Assembly: GCA_023131975.1 (NCBI GenBank)
Contig: JAGLYV010000078.1
Coordinates: 3,712-67,711, forward strand
Origin: Candidatus Krumholzibacteriia bacterium
GTDB taxonomy: Bacteria; Krumholzibacteriota; Krumholzibacteriia; Krumholzibacteriales; Krumholzibacteriaceae
Direction of reading: 5' to 3'
DNA length: 64,000 nucleotides
Under the pieces are notes generated by a model. It was not told where the DNA came from and made no database searches. It saw only the letters and a list, made by a program, of their open reading frames with translations. The translations under genes were made by a program, and so were the position numbers. The stretch's first letter is position 1. Every line of letters begins with the position of its first letter. This document shows, piece by piece, positions 1-64,000 of the stretch.

Positions 1-372
1 GAAGGGCATCTCCCGCAAGGAGAGCTACAGCCTCACCATACTCCCTGTGACATGCAGGCCTGCCCCTTCTAATATCGTCGTCATCCAGACAGGGGAGGTC
101 GTCGTGGATCAAAGTATAGGCGTGAAGACATTCAATGGCGCAGCCCGCGGTCATCGCGGCCGCCCGGTGCTTTCCGCCGAGTATCTCATGAGTCCATACA
201 CATAGTATGGCTCTCAGCCTCTTTCCCCCACCCAGGACGGCGTATCGCATGGCTTTATGAAGTGATTCCGGGCGCTCCGCACCATCGGGAAGGATAGTTT
301 CAAGAAGGGTGTTGATCCCTGACTTGACCTGCCCCAGTTCGTAACCAATATCTTTTGCCGGCTCGTTATTCA
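1..372 (-). CDS. ispA: Farnesyl/geranylgeranyl diphosphate synthase (trans-isoprenyl diphosphate synthase), N-terminal part; gene runs off the window start
   Basis: Own minus-strand translation: MNNEPAKDIGYELGQVKSGINTLLETILPDGAERPESLHKAMRYAVLGGGKRLRAILCVWTHEILGGKHRAAAMTAGCAIECLHAYTLIHDDLPCLDDDDIRRGRPACHREYGEAVALLAGDAL. This carries the first Asp-rich FARM motif (DDLPCLDDDD...RRG) of polyprenyl synthases. The ATG overlaps the xseB stop. It is absent from the ORF track because the gene is truncated by the window edge. The classic xseB-ispA linkage supports the call. Confidence 0.75.
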
Positions 373-611
373 TTGACAGCGTCACTTTCGAACTCTTCTG
401 AGAGTTTTTTTATCCTCTCATCGGCCTGCTGCAGGATCACCCTGCATTTCCTGCCGATCTTCATCCCCTCTTCATACAGCTTGATGCTTTCTTCCAGAGG
501 AACGACTTCATCTTCAAGACGCCTTACGATCTCCTCAAGCCTCTCTATGGATTCTTCGAAATTGACTTTTACCGCCATCCCTTTTCCTTTCCTTTTTTCT
601 CGACAAGGCAA
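366..611 (-). CDS. xseB: Exodeoxyribonuclease VII small subunit
   Basis: 81-aa helical protein (FEESIERLEEIVRRLE...) typical of XseB. Its start overlaps the xseA 3' end. Confidence 0.8.
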   Translation of the reverse strand: MPCREKRKGKGMAVKVNFEESIERLEEIVRRLEDEVVPLEESIKLYEEGMKIGRKCRVILQQADERIKKLSEEFESDAVNE

Positions 612-2020
612 GAAGCGTTTCCATCATGGAACATTACTTTTATTCGCTGTCCGGGCGAGACGCCGTCCACAGTCCCAACTACTTCATTTCCGTCTCCGGT
701 CACGCAAAACGTGTAACCTCTTTTGAGGATCCCCAAAGGATAGAGCCCTTCCAGCGTTCTCATAATACCATCAGAACTGCTCTTTTTCATGCGAATACTT
801 CCCGATATTTCAGATCTTATCAGTCCCTGCAACCTTCTGAGAGATTCCTTCCCCACCTTGATATTTCCATCGGGAGCATTCCGCACCAGCTCTTTCGTAG
901 AGTCCGCGAGTCGCCGTTCGGACACTCTGCATTTATTCCCCAGGCTGACGCTCATGGAGTTCGCGGCATCATCTATCCGGGTGAGATGATTCTTTGATAT
1001 TCCGGACCAGAGTTCATCAAGTCTCGCAGTCCTGTCTTCAACTCGCAAAAAGGCATCATCTTTCCTGTGTTCGAAAAGTTTGAAAACGCTTCCCCGCATA
1101 ATGTATTCGACAAGGTTAAGTCTTCTTTCAGAAGACCGGAGCCAGTTTTTCCTGATATTTTCAGCAAAACTGTCGAGCCTGTTCAATATATCCAGACTGG
1201 AAGGAGTAGCAAGTTCAGCGGCGGCTGTGGGAGTCGGTGCCCTCAGGTCGGCTACATGGTCGCATATCGTCGTATCCGTCTCATGTCCAATACCCGTAAT
1301 CACGGGATATCTGCATCCTGATACTGCCCGTGCTACAGGTTCCAGATTGAAAGCCCATAGATCCTCGCTGCTACCCCCACCTCTTGCGAGAATTACCAGG
1401 TCCAGGTCTTCCATAGCCTCGATCAGGGCAAAAGCCCGGACGATAGAATCTTTTGCTTTCTGACCCTGGACCTCCGAATGGATATGTTCCAGAGCTGCTA
1501 CTGGCCATCTCCTTTCAACAGTTTTCCTGATATCTCTTATGACCGCCCCCGTCTTCGATGTTATGACGGCTATCTTCTCTGGATATGCGGGGATGACCCG
1601 TTTGCGGGAAATATCCGTGAGCCCTTCGTTTACAAGCTTTCCCAGGAGTCTCTCGAACTCTATCTCAGCCTGCCCCCTGCCTGCGACCACCATGCCATCC
1701 ATGATCAGCTGTGTTTGACCGCTCCCACCGTAATGCGACATTCGTCCTGATGCGATTACGAACATCCCGTTATCGGGAAGGAAAGTGAGCCCGTAAGTAT
1801 TACGTTTGAACATGACAGCACGCAGGAGATTCTTCTCGTCCCTGAGTGTAAGGTAATAATGCCCGGAAATATGAGCCTTGAAGTTGGCGATCTCACCCGC
1901 GACTCTGATCGAGGGAAACTCGGATTCGAGATTCTGCCTCAGCGCATCGGTGATCTCAGAAACTGTATAGATGTCATCAATGCCGCCCATGGAGTGGTTA
2001 TCGGAATCATGCTGATTCAT
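569..2020 (-). CDS. xseA: Exodeoxyribonuclease VII large subunit
   Basis: 483 aa with an N-terminal OB-fold region (VSEITDALRQNLESEFPSIRVAGEIANFK...) and a C-terminal catalytic region. Overlaps xseB, the standard xseA-xseB pair. Confidence 0.85.
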   Translation of the reverse strand: MNQHDSDNHSMGGIDDIYTVSEITDALRQNLESEFPSIRVAGEIANFKAHISGHYYLTLRDEKNLLRAVMFKRNTYGLTFLPDNGMFVIASGRMSHYGGSGQTQLIMDGMVVAGRGQAEIEFERLLGKLVNEGLTDISRKRVIPAYPEKIAVITSKTGAVIRDIRKTVERRWPVAALEHIHSEVQGQKAKDSIVRAFALIEAMEDLDLVILARGGGSSEDLWAFNLEPVARAVSGCRYPVITGIGHETDTTICDHVADLRAPTPTAAAELATPSSLDILNRLDSFAENIRKNWLRSSERRLNLVEYIMRGSVFKLFEHRKDDAFLRVEDRTARLDELWSGISKNHLTRIDDAANSMSVSLGNKCRVSERRLADSTKELVRNAPDGNIKVGKESLRRLQGLIRSEISGSIRMKKSSSDGIMRTLEGLYPLGILKRGYTFCVTGDGNEVVGTVDGVSPGQRIKVMFHDGNASCLVEKKGKEKGWR

Positions 2021-2918
2021 CCGGCATTCCCCTTGCCCATTTTGCAGCCAGAAGAGTGTTTTTCATCAACATCGTGACCGTCATCGGTCCTACGCCTCCT
2101 GGAACAGGTGTGATGAGGGACGCCCGTGGATACACGGAATCGAAATCGATATCTCCCGCCAGACGATATCCCTTTTTCCTCGTTGGATCCTCTACCCTGG
2201 TAGTTCCAACGTCTATGGCTACGACACCTTCTTTTACCATGTCTCCGGTTATCATATAAGGTTGACCTGCCGCGGCGATAAGGATATCAGCATCGATTGT
2301 CGCATCCTTCAGATCTACGGTCCGGGAATGACATATCGTAACAGTGGCATTGCCTGTGTCGGATTGTCCTGAAAGAAGAAGAGCCATCGGTTTTCCTACG
2401 ATAAGACTCCTGCCCACAATAGTCACTTTTTTTCCTTTTGTATCTACACCATATTTCTTTAAGAGAACTGTTATTCCAAGAGGTGTGCAGGAAACGAAGG
2501 TCGGTTTATCGGCAGCCAGCCGTCCGAGGCTGTAAGGATGGAAGCCGTCTACATCCTTTGAGGGAGCGATTGCCTCGATGACTTTTTGCTGATCTATATG
2601 AGAGGGAAGGGGCATCTGCACGAGGATGCCATCGACATCTTCGTCATCGTTAAGTTTTTTTATCCTGTCGAGAAAATAGCCCTCGGATATGTCCGCCGGC
2701 ATTTCTATCAGATCCGATCTGATCCCTATCTTCTCCGCTTTTCTGACCTTCATGCCGACATATGACTGAGAGGCTGGATCTTCCCCGACAATGACGACGG
2801 TGAGTCCCGGCGGTTTTCGAGTCATGGAGAATTCAAGGACTTCTTTCCTGATCTCCTCAGTGATCTCCGCGCCTACTGCCTTGCCATCAATGATTTTTTC
2901 TGACTGTGTATTTTTCAT
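2007..2918 (-). CDS. folD: Bifunctional methylenetetrahydrofolate dehydrogenase / methenyl-THF cyclohydrolase
   Basis: 303 aa. FolD hallmarks are GKAVGAEI..., VGEDPASQSYVGMKVRKAE and a C-terminal Rossmann segment VTIVGRSLIVGKPMA...TVTICHSRT. Confidence 0.9.
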   Translation of the reverse strand: MKNTQSEKIIDGKAVGAEITEEIRKEVLEFSMTRKPPGLTVVIVGEDPASQSYVGMKVRKAEKIGIRSDLIEMPADISEGYFLDRIKKLNDDEDVDGILVQMPLPSHIDQQKVIEAIAPSKDVDGFHPYSLGRLAADKPTFVSCTPLGITVLLKKYGVDTKGKKVTIVGRSLIVGKPMALLLSGQSDTGNATVTICHSRTVDLKDATIDADILIAAAGQPYMITGDMVKEGVVAIDVGTTRVEDPTRKKGYRLAGDIDFDSVYPRASLITPVPGGVGPMTVTMLMKNTLLAAKWARGMPDESA

Positions 2919-3706
2919 GATGATGCCTCATCGACAAACCTGTGGATCCTCTCGACCCTGATGGTTTTCCCATTTTCATCATCAATTTCCGCGAATATTC
3001 CTTCGATACAGGGGTCCTCTCCCCCTGCCTGGAACCGCACATTGACGCCTTTCAAAAACCTTTCTATGACCTGCTTTTTGTCTACCCCGATGACCGACGA
3101 CCAGGGTCCGGTCATACCGATATCCGTCTGATATCCAGTTCCCTGCGGAAGGATCCTCTCATCAGCAGTAGGTATATGAGTGTGGGTGCCCGCCAGCAGG
3201 CTTACCCTCCCATCCAGATAGTTCGCGAGCGCCAGTTTTTCACTTGTCGCTTCAGCGTGAAAATCTATGATGATGATTTTAACATCGGAAGGCATCGAAG
3301 AAAGAATGCTATCAGCTTTTCGAAATGGGCAATCGATATCCGGCATGAAGGTCCTGCCCTGAAGATTGATGACGCAGATGCTACTGCCCCCGGCTTCGGT
3401 GATCGTATACCCGATACCAGGTACACCAGGCGGATAATTCGCGGGACGGAGGAGATCATCGCTGGCATCGAGCAACCGTATCCCTTCCCTCTTATCCCAT
3501 ATGTGATTTCCGCTCGTCATCACATCTACGCCGGCGGCTTTGATCTCCCTTATGACTTTTTCAGTCACTCCAAACATTCCGGCGGCATTTTCTACATTTG
3601 CCGTACAAAGATCTACCTTATACTCACCTTTCAGTGAAGGCAGCCCTGCCTCAAGGGCTTTTCTGCCCACCCTGGACAGAATATCTCCGAGCATGAGCAC
3701 GTTCAT
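2915..3706 (-). CDS. ymdB: YmdB-family metallophosphoesterase (2',3'-cyclic-nucleotide phosphodiesterase-like)
   Basis: 263 aa, near-colinear with remembered B. subtilis YmdB (MNVLMLGDI..GR...NGENAA...GNHIWDK...LRPANYP...INLQGRTFMP...IDFHAEATSEKLA..GTHTH.PTAD.RILP.GT.Y.TD.GMTGP). It sits downstream of rny as in Firmicutes. Confidence 0.8.
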   Translation of the reverse strand: MNVLMLGDILSRVGRKALEAGLPSLKGEYKVDLCTANVENAAGMFGVTEKVIREIKAAGVDVMTSGNHIWDKREGIRLLDASDDLLRPANYPPGVPGIGYTITEAGGSSICVINLQGRTFMPDIDCPFRKADSILSSMPSDVKIIIIDFHAEATSEKLALANYLDGRVSLLAGTHTHIPTADERILPQGTGYQTDIGMTGPWSSVIGVDKKQVIERFLKGVNVRFQAGGEDPCIEGIFAEIDDENGKTIRVERIHRFVDEASS

Positions 3707-3776
3707 ACGAAGTCTCCAGACTTATTGATATGGATCGTGCGGGGAATGCTTTCCCTCAGGCATTTTGTCCACCTGA

Positions 3777-5342
3777 TCATCTCGCAAAATCCACGGACCT
3801 TGTCTCCCGGATCACCACTACCTTGATCTGGCCGGGATACTCCATATCATCCTCGACCTTTCGCGCTATATCCGTTGCAAGCTGGACAGCATGGGCATCG
3901 TCTACCTTCTTGTGGCTGACAAGTATCCTGATCTCCCTCCCTGCCTGAATAGCGTACGATTTCTCGACACCTTCGAAAGCATCGGCAATCTTTTCGAGCT
4001 TTTCAAGTCTTCTTATATAGTTCTCAAGAGTCTCACGTCTTGCTCCAGGCCTTGCGCCAGAAATGGCATCTGCAGCAGAGACTATATGAGCGATCAGAGA
4101 AGTAGCTTCTACATCCTCGTGGTGAGAAGCGATTGAGTTTATAACGATTTCGTTCTCGCCGTAACGTTTCGCGAAATCAGCACCGATTTCAGCGTGAGGG
4201 CCATCGATCTCGTGATCCGCAGCCTTCCCGATGTCATGAAGCAACCCGGCTCTCTTGGCAATGACAGGATCCAGTCCAAGCTCACTTGCAAGCATTGAAG
4301 CCACAAAAGCGACTTCCTTTGAATGCTGAAGCACGTTCTGACCGTACGAAGTCCTGTATTTAAGCCTCCCCAGAAGTTTTGTCATTTCGGGATGCAGTCC
4401 ATGAATATTCAGATCAAGGTAGGTCTGTTCACCGATCTCCCTTATCTCTTCAAGGAGGTCCTTTCTCGTCTTTTCGACGAGTTCCTCGATACGACCGGGG
4501 TGGATCCTGCCGTCCTTGACCAACTTCTCCAGAGACAGTCTTGCGACTTCCCTTCTTATCGGATCGAAGCCGGACAGTATTACAGCTTCCGGGGTGTCAT
4601 CGATGATTACATCGATCCCCGTCGCGCTTTCGAAAGCCCTGATATTCCGGCCTTCCCTTCCTATGATCCTCCCTTTCATCTCATCGTTCGGGAGATCTAC
4701 TACTGACACGGTGGATTCAACGACATGATCCGCGGCACATCGCTCTATAGCGAGGGTGATTATCTCCCTGCTGGCCTTTGTCGCGTTTCTTTCCGCTTCA
4801 TCCTTGATCTCTTTGATTTTCCTTGCGGCCTGCAGTTTTGCTTCACCCTCAAGGTTCGTTATCAGAAGCTTCATCGCAGCCTCTGTGCTCATACCAGCAA
4901 TCTTCTCCAGTTTTTCGTTCTGGCGATGCAGGATTTGAGCAAGCTCTTCATTTTTTTCGGAGACGACACCTATTTTCTTTTCCAGGGTCATTTTCTTGTC
5001 GTTGATCTCCAGCTCGCGCTTTTCGAGGTAGTCCACCTTGCGGTTTATATTCTGTTCCTTCTCCTCGATTCGCCTTTCCAGCTTTTTGAGTTCGACCCTT
5101 TCATCAGCAGTGTCCCTTTCGAACTTCTGCTTCGCCTTATACCAATCATCTTTTGCCTCGAGCATCGACGCTTTTTTCCTTGTCTCAGCCTCTTTCTGTG
5201 CCTCCGCTATAATGTTTCCAGCGAGTTTCTGAGTATGTTTCATCTGGCTCTGAGCTATTTTCCTGCTCGACAGCCATCCAACGAAAAAGCCAAGGAAAAG
5301 AACGAGGATTCCCGCCGAAATATAGAAAAAGATACTATCCAT
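3777..5342 (-). CDS. rny: Ribonuclease Y (N-terminal TM anchor, coiled coil, KH and HD domains)
   Basis: Has a KH motif [15 protein letters not shown] and an HD motif [17 protein letters not shown]...LLHDIGKA. The N-terminal TM helix begins right after [24 protein letters not shown] chose the ATG at 5342 rather than the upstream ATG at 5501, but the true start is uncertain (no strong SD at either). Confidence 0.8.
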
Positions 5343-5429
5343 TTTTATGTGCCCGTATCCTGCCGGGCGGCTCACCTCCTGAAAGTCACAATTCATCACT
5401 GATTGTGAAACGTTTAAATTTTTCTTAAT

Positions 5430-5690
5430 GAGGAGAAACGGGCTGGAAAAAGGAAAATTCCCCACTAGAATGCCGTGAAGGAAGGACCTTTTTAAGCCCA
5501 AAACAACAAGGTGGATATCCCAGCGGCCTTCTCAACCTTCCTGGCAGCGCCAGGCATGGCATCCCAAGCCAGCGTTTGGATCTCCGGGCTCAAAGTGTTG
5601 GCAAAAAATGGTCTTCGCCCACACAAACACAGCAGGGAATTTCTATTCTTCTTTCATCTTTCTCAAATCCCCACTCCAAGTGTCTTTCGA
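5430..5690 (-). ncRNA. Candidate structured ncRNA in the 365-nt zapA-rny intergenic region (possibly 6S/SsrS-like); boundaries approximate
   Basis: No convincing ORF lies between the zapA stop (5708) and the rny start (5342). The minus-strand sequence has complementary distal segments (5'-GAAGAAUAGAAAUUCCC ... GGGGAAUUUUCCUUUUUCC-3') that could form a long irregular closing stem around internal hairpins (CCUGGCGCUGCCAGG). In many bacteria ssrS lies immediately downstream of zapA. This is unverified by folding or a covariance model. Confidence 0.2.
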
Positions 5691-5707
5691 CTCAAGGGGT
5701 CAGAGAA

Positions 5708-6004
5708 TTAACTTCCTGCACCAATCTTGTCTTCAATGAGTTCGCCCAACTGAGCAGCGCGCCTACCGAGTTCCTCTTGAATATTATCGCTGTCTTCCCT
5801 TTCCTGATGTAACTCGTCGGCGATATTTAGAGCAGCTAATATTGCGATTCGTGATTGAGACATTATTCCACTCGAATGGGCTATCTCCCTCATCTTCTGG
5901 TCAACATAGCCGGCGATCATGTGAATATAGTGAGGATCACCGACACCCTTTATTTTATACTCCTGACCAAAAATCTCCACTTTCTCTGTGTTCTTTTCGG
6001 TCAT
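5708..6004 (-). CDS. zapA: Cell division protein ZapA
   Basis: About 98 aa (MTEKNTEKVEIFGQEYKIKG...). Start chosen at the second ATG, which is preceded by GAGAGGTAGGAAG (SD). It is adjacent to a ZapB-like coiled-coil gene. Confidence 0.7.
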   Translation of the reverse strand: MTEKNTEKVEIFGQEYKIKGVGDPHYIHMIAGYVDQKMREIAHSSGIMSQSRIAILAALNIADELHQEREDSDNIQEELGRRAAQLGELIEDKIGAGS

Positions 6005-6080
6005 CTTCCTACCTCTCAAGATCAATACAGTTTATTCCTCCCGACCCCAGCCCGGAAACAACCTCGTCAGAAGTGCATGA

Positions 6081-6365
6081 TCAGATATCCAGACCATCCA
6101 GCTTCATGAGCATCTCCTCGATTTTGTTTCCTATCTCCTCTCTAGTTTTATCGAAATCTTTTCCCTTCTCTTTATCCATCTTAAAGATTTCGAGTTCTTT
6201 AGCCATTTCCTCATTTTTAATATATAACGATTCTATTTTTTCTTTCAATACTTTATTAGCTTCTTCCATTTTCTTTTTTTCATCAGCCAGACGCCCAATG
6301 AGTTCCGCCGCTTTAACTATTTTATTTTCAAGCATTTCCAGACTAGCCAAACCGGTCGAACTCAT
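6081..6365 (-). CDS. zapB: ZapB-like coiled-coil cell-division protein
   Basis: 94-aa all-helical heptad-repeat protein (ASLEMLENKIVKAAELIGRLADEKKKMEEANKVLKEK) resembling ZapB. Lies immediately upstream of zapA. Confidence 0.55.
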   Translation of the reverse strand: MSSTGLASLEMLENKIVKAAELIGRLADEKKKMEEANKVLKEKIESLYIKNEEMAKELEIFKMDKEKGKDFDKTREEIGNKIEEMLMKLDGLDI

Positions 6366-6367
6366 TC

Positions 6368-8788
6368 TTACTCCATCCTTCTTAATGTAACCTGCAATTC
6401 ACGCTGCAGGCTGTTAAGGACCTTTTGAATTACTTTGTCCACAGCGCCATCGTCCAGTGTATTGTCCCGAGACCTGAAACCAAGGCTGAAAGTGTAGCTT
6501 CTCCGACCTTCTCCAAGAGCCTCACCCTGATAGTAATCGAAAAGTCTTATAGATTCAAGGAATTTAGCTCTTTTCTCTATTACTCTTCTTATATCAGCGA
6601 ATGTAACTCGTTCCTGTGCAACAACACAGAGGTCTCTCTTTACCTGCGGGTAGGGACTCAGCCTGGAATACCTGGGTTCTTCGAACCCTGCCCCATGCAT
6701 CACATCCATTATCGCGGTAAAGAAATGGACGGGACTCTCTATCTCGTAGTTTTTCAGGACACTAGAGGGAATGACTCCGGAAATCGCAATTATCTTCCCT
6801 TTTGTCAACCAGTTATAAATATAGGCGGGTTCCTCTTCCTTATTCCGCTGTATCTGTAACTCCGACCTGACAGCGCAACGGTCAAGAAGATATTCCAGTT
6901 CACCCTTCATATCGAAATAATCGACTTCCCTGGATTGATCTATCCACTGGGCTGGAACTGCAGTCCTTGATAACATAGCAGTTAGATGCACCTGTTCGTC
7001 AGGAAGACTCTCTCCGCCATTAACAGGAAGAAACACCTTACCCATCTCGAATATCCTGATACCCTCCTGTTCGGCTGGAGCATTTCTGGAGATCACTCTC
7101 AACATCCCCGGAATCAGTGAAGTCCTCATAGCAGACTGCTGCACTGAAAGCGGATTCTCCAGTCTTATCGGCCTACTCCGGAAATCAGACTCACTCCACC
7201 CCATACGGTCAGGATCTTCCATATTCATAAATGAGGATGTGATTACTTCGGCAAAGCCCCTTGAAGCCAGAAAAGACCTTACCTCCTCATTTCTTTTATC
7301 GACAGTTGATATCTTCGAGAATACGTTCCCCCTCAGATACTCTTCCCTTCCGATATTCTCGTATCCGTATAATCGAGCCACTTCCTCGATTATATCTACC
7401 TCTTCCTTAAGATCTCTCCTGAAGCCGGGGACTATAACGATAACTTCATCTTCCGAGACTTCACAATCAAGTGCCAGCCTCTCCAGAAGACTGGAAAGGT
7501 CATCTCCGTCAAGATGAGTGCCCATGAGCCTGTTTGCCTGAGCAATCCTCAGGGTGATCTTCGTTTTTTCTACTGCTTCAGGTTTTGCTACGAAATCGCG
7601 ACAGGCTGTCTCAGGAATCCCGGCTTTTATCTCCCGGATAAGCCAGCAGGCTCTTTCCAGAGCTTTTACAGTTCCGCTCACATCACTTCCACGCTCGAAC
7701 CTGTATGATGCCTCTGTATCCAGCTTGAGAGATTGACTGGACCGCCTTATCGTCCGGGGACCGAATGCGGCACTTTCCAGAAGGATACGGGTAGTTTTAT
7801 CACTTACCTCCGTATCGGCTCCCCCCATGATCCCGGCGATACCTACGGAGCCATCCTGATCCTTGATCACGAGAACGTCAGGATCGATTTTTCGTTCAGT
7901 CTCGTCCAGAGTTATAATCGTCTCGTTATCATGCCCCCTGCGGACTCCTATCGATTCTCCAGCGAGTCTGTCGCGGTCATACGCGTGAAGCGGCTGACCG
8001 AGTTCCATCAGAACAAAATTAGTCACATCCACTATATTGCTGATCGGCTTTACGCCTGCCGACAAAAGAAGCTTCTGCATCCATTCTGGAGAGGGAACAA
8101 TAGTGACATTATCGATAAAAGCAGCCGAAAATCTCGGGCAGTCCTCCGGATCTTCGATATCGATTCCATAGACCTCTTCCGGTTCAAGGGCAAAGGTCTC
8201 AGGCTCACGAAGTTTTCTTTTATAAAGGGCCGCGATCTCTCTCGCTATTCCCAGATGAGAGAGCTGGTCAGGCCTGTTAGGGGTCACCTCTATATCGAGT
8301 ATTACATCGTCATCGCCCAGTAATCCGGAAAGATCAGCGCCAGCATCCAACTCAAGATCGAGTTCCATTATTCCACCAGAATCGGTTCCGATCCCCAACT
8401 CTGTCTCGGAACAGATCATACCTTCCGATGGTTCGCCACGGAGCTTCGTCTTTTTTATCTTGAATCCGTCCTTTAATACCGCTCCATCGACAGCAACGGC
8501 CACACTCAGACCGACTCTGACATTGGGCGCACCGCAGACGATATCCAAAAGCTTCGCGCCGCCGACATCCACCTTACAGACACTAAGTTTGTCCGCGGCC
8601 GGATGCTTTCCGCATTCCACTACTTTTCCGAAAACGACTCCCGAGTAATCCGCACCCAGATCTTCTACACCTTCAACGTTCAATCCGAACATCGTGAGGT
8701 CAGATGCCAGGGCCTCTGGTGATTCCTCTATGTCCACATACTTTTTCAACCAGTTTATGCTGACTTTCAATCCTGCACCCCCGCCCAC
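6368..8788 (-). CDS. pheT: Phenylalanine--tRNA ligase beta subunit
   Basis: 806 aa with an N-terminal tRNA-binding domain, B3/B4, B5 and FDX-ACB domains. Overlaps the pheS end by 22 nt. Confidence 0.9.
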   Translation of the reverse strand: MGGGAGLKVSINWLKKYVDIEESPEALASDLTMFGLNVEGVEDLGADYSGVVFGKVVECGKHPAADKLSVCKVDVGGAKLLDIVCGAPNVRVGLSVAVAVDGAVLKDGFKIKKTKLRGEPSEGMICSETELGIGTDSGGIMELDLELDAGADLSGLLGDDDVILDIEVTPNRPDQLSHLGIAREIAALYKRKLREPETFALEPEEVYGIDIEDPEDCPRFSAAFIDNVTIVPSPEWMQKLLLSAGVKPISNIVDVTNFVLMELGQPLHAYDRDRLAGESIGVRRGHDNETIITLDETERKIDPDVLVIKDQDGSVGIAGIMGGADTEVSDKTTRILLESAAFGPRTIRRSSQSLKLDTEASYRFERGSDVSGTVKALERACWLIREIKAGIPETACRDFVAKPEAVEKTKITLRIAQANRLMGTHLDGDDLSSLLERLALDCEVSEDEVIVIVPGFRRDLKEEVDIIEEVARLYGYENIGREEYLRGNVFSKISTVDKRNEEVRSFLASRGFAEVITSSFMNMEDPDRMGWSESDFRSRPIRLENPLSVQQSAMRTSLIPGMLRVISRNAPAEQEGIRIFEMGKVFLPVNGGESLPDEQVHLTAMLSRTAVPAQWIDQSREVDYFDMKGELEYLLDRCAVRSELQIQRNKEEEPAYIYNWLTKGKIIAISGVIPSSVLKNYEIESPVHFFTAIMDVMHGAGFEEPRYSRLSPYPQVKRDLCVVAQERVTFADIRRVIEKRAKFLESIRLFDYYQGEALGEGRRSYTFSLGFRSRDNTLDDGAVDKVIQKVLNSLQRELQVTLRRME

Positions 8789-9828
8789 GATCCGGACCAG
8801 AACTGGCCCAGGAATCGGATATCATTGGCAAGAAACCTTCGAATATCATCAATGCCGTATTTAAGCATCGCTATTCTATCGATACCCATACCGAATGCGA
8901 ACCCGGTGACAGAATCAGGGTCATACCCCGCGTATTTGAACACATTCGGATGGACCATTCCCGCCCCCATGATCTCTATCCATCCCGTCTTCTGACATAT
9001 GGAACAGCCTTCTCCCCTGCAACCGAAACACTCCATATCTACTTCCGCGCTGGGTTCAGTAAACGGGAAAAAATGAGGACGGAATCGTACTTTTACGTCT
9101 GGACCAAAAAAGGAATGAATAAAGAAAGTGACATCGTTTCTGAGGTCCGCAAGCGATACATTCCTGTCCACATACAGTCCCTCGATCTGATGGAATTCCG
9201 CAGCATGAGACGGGTCAGGTGTCTCATTCCTGTATACCCTTCCAGGTGATATGATCCTGAGGGGTGGGTCGTTTTTCTCCATATACCTTACCTGCACAGG
9301 AGATGTCTGTGTCCTGAGCAGGATGTCTCTGTTCACATAGAATGTGTCCTGAGAATCCCGGGATGGATGGTCCTCCGGAAAATTCAGAGCTTCAAAATTG
9401 TAGTAATCCAGTTCTACATCGGGTCCTTCAGCCAGGGAATATCCCATCCGGAAGAATATCTCCTTGATGTCTCTCGTGACCCTCGTCAAAACATGAAGAC
9501 CACCCTGCGAGAAAACCCTGCCAGGCAAAGCGTGATCCCCGGGAAAGGGCTCGGGGTCACCGATATTTGCGGATATCTCTTCCAGGCGAGCAGAATATAT
9601 ACCGGACAGTTTCCCCTTGATCTCATTAATCAGGTTTCCCATTGCAGGGCGTTCGCCAGCTGGAAGGCTGCCTATGGATCTAAGTGAAAGAGTCAGACTT
9701 CCCTTTCTCCCAAGATATTTTACGCGCAACTCTTCGATCGCGCCGATATCTGACGCTTCACCTAGTTCCCGTACCGCTGTTTGTTCGAGTTCCTCAAGGG
9801 TCTGTCTGTCGATTCCCTTATTGTTCAT
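8767..9828 (-). CDS. pheS: Phenylalanine--tRNA ligase alpha subunit
   Basis: 353 aa with class II aaRS motifs (..FRPHFFPFTEPSAEVD.., GAGMVHPNV...GFAFGMGIDRIAM). Confidence 0.9.
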   Translation of the reverse strand: MNNKGIDRQTLEELEQTAVRELGEASDIGAIEELRVKYLGRKGSLTLSLRSIGSLPAGERPAMGNLINEIKGKLSGIYSARLEEISANIGDPEPFPGDHALPGRVFSQGGLHVLTRVTRDIKEIFFRMGYSLAEGPDVELDYYNFEALNFPEDHPSRDSQDTFYVNRDILLRTQTSPVQVRYMEKNDPPLRIISPGRVYRNETPDPSHAAEFHQIEGLYVDRNVSLADLRNDVTFFIHSFFGPDVKVRFRPHFFPFTEPSAEVDMECFGCRGEGCSICQKTGWIEIMGAGMVHPNVFKYAGYDPDSVTGFAFGMGIDRIAMLKYGIDDIRRFLANDIRFLGQFWSGSWAGVQD

Positions 9829-10182
9829 CTACTGTGCTTCCTTCGCGATCTCGGCCAGTTTGGCGAAACCGTCAGCGTCATTGATAGCGATTTCCGAAAG
9901 CATCTTCCGATTGATCTCGATATCCGATTTCTTCAGTCCGTTAATAAACCTGCTGTAGCTGAGTCCATTGACTCTCGCAGCAGCGTTTATACGGGCGATC
10001 CATAATCTGCGAAAATCTCTTTTCCTTACGCGCCTGTCCCGGTAAGCATATGAAAGGGCCCTGTTCACGGCTTCCTGGGCACTGCGGAACAGTTTTCCAC
10101 GTCCACCCACAAAGCCCTTGGCCTGTTTCAACACCTTCTTTTTTCTCTTGTGTGAAGCCACACTGTGTTTCGTTCTCGGCAT
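9829..10182 (-). CDS. rplT: 50S ribosomal protein L20
   Basis: 117 aa ([24 protein letters not shown]...[24 protein letters not shown]). Confidence 0.9.
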
Positions 10183-10239
10183 ACTGAAAGCTCCTGTTAC
10201 GTCTCTTCTTATATTCTCAATTAAATGATACAGGCTCCT

Positions 10240-10434
10240 CTAGAGCCCAAGCATTCTCCTGATCCTTCTTGTATCGGATTCAGATGCAATTGTCTGCTTG
10301 CGCAATTTGCGTTTCCTTTTAGTGGATTTTTTCGTCAGAATATGACTCGCATACGCCTTATGTCTCCGGATCTTTCCAGTTCCGGTAAGACGGAATCTTT
10401 TGGCTGCGCCTCTGTTAGTCTTTATTTTCGGCAT
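10240..10434 (-). CDS. rpmI: 50S ribosomal protein L35
   Basis: [27 protein letters not shown]... The start is at the internal ATG of the listed ORF, since the first four residues MQQQ are an upstream extension. Confidence 0.85.
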
Positions 10435-11014
10435 CTGTTGCTGCACCCCCTTTTTTCGTCTTCTTTTCTGAACTCTTATCTGAGCGAGGCCCCATGATAA
10501 GGGACATTATTCTTCCTGTCCTTACCGCTGTTCTTTCCACCGCAGCTATTTCAGAAAACCTCTCAGTTATTTGATTCAATAACTCGTAACCCTTTTCCAG
10601 ATGTTCCATTTCCCTGCCGCGGAAAATGACCGTAAATTTAACTTTATCCTTCTGCTCCAGGAATTTCTCTGCATTCTTCATCTTGAACATAAGATCATGT
10701 TTCTCGATCTTAGGCCGCAGTTTTATTTCCTTGAGATGGGTGACATGCTGTTTCTTTTTTGACTCGCGGGTCTTTTTACTCTGCTCATATTTGTACTTGC
10801 CAAAATCCATTATCTTGCAGACCGGCGGCCTTACGTTCGGAGCGATCTCAACAAGGTCGAGTTCCCTCTCCTCAGCAATTCGTCTGGCTTCATCTGTAGC
10901 CATCACGCCCAACTGTTCACCATTTTCGTCAATGACCCTGATCTCGGGAATCCGAATCATCTCGTTGACCCGGGTTCTCTTTTCTCTTCTCTCTCTGTCA
11001 AATCTACCTTTGAT
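10415..11014 (-). CDS. infC: Translation initiation factor IF-3; probable non-AUG (ATC) start
   Basis: The conserved IF3 N-domain begins ...[36 protein letters not shown] and the C-domain is ...[21 protein letters not shown]. The listed 260-aa ORF has about 60 unrelated upstream residues. A strong SD (AGGAGGTG) sits 5 nt before an in-frame ATC codon at 11014. This is consistent with the well-known autoregulatory rare start codon of infC. Confidence 0.7.
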
Positions 11015-11159
11015 TTGTTCACCTCCTGGTAAACCAAAAAAAAAGGACGCGTAGTTGTTCCACCCGTCCGGCTCTGTCGGCTTTAGATGAAACCCTAACA
11101 GTACAAATAGACCGTAAGGTGAGAGGCTCTCGCCTCTGCTTGCATTATTGCTATATATA

Positions 11160-13094
11160 TTATGCTTTTCGGTCGACTTCGTCAACCAGTTCCGCAATAA
11201 ATTCTTCTATTTTTTTTGTCCCGAGTCTCCCCTCGGCCTTCGTACGGATGTCGAAAGTACCGGCTTCTAACTCCTTGTCCCCACATACAGCCATGTATGG
11301 GATCTTTTGAAGTTCGGCATCGCGGACCTTCAACCCCAGTTTTTCCTCCCTTACATCACACTCCACCCTGAGTCCTGCTTCACGCATTCGCGACGCGGCT
11401 TCCAACGCGTATTCATGGTGAGCGATACCGATGGGAAGGATAACAGCCTGCACAGGAGCGAGCCACAGAGGAAACAATCCCGCGTAATGCTCAGTAAGTG
11501 TCCCTATAAACCTTTCAATCGAGCCAAGAAGGGCTCGATGGATCATATATACATATTCCTTTTTCCCTTCCGAAGACACATACCTCACATCGAACCGCCT
11601 CGGAAGGTTGAAATCGAACTGGATCGTGGTGGCCTGCCAGCCACGACCGAGTGCGTCGATAAGTTTAAGATCTATCTTCGGACCGTAGAACACCGCTTCG
11701 CCGGGCATCTTCTCATAAGGCAACCCCCTCTTCTCGATCGCCTTCAACAACGATGCCTCAGCCATGAACCACTCTTCCTCGGAACCGGCGTATTTTTCCA
11801 TATTCGCCGGGTCGTGAACACTCAATTCGACCTTGTACTTGTCGAAACCGAATGTCGTCAATATATGATGGGCCAGGTCAAAACAGGCGTCGACCTCATC
11901 GTCCAGTTGATCGGGGGTGCAGAATATGTGGGCATCGTCCTGGGTAAACCCCCTGACCCTTAGAAGGCCATGGAGTGTTCCCGACCGTTCATTTCTGTAC
12001 ACTGTGCCGAGTTCGGCATACCTTATGGGAAGGTCGCGATAACTGTGAATGTGGCTCTTGTACACAAGGATATGTCCGGGACAGTTCATGGGCTTCAGAA
12101 CGAATTCCTGGCCCTCATCTGATTTGATGATGAACATGTTCTCCCTGTAATAATCTATGTGTCCCGATGTGTGCCAGAGTTCGCTGCGGGCTATATGCGG
12201 GGTCATGATAAGATCATAGCCACTCTTTCTGTGCTCATCTTTCCAGAAGTCTTCGATCTTTTCACGCAGGATGTATCCCTTGGGGTACCAGAAGACCAGC
12301 CCCCCTCCTGCCTCTTCCTTAATGTCGAAAAGGCCGAGTTGCGGCCCCAGCTTCCGGTGGTCTCGCTTTTTAGCTTCCTCGCGCCGATCGAGTTCGGCCT
12401 TAAGATCTTCATCGGTGAAGAACGCGGTCCCGTATATCCTCTGCAACATCTCTCTCTTCTCGTCTCCACGCCAATAGGCGCCCGCGAGTGAAGTGAGCTT
12501 TACATGCTTGAGCATCTTCGCCCTGGGGATATGAGGCCCTGTGCAAAGATCAGTAAAATTTCCCAGCCGATAGATGGATACTTCCTCCACCTCCAGATCG
12601 TTTATCAGTTCGACCTTGAACTTCTGACCTTCTGCCTCGAAAAGCTCTACTGCTTTGTCCCGGGAAAAGATCTCCCTTTTAAATGACAGGTCGCCACCCT
12701 TGAGCAGCGCGGCCATCTTTTCCTCTATCTTCACGAGATCTTCAGGAACAAGCGTTTTTTCCATAAGGACATCGTAATAGAAACCATCATCTATCGAAGG
12801 GCCGATGGCAAAACTCACGTCTCCGTATAACTCAAGGATCGCCAGAGCCATAAGATGGGACATGCTGTGGCGCAGGATAGGAAGTGATTCATCGTCACTC
12901 ACGGTAAGTACTCTGAACAGCCCTCCCGAAACCAGTGTCTGCTGGAGATCCATCAGCGTGTCATCGATCATTACGGCAACAGCTTTTTTTCTTACGGAAT
13001 TGGGAAGACTCGAAAGAAGCTCTATTACGGGAGTCCCTTCGGCATACTCGCCTCTCGTTCCATCCGGATAAGTTATTTCCAGCATTTTCAGCAC
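11160..13094 (-). CDS. thrS: Threonine--tRNA ligase
   Basis: 644 aa with a TGS domain, a second additional domain, a class II core and an anticodon-binding domain. It begins the thrS-infC-rpmI-rplT-pheST block. Confidence 0.9.
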   Translation of the reverse strand: MLKMLEITYPDGTRGEYAEGTPVIELLSSLPNSVRKKAVAVMIDDTLMDLQQTLVSGGLFRVLTVSDDESLPILRHSMSHLMALAILELYGDVSFAIGPSIDDGFYYDVLMEKTLVPEDLVKIEEKMAALLKGGDLSFKREIFSRDKAVELFEAEGQKFKVELINDLEVEEVSIYRLGNFTDLCTGPHIPRAKMLKHVKLTSLAGAYWRGDEKREMLQRIYGTAFFTDEDLKAELDRREEAKKRDHRKLGPQLGLFDIKEEAGGGLVFWYPKGYILREKIEDFWKDEHRKSGYDLIMTPHIARSELWHTSGHIDYYRENMFIIKSDEGQEFVLKPMNCPGHILVYKSHIHSYRDLPIRYAELGTVYRNERSGTLHGLLRVRGFTQDDAHIFCTPDQLDDEVDACFDLAHHILTTFGFDKYKVELSVHDPANMEKYAGSEEEWFMAEASLLKAIEKRGLPYEKMPGEAVFYGPKIDLKLIDALGRGWQATTIQFDFNLPRRFDVRYVSSEGKKEYVYMIHRALLGSIERFIGTLTEHYAGLFPLWLAPVQAVILPIGIAHHEYALEAASRMREAGLRVECDVREEKLGLKVRDAELQKIPYMAVCGDKELEAGTFDIRTKAEGRLGTKKIEEFIAELVDEVDRKA

Positions 13095-13167
13095 ATCCGC
13101 CTTGTATGGTTAGAATCAACTAGAGTCATGCCGTTTGTGGCGGCTGATCGATTGTGTTCCAGATAAA

Positions 13168-13244
13168 TGGTGGGCGATACTGGAATTGAACCAGTGACCC
13201 CCTGCATGTCAAGCAGGTACTCTAACCATCTGAGCTAATCGCCC
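13168..13244 (-). tRNA. tRNA-Val (anticodon GAC)
   Basis: Hand-folded cloverleaf GGGCGAUUAGCUCAGAUGGUUAGAGUACCUGCUUGACAUGCAGGGGGUCACUGGUUCAAUUCCAGUAUCGCCCACCA. It has a 7-bp acceptor stem, an anticodon loop uuGACau, a T-arm and an encoded CCA. Confidence 0.85.
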
Positions 13245-13310
13245 ACTCAGTTTACCTGCACAATCTAATATATTTATCGACCGCCGGGCAATAGAAAGTT
13301 TCAGCGTTGC

Positions 13311-15233
13311 CTATTTCTTCTCTTCATCGTCAATGACTTCGAATTCAGCATCGACGACCTGATCATCCTCTTTCGCTTCTCCGGCTTTATCCCCGCCATC
13401 CTCGGGCTGTTGCCCCTGCTGGGGCTGCTGATCCGGGGCCGCGTTCTGATACATCGCCTGTGCGGCTTTCTGCCATACAGCGTTATGTGCCTCTGTTGCT
13501 TTTTTGATTCTTTCCACATCATCGGTCTTGGAAGATTCCTTCAGTTCCTCGAGGACTCTCCTCAATTCATCCATATCCTCCGAAGGGATCTTGTCCTTGT
13601 GTTCCTCAATCTGCTTCTCGGTCTGGTAAGCCATCTGGTCCGCCTGATTCTTCAGGTCTATCAATTCACGCTTTTCCTTGTCCTCGCTCGCGTGAGCTTC
13701 TGCTTCTCCGACCATCCTGTCGATATCGTTATCCGACAATCCGCTGGAAGCCTGGATGATGATCTTCTGCTCCTTGTCCGTAGCCTTGTCTTTAGCAGCT
13801 ACATTCAGGATGCCGTTGGCATCGATGTCGAAGGTGACCTCGATCTGGGGGATTCCCCTGGCAGCGGGAGGCAACCCTGCGAGTTGGAAACGGCCGATCG
13901 ACTTATTGCTCGACGCCATCTCTCTCTCCCCCTGAAGAACGTGGATTTCCACTGTGGTCTGGTTGTCCGCGGCTGTAGAGAATATCTCACTCTTTCTCGT
14001 GGGAATCGTAGAGTTCCTCTCTATCAGTCTTGTCATTACTCCGCCCAGAGTCTCAATACCTAGAGAAAGAGGAGTGACATCGAGAAGAAGGACGTCATGC
14101 ACGTCACCCGCGAGTACTCCACCCTGGATAGCAGCGCCCAGAGCGACTACTTCGTCGGGATTGACGCCCTGGTGCGGCTCACGCCCGAATATCTCTTTCA
14201 CCTTTGCGTGTACAGCGGGCATCCTTGTCGTTCCGCCGACAAGAATGACCTCCTGGATATCCGAAGCTGAAAGGCCGGCATCCTTAAGCGCGTTTTTACA
14301 TGGGCCGACAGTCCTCTGTACGAGGTCCTCTGTCAACTGTTCGAATTTCGCCCTCGTAAGCTTGACATTGAGGTGCTTGGGACCAGAGCTGTCAGCGGTA
14401 ATAAATGGCAGGTTGATGTCCGCCTGAGGCACAGTCGAGAGTTCACATTTTGCTTTCTCGGCCGCTTCCTTGAGGCGCTGAAGAGCCATCGGATCCTTCG
14501 ATATGTCTATACCCTGATCCTTCTTGAATTCCGTGACCAGCCAGTCGATGACCCGCTTGTCAAAATCATCTCCACCAAGGTGCGTGTCTCCGTTCGTAGC
14601 CTTGACTTCAAATACAGACTCTCCCAGTTCAAGGACCGATACGTCAAAGGTACCGCCACCGAGATCGAAGACAGCAATAGTCTTTTCGCCTTTTTTGTCA
14701 AGGCCGTAGGCCAACGCAGCTGCGGTAGGCTCGTTGATGATCCTCTCCACTTCAAGTCCCGCAATTTTACCGGCATCCTTGGTCGCCTGCCTCTGACTGT
14801 CATTGAAATAGGCCGGAACAGTGATGACCGCTTTCGTCACCTTTTCGCCAAGATACGTCTCCGCCGCTTCCTTGAGATACTGCAGAGTCATGGCCGAGAT
14901 CTCCGGAGGTGAATATTCCTTTCCATGCGCCACTATTCTCACATCACCGTTCGGCCCTTTTTTCACTTTGTACGGGACTTCTGATATCTCCATCTCCACT
15001 TCAGAAAATTTTCTTCCCATGAATCTCTTGATCGAAAATACGGTATCAGTCGGATTCGTCACGGCCTGACGTTTTGCCAGAGTCCCCACCAGTATATCGT
15101 CCTCCTTGAATCCGGCGATCGAGGGGGTAGTCCTTCCGCCCTCGGGATTGGGGATGATCACAGGCTCTCCGCCTTCGATGACCGCTACACATGAATTCGT
15201 CGTTCCCAGATCGATTCCTATTATCTTGCTCAT
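13311..15233 (-). CDS. dnaK: Chaperone DnaK (Hsp70)
   Basis: Starts [18 protein letters not shown]... and ends with an acidic tail EEVDDEEKK. The listed ORF has a 56-aa spurious upstream extension. No grpE or dnaJ is adjacent. Confidence 0.9.
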
Positions 15234-15444
15234 TGCCACCCTCCAAAAAAAATACGATATTGTTAAACCACAAGATAGCATTATACAAGTAGCATGCCAG
15301 AAAATAATATCAAGCAGCAATGGTATCTCATTTAATAACAATACAATAGAAGGTTGCATGCGGAAGCATGCTAGAGGTTGGCAGCAGGACTGCCACGCCA
15401 CTCGCTGCCATAAGTGCCATAATGGCTCTTATTGGCAGTCTTTG

Positions 15445-15753
15445 TCAGGTACTCGTTTCGTCCTCATTTTTAATAAGACATCGTATGTCGCCATTTTCCA
15501 ATCGAAGCTGGACCTCGTTACATATCTCGAAATTTCTTTTTGCCAGATCTCCGTACTCGTAAAATACACATCTCCCCCTCTTACCGCACCTGCTCTTTGA
15601 ATGACACACCTCAAGCTGCATAAGAAGCCATGAGGAAAGATATTCTCCCTCGTCGACATCCCATCTCTTCATCCCCCTCTCGATGTCATGCTCATGATGA
15701 TAGGGAAAGAGCTGTCTCTGCATCTCCTTTATCAGTTTTTCTATTCTTCTCAT
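15445..15753 (-). CDS. Hypothetical small Cys/His-containing protein (uncertain)
   Basis: 102-aa ORF between cca and dnaK with no recognisable motif. An alternative overlapping frame exists. It may instead be a leader or non-coding region. Confidence 0.25.
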   Translation of the reverse strand: MRRIEKLIKEMQRQLFPYHHEHDIERGMKRWDVDEGEYLSSWLLMQLEVCHSKSRCGKRGRCVFYEYGDLAKRNFEICNEVQLRLENGDIRCLIKNEDETST

Positions 15754-15957
15754 CTCTGTTCTCCCGCATTTAATCTGATCGTATTTATGAAATTCTATAA
15801 ATTCCGCACTTCACTGGTTGACATTATAGGTGTTATCACCTATATTTGTTCTCGGGAGTTCCTGTAATTCCCTCTTTCAATAGGTTCTGCAGGCCTTTAT
15901 GTGACCCGACTATCCTTTCAAGCGGGGTTCACGCCATGCATTGCCCCTGACACCAAG

Positions 15958-17352
15958 TTACAGGAACTCTCTCTTCTTTATATCCTCTCTCATATTTCTG
16001 GCGATCCTCAGAAGATTTTCCCTGGTGTTGTTAGCGGGATCATCCAGGACCTTATCAAGAAGTCTTTCGAGAACAAACCCGACCTCTCTTCCCTCGGTCA
16101 GGCCGATCTCCTTCATCAGATCTTTTCCATTTATATTGAGGTCACTCCTCTTGAATACTGAATCTTTTCTGACGACCTCTTCAATTCGCCGCACAGAGTA
16201 TTTCACTTCATCTTCCGTTTCCTGCCCTGATTCCCCTCTGGCCCTTCCATCCGCCATCCTCAGCTCCATCAGGTCTTCAATATTCTCGACACCGACTCTT
16301 GCCACGAATCTCCGTATTGCTGAATCAGACCACTCCTCCGTAATGAAAAACATGTGATGGAGTATCAGGTGCTCGACTCTGTCTATCAATTCGTTTGAAT
16401 ATTTAAGCCTTCGCATTATTGCCACGGCGGACCTGGCGCTATCCTCTTCATGCCTGTAAAAGACGATCTTACCTCTGTATTCTCTCCTGGTACTTTTCTT
16501 TCCCAGATCATGCAGGAGAGCAGCGAGCCTGAGATGCAATCGAGGCGGAGCCAGATCACACGCCAGAACAGAATGCTTGAAGAGATCGTATTCGTGAAAT
16601 TCGTTCTGTTCCACGCCCCAGGTCTCTTCCAGCTCAGGCAGGATCTTATCCAGGATAGAGTTGTCGTGCATGAAAATAAGACCGGCTGATGGCCTCCCGG
16701 AAAGGAGCAGAAGCTTGTCGAGTTCCATCCTTACGCGTTCAGGCGAGATATCATCCAGCAGACCGGAATGATCCTTCATCATGACAGCGGTGTTTTTTTC
16801 TACTGACAATTCTAATCGAGCCATAAACTGTATCCCGCGGACTATCCTCAGAGGATCCTCGACAAAAGATTCCCTGCGATTGACCCTCAGCAGTCCTGCC
16901 GCAAGATCCGACTTTCCACCAAGCGGATCTATCAGTCTCATACCATTCAGATCCAGAGCCATGGAATTGATAGTGAAATCACGTCTGACGAGGTCTTCTT
17001 CCACCGGCAGAAAAGGATCGTAGCTTACATCAAAATCTCTGTGGTATGGCCCCGTAGATGATTCGCTTCTTGGGAGGGATATGTCAACCGGCTCACAGCC
17101 AGGCTCTCTGAACTTTAGAACACCGAAAGATTTCCCGACAAGGTCGATCTTGCCATGAGGCCTTAGAAGGTCGACCAGCCTCTCCAGGCCTATACCCGTT
17201 ACGAGATAGTCAACATCCACCTTCTCTTCTACTCTGCCGAGAAGAATATCGCGCACAATACCGCCTACAAGGAAAAGACCACCCTCTTCAAGGACCGATC
17301 TCTCCCAGCGGCGGATTTCTCTTTCAAACACAAATTCGGGTATTTCATTCAT
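15958..17352 (-). CDS. cca: CCA-adding tRNA nucleotidyltransferase / poly(A) polymerase family with C-terminal HD domain
   Basis: Has the Pol-beta NTase head (GGIVRDILLGR...DVDYLV), an RNA-binding body and an HD motif (LAALLHDLGK). Confidence 0.8.
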   Translation of the reverse strand: MNEIPEFVFEREIRRWERSVLEEGGLFLVGGIVRDILLGRVEEKVDVDYLVTGIGLERLVDLLRPHGKIDLVGKSFGVLKFREPGCEPVDISLPRSESSTGPYHRDFDVSYDPFLPVEEDLVRRDFTINSMALDLNGMRLIDPLGGKSDLAAGLLRVNRRESFVEDPLRIVRGIQFMARLELSVEKNTAVMMKDHSGLLDDISPERVRMELDKLLLLSGRPSAGLIFMHDNSILDKILPELEETWGVEQNEFHEYDLFKHSVLACDLAPPRLHLRLAALLHDLGKKSTRREYRGKIVFYRHEEDSARSAVAIMRRLKYSNELIDRVEHLILHHMFFITEEWSDSAIRRFVARVGVENIEDLMELRMADGRARGESGQETEDEVKYSVRRIEEVVRKDSVFKRSDLNINGKDLMKEIGLTEGREVGFVLERLLDKVLDDPANNTRENLLRIARNMREDIKKREFL

Positions 17353-17409
17353 ACGACCGAATGTATCGAACGAAAACCCCCGCGGTCAACAGATTAACGG
17401 CGCACCTGA

Positions 17410-18711
17410 TCAATTCCGGCGGGAAATATTTATCCATGTCCGGCGCAACCATCTGAAAATCGGACCAAGCGCTCCTATCGGAAGGATCGAGAATATCTTT
17501 CGTCCGACTTTTGAAGAACAAAACATGAATTGCATTGAGAACAATATTTCAGCTACTTTTCTGCCTGTTTTGATATCTGGACGTGCCTGATTGAACGACG
17601 GGACCTTATATCCCAGATGCCTCCAGGCGCCGATCCTCAGCCAGGATCCATATTTCTTCAGATCAAAAGCATGTGCATGCATGGACAAAACCTCTTTGTG
17701 GCTGATATCTTCAGCTACGATGATCCCGGCTTCGATCGCTCTCCTTACAAGCTTTTCGCCCTCCCCCGTTCTTGCCAGGACTATCGACCATCCACCCTCT
17801 TCCAACCCCTCCTTCGACCAGGCATCACCGACACTTATATCACTCAACTCATTTGTGAGATCCGTGCAGAACAGGCATCTATGATTTATGTAAAAGGGAA
17901 TAGCCTGATTGAAATCCAGCTTGGAGACCTTCAGAGATTCTTCATCCTTATTGACCACTGAAAAATATCCGGGCCAGTCTCCTTCTCGATACGAAAGCTT
18001 TTTCACATCTTCCAGAGACTTGATCCCCATCTTTTTCAGCATCATCCTGGTCGCTTCATAATACAGGTTGTTTCCGCAATATATACCCACACATGGGCCG
18101 ATAGATGAAGCCTTGTCCCACCCCGAATCCTGCAATTTCCTGATTCCATGAATCTGGCACGGAAGACCGCTTACTGCTATCCTCTCACCGTCTCTGAGAT
18201 CCCCCAGTGCCTCGTTCATGGGACTGAGATGATATTTACTCTGAGATGCTTCTGCCACCTCTGTCTTCGACCGGGCGATCACACCTTTCCCAACGAAGGG
18301 CTTTTCTCTATCCATGGTATAAACAAGCGCCCCATCCGATTTATCTATATCGATAAGAAAGTTCAACAACGCAGTAACGATTCCACCACTGGCTCCAGAG
18401 TCCCTGACCTTTTCGTCGACAGCTCGAGCGACCCACGCGCTTTTTACAATACCGGCAAATGGATCTGTCTCCGAATCGCATATAAATCTTTTTTCGAGTC
18501 TTGAAAAATCAACTTCCGCTCCGGGACAGGAAGCGAGACACAGCCCACATGAATCACACCTCTTTCCCACACTGGGAAGACAGTCACCAAGTCGATCGGG
18601 TATGGATATATTTTCGAGATGACAGACTCCGACACAGGTCCCACACCTTGTACACAATCCGGTATCGACGATTTTACTGATCAACGTTTCACACGGCAGC
18701 TGTGCAGACAT
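17410..18711 (-). CDS. Coenzyme F420 hydrogenase/dehydrogenase beta-subunit-like (FrhB/FdhB family) flavo/Fe-S protein
   Basis: N-terminal 2x[4Fe-4S] ferredoxin motifs (CTRCGTCVGVC ... CDSCGLCLASCP) followed by an FrhB N/C-domain-like body. A second copy lies at 58032..59213. Confidence 0.65.
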   Translation of the reverse strand: MSAQLPCETLISKIVDTGLCTRCGTCVGVCHLENISIPDRLGDCLPSVGKRCDSCGLCLASCPGAEVDFSRLEKRFICDSETDPFAGIVKSAWVARAVDEKVRDSGASGGIVTALLNFLIDIDKSDGALVYTMDREKPFVGKGVIARSKTEVAEASQSKYHLSPMNEALGDLRDGERIAVSGLPCQIHGIRKLQDSGWDKASSIGPCVGIYCGNNLYYEATRMMLKKMGIKSLEDVKKLSYREGDWPGYFSVVNKDEESLKVSKLDFNQAIPFYINHRCLFCTDLTNELSDISVGDAWSKEGLEEGGWSIVLARTGEGEKLVRRAIEAGIIVAEDISHKEVLSMHAHAFDLKKYGSWLRIGAWRHLGYKVPSFNQARPDIKTGRKVAEILFSMQFMFCSSKVGRKIFSILPIGALGPIFRWLRRTWINISRRN

Positions 18712-19426
18712 AAAAGCTCCTCATACCGAGCTGACCCAGAAAAGACTTCCCGACCAGATCGGCGATCACACAATCAAATCGTTCTATCCCGGCTCCCCCG
18801 ATCGGGAGAAAGAGAGTTCCTCTGTAATCATCCAGTCGAAATCCGGAATCTCGAAGCATATCGCGGACTTCACGAGGAGCTAGAAACCTGTGTGGCCCCT
18901 CACCATGATGGAATTTCAATATCCCGTTAAGAACGCTTGTCCATTCGGCAAAAGAAGGAGGCAAGCTCATCACGAGTCGTCCTCCATCGACTACCACCCT
19001 CCGCAGCTCTTTCAGGAACAGTAGTGGATCAGGAACATGCTCCAGCGTCTCCAGCGACATTATTCTGTCAAACGAATCATCGAGGAATGGGAGTTCGTGA
19101 AGTGACGTCTGAACATGAGCCTCTTCCGGATTCAGCCTCCTGCTGCCCCTTAACATCTCCAAAGAGAGTTCCGCGTTTACAAGCTTGATTTCCGGACAAT
19201 CCTTTCTCAGCCAGGGGGTACCGTCTCCGATCCTCGACCAGATATTCAGCAGTCTTGTTCCCGGGGCAAGATCGAGTCTCTTCACAGCCTCCCGGAACCT
19301 TTGTGTATGCACGCGATCAAGTTGTTCGTTCGCGTGTTCATATTCATGCTCGGCTATTCCATCCCAGAATACCCGTACTTCATCCATTGTAAAATCGTTG
19401 GCGTATCTACTACTCATCGTTGACAT
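18689..19426 (-). CDS. Class I SAM-dependent methyltransferase
   Basis: 245 aa with a Rossmann methyltransferase core (LNIWSRIGDG..., DDSFDRIMSLETLEHVPDPLLFL..VVDGGRLVMS). Its 3' end overlaps the FrhB-like gene by 23 nt. Confidence 0.7.
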   Translation of the reverse strand: MSTMSSRYANDFTMDEVRVFWDGIAEHEYEHANEQLDRVHTQRFREAVKRLDLAPGTRLLNIWSRIGDGTPWLRKDCPEIKLVNAELSLEMLRGSRRLNPEEAHVQTSLHELPFLDDSFDRIMSLETLEHVPDPLLFLKELRRVVVDGGRLVMSLPPSFAEWTSVLNGILKFHHGEGPHRFLAPREVRDMLRDSGFRLDDYRGTLFLPIGGAGIERFDCVIADLVGKSFLGQLGMRSFYVCTAAV

Positions 19427-20402
19427 CCTCCGTCTTCTTTTCCAGAGGTGCCACCAGCCAGCATACCAGCCCGGTCACTCCCTGTATCAGATAGACAAGA
19501 ATAAAGGAGAGGGAAAAAGTCACTGCCGCTTCCCTCGAAAGCCCCACCCTGCTGAAGACCATTATAAGAACAAGTTCTCTCGTGCCGAGTCCTGACAGGG
19601 AAACTGGTATAAGTGCGGTAAAAATGGCCGCAGAAACACTTACTATCAAAATATGAAATGACGCGCCCGTTCCGACCCCATCGGCCAGAAGGATAAACAC
19701 TCCGAAATGAAGCACCCATGCTATAGCTGATAACAAGATCACCAGAGCCAGGCCGGAATGCCTGAGAGTGGAAAATTCACCTACAGCCTCCCCTATCCCC
19801 TTGTCTATGTTTCCTCTGAGAGACCCTTCCGAAGCGCCGGAGAGAAATTTCCCGGCAATCCGGCTCAAAAGGTCCCTGCGCCAGAAAAGAACCAGGAAGA
19901 CAACCGCGACGGATACCAGCAGGATACCACTTAAAAGAATCTGGTTATTAAAGATACCGGGGAATGAGACAAGACTGGCGAACCCTATCAGGACAAGAAA
20001 CCCCAGATCAAACAATCTGTCAGCCACTGAGCTGTATACAGCTTTGCCGGCCGACATCCCGCCCCGCATCAGATAGATGCTCTTGATAAAATCACCCAGG
20101 CGACCGGGGGTAAGAAATCCCAGATATAGAGCAGATGAATATATCGCGAACGCGCGCACAAGAGATATTTCTCCGCCCTGCATTTTTACAATGGTTCTCC
20201 ATCTCATGGCTTTGACCAGCGTAAAGGACAGGAGGATCAGAACGGTACCGGACATGTGCAGAAAACTTAAACCGGAAAACGAATCTCTCACAGACCGAAG
20301 GTCCACTCTTGACAGGATCACAACGAACAGGGCTATCCCCGCGATCTGAAATGCCGTTCTCAGGATTTTCTTTTGTGAAAATTCCATCTCAGTAACCCGC
20401 AT
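19410..20402 (-). CDS. Polytopic membrane protein, flippase-like / LPG-synthase-TM-like (UPF0104) family
   Basis: 330 aa with about 8 TM segments and no soluble domain. It has the characteristic pairing with an adjacent GT2 polyprenyl-phosphate glycosyltransferase. Confidence 0.55.
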   Translation of the reverse strand: MRVTEMEFSQKKILRTAFQIAGIALFVVILSRVDLRSVRDSFSGLSFLHMSGTVLILLSFTLVKAMRWRTIVKMQGGEISLVRAFAIYSSALYLGFLTPGRLGDFIKSIYLMRGGMSAGKAVYSSVADRLFDLGFLVLIGFASLVSFPGIFNNQILLSGILLVSVAVVFLVLFWRRDLLSRIAGKFLSGASEGSLRGNIDKGIGEAVGEFSTLRHSGLALVILLSAIAWVLHFGVFILLADGVGTGASFHILIVSVSAAIFTALIPVSLSGLGTRELVLIMVFSRVGLSREAAVTFSLSFILVYLIQGVTGLVCWLVAPLEKKTEDVNDE

Positions 20403-20404
20403 GG

Positions 20405-21265
20405 TCAGTCAAGCTTTCTCTCTCTTCTCAATGCGGAGATCTGGTCTGCCATTATGCCCATGAAAAACAGAAGTACACTGGTCAGGATGGTCAGAACTCC
20501 GATATTCGGCGCTCGTCCGAACCGCAGAATACCGTAAATCGTAAACAGGATACCGACCCCCATCATCACTATGGATACTGGCACAAAGACCTTAAGCGGA
20601 TTAAAAAGGACGATGACCCTTATGATGAGAAGAAATGTCTTGTAACCATCTTTGAAGAAACTCACATTGCTCGCTCGTCCGACTCTTGCTTCGGCGGGTA
20701 TCGGCAGATACTTCACGCTGTACGCCGATCTCAGATAGGCAAGCGTGATCGTAGTAGTGAAAGAAAAGCCATTCGGGCAAATATGAAGGAACTGGAATAT
20801 CGTCTCTTTCCTGAAAGCCCGGAATCCCGAGTTCAAATCAGGAATATTCATACCACTAAGGTAATTCGCGACCAGCGACAGAACTTTTTTGCCTGGGGCC
20901 CGCATACCTTTCGACTGGCCTCTGGCACCCACGACCATGTCGTACTCGCCGATCTGGCCTATGAGCTTTTCTATATCAGCAGGATCATGCTGTCCGTCAC
21001 TGTCCATCATGACCACGGTATCTCCATTAGCATTCCTGATACCTGTCTTAAGGGATGCCCCATACCCCTTGTTATAAGGATGTCTGCACACTCGCGCTCC
21101 CGATTCGGCTGCTATTTCGGCGGTCCTGTCAGAGGACCCATCGTCTATGACGATCACTTCCCAGTTCTTTTCACCGGCAAGCCTCATCAGGTCATTGAGG
21201 AATTTCGCGAGCCCCGTCTCCTCATTGTATGCGGGAATGATAATTGTCACATCATATCCGTTCAT
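20405..21265 (-). CDS. GT2 polyprenyl-phosphate sugar synthase (DPM1/GtrB/ArnC-like) with two C-terminal TM helices
   Basis: Motifs IIIPAYNEE, VIVIDDGSSDRT, MDSDGQHDP, and C-terminal helices (VLFNPLKVFVPVSIVMMGVGILF, VLTILTSVLLFFMGIMADQI) as in ArnC/GtrB. Confidence 0.8.
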   Translation of the reverse strand: MNGYDVTIIIPAYNEETGLAKFLNDLMRLAGEKNWEVIVIDDGSSDRTAEIAAESGARVCRHPYNKGYGASLKTGIRNANGDTVVMMDSDGQHDPADIEKLIGQIGEYDMVVGARGQSKGMRAPGKKVLSLVANYLSGMNIPDLNSGFRAFRKETIFQFLHICPNGFSFTTTITLAYLRSAYSVKYLPIPAEARVGRASNVSFFKDGYKTFLLIIRVIVLFNPLKVFVPVSIVMMGVGILFTIYGILRFGRAPNIGVLTILTSVLLFFMGIMADQISALRRERKLD

Positions 21266-21358
21266 ATCGACTCCATCATTCTTTCTGGTCTAAAATCCAG
21301 AAGACACCTTGCTCAGCATTCGTTCAATTCAGCGACCCTGACCTGCAGACATATTGCC

Positions 21359-21446
21359 TGGTGCCGAGGGAGGGACTTGAACCCTCACAGTGCTAAGCAC
21401 CAGCGGATTTTAAGTCCGCTGCGTCTACCAGTTCCGCCACCCCGGC
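21359..21446 (-). tRNA. tRNA-Leu (anticodon UAA), type II with long variable arm
   Basis: GCCGGGGUGGCGGAACUGGUAGACGCAGCGGACUUAAAAUCCGCUGGUGCUUAGCACUGUGAGGGUUCAAGUCCCUCCCUCGGCACCA, hand-folded, with anticodon loop cuUAAaa. Confidence 0.85.
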
Positions 21447-21526
21447 ACTTGACAATTAATAGCCTAATACCCCTGTAACATCAAGTGAAAAGCCGCAATC
21501 TGCAGATGATTAGCATTGGATCAGAA

Positions 21527-21553
21527 AAGAAAACCGGATCCAGGCCGGTTTGG
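21527..21553 (-). terminator. Putative intrinsic terminator downstream of tRNA-Cys
   Basis: On the minus strand, AAACCGGCC-UGGAU-CCGGUUU forms a hairpin followed by UCUUUUCUG. Confidence 0.4.
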
Positions 21554-21558
21554 TTACC

Positions 21559-21633
21559 TGGAGGCGGCGACCGGATTCGAACCGGTGATAACGATTTTGC
21601 AGACCGTCGCCTTAGCCACTTGGCTACGCCGCC
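21559..21633 (-). tRNA. tRNA-Cys (anticodon GCA)
   Basis: GGCGGCGUAGCCAAGUGGCUAAGGCGACGGUCUGCAAAAUCGUUAUCACCGGUUCGAAUCCGGUCGCCGCCUCCA, with a 7-bp acceptor stem and anticodon loop cuGCAaa. Confidence 0.8.
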
Positions 21634-21644
21634 TCATAAAAAAC

Positions 21645-21720
21645 TGGAGCGGGAAACGGGGTTCGAACCCGCGACCTCAACCTTGGCAAGGTTGCGCTCT
21701 ACCAGCTGAGCTATTCCCGC
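21645..21720 (-). tRNA. tRNA-Gly (anticodon GCC)
   Basis: GCGGGAAUAGCUCAGCUGGUAGAGCGCAACCUUGCCAAGGUUGAGGUCGCGGGUUCGAACCCCGUUUCCCGCUCCA, with anticodon loop uuGCCaa. Confidence 0.85.
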
Positions 21721-21761
21721 TCTCCATCTCGATCTTTTGTGTTGTAAGTATAATTATTGTA

Positions 21762-23267
21762 TTATCTCGTTGTCAACCTCATTCCTATCCTGCCCCGGGC
21801 ACTTTCGTACATTTTTATATATTCACTGGCAGAATTACCCCAGGAATGGTCTTCCTTCATCATCCTGATGCGAGCCTTCTCGACAGCTTTAGAGTTATTG
21901 TAAAACTTCAGGGCTCTTTTTATCGTGTCGGTCAGGGCTTCGGGTGTGTAGTCTTCAAACGTAAATCCGTTACCCTTTCCACCACCGGAAGTCAGCTCAA
22001 AAACGGTGTCCTTAAGCCCACCGGTCGCCCTGACGACAGGTATGGTCCCATAACGCAGGCTATACATCTGATTAAGACCACAGGGCTCATACCTCGACGG
22101 CATCAGGAAGAAATCACTTCCAGCCTCTACGAGATGCGCGGTAGCATTGTTGAACACCAGCTTGACGCCCATTTTCTCCGGATACTTCTTTCGCAATTCT
22201 GTATAGAGATCATGATATTTTTTCTGTCCCGTACCCAGGATAACAAACTTAAGATCGAGATCCATAAGTTCATCGAGCGCCTCGGATAGTATATCGAAAC
22301 CCTTCTGGTCAACAAGCCTTGAGACGATACCCAGCACAGGCTCATCTCCAGCCGGCAGCCCGAAATCCTTGAGAAGCTGATCTTTGTTCTTCTTCTTTCC
22401 GGAAAGATCGGAAGCAGTGAAATTATGAGAAATAAGTTCGTCCTTTTCAGGGTCCCACGCATCCGGGTCGATTCCATTCAGAATACCGACAAGGTCGTCT
22501 TTCCTGTAGGTAAGGACACCCTCAAGCCCGCAACCGAACTCCTCGGACATCGATATCTCTTCGGCATATGTCCTGCTGACAGTATTGATGACCCCGGAGA
22601 ACATGAGGGCCATCTTCATGAGATTCACCCTTCCCCAGAACTCGAACGGACTCATCGGCTGAAACAGCTCGGGATCCAGCCCCGCCTTTTCCAGAAAATC
22701 TGGCTCGAAGATGCCCTGGTAAGCCAGATTGTGTACGCTGAAGACTGTTCCAGCTTCACGAAGATCTGGATTTCCGGATTCCTCTATTGAAAGGTAGACC
22801 GGTATCAGGCCGGCATGAAAATCATTGCAGTGGATGACGTCCGGTTTAAGACCAAGCGCCTTTATCGATTCCATGACCGCCCTGTTGAAGAAGATGATCC
22901 TCTCATCCTCATCTTCGTAGGCGTCTCCGGTCTCCGGCACGGTGTATATCCCGGCTCGTCCGTAAAAATGGTCATTATCGATAAAATAGACCTTTATCCC
23001 CGTACCGGGTTTCAAACAGCTCTGGAGGTTGAATTTATGGATCTTTCCATCGACCTCAGCATCCAGGGTACCGATCTTTGATTCAGGTCTGATCTTGAAT
23101 TTCTCCCTGTCTATCTCTGAATAAAGAGGGGTGAATATCGTCATCTCACAGCCGAGTTTCTCAAGTTCATCGGGGAGAGCTCCCACCACATCGGCAAGGC
23201 CTCCTACTTTGGAAAACGGGACTATCTCCGTCGAAACAAGTGCTACTCCGAGAGTTTTTTCCGCCAT
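21762..23267 (-). CDS. glgA: Glycogen (starch) synthase, ADP-glucose type (GT5)
   Basis: Starts MAEKTLGVALVSTEIVPFSKVGGLADVVGALP..., a canonical GlgA N-terminus with the KVGGL motif. 501 aa. Confidence 0.85.
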   Translation of the reverse strand: MAEKTLGVALVSTEIVPFSKVGGLADVVGALPDELEKLGCEMTIFTPLYSEIDREKFKIRPESKIGTLDAEVDGKIHKFNLQSCLKPGTGIKVYFIDNDHFYGRAGIYTVPETGDAYEDEDERIIFFNRAVMESIKALGLKPDVIHCNDFHAGLIPVYLSIEESGNPDLREAGTVFSVHNLAYQGIFEPDFLEKAGLDPELFQPMSPFEFWGRVNLMKMALMFSGVINTVSRTYAEEISMSEEFGCGLEGVLTYRKDDLVGILNGIDPDAWDPEKDELISHNFTASDLSGKKKNKDQLLKDFGLPAGDEPVLGIVSRLVDQKGFDILSEALDELMDLDLKFVILGTGQKKYHDLYTELRKKYPEKMGVKLVFNNATAHLVEAGSDFFLMPSRYEPCGLNQMYSLRYGTIPVVRATGGLKDTVFELTSGGGKGNGFTFEDYTPEALTDTIKRALKFYNNSKAVEKARIRMMKEDHSWGNSASEYIKMYESARGRIGMRLTTR

Positions 23268-24314
23268 TTATTTTTCCTCTACCTTCTGTTCTTCCTTATT
23301 ATTTGCTGTTACGAGTTCAATGTCGATATCCCTGAGTATACGCGCCGCGTCTTCCGGCGGAGTAGGGTTGATATAAAAACCGCTTCCCCATTCGAATCCG
23401 GCGACCCTGGTCAACTTCGGCATTATTTCGATATGCCAGTGATAATAATCAAGATCCGGCTGATTGCACGGAGAAGTGTGGATTATGAAGTTGAAAGGTG
23501 GTTCGTCGAGGGCAATATCCAGCCTCAGCAGAACGTTTTTCATTATGTCGGCCAGCTGCGGGAACCACTCCGTGGGCGTCTGTTCGAAAGCCGATATATG
23601 CTTCAAAGGCAGGACCCAGGTCTCAAAGGGAAATCGCGCAGCGTAGGGCGCGATGGCGATAAAATGATCGTTCTGGTAGACGATCCTTTTCTCTTCTTTT
23701 ATCTCCTGCATGAGGATATCACAGAAAATACATCGTTCCTTAAGGTCATAATGAAATTTTGCTCCGGTCAGCTCCTCGATCGCCCTCTTCGGGATGATCG
23801 GAGTGGCAATGATCTGAATATGGGAATGCTCCAGGGAAGCTCCAGCTTCTTCCCCCCAGTTCTTGAAAACAAGAATATATCTGAACCTGGAATCCCTCTT
23901 CAGGTCCAGGCAACGTTCCCTCAGGGCCCAGAAGATCGATTCGACATGGCTGTCAGAAAGGTACTGGAGGTTCTTTGAATGATCGGGTGATTCGATGAGG
24001 ACCTCGTGAGCCCCGACTCCCCGCATCATATCATAGATACCGTCACCTCTCTTATCGAGGTCACCTTCGATCTGAAGAGCGGGAAATTTATTGGGAACTA
24101 CCCGAACACTCCAGCCTTCTTTGTCAGGCAGGGACTTCGGGTCTCTATAGGCAAGGACTTCAGGGGGCGTCTTGTCTTCGTTCCCGTTGCAGAAGGGACA
24201 GAACCCGCCTTTTGGAGGCAATTTCTCTCTCTTGAAATCGTCAGGCCTTTTGCCCCTTTCGGTGGAGATAATGACCCACCGTTCCATTATCGGGCTCTTG
24301 CGTAATTCCGGCAT
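23268..24314 (-). CDS. galT: Galactose-1-phosphate uridylyltransferase family (HIT-like hexose-1-P nucleotidyltransferase)
   Basis: 348 aa with a Cys-rich zinc site (CPFCNGNE) and an HxHxQ active-site motif (SLEHSHIQII). Its stop abuts the glgA start, so they are probably co-transcribed. Confidence 0.6.
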   Translation of the reverse strand: MPELRKSPIMERWVIISTERGKRPDDFKREKLPPKGGFCPFCNGNEDKTPPEVLAYRDPKSLPDKEGWSVRVVPNKFPALQIEGDLDKRGDGIYDMMRGVGAHEVLIESPDHSKNLQYLSDSHVESIFWALRERCLDLKRDSRFRYILVFKNWGEEAGASLEHSHIQIIATPIIPKRAIEELTGAKFHYDLKERCIFCDILMQEIKEEKRIVYQNDHFIAIAPYAARFPFETWVLPLKHISAFEQTPTEWFPQLADIMKNVLLRLDIALDEPPFNFIIHTSPCNQPDLDYYHWHIEIMPKLTRVAGFEWGSGFYINPTPPEDAARILRDIDIELVTANNKEEQKVEEK

Positions 24315-24345
24315 TGGTTACTGTCTCCTTCCTGAGACTCCGTTG

Positions 24346-24906
24346 CTATTTTCTGATTGTCGTTTTGACTATCCAGCAGTCAGGATACTCTTCTGCCAGT
24401 CTTACTCTCGCGTCAGATGCACCTTCTCGTCCGGAAAAATCGCCTGCCCGGACCTTATAAAGACCACCTTCGTAGTCTATATACACAGCAAGTCCTGTTC
24501 CCGCCATTAATTTTTTCTTAAACTCTTTTGCCTTCTCCAGGTCTGAAGAAGCGAATACCTGCACCCTGTAACCTTTCGCGAATTTTTCCACCGAAGGCGG
24601 CTCTTCGTTGATATCCTTTACCGAAAATGTGTCCGGAGCTGTTTTCTCAAGTTTATCAAGCAATTCCGTCTCTTCTCCGATATCTTCATCCTCAAGGACC
24701 TCTTCATCAATGTCGTATACCTCTTCCAGTTTCTCGTCCAATGGCACGACTTTGTCTTCCGTTCGCGTGGATTCCAGATCAACCGGTTCCGGGACAGATG
24801 ACACCCTGTTTCCCGTTTCGGTCCTCGTACACCCGGTCTGAACAAAAAGAATCACTAAAATTGCGAATGACAATAAATACAAACGGTTTTCTGCAATTTT
24901 CATCAT
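24346..24906 (-). CDS. SPOR-domain lipoprotein
   Basis: Lipoprotein signal MMKIAENRLYLLSFAILVILFVQTGC, an acidic linker, and a C-terminal SPOR-like repeat (GYRVQVFASSDLEKAKEFKKKL...LYKVRAGDFSGREGA). Confidence 0.55.
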   Translation of the reverse strand: MMKIAENRLYLLSFAILVILFVQTGCTRTETGNRVSSVPEPVDLESTRTEDKVVPLDEKLEEVYDIDEEVLEDEDIGEETELLDKLEKTAPDTFSVKDINEEPPSVEKFAKGYRVQVFASSDLEKAKEFKKKLMAGTGLAVYIDYEGGLYKVRAGDFSGREGASDARVRLAEEYPDCWIVKTTIRK

Positions 24907-25036
24907 GGCCTTCGACCTCCAGATATGGAACTTGTCAGCCCTCTCCGCACCTTGATTATCAGAAAAAGTACTACCTGTCAATTAAATTGGAAAGTCATAT
25001 ATTCGGGCGCCCTGCTATTACCCCCTCAGATCCTCA

Positions 25037-26197
25037 TCACATCCTGTCATCTTCGAGCTGTTTTCCTGCTCCATGGATCAAGTCAAGATAGAATCTTTCC
25101 GTGCGTTCCGCGACTGAGTCCCAATTGTACTCTTCCTCGATCTTCTTTCTTCCGTGACTGCCCATCCACGAGGCCCGGCTGTCATCCAAAACGATCATCT
25201 CCCTCAATCCCCTGCCCAGATCACTTTTGTCCCCTCTTTTGAAAATCGCTCCGACCTTTCCCGCGACTTCAAGGTTTTCCGGAATATCGCTGATCAGCAC
25301 CGGTCTTGAAAAACTCATCGCCTCCATAAGTGAGATCGGAAGACCCTCTACCAGCGAAGGCAAAACGTAGAAGGCACAGTGAGCGTACAATTCATCCAGG
25401 TTTTCCCCGGCGACATATCCCGGGAATATCACCCTGTTGTCAGCGATTCCATGCAGTTTTCGCGCATATTCGACTTCAAACCTCTCGTCACCTACAATGA
25501 CGAGCTTCATGTCCGTATCGATTTCGGACCATGCTTCCAGCAGAGTATCGAATCCTCTTTCGACTATGAACCGGCCTACGGTGAGGATAAATTTCCCACT
25601 TTCGATTCCCAACCCGAGGAGGTCCCTTAGGGGTGGGCTTTCTCTGAGCGTAGCACCATTTGGAATGTAAACGACTTTCGAAGAATATCTCGATGACAGA
25701 TCCTCCGCCATCAGTTTCGATACAGCTATCGTCGCACTGGCAGACCTGACTGCTCGCGCCTCACCCTTGCGTAAAAGGTATTTTACCACCCTTCCCCACT
25801 TGCTCTGCCTGTAATCGAGAGCATGAACGGTTGAGACAGTCAGTTTATTCGCCATCACGGGTATCCCCGCGAACAGCGAAGGGCCTATCCCATGATAGTG
25901 GATGATATCAAAAGGTCCTGACAGAGCTTTCATTGTTGCTATGAAAGAGTGTGTACCCGCATCCAGATTCTTTGTGGGGATAGACGGCAGCAGTCTCACA
26001 TTCATTCCGAGATGCTCTCCGTCAATACTGAAAGGTTTACGGCCGAAAACGGTTATCTCATGCCCCCTGCCCGCAAGGCGTCTCCCTATTTCCTCGACAT
26101 GCCTTTCTATACCTCCGAATAACGCGGGAAGACCTTTCGACCCGATCATCGCTATCTTCAGATTTGAATTGCCATCTTTATTCATGATCAGACTCAT
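25037..26197 (-). CDS. GT4 family glycosyltransferase
   Basis: 386 aa with N- and C-terminal GT-B Rossmann halves (..LMEAMSFSRPVLISD.. in the C-domain). Confidence 0.8.
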   Translation of the reverse strand: MSLIMNKDGNSNLKIAMIGSKGLPALFGGIERHVEEIGRRLAGRGHEITVFGRKPFSIDGEHLGMNVRLLPSIPTKNLDAGTHSFIATMKALSGPFDIIHYHGIGPSLFAGIPVMANKLTVSTVHALDYRQSKWGRVVKYLLRKGEARAVRSASATIAVSKLMAEDLSSRYSSKVVYIPNGATLRESPPLRDLLGLGIESGKFILTVGRFIVERGFDTLLEAWSEIDTDMKLVIVGDERFEVEYARKLHGIADNRVIFPGYVAGENLDELYAHCAFYVLPSLVEGLPISLMEAMSFSRPVLISDIPENLEVAGKVGAIFKRGDKSDLGRGLREMIVLDDSRASWMGSHGRKKIEEEYNWDSVAERTERFYLDLIHGAGKQLEDDRM

Positions 26198-27192
26198 GTG
26201 ACAGAAATATCTCTTCTCAACAATAACAACAACCAGTTTTTAAGTATCCATAAAACAGGCTTTACAGGATTTCTTTTCATAGAGGCTCTGGCAGTGCAGA
26301 TCATCCAGCACGAAAGCGTACATTTATCGACTACTTTGCGGACCTTTTCCGCTTGTTCGCTCTTCCATATCTCTTCAATGGTATTTTTCGTGACATCACC
26401 CATCTCCTGTTCCAGGGTAAGACAGGGGAACACTTTGCCATTCGGATCGATGAACACGGAATCCCGCCCGGCTCTGCATCCAAGCGCCCTCCGCCCCACG
26501 CTGTTGTAATAAAGGACTCCCGAATAAAAATATGCTCTCAGCCATCGCTTCGGGCTGAAGCTCCCGAGCTCTTTCTTCATGACATACTTCAACTCATTCT
26601 CGAGTTCTCCTGGTTCGACCTGCTGATTGTCCTTTGTCGAGAAGTAAAAATCGGAGTTCTGAGCAACTGACGTAGTAAACTGGAACCCAAACTGCCTGGA
26701 CAGGTCATATACGGCTCCCAGATGCCTGACATTCTCCTTCTGCGCGGTAAAAGCAACCCTGACATTTCTGTATCCGAGTTTTTTCAGTTGCGTCAGAGTC
26801 TCGACGATCTTTTTGAATCCATCCTCGACACCTCTGATCTGGTCATGCATTTCTCCGATTCCGTCCAGTGATACTGCTATTCCGATCTTCCTGCTTATCT
26901 TCTTGAGAGAAGGCGCGGCATGGGCGATCCTTCTATTCTGAAAACCATTTGTCGATATCACGATCCGTGGATGCCCACAATGATCATATATACTACGGAC
27001 CATATCCACGATATCGTCTCGCAGGAAAGGCTCGCCCCCGGTTACATTCAGGTCATTCACGGTCGATGGAAGCTTCTTCACATCTTCGATATCGAACTCC
27101 ATTCCCGCCGGCAGCTTCCAGATATTGCACATATTGCACCTGGAATCACATCTGTATGTCACGGCCAGCACCGCGTCGAACGGCAACGCCAT
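26194..27192 (-). CDS. Radical SAM enzyme with C-terminal Cys-rich (SPASM-like) extension
   Basis: CxxxCxxC cluster motif near the N-terminus (YRCDSRCNMCN). A C-terminal Cys cluster (...CLTLEQE...CTLSCWMICTARAS) is also present. Start and stop overlap the flanking GT4 genes. Confidence 0.7.
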   Translation of the reverse strand: MALPFDAVLAVTYRCDSRCNMCNIWKLPAGMEFDIEDVKKLPSTVNDLNVTGGEPFLRDDIVDMVRSIYDHCGHPRIVISTNGFQNRRIAHAAPSLKKISRKIGIAVSLDGIGEMHDQIRGVEDGFKKIVETLTQLKKLGYRNVRVAFTAQKENVRHLGAVYDLSRQFGFQFTTSVAQNSDFYFSTKDNQQVEPGELENELKYVMKKELGSFSPKRWLRAYFYSGVLYYNSVGRRALGCRAGRDSVFIDPNGKVFPCLTLEQEMGDVTKNTIEEIWKSEQAEKVRKVVDKCTLSCWMICTARASMKRNPVKPVLWILKNWLLLLLRRDISVT

Positions 27193-27207
27193 ATCTATCC
27201 ACCCTCT

Positions 27208-28350
27208 CTATCGACCAAGACCTTCCACAAGTTCGGAATAACCCCTGATCATATTCTCCTCCGAATAATCTCTCAACACTCTTTTTCTGGCCATTTTCCC
27301 GATACCTGCCAGGAGAGCCGGATCGGACTTCAACCTGAGCAGCGTATCGGCCATGAGGATCGAATCCCCACTCGGCACCAGCATCCCTTCCTCTCCGTCC
27401 AGGAACATCTCCGCTATCGACCCGACATCAGTCGATACGACCGCAAGCCCCGAAGACATAGCCTCAAGGACAGTGAGAGGAAAGGTCTCGACGACCGGAT
27501 ATGAACAGAGTGTGGCGGCATCGGAAAGAGCGAATATCCTGTCAATATCGTCCCGCACTCCCATAAACCTGATCCTGTCCGGTTTCGCCGTTTTCTTGAC
27601 GATTTCATGCAATTTCCCTGCCTCTACACCATCCCCGGCTATTAAAAATGTGAAGTCATCGTGTGATCTGAGAAGTTTATCAGCGACATCGATAAACATA
27701 TCGTGGTTTTTTTCAGGTCTGAGAGCCGCCACGATCGTCACGACGAAATCATTTTCAGGTATCGAATACTGCCTTCTAAGTTCTTTTTTATGATCAATGG
27801 AAACCGGAGGACTGAATCTGTCCGTATCAATACCATTGGGAACCAGGATTATCTTTTCTGGAGGGATCCTCCCATCCTTTTCCAGAAATCTGGCGTGAGG
27901 AGGAGCCAGCGCGACAAATCGGTCGAACATGCGAAGAACCAGCCTGTCCGTAAAGCTGAAAGTGCCTTTCTTCCCCCATAGTCCGGTCGAATGTACACTG
28001 AGGATCCTGCTTCTTATACCTGCCATCTGTGACGCTGTCGCACCCAGCAATATCGCGTCATGATGATCCAGTACGATAAGGACGGGGTCATCGCCGACAG
28101 AAAATATCCTCTTTAACTTTGCGAAAGAGGATAGATCGAATCTTCCGCGGGCAACGCCTGACCGGAGTGTGACTCCCGCATCGATGAGCTGCTGCCCGAC
28201 ATGCCCCGGCAACCTCAGGCAGATCACTTCAACATCATGTCCATAGCGGGACATGCCTGTCGCCAGGGCCTTTATCACCATCTCGGCCCCACCCGTCACA
28301 AGGGTGGAACAGAGGATAAAGATTTTCCTCCTGCTTCGGCGAGAACCCAT
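27208..28350 (-). CDS. GT4 family glycosyltransferase
   Basis: 380 aa GT-B (ILCSTLVTGGAEMV... N-domain, EGMLVPSGD... C-domain). Confidence 0.8.
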   Translation of the reverse strand: MGSRRSRRKIFILCSTLVTGGAEMVIKALATGMSRYGHDVEVICLRLPGHVGQQLIDAGVTLRSGVARGRFDLSSFAKLKRIFSVGDDPVLIVLDHHDAILLGATASQMAGIRSRILSVHSTGLWGKKGTFSFTDRLVLRMFDRFVALAPPHARFLEKDGRIPPEKIILVPNGIDTDRFSPPVSIDHKKELRRQYSIPENDFVVTIVAALRPEKNHDMFIDVADKLLRSHDDFTFLIAGDGVEAGKLHEIVKKTAKPDRIRFMGVRDDIDRIFALSDAATLCSYPVVETFPLTVLEAMSSGLAVVSTDVGSIAEMFLDGEEGMLVPSGDSILMADTLLRLKSDPALLAGIGKMARKRVLRDYSEENMIRGYSELVEGLGR

Positions 28351-28361
28351 GGTATTCCCTT

Positions 28362-29000
28362 TTATATGTAAGGGGCTTCCCTGCGTCCCTGTTTGCAGCG
28401 CAGATCCTTCAGGTCTTCGTGGACCCTGGCAGGATTGCCATAGGCGAGGACTCCCGGGGGAAGGTCCTTCGTCACAACGGACCCGCTGCCGACAAGCGTA
28501 CCCTCACCGATAGTGACATATGGTACGACCGTAACATTGACACCGATCCTGCATCCCTTTTTAAAGACGGGCCCCCTCATGCAGTCACCAGAGTCGGGAC
28601 ATCCGGGATGAATGTCGTTCGCCACGGTGACTCCAGGCGCCATAAAGACTTCATCCTCGATCACGGTAAACTGGGCTATGTATATATTGCAGTGGATCTT
28701 GACGTTGTGGCCGATAGTACATCCGTAATCGATCACCGAATTATTCCATATATTAAAATGGTCGCCGATAGTGTTTTCTTCCCTGATAATGACATTGTGG
28801 CCCGTCTCGAGCCCCTTGCCTATCTTCGACCCGGCATAGATGACGCTTCCGCTTCGTATCCTCGCGCCCTCGCCGATTTCAAGGAGTTCACTGACATTTC
28901 GCCTTGGTGACAGGTAGCCCACTATGGCTTCCGGGTCGATATCAGCCCCGGCTCCAAGACGCAGTTCACCGAGTTTCCTCGGATTGATTAAAGGATCCAT
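28362..29000 (-). CDS. Left-handed beta-helix (hexapeptide) sugar N/O-acetyltransferase (WbpD/PglD-like)
   Basis: 212 aa with repeated [LIV]-G-x-x-x-x hexapeptide units (IGHNVKIHCNIYIAQFTVIEDEVFMAPGVTV...). Confidence 0.75.
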   Translation of the reverse strand: MDPLINPRKLGELRLGAGADIDPEAIVGYLSPRRNVSELLEIGEGARIRSGSVIYAGSKIGKGLETGHNVIIREENTIGDHFNIWNNSVIDYGCTIGHNVKIHCNIYIAQFTVIEDEVFMAPGVTVANDIHPGCPDSGDCMRGPVFKKGCRIGVNVTVVPYVTIGEGTLVGSGSVVTKDLPPGVLAYGNPARVHEDLKDLRCKQGRREAPYI

Positions 29001-29016
29001 CTGAAACCACCCTGAC

Positions 29017-30042
29017 TTACTTTAAGGCTTTCGGGTATTCTATTTTGATCTCCGTACCGGCAGCAGCCATCGATCTGTCCGCTGCATCAAGCACCAGCAG
29101 TACTTCCAGCCCGTGTTTTCCACTGCTTCGTGACGCTGTTCCGTTTATGCAGTCGATGAAATGCTGGCACTCTATCTTCAGTGGTTCCGCATCCTCGAGC
29201 TTCGGAATCGAGATATCGCCATACCTGTACGCAAGCTGGAACTCTCCGAAGGTGTCATAATGTGGTATGACGTCTACACCCTTGTCATAGATACGGATCT
29301 TTTCGAGACTTGCGATGTCATCATAAACAAGCATCTTCTTACTGCCGACCACGGTTGTCGCGCGGATCTTGTTCGGATTCAGCCAGGATACCTGAAGATT
29401 CGCGAGAATAGAGCCGGGGTACCGGAGCGTCAAAAAGGCTACATCCTGAATGTCGGGTTGTATGTAGGAATGTCCTACGGCAGATACGGCCACAGGCCTG
29501 GATTCGAGGATGTAATTCATGATGGAGACATCATGAGGGGCAAGATCCCAGACCACATTGATGTCCTCCTGGAACAGGCCCAGGTTGACGCGGGATGTGG
29601 ACATATAGTAAATGTCACCAAGGTCGCCTGCCTTGATAAGATCCCTGATCTTGTTTACAGCAGCGGTATATACGAATGTGTGACCTACCATCAGGGTACG
29701 GTCTGCCTTCTCCGCCAGCTCGACCAGCTTGACTCCTTCTTCAACTGTGCGTGTAAGAGGTTTTTCACAGAATACGTGCTTTCCGGCTTCGAGAGCTTCC
29801 GAAGCTATGCCGGCATGAGTAGATACAGGCGTTGCAATGACAACGGCCTCTATCTCGGGGTCGGCAATGATAGTCTTGTAGTCTGTGGTGGTCTCAAGGG
29901 ACGGGTACAACATTTTCATGTGGTTCAGGCGATCTTCAGAAAGATCGCTTGCCGTCTTGACTCTGGCGTCCTTCAGGTTGATGAAGTTCCTGATGAGGTT
30001 TGGACCCCAGTATCCGCATCCGATCACTCCTACAGTCAGCAA
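29017..30042 (-). CDS. Gfo/Idh/MocA-family NAD-dependent sugar oxidoreductase (WbpB-like)
   Basis: N-terminal Rossmann motif VGVIGCGYWGPNLIRNF and EKP motif (CEKPL). Confidence 0.75.
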   Translation of the reverse strand: MLTVGVIGCGYWGPNLIRNFINLKDARVKTASDLSEDRLNHMKMLYPSLETTTDYKTIIADPEIEAVVIATPVSTHAGIASEALEAGKHVFCEKPLTRTVEEGVKLVELAEKADRTLMVGHTFVYTAAVNKIRDLIKAGDLGDIYYMSTSRVNLGLFQEDINVVWDLAPHDVSIMNYILESRPVAVSAVGHSYIQPDIQDVAFLTLRYPGSILANLQVSWLNPNKIRATTVVGSKKMLVYDDIASLEKIRIYDKGVDVIPHYDTFGEFQLAYRYGDISIPKLEDAEPLKIECQHFIDCINGTASRSSGKHGLEVLLVLDAADRSMAAAGTEIKIEYPKALK

Positions 30043-30057
30043 TGTGCCTCCATTCGT

Positions 30058-30795
30058 TTAAAGTCCCCCTGTGCCGGCGAGCATCACAGGTATCGTCCTG
30101 AATATTATCTTCAAGTCCATGGCGAGAGACCAGTTCTCTATGTAATAGAGATCCAGCTTGACCATCTCGTGGAACGGGACGGTACTCCTTCCACTGACCT
30201 GCCAGAGGCCTGTCAATCCAGGCTTTACTTTCAGCCTCAACTTGTGCCATTCATCATACTGCTCATACTCATACCCAAGTGGCGGCCGCGGGCCGACGAT
30301 AGTCATCTCACCCTTGAGTATGTTGATGAACTGCGGCAGTTCATCAAGACTGGTCCGCCTCAAAAACCCGCCAAGGCCGGTTATCCGCGGATCATGGGAT
30401 ATTTTATATAGATTACTTTCCTGGCCGTCAAGTGATGATTGCGACATCTGGCCCTTGATGAAATTCTGGGCAAACTCCCTGTGGATCGAATCGTCATTGT
30501 CGGGACGCATGGTCCGGAACTTGAAAAAGGCAAAAGAACGCCCATTTTCCCCGATTCTCTGTTGCTTAAAGAAGACGGAGCCTCTGGACGTTATCTTGAT
30601 AAGCACAGCAAGGGCGAGAAAAAATGGGAACCCTATCATTAGAACACCCAGTGATACGCCCACATCTATGAAACGTTTGACAAATCTCTGCGCAACGCCC
30701 CGCTCCCGTATGGCGAACGAGACACCACCGTCAAGTCGTTCCTCATGCTGCTCAATCTTGATGTCACTGTCCAGGGCCAGTGATAACTTTCTCAT
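30058..30795 (-). CDS. Small initiating phosphoglycosyl transferase (PglC/WbaP C-domain-like bacterial sugar transferase)
   Basis: A single N-terminal re-entrant helix, then ...KFRTMR...DPRIT..G.FLRRTSLDELPQFINILKGEMTIVGPRP. Confidence 0.8.
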   Translation of the reverse strand: MRKLSLALDSDIKIEQHEERLDGGVSFAIRERGVAQRFVKRFIDVGVSLGVLMIGFPFFLALAVLIKITSRGSVFFKQQRIGENGRSFAFFKFRTMRPDNDDSIHREFAQNFIKGQMSQSSLDGQESNLYKISHDPRITGLGGFLRRTSLDELPQFINILKGEMTIVGPRPPLGYEYEQYDEWHKLRLKVKPGLTGLWQVSGRSTVPFHEMVKLDLYYIENWSLAMDLKIIFRTIPVMLAGTGGL

Positions 30796-30880
30796 AGCTG
30801 AACTGTCCCGTCTCAGTTACCGACTAAACTTATGTCTTTAACCGTTAATCTATATGCCCCCTCCTTGTTAAAGACCTCTC

Positions 30881-31987
30881 TTATGTCTGATCGATAGTTC
30901 TTAACACCTCACAGACACGATCGACTTTATCCAATGCGAGTTCCGGAAACATCGGAAGAGTGATGCTGGTAGTCATCAATTTTTCTGATACCGGAAAATC
31001 TCCACTTGAATAACCCAGGTGCAAAAATGCTGGTTGCAGGTGGATGGGGACCGGATAATGCCGACCCCACCCTATATCTGCGTCAGCAAGTGCCTTACCG
31101 ACAACCTGCTGGTCTTTACACCCCAGCGCGAAAAGATGATAGACTGGCTCGCAATCCTTGCTTTCTGCGGCCATCCAATACCCTGTATCCTTCAGACCCT
31201 CGTGATATCTCTCGGCGAGTGCCCTTCTTTTTTCATTCCATCCGTCCAGGTATGCCAGTTTCACTCCCAGAACTGCCGCCTGGATTGCCTGAAGCCTGTA
31301 ATTATAACCTAGCTCTGTGTGCTCGTTTTTAACGATCTGACCGTGATGCCTGAGCCCCTTCATGCGTCTTACCAGTTCCTTGTCATCGGTAGTGACAGCA
31401 CCACCCTCCCCGAAAGACCCCAGGTTCTTGCTGGGATAAAAGGAGAATGCAGCCGCATGGCCGAGTGATCCGGCTCTTCTTCCTTTATATCTGGCACCAT
31501 GGGCCTGACAGGAATCCTCGATCACCTTGAGCCCATGTTTCTCCGCGATCTCCATAATCGAGTCCATATCGCATGGCTGACCGAAGAGATGCACGGGGAT
31601 TATAGCCTTTGTCTTGTCTGTAATAGCAGCTTCGAGTTTCGATGGGTCCATAAGCGCGGTGTCTTCAAGGACATCGATCAGGACAGGCTTTACGCCGATC
31701 ATTCCGATCGCCTCGACGGTAGCGATAAAAGTGTTCGCAACCGTGATCACCTCATCGCCCGGTCCAATCTTGAATCCAAGAAGAGCAAGTACAAGAGCTG
31801 ATGTACCACTGCTCGTCCCGGCACAGTATTTCGTGCCGCAATAATCCGCAAAATTCGCTTCGAACTCTTCGAGCCCCGGACCAAGCACAAACGCCGTTTT
31901 ATCGATCACTTTCTCGATAGCAGCATCGACTTCGGCCCTTATCGTCTGTGTTTGCTCACTAAGGTTGAAAAACGGTATCTTACCCAT
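30881..31987 (-). CDS. DegT/DnrJ/EryC1/StrS-family PLP-dependent sugar aminotransferase (WbpE-like)
   Basis: 368 aa with DegT-family N-terminus (IPFFNL...) and motifs (..FYPSKNLGSFGEGGAVTT..). Confidence 0.8.
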   Translation of the reverse strand: MGKIPFFNLSEQTQTIRAEVDAAIEKVIDKTAFVLGPGLEEFEANFADYCGTKYCAGTSSGTSALVLALLGFKIGPGDEVITVANTFIATVEAIGMIGVKPVLIDVLEDTALMDPSKLEAAITDKTKAIIPVHLFGQPCDMDSIMEIAEKHGLKVIEDSCQAHGARYKGRRAGSLGHAAAFSFYPSKNLGSFGEGGAVTTDDKELVRRMKGLRHHGQIVKNEHTELGYNYRLQAIQAAVLGVKLAYLDGWNEKRRALAERYHEGLKDTGYWMAAESKDCEPVYHLFALGCKDQQVVGKALADADIGWGRHYPVPIHLQPAFLHLGYSSGDFPVSEKLMTTSITLPMFPELALDKVDRVCEVLRTIDQT

Positions 31988-32443
31988 AGATCACGCCTCT
32001 TCCATCTCAGTTTTAAATACCCCTTACCCAAGTCCCCTGATTATAACATCATTGACAAATTAATACTAGCCCCTAAATTCCGACCTGGATTCAGGGAAAC
32101 AATCCTCCGCATGATAGCAAATAGCACTACGATAGGGAATTTTCCCTCAAAAGCGCCAGCCTTGACTTTGGGCCGGACTTTTGCTTTAATCCCTTTATGA
32201 GAATTCTGCTTGTATCAGAAGAAATCACCGCAAGCCCTTCGGAAGGGCTTCTCGTCTTTATTATGCATATCTGCAGATATCTATCTGCCAGACATCAGCT
32301 TAAGGTGATATACAGAGATGGAAATCCTGAAGCTCACCTGGATGCTCTCCCGCTTCTTTCAGGCCGACTGCATTCGGGGAGAAATCTTCGTAACTATTTT
32401 AAAACAACCAATTTGATCTGATTATCTACATCCCATCTTCTCT

Positions 32444-32473
32444 TGACAGGGGCCGCCAGGAAGGGGTACAGTC
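32444..32473 (+). promoter_or_regulatory. Sigma70-like promoter for the rmlC-rmlD operon
   Basis: TTGACA - 18 nt - TACAGT lies about 45 nt upstream of the SD-containing start of rmlC. Confidence 0.35.
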
Positions 32474-32517
32474 TCTGATACCTGTCACCCATGATTACGC
32501 TCACAAAGGAGCCTGAA

Positions 32518-32973
32518 ATGATAGATGGTGTAAAGATAAAGAAACTGAAGGTGATTTCTGATGAACGAGGCAGGCTCATGGAGATGGTCCGTGCCGATGA
32601 TGAGGATTTCGTCAAGTTCGGCCAAGTCTACATGACTACCTGTTACGAGGGCGTCGTCAAGGGCTGGCATTACCACCATAAACAGTTCGACTACATGACT
32701 GTCATCAGGGGCATGATGAAGATCGTACTTTATGACAACCGTGAAGAGTCATCTACGCATGGAGAGGTCAACGAGTTCTTTGCCGGGGAAAATAATCCGA
32801 TCAGAGTCCAGATCCCTCCTGGTGTGTGTCATGGATTCAAATGTATAAGTCCCGGAGAGGCGATCGTGGTTAACACGGTATCGGAACCGTACGCATACGA
32901 TGACCCCGACGAACACCGTATGGACCCTCATAATAACGATATCCCATACGACTGGAACAGAAAAGACGGATAG
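32518..32973 (+). CDS. rmlC: dTDP-4-dehydrorhamnose 3,5-epimerase-like cupin (RmlC/WxcM family)
   Basis: Cupin fold. Start moved to the second ATG because AAGGAG lies inside the first nine codons of the listed ORF. Confidence 0.6.
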   Translation: MIDGVKIKKLKVISDERGRLMEMVRADDEDFVKFGQVYMTTCYEGVVKGWHYHHKQFDYMTVIRGMMKIVLYDNREESSTHGEVNEFFAGENNPIRVQIPPGVCHGFKCISPGEAIVVNTVSEPYAYDDPDEHRMDPHNNDIPYDWNRKDG

Positions 32974-32989
32974 CAACGGTGGTTCACCG

Positions 32990-33853
32990 ATGAAAAAAGT
33001 ATATGTCACAGGTTCCCGCGGAATGCTCGGCAGGGCACTTGTTCCCATCTTCTCGGAACATTACGAAGTAAGAGGCACAGATCTGCCCGACGCCGATGTC
33101 CGTGTGGCAACCGATATCCACGAGGATATCCTGAGATTCGCTCCCGATATCGTCATCCATCTCGCATCGATGACCGACGTTGACGGATGCGAACTCGATC
33201 CGGAACAGGCTGATATCTCGAACCGGGCCGGTACTGAAAACGTGGCGAAAGCCTGCCTGGAATGCGACGCAGTCATGGGTTATGTCAGCACGGGAATGAT
33301 CTATAACGGTTTAAAACCTTACCCCTATATCGAATATGACAAGCCCGACCCTATTTCGGTCTATGGGAGGACCAAATTCGAAGGTGAACTCGCTATGCGT
33401 TCCATCCTTAAACGATATTACATCTTCAATACGTGCTGGATCTTCGGCGGAGGCGCCGTAGACAAGAAATTCGTTGCCCGAATCATCGACATGGCTCGTA
33501 ACAACCCTTCGATCAGGATTGTAGACGATAAACTTGGATCACCGACCTACACGGTCGACCTTGCTTCCCGTATATTGAGACTCATCGGTGACGGGGTACC
33601 TTTTGGGCGCTATCACTGTGTCAATTCTGGCTGCGTGAGCAGGTATGAAGTCGCTGGTGAGATAATAAAGGCCGCAGGTATCGAAGGCTGTGAAGTACTT
33701 CCCGTCCCTTCGACCGAATTTCCTCTTCCGGCACCGAGACCAGCGATGGAAGGTATGTCAAACTACGCGATGAGTCTACTCGGAATGGAAAGGATGCGTG
33801 ACTGGCGTACGGCCCTGCATGAATACGTCACGTCCGAACTGTCCTCAGACTGA
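32990..33853 (+). CDS. rmlD: dTDP-4-dehydrorhamnose reductase
   Basis: Starts MKKVYVTGSRGMLGRAL. Has an RmlD-like SDR Rossmann fold and the YGRTK motif (VYGRTKFEGE). Confidence 0.75.
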   Translation: MKKVYVTGSRGMLGRALVPIFSEHYEVRGTDLPDADVRVATDIHEDILRFAPDIVIHLASMTDVDGCELDPEQADISNRAGTENVAKACLECDAVMGYVSTGMIYNGLKPYPYIEYDKPDPISVYGRTKFEGELAMRSILKRYYIFNTCWIFGGGAVDKKFVARIIDMARNNPSIRIVDDKLGSPTYTVDLASRILRLIGDGVPFGRYHCVNSGCVSRYEVAGEIIKAAGIEGCEVLPVPSTEFPLPAPRPAMEGMSNYAMSLLGMERMRDWRTALHEYVTSELSSD

Positions 33854-33898
33854 AAAGAGATTTCCCGTTTTTCCGAGCACCCGCCATCCCCGGGATGC

Positions 33899-34627
33899 TC
33901 AGGTGTTGTTGGCTCCGGTCTTCGCAACCAGATTGCCCGCTTTTAAAAGAGATTCGAATGTTCCCGCGTCCGTCCACCAACCGTCGAGGATGTCCCAGGC
34001 AAGCTCTCCCCTGTCGATGTAGGCGTTGTTGACATCGGTGATCTCGAGCTCACCGCGGCCCGAAGGCTTAAGAGTCTTGATAATATCGAAGACCGTGTTG
34101 TCGTACATGTAGATCCCTGTCACGGCGTAACTGGATCCGGGTTTGGCGGGTTTCTCCTCTATCTTGACGACTCTTTCACCTTCAAGCACAGGCACGCCGA
34201 ACCGCTCCGGGTCCGGGACTTCCTTTAGGAGTATTCTGGCTCCAGAATCCTGCTTCCTGAATGCATCGACTGCTGCAGCAATATTCTTCTCTATGATATT
34301 GTCTCCCAGTACTACACAGATGCTTTCGTCACCGGCGAAGTACTCAGCCAGCTTCAATGCCTCGGCGATTCCCCCCTCACCCTCCTGATACGTATAATTG
34401 ATATGCTCCAGCCCGAATTTGCTCCCGTTTCCCAGCAGCCTGAGAAAATCACCAGCGTTATTCCCTCCGGTGACGACGAGGATATCACGTATATCAGCAT
34501 CGATAAGTGTCTGTATAGGATAGTAGATCATCGGTTTGTCGTGTACGGGAAGCAGATGCTTGTTGGTTATTTTTGTCAGGGGCAGAAGCCGGCTGCCGAG
34601 CCCCCCGGCCAATATAATTCCCTTCAT
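33899..34627 (-). CDS. Sugar-phosphate nucleotidyltransferase, short RmlA-like form (glucose-1-phosphate thymidylyltransferase family)
   Basis: MKGIILAGGLGSRLLPLTKITNKHLLPV. The SD AAGGAG lies upstream. Confidence 0.7.
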   Translation of the reverse strand: MKGIILAGGLGSRLLPLTKITNKHLLPVHDKPMIYYPIQTLIDADIRDILVVTGGNNAGDFLRLLGNGSKFGLEHINYTYQEGEGGIAEALKLAEYFAGDESICVVLGDNIIEKNIAAAVDAFRKQDSGARILLKEVPDPERFGVPVLEGERVVKIEEKPAKPGSSYAVTGIYMYDNTVFDIIKTLKPSGRGELEITDVNNAYIDRGELAWDILDGWWTDAGTFESLLKAGNLVAKTGANNT

Positions 34628-34884
34628 CGATCGATTCTCCTTTTTTCATGTTCAAGACCGGGGCAGTATAGCAATACTCCCGGCCAAACTCAAGCTTATA
34701 CCCGCTGATCAGCATATTTATCATTGTACGAAGAATCGATTAACGCTACTATGACTGTTCGTGGAGTGTAATTACCAAGTCCTTATCGCACTGGTCCCCG
34801 ACCGCTGATTCAACCAGGATCTTTGAGGACCAGCGACGATCGATCAGAGAATCAGATTTTCTCGCTCTCAGCAGGAGACAGGTG

Positions 34885-35562
34885 ATGCCAAAAATGACAC
34901 CCAGCCACAAGCCGTTCGAAATCCGGGACTGCGCTCTGGCAGCGGTCGCTACAGGCGTAAAGGCCCAGAACCTGAAAGAATTCTGTGACGCTATCGGGAA
35001 GATCGAACCTGAGAGTATTTACTATCACTTCTGGGGGGGGCTCCTCAAACCGAGGTTCGACGATCCGGAATATCACAACGATTTTGCTGCCTGGGCCAGC
35101 CACGCCCTTCATGACAAGATCCTTGCGGAGAGACTGTCGGTTCTCGACCCATCGGAAATCCCCGATCTCGAAAAAATCCGCGCTGAACTTATTGATATCA
35201 TAGAAGAAAGACTCGACGAAAACGAATATGTGCCTTGGTGCAAACGCGACCAGCAGTTTCATTTCATCACATCACAGATTGTTGTTTTCGATACACGAAA
35301 GACGATTTCAAAAGCCAATGAACTTGTCAAAATCATACCTTCGCTGACTTCCAGCAGCATCTTCTACCATTTTATCGACGCCCGCAGGAGGACATTCGGA
35401 AATATAGACGATTTCAGCAGTTGGCTCTACGGTTTCGCCGACAAGCATTCCGACCTTTGTTGTCTCCTGGCTACGATAGACCCTTTCTTCTCGACGCTCC
35501 CCGAACTGAAGTCTCAGATCGCGGATATAATGAAGGAGTATTTTCAGGGGGGTGAGAAATGA
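34885..35562 (+). CDS. Uncharacterised conserved protein translationally coupled to treT
   Basis: About 225 aa, predicted soluble and helical, with no recognisable catalytic motif. The stop overlaps the treT start (ATGA). The SD AGGAGA lies 7 nt upstream of the ATG at 34885. Confidence 0.5.
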   Translation: MPKMTPSHKPFEIRDCALAAVATGVKAQNLKEFCDAIGKIEPESIYYHFWGGLLKPRFDDPEYHNDFAAWASHALHDKILAERLSVLDPSEIPDLEKIRAELIDIIEERLDENEYVPWCKRDQQFHFITSQIVVFDTRKTISKANELVKIIPSLTSSSIFYHFIDARRRTFGNIDDFSSWLYGFADKHSDLCCLLATIDPFFSTLPELKSQIADIMKEYFQGGEK

Positions 35563-36803
35563 GAACCTCAATACTCGATAAATACGCTGACATAGTCGGG
35601 TGGGACGTGATCGACCAGCTTCATCAGCTTGTGGCTCCCCTCAGGGACATAAAGATAGTACATGTCAACTCCACGCGCAAGGGAGGCGGGGTCGCCGAGA
35701 TCTTGAACAAGCTCGTTCCTCTTAAGAGGGAACTCGGAATGAACGTGTCATGGGAAGTCGTAGAGGGGAACGATGATTTCTTCAAGTGCACCAAAAGTTT
35801 TCATAACGGTCTTCAGGGTGACAAGGTGGAGATCCCCAGATCTCTTCTTGATTCATATGAGCGGGTTAACGAAGAGAACGCCGACAAGCTGAGAGGAAAA
35901 TTGACGGATGCTGATATCGTTGTAATCCATGATCCCCAACCAGCCCCCCTCTTACGTTTCATTCCTGAAAGGAAGGGAAAATGGATATGGCGTTGCCATA
36001 TCGATGCAAGTCATCCCGACAGGTTCGTGTGGAAATACCTTCGCGATTTCATTGTGGAGTACGACGCGAGCATATTCTCTCTTGCGGCGTTTGCACAGCC
36101 TCTTCCCCATACCGAATTCCTGATACCGCCCAGTATTGATCCTCTGAGTGACAAGAACATCGAACTCGACCGAAAAGAGATCGAATCGACCGTCTCGAAC
36201 CTGGGTATAGACACGGAACGTCCGATCATGCTGCAGGTTTCCCGTTTCGACCGTTTCAAGGACCCGGTCGGTGTCATCCAGGCCTACAGGCTTACCAAGA
36301 AATTCGTACCCTCCTTGCAGCTCGTTCTGGCGGGCGGGGAAGCGACCGACGATCCAGAATCACAAGCAGTGCTCGAAGATATCAATATAGCCGCCAACAA
36401 AGATACGGATATTCATATCCTTGTTCTTCCGTCCGACGCGCACAGGACCATAAACGCTCTTCAGAGAGCATCCGATATAGTATTGCAGAAATCCACACGG
36501 GAAGGATTCGGGCTCACCGTGACCGAAGCCATGTGGAAGGGAAAACCTGTCATAGGCGGAGACACCGGCGGTATCAGGATACAGGTAGTAAATCATCGCA
36601 CGGGATTCCTTGTGAACACCCCTGAAGGAGCCGCGCTTCGTGCCCGTTACCTGCTCTTCCACCGAGACAAGCTGATGGAGATGGGATCGACCGCGAAGAA
36701 ATTCGTTAAAGAAAACTTCCTCCTTACAAGGCATCTACGCGAATACCTTACCGTAATGGTCTCCATAATACACGGCGAAAAAGACAGGATCGAGCTTGAT
36801 TAA
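35559..36803 (+). CDS. treT: Trehalose glycosyltransferring synthase (TreT-like GT4; NDP-glucose + glucose -> trehalose)
   Basis: 414 aa, near-colinear with remembered archaeal/Thermotogae TreT (VHVNST..GGGVAEIL..LVPL, WRCHID, PPSIDPLSDKN, QVSRFD, QRASDIVLQKSTREGFGLTVTEAMWKGKPVIG). Confidence 0.7.
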   Translation: MRTSILDKYADIVGWDVIDQLHQLVAPLRDIKIVHVNSTRKGGGVAEILNKLVPLKRELGMNVSWEVVEGNDDFFKCTKSFHNGLQGDKVEIPRSLLDSYERVNEENADKLRGKLTDADIVVIHDPQPAPLLRFIPERKGKWIWRCHIDASHPDRFVWKYLRDFIVEYDASIFSLAAFAQPLPHTEFLIPPSIDPLSDKNIELDRKEIESTVSNLGIDTERPIMLQVSRFDRFKDPVGVIQAYRLTKKFVPSLQLVLAGGEATDDPESQAVLEDINIAANKDTDIHILVLPSDAHRTINALQRASDIVLQKSTREGFGLTVTEAMWKGKPVIGGDTGGIRIQVVNHRTGFLVNTPEGAALRARYLLFHRDKLMEMGSTAKKFVKENFLLTRHLREYLTVMVSIIHGEKDRIELD

Positions 36804-36830
36804 AAGATTTTTACGACACAGGTATCTCTC

Positions 36831-37622
36831 GTGAAGGTGATTAGAGAAGGAGTGGATCTTGAAGCCTTTCTGAGGTCCCTGCGCGCCAGAAAGGAAAGAG
36901 TGCTCCTACTCGACTACGACGGAACACTCGCTCCGTTCAGGGTAAAAAGATCGATGGCCTTTCCATACGAAGGAGTAAGGGATCGTATATCAACTATACT
37001 GAGACTGGAAAGATGCAGGACTGTGATTATCTCGGGCAGGAGCATAAAAGATTTGCCCCCGTTGCTCGGCATTCATCCCCTACCCGAGATATGGGGATGC
37101 CACGGATGGGAAAGGCTTTACCCAGATGGAACCTACGCTGGACCAACACTCGGGAATGAGACTGAAAAAGCGTTCAACCTTATCCGGTCATGGGCCGCAA
37201 GTAAAGATATCGGATCACGGTGCGAATCAAAGCCGGCATCGATTGCCGTACACTGGCGCGGAATCGATGAAAGCAAAGCAGAATCAGAGAGAATATCCCT
37301 CGAGACAGATGTGGTTCCGAATCTGAAAGACGCTGGCATAGCAGTTAGAAGATTTGACGGAGGGCTCGAATTTGTCGCCACTGGAAACGACAAGGGGACT
37401 GCGGTGAAAACAATCCTGCGAGAGAGCGGAGATGACGCAGCCATAGTCTACATGGGCGATGACCTTACCGACGAAAAGGCGTTCGAGGCCCTGAGTAAAA
37501 AAGGGCTCTCCCTCCTTGTAAGACCGGAATTCAGGAAGACCGCCGCCGATGCATGGCTTATCCCTCCAGGTGAGCTCCTCGATTTTCTTGATTACTGGAT
37601 AGAAGGATGTGCACTCACATGA
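36831..37622 (+). CDS. otsB: Trehalose-6-phosphate phosphatase (HAD family)
   Basis: Has the HAD motif I LLLDYDGTLAP, a later GDD motif (YMGDDLTDE), and a probable GTG start. Confidence 0.75.
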   Translation: MKVIREGVDLEAFLRSLRARKERVLLLDYDGTLAPFRVKRSMAFPYEGVRDRISTILRLERCRTVIISGRSIKDLPPLLGIHPLPEIWGCHGWERLYPDGTYAGPTLGNETEKAFNLIRSWAASKDIGSRCESKPASIAVHWRGIDESKAESERISLETDVVPNLKDAGIAVRRFDGGLEFVATGNDKGTAVKTILRESGDDAAIVYMGDDLTDEKAFEALSKKGLSLLVRPEFRKTAADAWLIPPGELLDFLDYWIEGCALT

Positions 37623-39109
37623 ACAGCGAAACTGCGGCTTATAAAAGGCTTGTGATAGTATCCAACCGGCTTCCTTTCGTTCTTGAGAAGTGCGGAGACG
37701 GATGGACTGCGATTCCGGGTTCAGGCGGTCTTGTAACGGCCCTTGCCCCCGTACTCAGAAACCGCGGAGGCATATGGATCGGCTGGCCCGGCATCTCCGA
37801 ATCCGCCGACATATCCGAACTGGTCGAAAAAGCCTCAAAAGATGCGGGGTTTTCGATGACACCCGTAATGCTCAACAAGGATGAGGTTCTGAACTATTAT
37901 GTAGGTTTTTCAAATGAAGTCATCTGGCCGCTCTTTCACGATTTTCAGTCCTACTGCAACTTTGACCCCCGTTACTGGGAAATTTATCAAAAGATAAATT
38001 CGAGGTTTGCTTCTGTAATTGCCGAAAATGCCTCCCCGGAGGATTTTATATGGGTTCATGACTATCACCATATCTGTGTGGCCACCGAACTGAGAAAGCT
38101 GAACGTATCCTCCCGGCTCGGATTCTTTCTGCATATACCATTTCCTCCTCTGGACCTCTTTGTCAAGCTCCCCTGGAGATATGAGCTGCTGCGGGCGATG
38201 CTCGACTACGACCTTATAGGATTCCAAACTCTTCGCGACCGACGGAATTTCACACAGTGTCTTGGGGCCTTTGTAAAAAACATCCGCACGAAGGGGACAG
38301 GACGGCTTCTTTCAGTGGAATTTGAAGGACGGACGAGACTCGTAGGAGCATTCCCTGTCAGCATCGATTACCGGGAATTCTCCCAGATGGCCAGGACACG
38401 CGAAGTGGCTGACAGAGGGTGGTTTATTCATGAAGACATCCCGGACAGAAAGATAGTGCTGGGTGTGGATAGACTTGATTATACCAAGGGCATCATTTAT
38501 CGACTCAAGGCTTTTGCGAGACTGTTGGAAAAACACCCTGAGATACACAGGATGATCACACTAGTACAGGTCGTCGTTCCAAGCAGAAGGAACATTCCCA
38601 TATACGAGAACCTCAAGGTTGAGATCGAAAGACTCGTGGGCGAGATCAACGGGAGGTTCACAAAATCAGGATGGGTGCCTATTCATTATATATTCCGATC
38701 CCTGTCAAGGACCGAACTCCTTGCGTATTACCGATCGTCTGAAATAGCTATAGTCACGCCTCTCAAGGACGGCATGAACCTCGTGGCCAAAGAATATTGT
38801 GCTTCGAGCATCGAACAGACAGGGGCGCTTATACTCAGTGAGTTTGCCGGAAGCGCGCATCAGCTCCAAACCGGGGCTTTTATCGTCAACCCCTATCACA
38901 TCGATGAAGTCGCGGATGCGATATACACGGCCTTCAAAATGAATCAAGAAGAACTCAAGGTTCGAATGAAAAAAATGCAGAAATCCATAACCAGGCAGGA
39001 TATATACTGGTGGGTCGATTCATTCCTGAACGCGGCCATATCAGGAAAACTCAAGGATTTTCCTTTTCTCGAAGAACTCAGCCATGATACCGAACCCAAG
39101 TCGGAGTGA
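37619..39109 (+). CDS. otsA: Alpha,alpha-trehalose-phosphate synthase (UDP/ADP-forming), GT20
   Basis: Starts LVIVSNRLP..., with WIGWPG, VHDYHH and [10 protein letters not shown] motifs typical of OtsA. It overlaps the otsB stop. Confidence 0.85.
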
Positions 39110-39184
39110 CAAGACAATCTCGACGATATTTCCTGTGACAGGGAAGGTTAAGGACCCTCTGGCAACTTCTAACGGAGGCGAAGG

Positions 39185-40015
39185 ATGAAAGTCTGTTTCT
39201 TTTCATCGCCCGCCGCATGATCGAGAACGGGATCAGGGTCTCTTTCATCACCGGTGACCACGGCCAGCCGGATGTGGAGATCTACGATGACATCGCTATA
39301 CCGCCACGGAATCCTCTCAGCAGACGCGATAATCGCCCAGACCGAAAAACAGCGTGGACTCCTTAAAGAAAATCTCGGTGTCGACTCGATTCTCATAAGA
39401 AACGGCATACCGCTGGCAACCGATATCGATCCACCCCTGCCGACTCATCCCTCTGATTTCTCTGGTTCCGGAGCCCGGACCCAACGACCGGGATTCCTCT
39501 GGGTAGGCAGCTTTAGAAGGAGAAAACGCCCCGAACTGTTTTTGGAGCTGGCTCGGAGGATACCTGACGCGTCTTTTACGATAATCGGTGGAGGTGGCGA
39601 CGATCCTGCCTACCACGAGGAGATCGTGAGAGAAATAGCCGCACTTGAGAATGTCGATTATCCGGGATTTATGAAACCGGGCGATATCGACCGTTACTAT
39701 TCAAAAGCGTACGCATACGTCAATACATCCACTCTCGAAGGGTTTCCGAACACCTATCTCCACTCCTGGAGATATGGTGTGCCTGTGCTGACCATCGAGA
39801 TAGATCCTGATTCCCTTATCGAGAATAACGGTATCGGCGCCTGCACCGGCGATCTGGAAGGCCTTGTATCCTCTGCCAGAAGATTGCTCGACGATCCTGA
39901 AGAGAGATCGTCCATGTCGTCAAGATCGATCGATTATGTCCGGAAAAATCACGATATCAGGGATAAGGCAGACCAATATATAACTCTATTCAACGACCTT
40001 CTCGATCGTTCCTGA
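39185..40015 (+). pseudogene. Frameshifted/truncated GT4 glycosyltransferase remnant
   Basis: A good SD (AACGGAGGCGAAGG) and ATG at 39185 give MKVCFFSSPAA, then a stop. Reading continues in two other frames. An intact GT4 C-terminal domain (FLWVGSFRRRKRPELF...TSTLEGFPNTYLHSWRYGVPVL) is preserved from 39254 onward. The N-terminal Rossmann half is only about 70 codons across three frames, against about 180 expected. Confidence 0.45.
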
Positions 40016-41209
40016 TAATTTTGAGATCATAATATCGAGTCGTTCTGGATATGTCTCTCCCGAGATGTGTTGTTCGGCCCACGCGCGTGCATTCTTCCCT
40101 GTAGCTTCCGCGAGTTTATGATCCAGAAGAAGGCTGCATGTCTTTTCAGCAAATTCTGCGGGGGAATCACCCCTGTGATATTCCCTTCCGTCAGTGAGTC
40201 CCATTCCCGATACGCCTTCACCGGTACTGACGACAGGTACTCCCATCGCCGCCGCCTCCAGCATCCTTATCCTGATCCCGCCAGCAAAGCGAAGCGGCAA
40301 TACCATCGCGGAACATTCTCCGAGTTCTTTTCTTATGTCCCTGACATAACCGGCAAAGACCACATTATCATGATCTCGCCCGGAAATATCTTCCGGTATC
40401 CCCTCTCCCACTACGCGCAATACGGTCCCGGGGCTTTTCTCCAATATGATCGGAAAGATATCATCGAGCATATATCTCAACGCGTCTTCATTGAAATCCG
40501 ATGAAAAATGTCCCAGGAACAACAGGGTTCCTCCCGGTCGATCGTGAATAACGGGGCTGAATTCATCCAGATCCATTGACACGGGAAGATCGATGATCGT
40601 CTTCCCGGCCAGATACGGCATCCCCCTCAGCGTATCAGCGTCCTTTTCCGTGACCGTTATTATGGCCGGGTACTCTCTGTACGCCAGTTTTTCTATCGAT
40701 TCTCTCATCCTGAATCCACGGCTCTTTTTTTGATCGGTCTTTCCTCCTCCACGGTTTTCTCGTGACACGAGATGATCCAGATCGTGAGTAAGAAGAGCGA
40801 CCCGGCGTCCAGCCAGCAGACCTGGAAGCCTGAAGAGATACCAGTAGTTCGCGATCACAAGATCCACATCTTCCGCTTCAGCTGTATCGCGTATCAGGCC
40901 GAGGAAAGGTTCGGGAGCAGCATAACTTACTTCCATGGGAATGGAATGAAAGATGGAGCTATATATATTTTTCAGTTTGTAGAATATTCTGTGAAAAAAT
41001 GATCTTCGGTGTGGGGCCACCATCGCCGCTATCTCGACAGACGGACGCCTGATCTCATCCAGCCTTTTAAGATCCTCCGTTGAAAGTGTCATAGTGGACA
41101 ATATGACTTCGTGTCTCGATGAAAGGCCATCGATCAGGTTCATTATCAACCTGCCCGTGCCTCTTTCAACAGGATAGGGGCTGTATGGCAATGCTATAAG
41201 TATCTTCAT
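39986..41209 (-). CDS. GT4 family glycosyltransferase
   Basis: 407 aa GT-B (..FLGHFSSDFNEDAL.., EAAAMGVPVVST). Confidence 0.8.
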   Translation of the reverse strand: MKILIALPYSPYPVERGTGRLIMNLIDGLSSRHEVILSTMTLSTEDLKRLDEIRRPSVEIAAMVAPHRRSFFHRIFYKLKNIYSSIFHSIPMEVSYAAPEPFLGLIRDTAEAEDVDLVIANYWYLFRLPGLLAGRRVALLTHDLDHLVSRENRGGGKTDQKKSRGFRMRESIEKLAYREYPAIITVTEKDADTLRGMPYLAGKTIIDLPVSMDLDEFSPVIHDRPGGTLLFLGHFSSDFNEDALRYMLDDIFPIILEKSPGTVLRVVGEGIPEDISGRDHDNVVFAGYVRDIRKELGECSAMVLPLRFAGGIRIRMLEAAAMGVPVVSTGEGVSGMGLTDGREYHRGDSPAEFAEKTCSLLLDHKLAEATGKNARAWAEQHISGETYPERLDIMISKLSGTIEKVVE

Positions 41210-42351
41210 CTCTTTGCCCCGTATTCCAGAATTTCATCATATACTGCTATTGTATCTGCCACAGATCTTTCAATCCTGAAACGGTCTTCAAATTCAACTC
41301 GTGCGTTGTTCCCCATTCGGGCAAGTAGATCCCTGTCCTCATAAAGTCTGTTTACGGTATCCGCGATCCCCTCTGGACGGGAATGATCGACCAGGAATCC
41401 GGTCCTGCCGTCTCCGACCAGTTCCGGTATCCCGAATATATTTGTGGCGACAACCGGGAGTCCGCCGGCAAAGGCCTCCATGATGACATACGGCGTAGCC
41501 TCCAGCAACGACGATACAACGAGAATATCGGCGGAATCGATGATTCCCGCAATGTCATCTCTGTACCCGGCGAAAATGACCCTGTCACTCAGCCCATACT
41601 CTGTCACCCTCTGTTCAAGCTCTCCCTTCATCTCCCCCTCGCCGATCAGGGCAAGGACTACTTTATCAGGAAGAAGCCTCATGGACTCAATGAGAGTATC
41701 CTGACCCTTTCTGCTTTCTATGGACCCGATCGAGACGAGTCTTAGATAGCCTTCATCGCGGTCGAACCCGTCGAATATATCGGAGGGATCCGGCCTCCCC
41801 GGGTCCGGGATGCCGTTGTAAACTACCCTTATCCTCGATTGTGAGATTTTGTGTTTGTCTGTCAGGTGTTTTATATTATCGGAACTGACCGTTATCACCC
41901 TGTCAATATGCCTGCTCCCGACCCCCTTGAGGATCCTCCCCTTCATAAATGAATCGACCATCGGAAGGTGTTCCGTTGAAACAATAGCCTTTACACCGGC
42001 GGCCCTTGCAACAGGAGCCACAAGGCTGTACCACGAATCAAAGGGGCCCGGAAGGTTCAGATGAAATACTTCCGGGGATATATCTTTAAGTACCTTGTAC
42101 AGAGAACTTGCTCCAACCACGGAAAAAATACTCTCCCACCTTATCCTGAAATGATCGATTCCCGAGTCCTTGAACCATCTACCAAGTCTTCCCTCTCCAC
42201 CACCGCCGCAACTTACCAGGGTAGGAGTATAACCTCTGCCGGCCAGATTTGACGCCAGGAGAAAAAGATACCTTTCAGCTCCCCCGGTGTATGAAGCATC
42301 GGAAAATAATACTACTCTCACTTTGTCAGATGATCCATTCACACTAAGCAT
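41206..42351 (-). CDS. GT4 family glycosyltransferase
   Basis: 381 aa GT-B (VVLFSDASYTGGAERYL N-domain; IMEAFAGGLPVVAT C-domain). Confidence 0.8.
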   Translation of the reverse strand: MLSVNGSSDKVRVVLFSDASYTGGAERYLFLLASNLAGRGYTPTLVSCGGGGEGRLGRWFKDSGIDHFRIRWESIFSVVGASSLYKVLKDISPEVFHLNLPGPFDSWYSLVAPVARAAGVKAIVSTEHLPMVDSFMKGRILKGVGSRHIDRVITVSSDNIKHLTDKHKISQSRIRVVYNGIPDPGRPDPSDIFDGFDRDEGYLRLVSIGSIESRKGQDTLIESMRLLPDKVVLALIGEGEMKGELEQRVTEYGLSDRVIFAGYRDDIAGIIDSADILVVSSLLEATPYVIMEAFAGGLPVVATNIFGIPELVGDGRTGFLVDHSRPEGIADTVNRLYEDRDLLARMGNNARVEFEDRFRIERSVADTIAVYDEILEYGAKR

Positions 42352-42360
42352 CTCCAGTAC

Positions 42361-45009
42361 TTACGAGCCGGGACGGATGAGTACTCTTGTAATTTCATAT
42401 CCATTAGCACTGTCCCTGTTTCGCAGGTAGTCGTGGATCTTTCTGTTGGGCAGATACGAGGCTTCCTTCACTGATATTCTGAAAGTATATACTCCGGGAG
42501 ACATCCCCTCGGGGACATGTATCCGGAATTCCTGCCTGACAGGAGAATCACTCCACTGATCAGGAAATGCCCTTCCCCCCATTAATCTTTCGGATCTTGT
42601 CGTCCTGAAAAACATTCCCTGACGTCTTTCGATAATTCTTCTATATTGCTTGTCATACCATTCCCTGTAGAATGCCCCTTTTGGAAAATCGGTATCCAGC
42701 CGCACCGTCCATTCAAGGGGAAGACCGAAATCAACTCCGTGTACAGCCCTCCAGCAGAAAGAACCTTTCAGTGTGTCTCCAGACACGATCTCTCTCGAAT
42801 CCATCCATATACTTTCAAGCCGGATCCCGGTGTCCGGAAACTCTTTTCCGGAAAGAATACGCAAGCTGGAATCGTATGGAATATCTTCGTCGAGGAATGC
42901 TTCCACATCTTCCCCGCATTCAGACGGTCCGGTCACAGAAGTAATAAGTCCATCTGATATCAGATCCCCCGGGCAATCCACATCGACCGAAAAGAGGAGG
43001 AACCTGCCGTTTCGAGATATCTCGTTCAAAACAGGTCCAGCAGATCGGAATTTCAACAGAATATCGTTTGTCGCATCGACTGGCACGGTGCTGAAAAAAT
43101 CACAGGACACTTCTCGCTCCGTATCCACAACCAGATAACCGACTCCCTCTGTTTTCAGCCACTCCAGGCTTTCCCACATGGGTACTACCGGGCTGAAAAG
43201 ATCCCGGGTATTCTCGATCCTTTCTACCGCATGGGGGTCAGATGGGGAACCGTGTTGCCCCAGGATGACAGTCACAAAATGGTCCGTCACAGCTGAAATC
43301 AGATAACTTGTTTCCGGATCCGAACTGATAACGGAGTTCGAAGGCAGCTCTGAAAGAAGACCCTCTATGTCCGAGATCGCTTCTCCTTCATCAGCCTCCG
43401 GCTGACCGGCGAGACTTCCTGTGACCTTATAAGCATCGATAGCAGCGGTCCTCAAAGGTAACGCGATCAAAGCGATCAGGATGATAGCCAGGGTCCTCAC
43501 CAGCAATCTGTTCCACCACGCCACCTGCCCCGCAGTTTTATTGATTCTTCCACTGACCAGGAGACGTAACGAGCCGACAGTCAAAACGGATAGTACACAT
43601 GCCATCGGAGCAGCATCCAGCAGCCTGTAGTACAGGTATCCACTGAGGGATATCAGGAAAGTCGATGTCAGGGGGTTGAAAACGAGGAGTGCTGGCAGAA
43701 GGAACATAAGTCCCGCAAGAAATCCATATTCCCTTATTCTACCTGATATGAAAATGAACGGTGAGAGAAGAGCAATGAAAAAGAAAGAAAGCCCGGAATA
43801 CGACAACACTTCAGCGGGATCCACAACAGAGAGTGTCCTGCCTATCATCAAAAGACCCTGCGCGTGAGTATGTATTTCGTTAAAATCTCTCCCTGAGATC
43901 AATAGTCGAATGATCAGGGGCAGAACAATCGCCACAAGTATGATCGGAAACGCAAATCCAAGTCGCACCCTCCACTTCGCTCCTCTTCCCGGAAACATAC
44001 TGTACAGGAAAAACGAAACCATTGTGATTCCGAGCAACAGGGGAAAGACAATATGGACCGCGACTCCAGCCAGTGACAGGATCGCTGCATAGACAAGGTT
44101 CCATTTCCCACTGCCTTTGATATACCGGATTATGTATCCAGCCGTAAGCCAGTATAGCGCCATCATCATGTTTTTGCTGTAACCGGCTTTGGTCAGCCAC
44201 ACCAGGCCTTCTCCATGTATGAGGAGAATAAGGAAGACAGATGCAAGGATCGTGAGGGCCAGTGACCTCAGGATCTCTCTCGCAAACACCCAGAAGGCTA
44301 ACAGATAGAAGAAAGCAAGAAATGAGGGAAGCATGCGCCAGAGGATCAGGGGAGAAGTATCAGCCATGAATACCCATAGTGCCACAACAGGATGCCATGC
44401 GCCTTTCCGTGGATCAAAAAGGCCCCCGTCACCACCTTTAAAAAATGAATCAGCAGGAAAGAGGCGACCTGTCTCGATACTTCTGCCTATATAGCTCAAA
44501 TGATCGGGGGCATCTGTCGCGATTCCCGTCTCACCACTCCCGAAATAGAATACAAAGAGGAGAAGAAACATCGCAGAGCCAAAAAACAGGAGTGCTTTTC
44601 GTTCGCGTGGAGCCAACTCATCGCCTGTTCCAAGAATCCCTACGAGGTCCCCTCTTTCGCAGGGATAGGGATACCCGCATCTTACAAAGACAAGTACGGC
44701 CATCCCGGCTGTAGCAACAACCCCCATGACAGCGATTACAGGATAATCCAGTCCAGGAATCAAACCGAGGCTCACAAGCAGGATCGAGTAGATCAGCCCC
44801 GAAGAAAAGACCCGTGATAACCCTTCCACGGTCACGGTCAATTTCCCGAAAAATAGATAGTTGATGTATATCCCCGGCAAGACAAAGATAGACAGAAATG
44901 CCAGTGCGACCCCGACTATCTCCAGCCCCGGAATGACTCTGAAAGCGGTCAGAAGGGAAAGACCCAGTATCGATATAGAAATAACAAGTGCAGTCGTTCT
45001 CTTGTTCAT
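42361..45009 (-). CDS. Large GT-C-fold membrane glycosyltransferase candidate (YfhO/ArnT-like: about 14 TM helices plus a roughly 280-aa C-terminal extracytoplasmic domain)
   Basis: 882 aa with long hydrophobic stretches through about residue 600, then a soluble tail. Located downstream of an ArnE-like 4-TM protein and a soluble GT2 polyprenyl-P sugar synthase. This is the same gene logic as csbB-gtcA-yfhO and arnC-arnE/F-arnT. Confidence 0.4.
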   Translation of the reverse strand: MNKRTTALVISISILGLSLLTAFRVIPGLEIVGVALAFLSIFVLPGIYINYLFFGKLTVTVEGLSRVFSSGLIYSILLVSLGLIPGLDYPVIAVMGVVATAGMAVLVFVRCGYPYPCERGDLVGILGTGDELAPRERKALLFFGSAMFLLLFVFYFGSGETGIATDAPDHLSYIGRSIETGRLFPADSFFKGGDGGLFDPRKGAWHPVVALWVFMADTSPLILWRMLPSFLAFFYLLAFWVFAREILRSLALTILASVFLILLIHGEGLVWLTKAGYSKNMMMALYWLTAGYIIRYIKGSGKWNLVYAAILSLAGVAVHIVFPLLLGITMVSFFLYSMFPGRGAKWRVRLGFAFPIILVAIVLPLIIRLLISGRDFNEIHTHAQGLLMIGRTLSVVDPAEVLSYSGLSFFFIALLSPFIFISGRIREYGFLAGLMFLLPALLVFNPLTSTFLISLSGYLYYRLLDAAPMACVLSVLTVGSLRLLVSGRINKTAGQVAWWNRLLVRTLAIILIALIALPLRTAAIDAYKVTGSLAGQPEADEGEAISDIEGLLSELPSNSVISSDPETSYLISAVTDHFVTVILGQHGSPSDPHAVERIENTRDLFSPVVPMWESLEWLKTEGVGYLVVDTEREVSCDFFSTVPVDATNDILLKFRSAGPVLNEISRNGRFLLFSVDVDCPGDLISDGLITSVTGPSECGEDVEAFLDEDIPYDSSLRILSGKEFPDTGIRLESIWMDSREIVSGDTLKGSFCWRAVHGVDFGLPLEWTVRLDTDFPKGAFYREWYDKQYRRIIERRQGMFFRTTRSERLMGGRAFPDQWSDSPVRQEFRIHVPEGMSPGVYTFRISVKEASYLPNRKIHDYLRNRDSANGYEITRVLIRPGS

Positions 45010-45051
45010 CCGAACTCCTGACCGCGTACCAACCCGAGCTTTTACTTTTGC

Positions 45052-45420
45052 CTAACTGTAAGTCTTGCTTACCAGAAATACACCGGCGCAGATTACAAGA
45101 ATACCCGCGAATCTCTGGACAGAAAACGGTTCGTTAAGCAGTACCGGAGCGAGAAGCGCAGTTATGACATATGAAAGACTGACCATCGGGAAAGCCCAAC
45201 TCAACTCAGCCCTGGAAAGTATCACTATCCAGAGTACGGCACTCACCGCGTATGAACAGAACCCGCCGATAACGAAGCCCGATGTGATGACCTTCATCGT
45301 GGTTCCCGCTATATTACTCAGATCCAGCTTCCCGATCTTGTTTATTCCGGCTTTCATCATAAACTGACCGGCAGTGTTCAGGCAGACAGTGGCAATTATA
45401 AGCAGGAGACTTTTAAACAT
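45052..45420 (-). CDS. Small 4-TM DMT/SMR-like protein, ArnE/ArnF-like lipid-linked sugar flippase subunit
   Basis: 122 aa and ArnE-like (AGQFMMKAG...; AFPMVSLSYVITALLAPVLLNEPFS). Confidence 0.55.
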   Translation of the reverse strand: MFKSLLLIIATVCLNTAGQFMMKAGINKIGKLDLSNIAGTTMKVITSGFVIGGFCSYAVSAVLWIVILSRAELSWAFPMVSLSYVITALLAPVLLNEPFSVQRFAGILVICAGVFLVSKTYS

Positions 45421-45460
45421 CTCTCTTCCTTTCCAGGTCAGAACAAAAAATGTCCGGAAA

Positions 45461-46141
45461 TCACTTCAACGGCTTAAAGCGAAGCTTCACAAGATAGAGA
45501 AGGTTCTCGAACCCGTCCTTCCACTTATCCAGCTTGACTTCCCCGACCCGCGGATGATAATTCACGTGATATTCGTCAAACTTTATCTCGGGATGACGAA
45601 TGGCATTTATCTTTATCTCCTCACTGAGGGGCATACCGTCACTCTCAAGCTGAAGCTTGGGATAGATCTCGCTCCTGTATATCCACATACCCGACTGCGA
45701 GTCGTTTATAGCCCTGAAAAAAAGAAGGAATGTGCCCGCGGTAAGAATCCAGTTCCCGAGCTTATTGGACAGATTCATGGCATCCTGGTTCTTCAGGGGA
45801 AACCTGGAGGCTGAGACGAAATCGAGTTCTTTATCGAGAAGGTGGTCGATGCATTCCTCGATCTGTTCGACAGCGTAAGTGCCGTCACCATCCATCGTGA
45901 CAGTGATGTCACCTGTGACCGATGGCAACCCGGCTTTGTATGCCGCTCCGTATCCTTTGCGCTTTTCAAATACTACTCTGGCTCCCAGCTTTTTCGCAAC
46001 CTCTGACGTCCTGTCTGTGGAATTGTTATCGACTACGACGATCTCATCCACGGATTCAGGCAACGAAGGGATGACCAGGGCCAGTCCCTCTTCTTCATTA
46101 AAACAGGGGATGACTACAGATATCTTTTTCCCACGATACAT
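45461..46141 (-). CDS. GT2 polyprenyl-phosphate sugar synthase (soluble DPM1/GtrB-like)
   Basis: KISVVIPCFNEEEGL, VVVDNNSTDRT and TMDGDGTY motifs. It has no C-terminal TM helices. Confidence 0.75.
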   Translation of the reverse strand: MYRGKKISVVIPCFNEEEGLALVIPSLPESVDEIVVVDNNSTDRTSEVAKKLGARVVFEKRKGYGAAYKAGLPSVTGDITVTMDGDGTYAVEQIEECIDHLLDKELDFVSASRFPLKNQDAMNLSNKLGNWILTAGTFLLFFRAINDSQSGMWIYRSEIYPKLQLESDGMPLSEEIKINAIRHPEIKFDEYHVNYHPRVGEVKLDKWKDGFENLLYLVKLRFKPLK

Positions 46142-46153
46142 AATTAATCCTTA

Positions 46154-47656
46154 TCAGAAAAGGGCTACAATCTTCTCCTTGAAAGGAACAGGGAGACTCA
46201 GTATCAATTCCTTCTCCCTGGGCCCCAAGACCTTCATAAACCGAAATCCGGCGAAAAGCAACACTACCCCGACAACCATCTGAACGGTGAGAGCCGGGAT
46301 CGAATCCCATTTCGACGCCGTTATTGCCAGACAGGCAACAGGAGCCGCCGCCGCGTAACACTTCAAAATAAAGCCGACAGGAGTTCGAATATCCTTCCGG
46401 AACTTCTTGACGGCAACATTAAAGACAACTACTTCCAGGACAAGAACAAGGACAACGGGAATAAAGGCTCCCCAGATGCCGTATCTTGGAATCAAAGCAA
46501 TATCCAGACCTATATTAATAATGGCCATCAAACCGAGTACAATCATGTTAACCCAGCTTTTTTCCATCACATACAGTGCCATACTCAGCGGAGTATAGAG
46601 AAATGAATATGAAAAGACAACGAAAAATAATTGTGTAAACTTTGCTGCTGGAAGCATTTCACTCCCAAAAAGTACTGGAACGAGAGGTCTGGCAAAAGCG
46701 AACCCCATTGCCGCAACCGGTATTACCAGAAGAAAAAGGAGTCTGAAATACAGGTCGATTGCCTCAGGAAGCCTTCCGGAATCCTTTGAATAGACTTCCG
46801 AAGTACCGGCCATAACGATGGGCCATATAGTCAGCGGCACAAATTCCAGGGCCATCTGTGGAATATCGTACGCCAGGCCAAAATATCCCGAAGCCTCCAT
46901 TCCGACCCACTTCCCAAGAAACAGGACTTCGGAATGCCTCCAGACGATCTGATTAAGGAAACCGGTCACTATGAATGGAAGAGAAAACTTCATCATCTGC
47001 GAGAATGCTGGCGGATCGCCCCCGCCCGCCGGACACGACTTTATGAGGCCCACAACCTGAGGAAGGAGTACGGCAGTCATGAGCAGATCGATAATAGCAC
47101 CTGCAAGCAGATAGCCGACAATCCCCATGCCAGCCCTAAGAAGTAACATCATAATAACAAGATAAGCAGCGTTACCAACAGCAATTACAATGCTGAGCAT
47201 CCTGGTCTCATACCAGGCCTGGAGGGTGTTGCTTATCATTGATATCCCGACTTTGAAGATCACTAACCCCACCGCGACCATCAGGTACAGGCTGAAATCA
47301 CCATCCTGAACCTTATATATGGCACTGATCCGGTCCCGGAAGATCCACGTCATCACCAGAACGACACACCACGAAACCATCTGTATTATAAAATATTTTT
47401 TGAGGTTACTTTTGAATCTGCCCATCCCCCCGCTGACCCTTATTCCCGGTAGATACTTGAGTACCGCGTTTCCGCCTCCGACCATTGCGATTATCAGGGC
47501 GAATCCGGCAAGCGTCTTCAGAACACTGAGCATGCCCCAGTTGTAACTCCCCAGAACCCTCACGACTATGACATAACTGATCGGGCCAGCAAGATAGCGC
47601 GCTACCCTGGCGAATATATTCCATGACATCGCTTTTCCCACTTTTTCATATGTCAT
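46154..47656 (-). CDS. wzx: Wzx-like oligosaccharide flippase (MOP/polysaccharide biosynthesis protein family)
   Basis: 500 aa with about 12 to 14 TM helices in a PST-family arrangement. Confidence 0.7.
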   Translation of the reverse strand: MTYEKVGKAMSWNIFARVARYLAGPISYVIVVRVLGSYNWGMLSVLKTLAGFALIIAMVGGGNAVLKYLPGIRVSGGMGRFKSNLKKYFIIQMVSWCVVLVMTWIFRDRISAIYKVQDGDFSLYLMVAVGLVIFKVGISMISNTLQAWYETRMLSIVIAVGNAAYLVIMMLLLRAGMGIVGYLLAGAIIDLLMTAVLLPQVVGLIKSCPAGGGDPPAFSQMMKFSLPFIVTGFLNQIVWRHSEVLFLGKWVGMEASGYFGLAYDIPQMALEFVPLTIWPIVMAGTSEVYSKDSGRLPEAIDLYFRLLFLLVIPVAAMGFAFARPLVPVLFGSEMLPAAKFTQLFFVVFSYSFLYTPLSMALYVMEKSWVNMIVLGLMAIINIGLDIALIPRYGIWGAFIPVVLVLVLEVVVFNVAVKKFRKDIRTPVGFILKCYAAAAPVACLAITASKWDSIPALTVQMVVGVVLLFAGFRFMKVLGPREKELILSLPVPFKEKIVALF

Positions 47657-47658
47657 GT

Positions 47659-48786
47659 TTATCCAACCTGCCCTGAGAAGGTTTTTATGAAAAATGGAGC
47701 TACATCCGTGATCTTCGACCCGCTGAACGCGACATCCCGATTTGTGAAAAGTGCGCTGAACATACTCTCTTCAGCGGGATGGTAACCATGCATCGCCGCG
47801 ACAGGCGTCTTTCCCATATAACTCGGTACAATAATATTACCTGCATCGAGCTGAAAGATTATGTCCCCGAATCGCCCGTCACTGAATTTAATCCCCATCA
47901 TGACGAGTTCGTCTTCTTTTAATATTCTCCCACGATCAGATCGGCAAAGAATCTCTCTTATCTTATCTCCAGCATGGAGGTCGTTGATCCTGAACCTTGC
48001 CATCGTAGAGTCGAAAAAAGGGATATAATCATCGGGGATCCTGAATCCGGCATCTTCTATCTCCGGGACAAGATCTATATGAGCGGTCACATCGCACATC
48101 CCATGGTCTCCCATAACTGCCAGCATCAGACCATTCTGTTTACAGAGCAGTCCTTCGATCCGTTTGCGGTACCACTCCAATTTCTCTTTTGTTTCAGTCG
48201 ATCCTGTTCCTGTCATGTGCATGACCGCGTCCAGGCCGGCCGTGTATAACAGATAAAAACCATTTCCTTCTTCTTTGAGAGCCACATTCAGTTCGTCAAA
48301 GGCTTTATCTTCCGGCGTCTCGTAGTCCCATACCTTTACATTTATCCCTGATTCGATGGCCCTGTCTAAGATCGTACTTCTTCCTCTTACACTTTCAGGC
48401 GCGAACAACCTCTTTCGGGCGGGAAGATCGAGGTACGGAAGTACCGTGCCGGGAACATCGTAAAGGTTATAGTAGGCCGACACTCCATCGAGACGCCTCA
48501 ACTTCCAGTTTACGAGACGCCTGACCCAGAGTCTGGACGTATCCGACATTCCGGGAACAGACCTGATGAATCTGAACGGGCCGTCATCATCCGCAAATGA
48601 ATACATCATCCACAATTCGTGTTCATCCGGATTTATTCCAGTCATGATCGAAGTCAATGCAGACTGACTGAACCCGGGTACCGTCTCAAGCCTGACCGCG
48701 TCCGACAACCCTTCAGGTCTGAAAGCATGCCTGCTGACAAGTTCGAATCCCAGAGCATCGATGATTATCAACACTTTCTTGCTCAT
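47659..48786 (-). CDS. Alkaline-phosphatase-superfamily enzyme (type I phosphodiesterase / nucleotide pyrophosphatase-like)
   Basis: Starts MSKKVLIIIDALGFELVS (metal-site Asp motif) and has a later MGDHGM motif. No signal peptide or TM is evident. Start chosen at the internal ATG, which avoids overlap with the upstream gene. Confidence 0.55.
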   Translation of the reverse strand: MSKKVLIIIDALGFELVSRHAFRPEGLSDAVRLETVPGFSQSALTSIMTGINPDEHELWMMYSFADDDGPFRFIRSVPGMSDTSRLWVRRLVNWKLRRLDGVSAYYNLYDVPGTVLPYLDLPARKRLFAPESVRGRSTILDRAIESGINVKVWDYETPEDKAFDELNVALKEEGNGFYLLYTAGLDAVMHMTGTGSTETKEKLEWYRKRIEGLLCKQNGLMLAVMGDHGMCDVTAHIDLVPEIEDAGFRIPDDYIPFFDSTMARFRINDLHAGDKIREILCRSDRGRILKEDELVMMGIKFSDGRFGDIIFQLDAGNIIVPSYMGKTPVAAMHGYHPAEESMFSALFTNRDVAFSGSKITDVAPFFIKTFSGQVG

Positions 48787-48799
48787 ATGATCACTTTTC

Positions 48800-50065
48800 T
48801 TATCTTCCAAATACAATTCTTGACCACCATCTGTGACACGACTCAGCTCCATCATTCCAATCTCCACCTGAATACGGAAAGCCCCCGGGCGGACTGACAT
48901 CGAGATTCCCTGTCCCATTTCTGGCCAGAACGGCTAGTAAGTGAAGCGACGCTGCTCTGACTATTCCAGCAGGAGTGCTGGAAAATAGCGCCCTCCCCAG
49001 AAATGCCGCGGTCCGAACCATATTCACTCTACCGATCCTGGCAGCAATCGGTTTCCAGGACCTCATCCAGTCTATTATCCCATGCCTGTCGGACCGGAAA
49101 ACGGCAACAGGCTGTAATCCTTTCCATGTCAATGGCACCCTGGCATCCTTGTCTAGAGCTGCCGCGCATTTTCCCCATACCTCGAGAATATCTTCAGCGC
49201 ATTCAAGATACATCTCCCTGAATTCACAATCCTGGACCTCGAGTATATCAAGGGAAGGATTAATCTTGAAGACACTCCATTTTCTCGTTTTCCTGACCAT
49301 AGCTTTCGTAATAAGGTTCCTGCAAGGGATCGAATCACATTTTTCATCGATAGATATCCATCTTTTCTGGTATCCGCTCACATACTCTTTCGAAACTATG
49401 AGTATGCCGGTCAGGATATCGGTATATACCCGCGCGATATTATAGAAAAAACCATAGATCTCATCTTCTCCTTCGGGATTATTCTCCGGCCAGCATGACA
49501 GAAGTGAGGCCATCCTGTTTTCAAGGAGAAGCAATCCCTCACTGACTTCGATATCACCCGTATTGAAAGAAGGCAGCATGTCGAGGATCATTTCTTTCCC
49601 GTATAGAATATGGCCGTGATTCTTCAGTACAAATACTCCGGGAGAAGGAGAAAAAGATCCCAGCTCATCAACATGAACAATGCCGACATCCACCCTTCCA
49701 AGAAAAGTCGCTTCTGGAATCAATCCCTCGCATGCCTCTCCCAGTTCTTTTCTGAGAGCAAGCGATTCAAGAAGCTTCTCCCTAGAATTCAGGACGACAA
49801 GCAGGTCTATATCCGAGAGAAAAATCGGGTTTCCACTCTCAAATGAAATAGTACCCTCTCCAAGGGCGAAACTTCCTCCCAGAATGATCGCCTCTGTATT
49901 ATCAAGTCCGATATTGTCGGAAAGAAGGGATCCGCATTCTCGAAGAAAACCATGAAAATGTTCGAGATACCAGGCAGACGCGGGATTGCCGGAATCTTTC
50001 TCATCCAGCCTGAAAAACCCGCATTCATTATACGGGTCGTTATCGTGATTATCTCTACCTGGCAA
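48800..50065 (-). CDS. Nucleotidyltransferase-fold protein (Pol-beta superfamily; LicD-like phosphotransferase or other NTase) with large C-terminal region
   Basis: ILGGSFALGEGTISFESGNPIFLSDIDLLVVL matches the hG[GS]x(9-13)[DS]hDh NTase signature. A downstream acidic residue lies in VGIVHVDEL. 421 aa. Its start abuts the BY-kinase stop. Confidence 0.45.
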   Translation of the reverse strand: MPGRDNHDNDPYNECGFFRLDEKDSGNPASAWYLEHFHGFLRECGSLLSDNIGLDNTEAIILGGSFALGEGTISFESGNPIFLSDIDLLVVLNSREKLLESLALRKELGEACEGLIPEATFLGRVDVGIVHVDELGSFSPSPGVFVLKNHGHILYGKEMILDMLPSFNTGDIEVSEGLLLLENRMASLLSCWPENNPEGEDEIYGFFYNIARVYTDILTGILIVSKEYVSGYQKRWISIDEKCDSIPCRNLITKAMVRKTRKWSVFKINPSLDILEVQDCEFREMYLECAEDILEVWGKCAAALDKDARVPLTWKGLQPVAVFRSDRHGIIDWMRSWKPIAARIGRVNMVRTAAFLGRALFSSTPAGIVRAASLHLLAVLARNGTGNLDVSPPGGFPYSGGDWNDGAESCHRWWSRIVFGR

Positions 50066-50830
50066 TTATACCCGCCTGTATATGAACTCGGGGATATAGT
50101 ATTTTTTCTTATTCAAAACAGAACCTATGAATTCTCCATCCAGCTTCTCGATCATAGTCATCGCTCTCTTTATTACTTCCCTCTTCGTCCTGCCCGCCTC
50201 GACGACTATAACAATGCCAGTAGAGAGTGCCCCGATGATCGGCGTCTCAGGAGCCTCAAGTATCGCTGATGTATCTATAAGCACATAGTCATAATGCTCC
50301 GCGACAGCATTGATAAAACTTTTCATCCGCTCGGAATTGAATAGCGGTTGGGTAATATCCGCGCTTCTTGTCGTCCCGATCGTGATAATATCCATCACAC
50401 CCTCGTCCAGGACAGTGATCACTTCTGAAAGTTCAGCTTCACCCGACAGCAGATCGAGAATACCTTTCTCATTGCTGACACCGAAGAGGTCATGAAGCTG
50501 CGGGTTGTTGACCGCGCAATCGATTATCAGTACCCTGTCCACTTCTCCCAGGGCCAGCACCCTGGCAAGATATGCGGAGATCATCGTCTTACCTTCACCC
50601 CCGACAGCACTCGTAAACATCACAACTCGCGAATCGCGGTTCTTGATCTCGGAATCGATGGCATTACGGAGGTTCAACAGTGATCTTCGAAAATCTTTGT
50701 CCAGCCCCTTCATGAAGCTGGTCTCACCCCTGCTGGATACACGTTTGGCGGGTTTCGGTCTCAACACTTTTCCCGAACCGGTCTTTTTTGCGGTCTCCGC
50801 TTTTCTCAGGGCATCGAATATCTTACTCAA
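50066..50830 (-). CDS. BY-kinase (CpsD/CapB/Wzc-C-domain-like tyrosine autokinase ATPase)
   Basis: Has Walker A FTSAVGGEGKT, Walker A' VLIIDCAV, Walker B DYVLIDTSAIL and a C-terminal Tyr-rich tail KKKYYIPEFIYRRV. Confidence 0.75.
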   Translation of the reverse strand: MSKIFDALRKAETAKKTGSGKVLRPKPAKRVSSRGETSFMKGLDKDFRRSLLNLRNAIDSEIKNRDSRVVMFTSAVGGEGKTMISAYLARVLALGEVDRVLIIDCAVNNPQLHDLFGVSNEKGILDLLSGEAELSEVITVLDEGVMDIITIGTTRSADITQPLFNSERMKSFINAVAEHYDYVLIDTSAILEAPETPIIGALSTGIVIVVEAGRTKREVIKRAMTMIEKLDGEFIGSVLNKKKYYIPEFIYRRV

Positions 50831-50858
50831 GTGTTTTCCCTTCGCCGTGGAAAGGCCC

Positions 50859-51704
50859 CTACATCGGCCCGTTCCTTCGATCCATCACCGGACTTTCCTT
50901 GCTTTCCAGATCCCGTATTCCCTCTCGTACGATCTTGCCGCTGATAGTCCTTGTGTTGGCCACATACCCAAGAAGAAGCACCCTGTCACACAACACATTG
51001 ATAAGCCTGGGCGTCCCGCCTGAATAATGGTAGATCTCCTCTAGAGCATCATCCGTAAAAACCGGCCCTCCGTTATTAACAGAGGCGATCTCCAGTCTGT
51101 ATTTGATATATTTAATGACGTCCTCTCGACTCAGCATGGGTATCCTGCATACCCCAGGTATCCTTTGACGCAGTTGCCGCAGTTCGTTGAGGTTGAGAAT
51201 ATTTTCGAGTTCCGGTTGACCGACAAGCATAATCTGGATCAACTTCCTATCACGAGTCTCAAGATTTGAAAGCATCCGCAATTCTTCCAGGACTTCGGGA
51301 GAAAGATTCTGTGCCTCATCGATTATCAGTACCGTATTCCTGTTGTTTTCATATTGGGAGATGAGAAAACGGTTCAGGGCCAGAAGCATCTGGGCCTTGT
51401 TCATATTTTCAGCGTCTATTCCAAAATCATTACAGATCAGGTACAGCAGCTGATCGAAAGGGAAAAGGGTGGAAAAAACAAAAGCCACCTCGAGCGAAGG
51501 CTGGAAAAGGTCGATAAACGCGTTCACTACCGTTGTCTTCCCTACGCCGACCTCACCGGTGACAGCGATGAATCCCTTTTTCTGGAATACCCCATAGGTA
51601 ATATACGCAAGCGCGTCCCTGTGGCTCTCGCTCCTGTACAGAAACCTGGGATCAGGAGTGACGTTGAATGGCAGTTCTTTGAATCCGTAATAATTTTCGT
51701 ACAT
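50859..51704 (-). CDS. ExeA/GspA-like AAA ATPase of the type associated with EPS/PEP-CTERM loci
   Basis: Has an N-terminal FxLxxxPF..PDPRFLY box, a Walker A GEVGVGKTT and Walker B LIIDEAQNL. Confidence 0.65.
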   Translation of the reverse strand: MYENYYGFKELPFNVTPDPRFLYRSESHRDALAYITYGVFQKKGFIAVTGEVGVGKTTVVNAFIDLFQPSLEVAFVFSTLFPFDQLLYLICNDFGIDAENMNKAQMLLALNRFLISQYENNRNTVLIIDEAQNLSPEVLEELRMLSNLETRDRKLIQIMLVGQPELENILNLNELRQLRQRIPGVCRIPMLSREDVIKYIKYRLEIASVNNGGPVFTDDALEEIYHYSGGTPRLINVLCDRVLLLGYVANTRTISGKIVREGIRDLESKESPVMDRRNGPM

Positions 51705-51709
51705 AGCTT

Positions 51710-53074
51710 TTATTTACTGTCAAGGTCAGGGAAGCTTGAAAGCACCTGGAACCCCAGCGCATCCTCAGCTTCGTTTACATTCTTTATCGAGTGATCCAGA
51801 TTATCCATGAAAAAAGCGAACCCCAGCGCTATGATAAGGCTGAAAAGAGGTCCGAGTGCCATCCGGACATAATCCCTCGTCTTCTTCTGATAAGCCCTGG
51901 TCGCCGGAGCAAGGATCGTAATCGACCATTCGGGATTACTGGCCATATTGATCCTGGAATTCAGATGCTGTTCCTGGAGCAGATCGAGCCTTTCCTCCAG
52001 AATCTCAAGGGTCTTGTTTATCCGGTGAAGCTCGCCCTCCTTCTCCGGATAGGATATCTTTTCCCCGTCCATGACAGCCATGAGGTTGACCAGGTTCTCT
52101 TCACGGCTGGTCACGATATCGAGTCTCTTTTTCTGAATCTCTACAGAGGCCTGTATTTCAACCTCCATGTAGGAAAGCACGTCCTCTATCTGCCACCTCA
52201 CCGTTTTCATCTCCATATGATCATCGGTATATTTTACGGCGAGTTCCGATTCGCTAATTCTCAATTTGACCAACTGTTCCGTATACTGTTCAAGCTTGGA
52301 CTTTCTGTTCAGATCACCCGTAAGCACGCTGGTGATAGTAGCCATCTGTTCGACTCCGACCGACTCGAACTCCTCCAGATTTTCGATGATCCCCACCAGC
52401 TGTATCTTTTCGTCTCTCACCTCATCCAGATCGCTCCGATAACCTTCCAGCCTGGTCAAAGTGTTTCTCACCTGGGACTGAATGTCAACCAGGCCCCATT
52501 TCTTCTCCATCCTTGTTTTCCTCTCTCTCCAGTATTCGATATCGGTTTTTACCGAATTCATCTCGGAAGAGAAAAAATCCTCCATCTCGGGAGGAGTACG
52601 GACCATCTGATAATATTCCTTGTACGAGTTTATTATCGCATTGACCGAGGCTTCACAGAATACGGGATGAAGTCCCGAATATGAGACCCAGAGAACGTTC
52701 GAGGTAGCAATAACACCGGACTGGACCCTTTCAAAGTCTATTTTTTCTGAACTGGAATAACCCTCTGGGAGAAAATCAACGACAAGCTCCCTCGCACGAT
52801 CGATAACGACCTGGGATTTGACCATCTCGATCTGGGAAGATATCTCCTCTTCCCATGTCAGAGTCCGTACATTATTATTGAACACGCCACTCGCTTCCCC
52901 ACGCCTGACGAGCATTTTCCCTGTCGATTCGAATATGGCCGACTCTCTCAGATTCAGGCCGATGACAAGGGTCGTGGAAACAAGGACAACACCCAGAATA
53001 ATCCATTTTCTTCTGAAAATGACTTCGAGAAAATCCTTTATGGTCGATTCTTTCTGTACAGTTTTTTTTTCCAT
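51710..53074 (-). CDS. Polysaccharide co-polymerase / chain-length determinant (Wzz/GumC/EpsF-like PCP)
   Basis: Has an N-terminal TM (WIILGVVLVSTTLVIGL), a long coiled-coil periplasmic region and a C-terminal TM (LGPLFSLIIALGFAFFM). Confidence 0.75.
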   Translation of the reverse strand: MEKKTVQKESTIKDFLEVIFRRKWIILGVVLVSTTLVIGLNLRESAIFESTGKMLVRRGEASGVFNNNVRTLTWEEEISSQIEMVKSQVVIDRARELVVDFLPEGYSSSEKIDFERVQSGVIATSNVLWVSYSGLHPVFCEASVNAIINSYKEYYQMVRTPPEMEDFFSSEMNSVKTDIEYWRERKTRMEKKWGLVDIQSQVRNTLTRLEGYRSDLDEVRDEKIQLVGIIENLEEFESVGVEQMATITSVLTGDLNRKSKLEQYTEQLVKLRISESELAVKYTDDHMEMKTVRWQIEDVLSYMEVEIQASVEIQKKRLDIVTSREENLVNLMAVMDGEKISYPEKEGELHRINKTLEILEERLDLLQEQHLNSRINMASNPEWSITILAPATRAYQKKTRDYVRMALGPLFSLIIALGFAFFMDNLDHSIKNVNEAEDALGFQVLSSFPDLDSK

Positions 53075-53079
53075 TATCT

Positions 53080-53868
53080 TTATCTCGCCTGTCCAGATGA
53101 CTTATAGAAGTCATAAACGGCCTTTACGTTAGCAACATTCCATCCCTTCAGATAGACATCCATCGGCTTGAGAAGTATAGCTGAGAAACTCTCGATAAAA
53201 TCCTCCGTCGAAGCAAGTCTGGATTTGGGAACCATCACTATATCGAACGGCCTCATGGGTACATCCAGATCGTACCTGTTATCGTCGATTATTCTGTCTA
53301 CATCCACCTCGATACCGACTATGTGGTTCCAGTCCAATCTCCGTACGATAACAACACCATTCCTCTTCGCGCTGTCCCTGAGGCCGCTTCCCATCGCGAG
53401 AGCACTCATCAGAGTCAGTCCCTTCTGATACCTGTAACCTCCCGGATTACCGACTTGTCCCATCACATAGATCATCTGAGGTTCGAATTCACGTATTATA
53501 ACGGTAATTTCAGGGGCACGGAGAATCTCCGAGAACTTCATGGTCAACAGACTATCGACCTGAGAAACAGTCTTTCCAGCGACGACAACATCCCCGATGT
53601 AGGGATATGATATCCTTCCATCGGGCCTGACCTTGACGGCCTCTCTGGAATATTTTTCATTGTAGAAAAAATGCACATCTACTACGTCACCATAGCCGAT
53701 ATAGTACTCATCCATCCATGGTCCGGACGGGAGGCTATCAGCACTAAACGGCAGTTTTTCTACCTCCCCACCCCTGTTTACGACCAGCCGGTTTCCACCA
53801 CCGCACCCCGTACACAGGACAAGCAGAGCGCACAATACGGCACCAAATATAACCGCGGTATAGCGCAT
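53080..53868 (-). CDS. Wza/GumB/EpsE-like polysaccharide export lipoprotein (Poly_export + SLBB)
   Basis: Has a lipobox (AVLCALLVLCTGC), a PES-like motif region (YYIGYGDVVDVHFF) and an SLBB (IYVMGQVGNPGGYRY). Start chosen at the internal ATG that gives the signal peptide. Confidence 0.7.
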   Translation of the reverse strand: MRYTAVIFGAVLCALLVLCTGCGGGNRLVVNRGGEVEKLPFSADSLPSGPWMDEYYIGYGDVVDVHFFYNEKYSREAVKVRPDGRISYPYIGDVVVAGKTVSQVDSLLTMKFSEILRAPEITVIIREFEPQMIYVMGQVGNPGGYRYQKGLTLMSALAMGSGLRDSAKRNGVVIVRRLDWNHIVGIEVDVDRIIDDNRYDLDVPMRPFDIVMVPKSRLASTEDFIESFSAILLKPMDVYLKGWNVANVKAVYDFYKSSGQAR

Positions 53869-53988
53869 TTCACCTCTCATATCTCTAACCATGACACTCG
53901 ACCCTGCTGAATCTGTAAGTCGGCGCAAATCTACCTGTTTAGGTGTAATTTGTCAAACAAGAATTAGGGCAAGATACATGCCAGAACG

Positions 53989-54681
53989 TCAATAAGCCCC
54001 TTTCCTGGCGATTACGGCGGGGATTGTCCTGATGATGATCATCATGTCCGTCATGAGGCTCCGTTTCCTGATGTACTCCAAATCAAGCCGCATCCATTCC
54101 TGAAACCCGATATGGCTTCTACCTGATATCTGCCAGAAACACGTTATCCCTGGAATGACATCAAGCCGTTTCTTCTGCCAGGGCAGATAATGAGCCACTT
54201 CCGAAGGCAGGTTGGGCCGCGGCCCGACAATACTCATATCTCCTTTAATAACATTGAATAATTGGGGCAGCTCGTCGAGGCTTGACCTCCGGAGAAACCT
54301 TCCGACCCTTGTTACGCGCGGATCCTCTTTCAGCTTAAATATGGGGCCGTCGACTCCACTGAGTGGTCTCAGAACCCCGACTACATTCTCGGCGCCTGTG
54401 AACATCGATCGGAACTTGTAAAAATCGAATGATTTGCCATCCTTCCCGACTCTCTTCTGTTTGAAGAGGATATGTCCGGGAGAATCGAGTTTTATCAATA
54501 TTATTATCACGGGTATCACAGGCAGGAAAAAGATCAGGATAGCAATCGCAACAATCACATCGAATATCCTCTTTAAAACCACGAAGCTCAGACGATCATG
54601 AACATCGGGGATATCGACATGTGTGATCAAGGATCCCTCTGCTGTCTGTATTATCTCTTTCACCTCGGGAATTCCACTCAT
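53989..54681 (-). CDS. Initiating phosphoglycosyl transferase (bacterial sugar transferase; EpsL/WbaP C-domain-like)
   Basis: KFRSM...DPRVTRVGRFLRRSSLDELPQLFNVIKGDMSIVGPRP. Start placed at the ATG preceded by GGGAGGAAAA. Confidence 0.8.
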   Translation of the reverse strand: MSGIPEVKEIIQTAEGSLITHVDIPDVHDRLSFVVLKRIFDVIVAIAILIFFLPVIPVIIILIKLDSPGHILFKQKRVGKDGKSFDFYKFRSMFTGAENVVGVLRPLSGVDGPIFKLKEDPRVTRVGRFLRRSSLDELPQLFNVIKGDMSIVGPRPNLPSEVAHYLPWQKKRLDVIPGITCFWQISGRSHIGFQEWMRLDLEYIRKRSLMTDMMIIIRTIPAVIARKGAY

Positions 54682-55030
54682 TTTTCCTCCCAAAAAAACC
54701 CAGGCCACTTCCTTCAGCCCGGGTTTCAAGACACACAAAAACGCCTGCCATAGAAACTCACTTCAAACCATCAGGTTCCAGCACTGAAGTAAATATCTAT
54801 AGCAAACGTTTCCTCGTACACCTCCCTGTACTGAGAGAATACTATCACAAATCGCCTGATACTGTCAACACTTAATAAGAAAACATGATGGCGAGAAACC
54901 GGTTCATAAGCGAGGGCTCGCCCATAACATCTTTGTCTTGTAAACCTTTCTGACAACCGACATAATTACGACTCAAGTACTTTTGTGCCCAATACTTGCA
55001 TCTTTCCGCAGGATCTGAAAGGAACAGGCA

Positions 55031-56200
55031 GTGCCGATGACCGATAGCAACGACAAGATAAGGATCTGCATGATGATGCCGAAATGCCATATCGGCGGAG
55101 CCGAAGTGCAGGTCATGGGTCTTCTGAAGAATATAGATAGATCCAGATTCGCCGTATCCCTCTGCCTCTTTAACCATGGTATCAAGAGCATGGAAATAGA
55201 AGCAGCGAAGCATGCTGCGGACGTTCAATATCTCGGTTTCAGATGGAGATACTTCCCCGTCGTCTTTCTGAAGATGGTGAAATACCTTCGACACGGTAGA
55301 TTCGATGTCGTTCACGCTCATCTCGCCTGGGCTGGTCTTGTCGGAAGGTTAGCGGCCTGGGTTGCCGGCGTTCCAGTCCGTATCACGACCGAACATGGGA
55401 AGGGACTCTGGAAATCACCTTTCCAGGTGTTGATCGAGAAAGCGATGAACAGGATCACTGATATGAGGATATGTGTAAGCAGGGATATCTTCAGAATCCG
55501 AAGAGACCGTGAAGGCACTCCGGAAGAAAAACTGGTCTATATACCCAACGGAGTCGATCCTGAAGCCTTTAGCGCAAGTGGTGCAAAAAAAGGAATTATG
55601 GAGGAATTCGACTGGTCCCCCTCTGCCCCACTGATCCTGTCGATCGGCAGGATCGTAGAGGCAAAGAACTACCCCCTGCTGGTAGAAGCTTTTTCAATAC
55701 TACTTAAGAGCGTTCCGCACGCGAAATGTATCATTGTGGGGGAAGGGCCTTGCCAGCCCGAAGTGGAGGCAGCTATCGAAAGATACAGTGTTGGAGCCAG
55801 TATAAGGCTTGCCGGGACGAGAAGAGATATTCCGGCCTTCTTCGATGCTGCTGACACCTTTGTTCTTTCATCGGTCAGGGAAGGCCTTCCCGTCACTCTC
55901 CTTGAGGCGATGGCCGCAGGAACTCCCATTGTAGCAACCGATGCAGGAGGTATCCCGGAAGCTGTTACGGACGGCGAAAGCGCAATCCTCGTACAGTCTG
56001 GAGATGCGGGATCACTTGCAGAAGCGATGGCTATGGTTCTCGGAGATGATGCGACTGCGGACAGAATCTCTGCCTCGGCTCAAAGTGTAGTAAGGGAAAG
56101 ATTCAGTATCCAAAACACAACCCGCCGCGTAGAAGAGATCTATATTAGCAAACTGGTTTCTAAAAAGATAAAGCCGCCAGACCAGCTGACAAGAAAATAG
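55031..56200 (+). CDS. GT4 family glycosyltransferase
   Basis: 389 aa GT-B (IGGAEVQV N-domain; EAMAAGTPIVATDAGGIPE C-domain). GTG or ATG start (55031 or 55037). Confidence 0.8.
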   Translation: MPMTDSNDKIRICMMMPKCHIGGAEVQVMGLLKNIDRSRFAVSLCLFNHGIKSMEIEAAKHAADVQYLGFRWRYFPVVFLKMVKYLRHGRFDVVHAHLAWAGLVGRLAAWVAGVPVRITTEHGKGLWKSPFQVLIEKAMNRITDMRICVSRDIFRIRRDREGTPEEKLVYIPNGVDPEAFSASGAKKGIMEEFDWSPSAPLILSIGRIVEAKNYPLLVEAFSILLKSVPHAKCIIVGEGPCQPEVEAAIERYSVGASIRLAGTRRDIPAFFDAADTFVLSSVREGLPVTLLEAMAAGTPIVATDAGGIPEAVTDGESAILVQSGDAGSLAEAMAMVLGDDATADRISASAQSVVRERFSIQNTTRRVEEIYISKLVSKKIKPPDQLTRK

Positions 56201-56285
56201 TCGATTTGGATCAATAGCTGTTATAGTATTATGGTCCGTTATAATACTTTGACGATGGATTAATAATAAGAATGGAGATGTCATA

Positions 56286-58007
56286 ATGGTATTGCCTCTT
56301 TCGCCCTCGCTGGTAAGAAATGTCATATATCCCGTGTACAGGGGGTTTAGGGGAGACAGGCTTTTATCGACCCTCAATGAGTTGGAGAAGAACCAGTGGC
56401 TCTCGCTCCCCGAGATCGAGGATATCCAGTGGCGACGAATGAGTTCTTTCCTCAAAGAGATAACAGCCCACGTCCCCTATTACATGGATATTTTCAATGA
56501 ACTGGGGTTGAAGCCCGGGGACATTCAGAATCCGAACGATTTCATGCAATTACCTCTACTGGATAAATACGTAATCCGCCAGGAAGGCAAGCGGATGGTG
56601 ACCAACGATCCCGTGAAAAAGGGATACAAGGCGAGTACGGGAGGATCGACAGGAGAACCGCTCTATTTTTCCAATGACCTTTCCGCAGCTCCTATTCGGA
56701 GAGCGAATACCGCGAGAGGACACAGAATGGCCGGAATCGACATCGGTGATAAGCAGGCCTTTGTCTGGGGCTTTCCATTCGACATTCCACTCAAGGAGCG
56801 GATGGCAAGCACGGTCAGGAACTATTTTGCCAATATCACCTACCTTTCATCTTTCAATCTTTCAGAAAAAGCGATGGCGGATTACGCGGCGAAGCTAAAG
56901 AGGTACAAGCCGGCCCTTGTGATCGGATACCCTTCGGCCGTAACCTTCTTTGCCGAATTCCTCCGTATGAGGAATATTACCGGAATCCGGCCAAAAGCGG
57001 TCATCTCAAGTGGGGAAAAAATGTTCCCGCAGCAGAGAGAAACGCTCGAAGAAGTCTTCGGGTGCAGGGTCTTCGACCGCTATGGCAGTAATGAAGTCGG
57101 GAATGTCGCTCATGAATGCGATCAGCATAAGGGCCTTCATATATTCTCGGATCTTATCTACCTCGAGATACTCAGAGAAAACGGCCGTCCAGCCGAACCG
57201 GGCGAAGTAGGAGAACTTGTTATTACTGACCTGCTCAACCATTACATGCCGTTCGTCAGGTACAGGACCGGCGACATGGCAATCCTCAGCAGCAGGACAT
57301 GCGCATGCGGCAGGGGTCTACCGCTTCTCGAGCGGATAGAGGGCAGAACCTTCGACAATATAATGACTCCCGACGGACGGTCGATTGGCGGATACTTCTG
57401 GACTTATCTCTCAAGAGTGGTTCCAGGAATAAAGCAGTTCCAGGTCGAGCAAAAGCAACGAAGCTCCCTGGTCTTTAGAATTGTCCCGGGACCGGACTGG
57501 AACGACTCGTACAAGGAACGACTCATCAGCGAGATTAGCGAGAACATGGGCGAATCGGTCAAGGTAAAGATCGACAGGGTCGATGAGATTCCGCTCACTC
57601 CGGCGGGTAAGTTCAAATTCATCATCTCGAAGGTCGAGGAAAGACTCGTAGTTAAGTCAAAGATCCACAAGGCTGTCGTGACCAGAGTTGATCCGAACCA
57701 CATCGACTGCGTGATCATAGACGAGGATGTTCTCGAGATGAGCAACATAGCTCCCTGCGAAAGGGTCCTTATTGTCGACAACACCAATGGCGCAAGAGTC
57801 GAAACATTTGTCCTGAAAGGGAAAAAGGGAAGCGGAGAGCTGATATCCTGTGGAGCGGTAAGCAAACAGATCCACGATGGGGACGAGATAATTCTCATGG
57901 CTTTTACCTGGTCGGAAGAGACGCACGACCAGTTCACCAATATTCTTGTCGACGAAAAGAACAGATTCGTCCGTTACCTGACAGAAAAGGCGGGCGACAA
58001 GATCTAG
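56286..58007 (+). CDS. CapK/PaaK-like adenylate-forming enzyme fused to a C-terminal PanD-like (aspartate-1-decarboxylase fold) domain
   Basis: Residues 1 to about 450 are PaaK-like (STGGSTGEPL P-loop, etc.). Residues about 457 to 573 align across the full PanD length (KxH, TNGAR, GSGxLIxCGA, GDEIIL.AF). See the matching finding for the substituted catalytic residues. Confidence 0.6.
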   Translation: MVLPLSPSLVRNVIYPVYRGFRGDRLLSTLNELEKNQWLSLPEIEDIQWRRMSSFLKEITAHVPYYMDIFNELGLKPGDIQNPNDFMQLPLLDKYVIRQEGKRMVTNDPVKKGYKASTGGSTGEPLYFSNDLSAAPIRRANTARGHRMAGIDIGDKQAFVWGFPFDIPLKERMASTVRNYFANITYLSSFNLSEKAMADYAAKLKRYKPALVIGYPSAVTFFAEFLRMRNITGIRPKAVISSGEKMFPQQRETLEEVFGCRVFDRYGSNEVGNVAHECDQHKGLHIFSDLIYLEILRENGRPAEPGEVGELVITDLLNHYMPFVRYRTGDMAILSSRTCACGRGLPLLERIEGRTFDNIMTPDGRSIGGYFWTYLSRVVPGIKQFQVEQKQRSSLVFRIVPGPDWNDSYKERLISEISENMGESVKVKIDRVDEIPLTPAGKFKFIISKVEERLVVKSKIHKAVVTRVDPNHIDCVIIDEDVLEMSNIAPCERVLIVDNTNGARVETFVLKGKKGSGELISCGAVSKQIHDGDEIILMAFTWSEETHDQFTNILVDEKNRFVRYLTEKAGDKI

Positions 58008-58031
58008 CGGTGGAAGGATACCTAAGAAACC

Positions 58032-59213
58032 TCACCAGGGCCTTATGGGTATCTTCGCCAGGATTTTCAGTATCAGTCGAGGAGGAGTCCACAGGTTCAA
58101 AATCTTTTCAAGACAGATCCTGCCCATGTCGTCCATCCGCATCTTAAGATGAGCCAATAAGGTACCTGATTCACACCCGGCACGTATTCGGGTATTTTTG
58201 TTCTTTCTACGCAATCCCGGCCAGTCCACCGACTGTTTTACATCCTCAATGGTGACTGGACGCGATTCGAGGCTGCTGCTGGAAAGGGTCAGAAGTTCCC
58301 TCCCCCTTTCACTGTGTACAATCACGAGAGAAAGACCTCCACCCACTTCACCGGAACGGACTATATTCCACGGATCAGCCACAGTGATATCCGCGCCCGC
58401 CCCCATGGGATTCGGGCAGAGCCTGCAAGCAGGCAGCGTCCAGAGACCTTTCCCGAAGGGAAGAGCCGCAGCATCGGCCCACTCAATCGTACGGTCCTCT
58501 ATCTCGATCTTGCCCGGCCACCCTTTCCCGCGGTACGACACCTTGCCCTCACCCTCACGGTCCAGTCCCATTCGTCCGCGCATAAAGCGCGTAAACCCCT
58601 CGTTTTTTTGCTGCTTGCAAAAAACTCCGATCATGATGAGATCATCGCGTTTTCCCCCGTAGAAATTGTCCAGAGCGATAAGTTGGCAATTAGTGCCCAC
58701 GACAATCAACTTCCCTTCGCGGGGCCGGGAAAACTCGAGGTTCTCCAGTACCGGGACCGGTCGATAGGTCGAGTTTGCAAAGTCTTCCACTCGAAACCCC
58801 CGGGAAACATATCCACCCTTCACCCATGGGAAAAAAGTATCGTCGACAAGGCAGTAAGCCTCATCAACGATACCGGTATTGAGGGCAGATTCGATAAGGG
58901 TACGGATCACTCCACCCGATGATGAGTTACGTCGCCGGTCCGGATCGGTCGAGTGGCTGAGCCATGAGGAAGCGATCGAAGTCCATGACATTTCCTTCCA
59001 GGGATTAGCTGACAGGAGAGGAACGGGACATATCCTGACGCAGAGACCACAGGATATACAGCTCGCTTCATCCCAGATTATCCTGAATCGGCCATCTTCG
59101 ATCCAGTCGCGCGAAAGAGCTCCCGATGCACATCCTGCGAGGCACGCGCCACACTGGCAACAGCGATCGACTTCGAAATGGATCTTATCATCCTTACCGT
59201 ACGAGATCATCAA
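58032..59213 (-). CDS. FrhB/FdhB-like Fe-S flavoprotein (pyruvyl-transferase-associated type)
   Basis: 2x[4Fe-4S] motifs (CCQCGACLAGC; CISCGLCVRICP) followed by an FrhB-like body. Overlaps the upstream pyruvyl transferase by 20 nt. Confidence 0.65.
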   Translation of the reverse strand: MMISYGKDDKIHFEVDRCCQCGACLAGCASGALSRDWIEDGRFRIIWDEASCISCGLCVRICPVPLLSANPWKEMSWTSIASSWLSHSTDPDRRRNSSSGGVIRTLIESALNTGIVDEAYCLVDDTFFPWVKGGYVSRGFRVEDFANSTYRPVPVLENLEFSRPREGKLIVVGTNCQLIALDNFYGGKRDDLIMIGVFCKQQKNEGFTRFMRGRMGLDREGEGKVSYRGKGWPGKIEIEDRTIEWADAAALPFGKGLWTLPACRLCPNPMGAGADITVADPWNIVRSGEVGGGLSLVIVHSERGRELLTLSSSSLESRPVTIEDVKQSVDWPGLRRKNKNTRIRAGCESGTLLAHLKMRMDDMGRICLEKILNLWTPPRLILKILAKIPIRPW

Positions 59214-60477
59214 GACGCTCCATAGACTGACGGACGTGGCTCTTTTTTTCTTCTATTACATTCGACAGGTGGTCTTTCCATCGTTGTCTTTCAAGCCACA
59301 TCCTGTCGAAAGCTCCCAGTGTCCACTCCGCGGTGAACTCCTCGATGTCGACCGAGAACTCCTCGAGCCCCAGTGACCTCATGTATTCGCGCACCTTAAA
59401 AAGGTAATTGACAGATATAGTCGGCACACAGGCGCCCGTTGAAAGGATGCAAGCGTGCATCCTGGTGGTGATGTTAAGGTCGGAGCAGGCTAGCATCCCT
59501 TTCAAAGCTGCTGGTGTAGGGAGCTGCTCTATGACCAGCACTTCCTTAGCAAGCTTCATCCTGCTGCGGATCTCCAGAGAGGTAGCCAAATCGTCCTCCC
59601 TGCAGCCATGGACCGGGTAGTTGGTCGGATAGAGGACAATTCTGACTCCGTATTCCGATATTAACGAATCGGCCAGCAAGGCCATCTCATCCAGATAGGA
59701 CTCGTAGTTGCTGAATTCGGTCTCGATCCTGTTCCGGAAATAACTCCAGCGCATCGCCGAGATTCCGACAATACTGTCGTTTTCATCCGCTCCGATAATC
59801 TGCAGTGCTTCTTCCCGCGGGATCCATTCCTGAAGAACAGCCATGTCGATAGTCTCGACAAGATTGGTGGCATCATCCCCTGTAAGTACGCGGGTCGCTT
59901 TCGTCGACTCTTCATCTCTCGTGTATATAAGGTCGACACTTTTCAGGACAGGCCTGGCAAGCCGCTTCGACCATCCAAAAATGAATGGACCGATCGTCGA
60001 CGGAAATATCACCATCTTTTTCCCCAGTTTCCGTACAAGGGAGAGAGTGTACAAGGAGAATACCACGTTTTTGAAGAACTTGTCGTTTATACGCTCAGCA
60101 CCAACACTTATCACCAGGTCAGCATCTATGAATGCAGCAAGTTTTCTGGCGAAGGGAACCTTTCCCCTGTCGATAGAGGATTGCGGGAGCACCGATACCG
60201 CCGTCATACAGACAGTCATCCAGAAGGATGTCTTTAAAAGCCAAAAAATCTGCTTGAGCCGAGCTTGAAGGAAGGGATATTCGAAGATGTCTTTTATTGT
60301 CTCGATTCCATAAAGGTCATGAAAAACTTTCGGAACATGAGCCATGACCTTTATCGTGCTTCCTGGAAAGCGTTCTCTCAGCAGCTTTATTGCGTTCTCC
60401 ACAAGCGCGCAGGAACCGACATTCGCGTCAGTGTATGCCTCGATAATCAAAATATTCAAAATCTCTTTATTATTCAT
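59194..60477 (-). CDS. Polysaccharide pyruvyl transferase (CsaB/WcaK family)
   Basis: 427 aa. The N-terminus NILIIEAYTDANVGSCALVENAIKLL is typical of PS_pyruv_trans. It is classically paired with an FrhB-like gene. Confidence 0.65.
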   Translation of the reverse strand: MNNKEILNILIIEAYTDANVGSCALVENAIKLLRERFPGSTIKVMAHVPKVFHDLYGIETIKDIFEYPFLQARLKQIFWLLKTSFWMTVCMTAVSVLPQSSIDRGKVPFARKLAAFIDADLVISVGAERINDKFFKNVVFSLYTLSLVRKLGKKMVIFPSTIGPFIFGWSKRLARPVLKSVDLIYTRDEESTKATRVLTGDDATNLVETIDMAVLQEWIPREEALQIIGADENDSIVGISAMRWSYFRNRIETEFSNYESYLDEMALLADSLISEYGVRIVLYPTNYPVHGCREDDLATSLEIRSRMKLAKEVLVIEQLPTPAALKGMLACSDLNITTRMHACILSTGACVPTISVNYLFKVREYMRSLGLEEFSVDIEEFTAEWTLGAFDRMWLERQRWKDHLSNVIEEKKSHVRQSMERLDDLVR

Positions 60478-60489
60478 ATCCCTTTTCTG

Positions 60490-61602
60490 TCACCTGTCCA
60501 TTTTCCCTGCCAAATGTGGTATTTGTTCAAACAGGTCTTCGTAAAGGGGGACGATTGATTCGATCCCAAAACGTTGCTGCGCTTTTTTTGCAATACTGCC
60601 TCTGTCAAACATGAAGTCCCCTGCCTTTTCGATGCTGACAGTCAATGCCTCAATGTCGCCGGAAGGAACAATGTGACCATTCTCGCCTTCCTCGATGAGT
60701 TCGTCGATGCCTCCAGGACATGCAAAGGCGATCACGGGACATCCCAGGGACAACGCTTCAACGAGGACATTGGGAAACCCCTCATATCTGGAACTAAGAA
60801 CGAAGGCAGCGGCGTGGCGAACAAACGGATAGGGGTTCGATACAAAGCCGTGAAATATTATTCTATCGTCAATTCGAAGTTCTCGCGACCGCGCCTCGAG
60901 CGAGCCTTTTAGTCCGCCTTCACCGAGAATATGCAGGTAGATTTCAGGGTCGCGTACCTTTGCCATCGCATCCAGGAGCATGTCGAACCCTTTTTGCGGA
61001 TGGAGGCGTCCCATAGCCACGATGTTTACCTTACCGATAGAGAAGCTTTCAGGACAGTCTCCGGCAGCTTGATCAATGATCCTGCCGGTGTCGGCAGGAT
61101 TGTTTATCGTGACTATCCTTTCCAGAGGAACATGGTATGTTCTGTGGACGTCACCTCTCATGTCATTTGACTGGCAGATGATCCGGTCCAGATACCGATA
61201 AGAAAGCCTATACATCCATGGGGCGTTCCAGAAACTTTTGGCAGTCGAGATCCTCATCGAAGGGATACCGCTTTCTCTGCCATAATAGACAGGATCTGCT
61301 TTCCTTACCATGAGGCGGGAAAATCCGAGTACCATATTCATGTAACATATAGTCCCTATGACAACATCCGGACGCACAGTGTCAATCAGCCCTGGCAGAC
61401 GAAAAAATGCGCCGGCCAGACTGGTCCGCATATCGTAAAGTTCTATATCTTCGGAAAGATCCCGGAGGAATACTCCTTTTTTTCTTAATAGAGCCAGATG
61501 GATCGAGAACCGCCGCCGATCTATGTTGTTCATAATGTGAACAAATACTCTCTCGGCTCCTCCTCCTTCCAATGTCGGGATACAGAAAAGAACTTTTTTC
61601 AT
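60490..61602 (-). CDS. GT4 family glycosyltransferase
   Basis: MKKVLFCIPTLEGGGAERV..., with a C-domain EALSLGCPVIAF. Start at the internal ATG. Confidence 0.8.
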   Translation of the reverse strand: MKKVLFCIPTLEGGGAERVFVHIMNNIDRRRFSIHLALLRKKGVFLRDLSEDIELYDMRTSLAGAFFRLPGLIDTVRPDVVIGTICYMNMVLGFSRLMVRKADPVYYGRESGIPSMRISTAKSFWNAPWMYRLSYRYLDRIICQSNDMRGDVHRTYHVPLERIVTINNPADTGRIIDQAAGDCPESFSIGKVNIVAMGRLHPQKGFDMLLDAMAKVRDPEIYLHILGEGGLKGSLEARSRELRIDDRIIFHGFVSNPYPFVRHAAAFVLSSRYEGFPNVLVEALSLGCPVIAFACPGGIDELIEEGENGHIVPSGDIEALTVSIEKAGDFMFDRGSIAKKAQQRFGIESIVPLYEDLFEQIPHLAGKMDR

Positions 61603-61606
61603 CGTA

Positions 61607-62824
61607 TCAGATCTCACCCCACCCACTTGGCGAAAGGAGGCTAAGAATGACATATTTTAACTTGTATGCCCTCAACTTCCATAATGCCGTTGTTTCTCCG
61701 TTGAAAAGTCTCAATATGTTGAGGAAAAATCCAGGATCGGTCCTGTGGATCAGACGGCCCTTCCAATGCCATGGTGCTCCACACCCCGTCCTGTTAATCT
61801 CTTTCGGGTCCTCACCGTAAAGATTTTTCCTTCCTTCGGCCTGGAAAAGAGAAGTCGTGGCGAGGTATCCCAGCTCCCCGGCCAGGTCGAAAAGTCCCTG
61901 GTTCATCCCGCCTCCAGGCCAGCATAGGTAATCGACCCGCCTCCCGAGTGATTCCTCGAGTATCCTTTTTGAATCTGCCAGTTCGGATCTGACTCGCGCG
62001 GCGAATTCCGCATCCGTCTCGTAGCTGTCCGCCGCACGCGGGCTTTTACCGGCGATCGTCGACAGCTGCTCGCGCCAGTCGTTTCTATTGAAAAAATCGG
62101 CACTGCCGTTTTCGCTTACGTAATCGGCGAGCTTTGAATCTAGACTCTGGTCCTGGAAATATTTTTTCGTGACAAGTGATTTTCCATGTTCATAGACCGG
62201 GGTTCCGTAAGGGATTCTGTCTTCCAGCCGCGCGCTCATGTATTCGTGTTTCCTGTCGGGCATCCTGTTCCACGAGAGCCATGGAGGAGGATTGTAACCA
62301 TCGACTCCGGAAGGCCTGTGAAAATCGATTATCCGGGGGCCGTTGAAATACCATGTATGTGTCGCCGCGTGGCTCTGGATTTCGATCGCCCCGTCCTCCT
62401 CCATCTTTCTCATTTCGCATATGGAGAGAAAACCGCGGTTCTCAAGTTCCTCCACCGACAGGTCTCCGTTCCACACGTCATCGAGGGTAGGGCGCGGAAT
62501 CGGAGAAGGGTCGATGAAATCGGTCGTCATCCAGACAACCGCTTTGTGCCCGTATTTCCTGATGAGAGGAAAGGCGTATGTCCAGTTGTTCAGGTAACCA
62601 TCATCGAATGTCAATATGAAGGGGTTTTCCGGAAGGGAAACATTATCCTTCATGTGGGCATGCAACATATTGAGGGTAATCGCGTTCCAACCACGGTCCC
62701 TGAGTATCCTCATCTGACCCTCGAAAACATCGTGCCGCACGAAGAGGTGCGGCCATAGCCATCCTGGAACGGCGGGACCGACCCCATGATACATAACAAC
62801 AGGTATACCTTTAATTCTCATCAC
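61607..62824 (-). CDS. Polysaccharide deacetylase (CE4/NodB homology) family protein
   Basis: Has the LTFDDGY motif (FILTFDDGYLNNW) plus downstream His motifs. About 405 aa, like the EPS-locus deacetylase subfamily. Confidence 0.7.
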   Translation of the reverse strand: MMRIKGIPVVMYHGVGPAVPGWLWPHLFVRHDVFEGQMRILRDRGWNAITLNMLHAHMKDNVSLPENPFILTFDDGYLNNWTYAFPLIRKYGHKAVVWMTTDFIDPSPIPRPTLDDVWNGDLSVEELENRGFLSICEMRKMEEDGAIEIQSHAATHTWYFNGPRIIDFHRPSGVDGYNPPPWLSWNRMPDRKHEYMSARLEDRIPYGTPVYEHGKSLVTKKYFQDQSLDSKLADYVSENGSADFFNRNDWREQLSTIAGKSPRAADSYETDAEFAARVRSELADSKRILEESLGRRVDYLCWPGGGMNQGLFDLAGELGYLATTSLFQAEGRKNLYGEDPKEINRTGCGAPWHWKGRLIHRTDPGFFLNILRLFNGETTALWKLRAYKLKYVILSLLSPSGWGEI

Positions 62825-63016
62825 GCGGGTCGCTGCTCCAGTTATTGTTCATGACTCCTTATAATCTACAGTACGCAAATTGCCGCAGTAAAATCAAGTA
62901 GATAGTCCAGCCATGCGCCCAACAACCTTCGTTTCAGCTGATGAAAAGAAGGTTTTGAAGACCTGTCCTGAAATAATATGGATCAGAAAACCCGGTAGCA
63001 GTAAAGATAAGTGGTT

Positions 63017-63964
63017 CTATGACATAAGAGCTGAATACAGTATCGGAATAAGGATCTCGTGATGTCCCGTGATAGCGATCGAGCGCCCTCCGAACGATGC
63101 CGGGCGATTCAGGACATTTTCTCCCGGCCTGTAATGCTGAACCATGTCGAGGTTGCAGGTCGTTATCCTCGAGAAGGATGCCCCCTTGTTTCTCGCCACG
63201 CTGAAAGCCTTGAGAAATACCTCAGGAAGGATCACGGCAGATCCGGCATTGATCACTGTTCCTCCCTCAAGGCCCAGACTCTCGACCCGTCCGCAGAATA
63301 TCCTGAAATCCCTGTATGAAAGCCCTCCCCATGCTGAGCCGTCATATGACGGATGCTGGTTTATGATATCCGTGCCGATCGCGATATGGACTGTCACCGG
63401 AATATCATGCTCGTATGCTGACGCAAAAAGGCTCTTGTCGCGATTCGGAGCTTTTTTCCGGCTGATATACCTGCCGATCGCCTCCCCCAGTCCCAGGCCC
63501 TCAACGACACCATCATCAACGGCTTCGGCAAGAAGCGCCGCGGTCTCTTCAGTAAAACCGAATATTCCTTTCTTGAGATTCTCGGCTACATCCTCGGAAG
63601 TCTTCCCGAAAAAGGCGATCTCGATATCATGTATAGCGCAGGCTCCATTTACGGCAAGAGAAGTCATGAGACCATTCTTCATCATCTCGATCAGATATAG
63701 AGGGAGTCCACATTTGATCACGTGAGCTCCGATCATCCAGATGATCTCCTGATTTTCGGAAGAACGTGCTTCTTCCATCGACTTTACGATCTCCTTTATC
63801 CTGCTGCCGGCAAGCTGGTCGGGCAGCGAATCGAACCATTCCCTGAACCCGCTGCTGCCCTTGATCGGTTTTCCATAGTCATTCAGGGATACCTTGCTCG
63901 TCCTCTCAACAAACGGTATTGTCCGAATTCCCGAAAAGTCCGACTCCTTATATTTACCTGTCAT
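63017..63964 (-). CDS. Deoxyhypusine-synthase-like family protein (uncertain)
   Basis: The pattern IIWMIGAHVIKCGL...LMTSLAVNGACAIHDIE and later ...DIPVTV..., ...GTVINAGSAV... resembles the DHS-like fold. The assignment is weak. Confidence 0.35.
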   Translation of the reverse strand: MTGKYKESDFSGIRTIPFVERTSKVSLNDYGKPIKGSSGFREWFDSLPDQLAGSRIKEIVKSMEEARSSENQEIIWMIGAHVIKCGLPLYLIEMMKNGLMTSLAVNGACAIHDIEIAFFGKTSEDVAENLKKGIFGFTEETAALLAEAVDDGVVEGLGLGEAIGRYISRKKAPNRDKSLFASAYEHDIPVTVHIAIGTDIINQHPSYDGSAWGGLSYRDFRIFCGRVESLGLEGGTVINAGSAVILPEVFLKAFSVARNKGASFSRITTCNLDMVQHYRPGENVLNRPASFGGRSIAITGHHEILIPILYSALMS

Positions 63965-64000
63965 GCTCCCCGGCTTTCTCCTCGGCGATCAACCTGATCT

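Follow-up and report, generated by a model that had tools for sequence, protein, structure and literature searches.

O-lactyl (1-carboxyethyl) groups occur on many capsules, O-antigens and N-glycans, as well as on cyanobacterial EPS, where they alter charge and antigenicity. For O-lactyl ethers outside peptidoglycan, no accepted biosynthetic route was found in the accessible literature. Gene pairs comparable to pair 1 below lie in the capsule loci of Klebsiella. Pyruvyl transferase genes are present in types K22, K37 and K66 though these capsules are not pyruvylated; in K22 and K37 alone a 'nitroreductase' (HG127) adjoins the transferase wclZ, and in K66 alone a 'coenzyme F420 hydrogenase' (HG203) adjoins wcqF, the K22/K37 and K66 loci being the only ones with reductase genes in the homology-group list (Pan et al. 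2015). The sole O-lactyl sugars in 79 K types are beta-GlcpA-Olac (K22, K37) and beta-Glcp-Olac (K66), as read from a table whose columns were assigned by eye (Patro & Rathinavelan 2019, Table 1). In addition, the title of a cited paper names 4-O-[(S)-1-carboxyethyl]-GlcA in K22. By mass arithmetic, 234 equals a hexose (162) plus 72, which fits a lactyl group and not a ketal (+70). Taken as an analogy, the Klebsiella data, a genotype-structure link over three types in which the FrhB-like reductase occurs in K66 only and is known from annotation alone, point to O-lactyl ethers, not ketals, where a reductase accompanies the transferase. The literature correlation for an O-(1-carboxyethyl) product covers K22, K37 and K66, and also Campylobacter. 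In the open literature we found no stated function for an FrhB-like protein with a pyruvyl transferase, Pan et al. 2015 being the only source to list such a gene; for other enzymes, a lactyl proposal may have been published already. A blastn search for the E. coli and Shigella lactyl-sugar O-antigen clusters with the K. aerogenes pair gave no DNA match, and the best 120 of the homologue search contain no named Shigella or E. coli homologue.

The window, by which we mean the whole 64-kb stretch of Krumholzibacteriota DNA analysed here, encodes two FrhB-like proteins, FrhB1 and FrhB2 (Table 1). Both ORF pairs singled out in the initial annotation, FrhB1 with a pyruvyl transferase (pair 1) and FrhB2 with a methyltransferase (MT; pair 2), are present at the positions given there, and the PF04422 and PF04432 HMMs match both FrhB copies. 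FrhB2 had been placed 38 kb from FrhB1 in a separate GT2/flippase-like module; the distant, separate module stands, and the spacing is about 39 kb.

Table 1. Genes of the two FrhB-containing clusters in the window, with the evidence for each assignment
Feature	Coordinates	Strand	Evidence
FrhB1, PvT-type FrhB-family oxidoreductase, 392 aa	58032..59210	(-)	Pfam (PF04432 1.2e-15, PF04422 1.6e-7, plus 2x[4Fe-4S] ferredoxin domain), P0121 identity, AlphaFold, clade HMM
Polysaccharide pyruvyl (enolpyruvyl) transferase	59194..60477	(-)	PF04230 PS_pyruv_trans 5.2e-32; junction sequence
GT4 glycosyltransferase	60490..61653	(-)	Pfam; 12-nt gap, directly upstream of pyruvyl transferase, same direction
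Polysaccharide deacetylase-family protein	61607..62824	(-)	PF01522 3.5e-16; further upstream, same strand
FrhB2, MT/GT2-type FrhB-family oxidoreductase, 433 aa	17410..18711	(-)	Pfam (PF04432 5e-39, PF04422 5.9e-17), homologues, fusions, structure model, clade HMM
Class I SAM-dependent methyltransferase (MT)	18689..19426	(-)	Methyltransf_11 2.6e-15; junction; fusions in other organisms
LPG_synthase_TM ('flippase-like') polytopic membrane protein	19410..20402	(-)	PF03706 1.8e-38, TIGR00374; 8 TM-like segments
GT2, polyprenyl-phosphate sugar synthase type, first gene of the operon	20405..21265	(-)	PF00535 2.3e-34; TM-like segments 209-270

Pair 1 is set in an EPS locus with Wzx, Wzz and Wza. The listed ORF of FrhB1 (58032-59213) opens on a TTG at 59213; because an identical 392-aa database protein exists (P0121, from a Krumholzibacteriota MAG) and GGAG lies 7 nt upstream, translation probably begins instead at the ATG of position 59210, which gives an overlap of 17 nt with the pyruvyl transferase gene upstream. 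On this junction sequence, the transferase is translationally coupled to FrhB1. Its match to PF04230 spans profile positions 1-278 of 280 at 112 bits, and its scores fall under the NCBIfam equivalog cut-offs of CsaB (70 vs 213) and WcaK (50 vs 399). In FrhB1 a 2x[4Fe-4S] domain at the N terminus precedes the flavin/[4Fe-4S] core, and the C-terminal tail is helical and basic.

FrhB2, previously described as an orphan, turns out to be the last gene of a tight operon, GT2 / LPG_synthase_TM / MT / FrhB2, spaced in that order by a 2-nt gap and then overlaps of 17 and 23 nt, and to belong to a clade with partners of its own. The 23-nt overlap with MT that had drawn attention to it is real: the FrhB2 ATG at 18711 stands 5 nt after AGGAG, the TGA stop of MT ends at 18689, and FrhB2 homologues align across 100% of its 433 aa, so that the AGGAG-spaced ATG and the full-length alignment rule out a wrong start codon as its source. 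In the GT2, TM helices at the C terminus come after the catalytic domain, in the manner of AglJ, PpgS, ArnC and GtrB; its best NCBIfam matches are AglJ (1e-38) and PpgS (1.7e-24), under the equivalog cut-offs in each case (AglJ 133 vs 325, PpgS 86 vs 370, ArnC 68 vs 529). MT reaches 26.3 bits against CMAS, borderline to the cut-off of 27. The search of MT against solved structures gave no substrate clue, generic class I methyltransferases being its top PDB matches and a 24-sterol C-methyltransferase appearing only at 7.6e-4.

Aligned with each other, as the initial annotation proposed, the two copies are both FrhB-family proteins but only 25% identical. Against PF04422 and PF04432 (gathering cut-offs 22 and 23.3 bits), FrhB1 scores 31.8 and 58.1 bits, and FrhB2 62 and 134. 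Their structure models (pLDDT 87 for FrhB1, from AlphaFold, and 91 for FrhB2) match FrhB-family chains only (8riu_B, 8rja_E, Fsr, FrhB, FdhB, HCAR), with probability 1.0; 8riu_B is the best match of FrhB2. Eight plus four cysteines and the motifs SGG and YRxxxWPG are invariant in both clades, as are, in the alignment, the core [4Fe-4S] ligands C175, C198, C262 and C265 and the flavin-loop residues S98-G99-G100 and R227/W231/P232/G233; conservation was scanned in narrower sequence sets, two broad alignments being too diverse. FrhB2 carries the same cofactor motifs as FrhB1, and its C-terminal tail is basic and amphipathic. Both proteins retain all the cysteines for three [4Fe-4S] clusters together with the flavin-loop motifs, from which the cofactors themselves are predicted.

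One reading of this fold is that the FrhB-like proteins serve energy metabolism as subunits linked to F420 or ferredoxin, of the hydrogenase, formate dehydrogenase or Fpo type, and that their transferase neighbours are incidental. FrhB2 does score 143 bits with the FrhB subfamily model, and among solved structures it comes closest to F420-reducing modules. Nevertheless, it lies below every curated cut-off (143 vs 269 for PRK09325, 112 vs 331 for TIGR03289), and FrhB1 scores 23.5 on PRK09325 against the same 269. Among the Pfam matches of the ORFs scanned across the window there are no hydrogenase, formate dehydrogenase, Fpo or F420 genes, and the gene lists of the related loci examined contain no catalytic partner of the FrhA/G, FdhA or Fpo kind. 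Closer kinship of FrhB2 to such subunits, or an unsound start, was what the initial annotation considered fatal to its proposal; the start is sound and the partners are local ones. Moreover, partner adjacency and fusions are kept across phyla, and the FrhB-like/pyruvyl transferase pair is also found in Klebsiella, Lactiplantibacillus and Sinorhizobium, which are not known to produce F420. With no partner genes, scores under all cut-offs and conserved transferase partners, an energy-metabolism identity was rejected; it is barely credible and effectively refuted by context.

As judged from profile scores and locus censuses, FrhB1 and FrhB2 represent separate, widely distributed clades, separable by sequence alone, each with its own transferase partner. 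FrhB1 scores 128 bits with the PvT-type clade HMM vs 94 with the MT-type, and FrhB2 563 bits with the MT-type vs 317 with the PvT-type. Relatives number 8,462 at E<=1e-3, with 412 in species-representative genomes. In a census of 80 GTDB species loci of the PvT type, 71 have a pyruvyl transferase no more than 6 kb away, next to the FrhB-like gene in 63 and fused to it in 2, and relatives of 44%, 29% and 24% identity keep the adjacency, with three different orders of the genes. All 13 long representatives in the best 150 relatives are fusions of an FrhB-like protein with PS_pyruv_trans (11 in one order, 2 in the other), which bears out the earlier statement that this pair recurs and shows it to be widespread. 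Annotated examples include K. aerogenes p35_D, S. meliloti pSymB and an EPS plasmid of L. plantarum. For the MT type, 49 metagenome loci contain MT in 38 cases, fused in 6, and a pyruvyl transferase in none; conversely, an adjacent MT occurs in only 2/80 PvT-type loci, making the partners mutually exclusive. GT2 is the most constant neighbour, ahead of MT (20 of the 21 informative loci), and L008 and L009, which have GT2, are among the MT-type loci without MT. MT-FrhB fusions are known from other organisms (P0089, P0090, P0106, L110-L120), and purpose-built HMMs found MT-FrhB-LPG_synthase_TM triple fusions at 4 loci, of which 2 have Pfam confirmation; such a fusion is seen in L111 and L115. 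The operon, with GT2, MT-FrhB and an MprF-type flippase-like domain, is present in Krumholzibacteriota, Planctomycetota and Acidobacteriota. Both pairings (FrhB1-type/PvT, FrhB2-type/MT) are far beyond chance in these censuses. Near GT2 modules, unannotated downstream polytopic proteins of 486-733 aa recur, not similar to one another; considered as GT-C-type transferase candidates, they have no relative in the window. FrhB-like proteins are thus not specific to pyruvylation, as had been suggested, a second clade being coupled to MT by conserved adjacency as well as fusion. The further suggestion of a general accessory of substituent-adding enzymes holds in so far as the family has different partners of this kind, but what is seen is two specialised clades with mutually exclusive partners.

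We give about an even chance to the view, drawn from sequence and analogy, that FrhB1 and FrhB2 are specialised flavin/iron-sulfur oxidoreductases, each supplying the reductase to a unit of two enzymes by which a glycan substituent is added, a lactyl ether in the case of pair 1 and, with far less confidence, some other group in the case of pair 2. For pair 1, gene content and the Klebsiella analogy make lactic-acid ether decorations on surface sugars the most likely product. The transferase would form an enolpyruvyl ether by attaching the C3 unit of PEP to a single hydroxyl of a sugar in the lipid-linked repeat unit; a ferredoxin-type donor would pass electrons into FrhB1 via its N-terminal 2x[4Fe-4S] domain; and FrhB1 would reduce the C=CH2 bond. 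The outcome would be an O-(1-carboxyethyl) (lactyl) ether and not a pyruvate ketal, by a logic like that of MurA/MurB with unrelated enzymes. MurB is a precedent for an enolpyruvyl reduction partner, FbiB has a nitroreductase-fold domain that acts on dehydro-F420-0 by reducing its enolpyruvyl group, BciB is an 8-vinyl reductase of the FrhB family, and HCAR depends on ferredoxin and works without F420. For many hosts of the pair, Bathyarchaeia, Dehalococcoidia and S. meliloti among them, lactyl sugars have not been reported, an observation that stands against the lactyl reading.

Alternatively, FrhB1 might be an accessory of ordinary pyruvylation, whether scaffold, redox sensor or acceptor-preparing enzyme, with a 1-carboxyethylidene ketal still the product. 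Its partner is a bona fide PF04230 member, and all biochemically characterised members of that family make ketals (PMC6801904). Ketal formation, however, is redox-neutral, and the strict conservation of three Fe-S clusters and flavin motifs in both clades argues for catalysis. Reductase genes accompany K22/K37 and K66 only, which are the only O-lactyl types, and the ketal-pyruvylated types do without one; adjacency of about 80-90% and repeated fusions further suggest an obligate chemical step. The characterised pyruvyl transferases are not known to need a partner. We consider the ketal accessory quite unlikely, and in assuming a role in ketal-pyruvate transfer the initial annotation probably started from a mistaken premise, the Klebsiella data favouring O-lactyl ethers. 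Another possibility is that the FrhB-like enzymes oxidise, dehydrogenating a sugar hydroxyl or lipid-linked intermediate to a keto or ene acceptor for the transferase. FrhB-family proteins are reversible two-electron flavin catalysts, and DprE1/DprE2 offer a precedent for redox tailoring of a polyprenyl-phosphate sugar. Such a direction is nevertheless very doubtful: it does not account for the Klebsiella reductase genes being accompanied by lactyl sugars, which are reduced, and not by ketals, and low-potential input domains of the 2x[4Fe-4S] kind are found more typically where catalysis is reductive.

To go by its gene context, the probable task of pair 2 is to modify a lipid-linked sugar at the membrane. 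With much less confidence than for the lactyl route, we propose that GT2 would act at the cytoplasmic face to make a polyprenyl-phosphate sugar, a membrane-held MT-FrhB2 unit would tailor it, and the flippase-like protein would then carry the tailored substrate across. The favoured chemistry would be SAM-dependent alkylation to an exomethylene intermediate and its reduction to a methyl branch, so that both FrhB-like clades would reduce a terminal C=CH2. Since some MT-type FrhB loci lack MT, the reductase may act on something that MT leaves alone. A candidate is the lipid carrier: FrhB2, and perhaps FrhB1, might reduce an isoprene unit, yielding a dolichol-like carrier for the AglJ-like GT2, with MT acting on the sugar independently. 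GT2 is indeed a steadier neighbour than MT, resembles archaeal AglJ, a user of dolichyl phosphate, and the basic amphipathic C-terminal tails and the membrane-domain fusion put the enzyme at the membrane. The repeated MT-FrhB fusions, however, suggest sequential action on one site or molecule, and we know of no polyprenol reductase in the FrhB family; carrier reduction therefore seems distinctly improbable. As regards the favoured exomethylene chemistry, the similarity of MT to olefin-methylating enzymes is borderline or weak, with no specific kinship evident, which is an observation against it.

A wider reading, which we regard as unlikely, is that FrhB-like proteins encoded in glycan loci make up a large family, so far unrecognised, of 'substituent ene-reductases', and that GT2 / MT-FrhB / LPG_synthase_TM constitutes an undescribed pathway to a reductively methylated, flipped polyprenyl-phosphate sugar donor. 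Such enzymes would complete the alkylation of lipid-linked sugars through saturation of the leftover terminal C=CH2, giving lactyl ethers where a PEP-dependent transferase had left it and C-methyl groups where a SAM-dependent methyltransferase had, and the GT2 / MT-FrhB / LPG_synthase_TM unit, a triple-fusion polypeptide in some organisms, would serve envelope modification. Both enzyme pairs are widespread and uncharacterised. If a pyruvyl transferase with an FrhB-like protein (or a nitroreductase) is the route to O-lactyl groups, lactyl and ketal decoration become predictable from sequence, hundreds of loci annotated as 'coenzyme F420 hydrogenase' need re-annotation, and serotype-to-structure prediction improves, for instance for Klebsiella K66. 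The FrhB2-type operon, for its part, is a widespread module that fusions support strongly and for which there is now a hypothesis that can be tested.

Among known systems, MurA/MurB is the nearest analogue of the scheme proposed for pair 1: a PEP-derived enolpyruvyl ether is formed on a sugar hydroxyl and then reduced by a flavoenzyme with two electrons to a D-lactyl ether. The joint encoding of a PEP-dependent C3 transferase and a flavin reductase as an obligate unit is likewise found for the pair 1 type (63/80, 71/80, 13 fusion representatives). The enzymes differ, in that the transferase is of PF04230 and not of the MurA/EPSP-synthase fold, the reductase is an FrhB-family protein with three Fe-S clusters where MurB is an NADPH/FAD enzyme, and the substrate is likely a lipid-linked repeat unit instead of a nucleotide sugar. 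Like pair 1, the Klebsiella pairs (wcqF with HG203, wclZ with HG127) consist of a pyruvyl transferase, type-specific in their case, that adjoins a flavoreductase; they lie in Wzx/Wzy capsule loci, and their capsule types carry O-lactyl sugars and no ketal. They are listed without a functional role (Pan et al. 2015) and compared here by annotation, the reductase of K22/K37 is of another family, and pair 1 is a diverged sub-branch from a Krumholzibacteriota MAG. FrhB1 and FrhB2 are predicted to have the fold and cofactor set of HCAR/BciB, ferredoxin-dependent enzymes of chlorophyll metabolism, in a family that includes F420-independent reductases of organic substrates, HCAR being among the significant structural matches; those enzymes differ in acting on tetrapyrroles, in having no transferase partner and in being 16-18% identical. 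With FrhB, FdhB, FpoF and the N-terminal part of Fsr, the two proteins share PF04422 and PF04432, the core cysteines and the flavin loop (best solved relatives 8riu_B, 8rja_E, 7np8, 9r51_B), and they are set apart by sub-cut-off scores, partners that are dedicated transferases and not hydrogenase, formate dehydrogenase or Fpo subunits, additional C-terminal helices of basic character and occurrence of their types in organisms not known for F420.

The FrhB2 operon resembles the ArnC/ArnD/ArnEF/ArnT, GtrA/GtrB/GtrX and AglJ-AglP systems, which also bring together a GT2 with C-terminal TM helices, a flippase-like protein and tailoring enzymes; AglP, for example, methylates a lipid-linked glycan. 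In the operon, however, the flippase-like protein is LPG_synthase_TM (MprF-type) and not GtrA or ArnEF, a GT-C transferase is missing, and an FrhB-type reductase coupled or fused to MT is undescribed in those systems. For the proposed chemistry of MT and FrhB2, analogues are BfaB/BfaA of 10-methyl fatty acid (tuberculostearate) synthesis and ERG6/ERG4 of sterol synthesis, in which a SAM methyltransferase creates an exomethylene group that a partner reductase saturates, although these belong to other enzyme families and MT is only borderline or weakly similar to CMAS and the sterol C-methyltransferases.

Two gene pairs in the window couple a protein of the FrhB family to a transferase, and open reading frames, Pfam matches and gene junctions show both to be arranged as the initial annotation had described. 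We will refer to the FrhB-like proteins as FrhB1, the partner of a pyruvyl transferase (PvT), and FrhB2, the partner of a SAM-dependent methyltransferase (MT). Both consist of a 2x[4Fe-4S] domain followed by FrhB_FdhB_N and FrhB_FdhB_C. FrhB1, listed as 58032-59213, is better started at the ATG at 59210, as indicated by the identical database protein P0121 from a Candidatus Krumholzibacteriota MAG and by an upstream GGAG, and so overlaps the end of the PvT gene by 17 nt. Upstream of this pair, on the same strand, are genes for a GT4 and a polysaccharide deacetylase. FrhB2 had been regarded as an orphan, but it is the final gene of a compact operon, GT2 / LPG_synthase_TM / MT / FrhB2, delimited by a tRNA-Leu gene upstream and the CCA enzyme downstream. 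The overlap of MT with FrhB2 is not an artefact of start assignment, since an AGGAG lies 5 nt ahead of the FrhB2 ATG and alignments with homologues span the whole protein. The tRNA cluster upstream of the operon is preceded by a near-consensus promoter, so the operon may share the tRNA transcript or sit just downstream of the tRNA operon.

Coordinates of features in the window and in related loci (L-numbers) of other genomes and metagenomes
Feature	Locus	Position	Strand	Remarks
FrhB2	window	17410-18711	-	433 aa
MT	window	18689-19426	-	Methyltransf_11; 23-nt overlap with FrhB2
LPG_synthase_TM	window	19410-20402	-	17-nt overlap with MT
GT2	window	20405-21265	-	2-nt gap to LPG_synthase_TM
tRNA-Leu(taa), tRNA-Cys, tRNA-Gly	window	21359-21720	-	directly upstream of GT2 operon
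Sigma-70-like promoter	window	21776-21747		ahead of tRNA cluster
GT4 / radical SAM-SPASM / GT4	window	25037-28350	-	radical SAM/SPASM gene 26194-27192
160-aa ORF	window	32491-32973	+	dTDP_sugar_isom 3.3e-18; Polysacc_synt_C 1e-14
Trehalose-type cluster	window	34882-39109	+	DUF5752 / TreT-like GT / trehalose phosphatase / GT20 trehalose-phosphate synthase
882-aa protein	window	42361-45009	-	~13 TM-like segments
573-aa fusion	window	56286-58007	+	AMP-dependent ligase (DVU_1553 / PaaK-like, 7.6e-46); PanD-like aspartate decarboxylase domain (PF02261, 2.8e-25, residues 454-561)
FrhB1	window	58032-59210	-	392 aa
PvT	window	59194-60477	-	PS_pyruv_trans, 5.2e-32
Polytopic protein	L002	12056-13516		downstream of module
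Polytopic protein	L003	3909-6110		upstream, opposite strand
Polytopic protein	L010	7303-9201		downstream of module
GT4 / radical SAM-SPASM / GT4	L005	7246-10664		Aegiribacteria MAG, beside PvT-FrhB pair
DUF362 protein	L009	8345-9421		between FrhB-like gene and LPG_synthase_TM
Triple fusion	L111	4669-8235		~1,100 aa
Triple fusion	L115	5086-8472		~1,100 aa

When the window was annotated with Pfam and NCBIfam, the first part (0.5-17 kb) turned out to carry housekeeping genes (XseA, FolD, RNase Y, PheST, IF3, ThrRS, DnaK and the CCA enzyme). The stretch from 25 to 64 kb is devoted to polysaccharide genes, including a Wzx flippase, a Wzz-like protein, a tyrosine-kinase-type ATPase, a Wza-like exporter, two Bac_transf initiating transferases and many GT4 genes. 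Among the window ORFs scanned there is no gene for a hydrogenase, a formate dehydrogenase or F420. Together with the identity of FrhB1 to P0121, this annotation assigns the window to a Krumholzibacteriota genome. Within the EPS locus, the gene for a ligase-PanD fusion is convergent with that of FrhB1, and its product might put an amino-acid-derived substituent on the polymer. An 882-aa protein in the middle of the locus, with no match in Pfam or NCBIfam, is a possible polymerase or GT-C-type enzyme. The trehalose-type cluster separates two polysaccharide regions, and the two domain assignments of the 160-aa ORF, which fall on the same residues, may be due to an overlap of reading frames or to a spurious match. 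The gene order GT4 / radical SAM-SPASM / GT4 recurs in an Aegiribacteria MAG.

FrhB1 and FrhB2 share only 25% identity, and HMMs built from partner-defined sequence sets place them in separate clades, designated PvT type and MT type. FrhB1 scores 128 bits with the PvT-type model versus 94 with the MT-type model, while FrhB2 scores 563 with the MT-type model versus 317 with the PvT-type model; held-out cases were also assigned to the correct clade. Both clades conserve, without exception, the eight cysteines of the N-terminal dicluster domain, four cysteines in the core, the SGG loop, S147/Y149, YRxxxWPG and two aspartates. AlphaFold models of the two proteins (pLDDT 87 for FrhB1 and 91 for FrhB2) match FrhB-family structures only, namely F420-reducing modules, Fsr, FrhB, FdhB and Arabidopsis HCAR, and both sequences score under every curated FrhB, FpoF and FdhB cut-off. 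Neither protein has a transmembrane segment. Their C-termini form lysine/arginine-rich helical tails with a net charge of about +9 to +14, which would fit peripheral membrane association.

Association with a pyruvyl transferase is a pervasive feature of the PvT type. One adjoins the FrhB-like gene in each of the FrhB1 relatives inspected (44%, 29% and 24% identity), in three different arrangements. An exhaustive search of 1.84 billion representatives returned 8,462 relatives at E<=1e-3; among the best 150, all 13 proteins of 624-869 aa are fusions of an FrhB-like protein with PS_pyruv_trans, FrhB coming first in 11 and the transferase in two. A scan of GTDB species genomes gave 412 relatives, of which 80 loci were kept for neighbour scoring with HMMs built in this analysis and stop-to-stop ORFs, the procedure also used for the MT type. 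A pyruvyl transferase lies within 6 kb of the FrhB-like gene in 71 of the 80 loci, is adjacent in 63 and is fused in two; a methyltransferase is adjacent in two. Hosts include Bathyarchaeia, Methanosarcinales, Dehalococcoidia and Planctomycetota, and annotated examples from cultured bacteria occur on S. meliloti pSymB, on an L. plantarum EPS plasmid, in Parabacteroides distasonis and on K. aerogenes plasmid p35_D. The last, a small, mobilizable plasmid (13.5 kb, L091), carries flippase / FrhB-like / PvT / GT / GT, apparently a mobile module for glycan modification in an enterobacterium.

The initial annotation took the product of the pyruvyl transferase to be a pyruvate ketal. Ketal formation involves no redox step, yet a reductase is strictly conserved here, which suggests another product. 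Klebsiella capsules provide a correlation. Pan et al. 2015 give K8, K22, K37 and K66 as possessing pyruvyl transferase genes with a capsule lacking pyruvylation; in their gene table a 'nitroreductase' (HG127) is listed next to the transferase wclZ in K22 and K37 only, and a 'coenzyme F420 hydrogenase' (HG203), known here by its annotation, next to wcqF in K66 only. The capsule compositions tabulated by Patro & Rathinavelan 2019, with columns assigned by counting tabs, have O-lactyl entries for K22 and K37 (beta-GlcpA-Olac) and K66 (beta-Glcp-Olac) and for no other type; K8 is given there with pyruvylated galactose. The title of a paper cited for K22 names 4-O-[(S)-1-carboxyethyl]-GlcA. Read together, the two sources pair a pyruvyl transferase and a flavoreductase in all three O-lactyl types and in no others. 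A reported mass of 234 is by arithmetic hexose (162) + 72, which corresponds to the lactyl increment. From this correlation we propose that FrhB-linked pyruvyl transferases probably make lactyl ethers, not ketals: the transferase would first transfer an enolpyruvyl group, presumably to a lipid-linked substrate, and FrhB1 would then reduce its C=C bond. Enolpyruvyl transfer followed by reduction has a parallel in MurA/MurB; similarly, the nitroreductase-fold domain of FbiB reduces dehydro-F420-0, and BciB is an 8-vinyl reductase of the FrhB family. The most likely electron donor to the dicluster domain would be ferredoxin or flavodoxin, since many hosts, such as Klebsiella, Lactiplantibacillus and Sinorhizobium, are not known F420 makers. 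Genes for glucolactilic acid synthesis may have been named already in 2006, by Senchenkova and colleagues.

The MT type keeps different company. Among inspected contexts of FrhB2 relatives (35-57% identity), GT2 is nearby in 7/7, MT in 5/7 and LPG_synthase_TM in 4/7, and P0089, P0090 and P0106 are MT-FrhB fusions. A metagenome scan yielded 49 MT-type loci, many on short contigs. A methyltransferase is present in 38 of them (adjacent in 33, fused in six), LPG_synthase_TM in 24, and GT2 in 20 of the 21 with at least 2.5 kb upstream; no pyruvyl transferase was detected in any of the 49. Four loci (L111, L115, L116 and L136) encode MT, 2x[4Fe-4S], FrhB_N/C and LPG_synthase_TM in one ORF, always with GT2 adjacent, so that the last three genes of the window operon correspond to a single polypeptide; Pfam verified this for L111 and L115, the two checked. 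The suggestion that the FrhB-like protein is a general accessory of substituent-adding enzymes holds in part: its partners do differ, but they belong to two specialised clades and not to one general accessory. In one MT-type locus without MT, a DUF362 protein may be an alternative partner. Unannotated polytopic membrane proteins (6-10 TM-like segments) recur beside GT2-MT-FrhB modules in three loci; they show no mutual similarity by BLAST, and one has a weak DUF6020 match.

The GT2 protein is similar to polyprenyl-phosphate sugar synthases (AglJ, PpgS, ArnC and GtrB) and possesses C-terminal TM helices, and LPG_synthase_TM is a 'flippase-like' domain of the MprF type. Because MT-FrhB can be fused to this membrane domain, its tailoring reaction would be sited at the membrane and act on a lipid-linked substrate. 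A serious alternative is that FrhB2 reduces the polyprenyl carrier. We tentatively favour a scheme in which MT would generate an exomethylene group by methylation and FrhB2 would reduce it, a weak preference given that MT is a generic class I enzyme and that some MT-type FrhB loci lack one. If methylation and reduction do proceed in this way, both FrhB-like clades would be C=CH2 reductases, the MT-type scheme being modelled on the BfaB/BfaA and ERG6/ERG4 systems.
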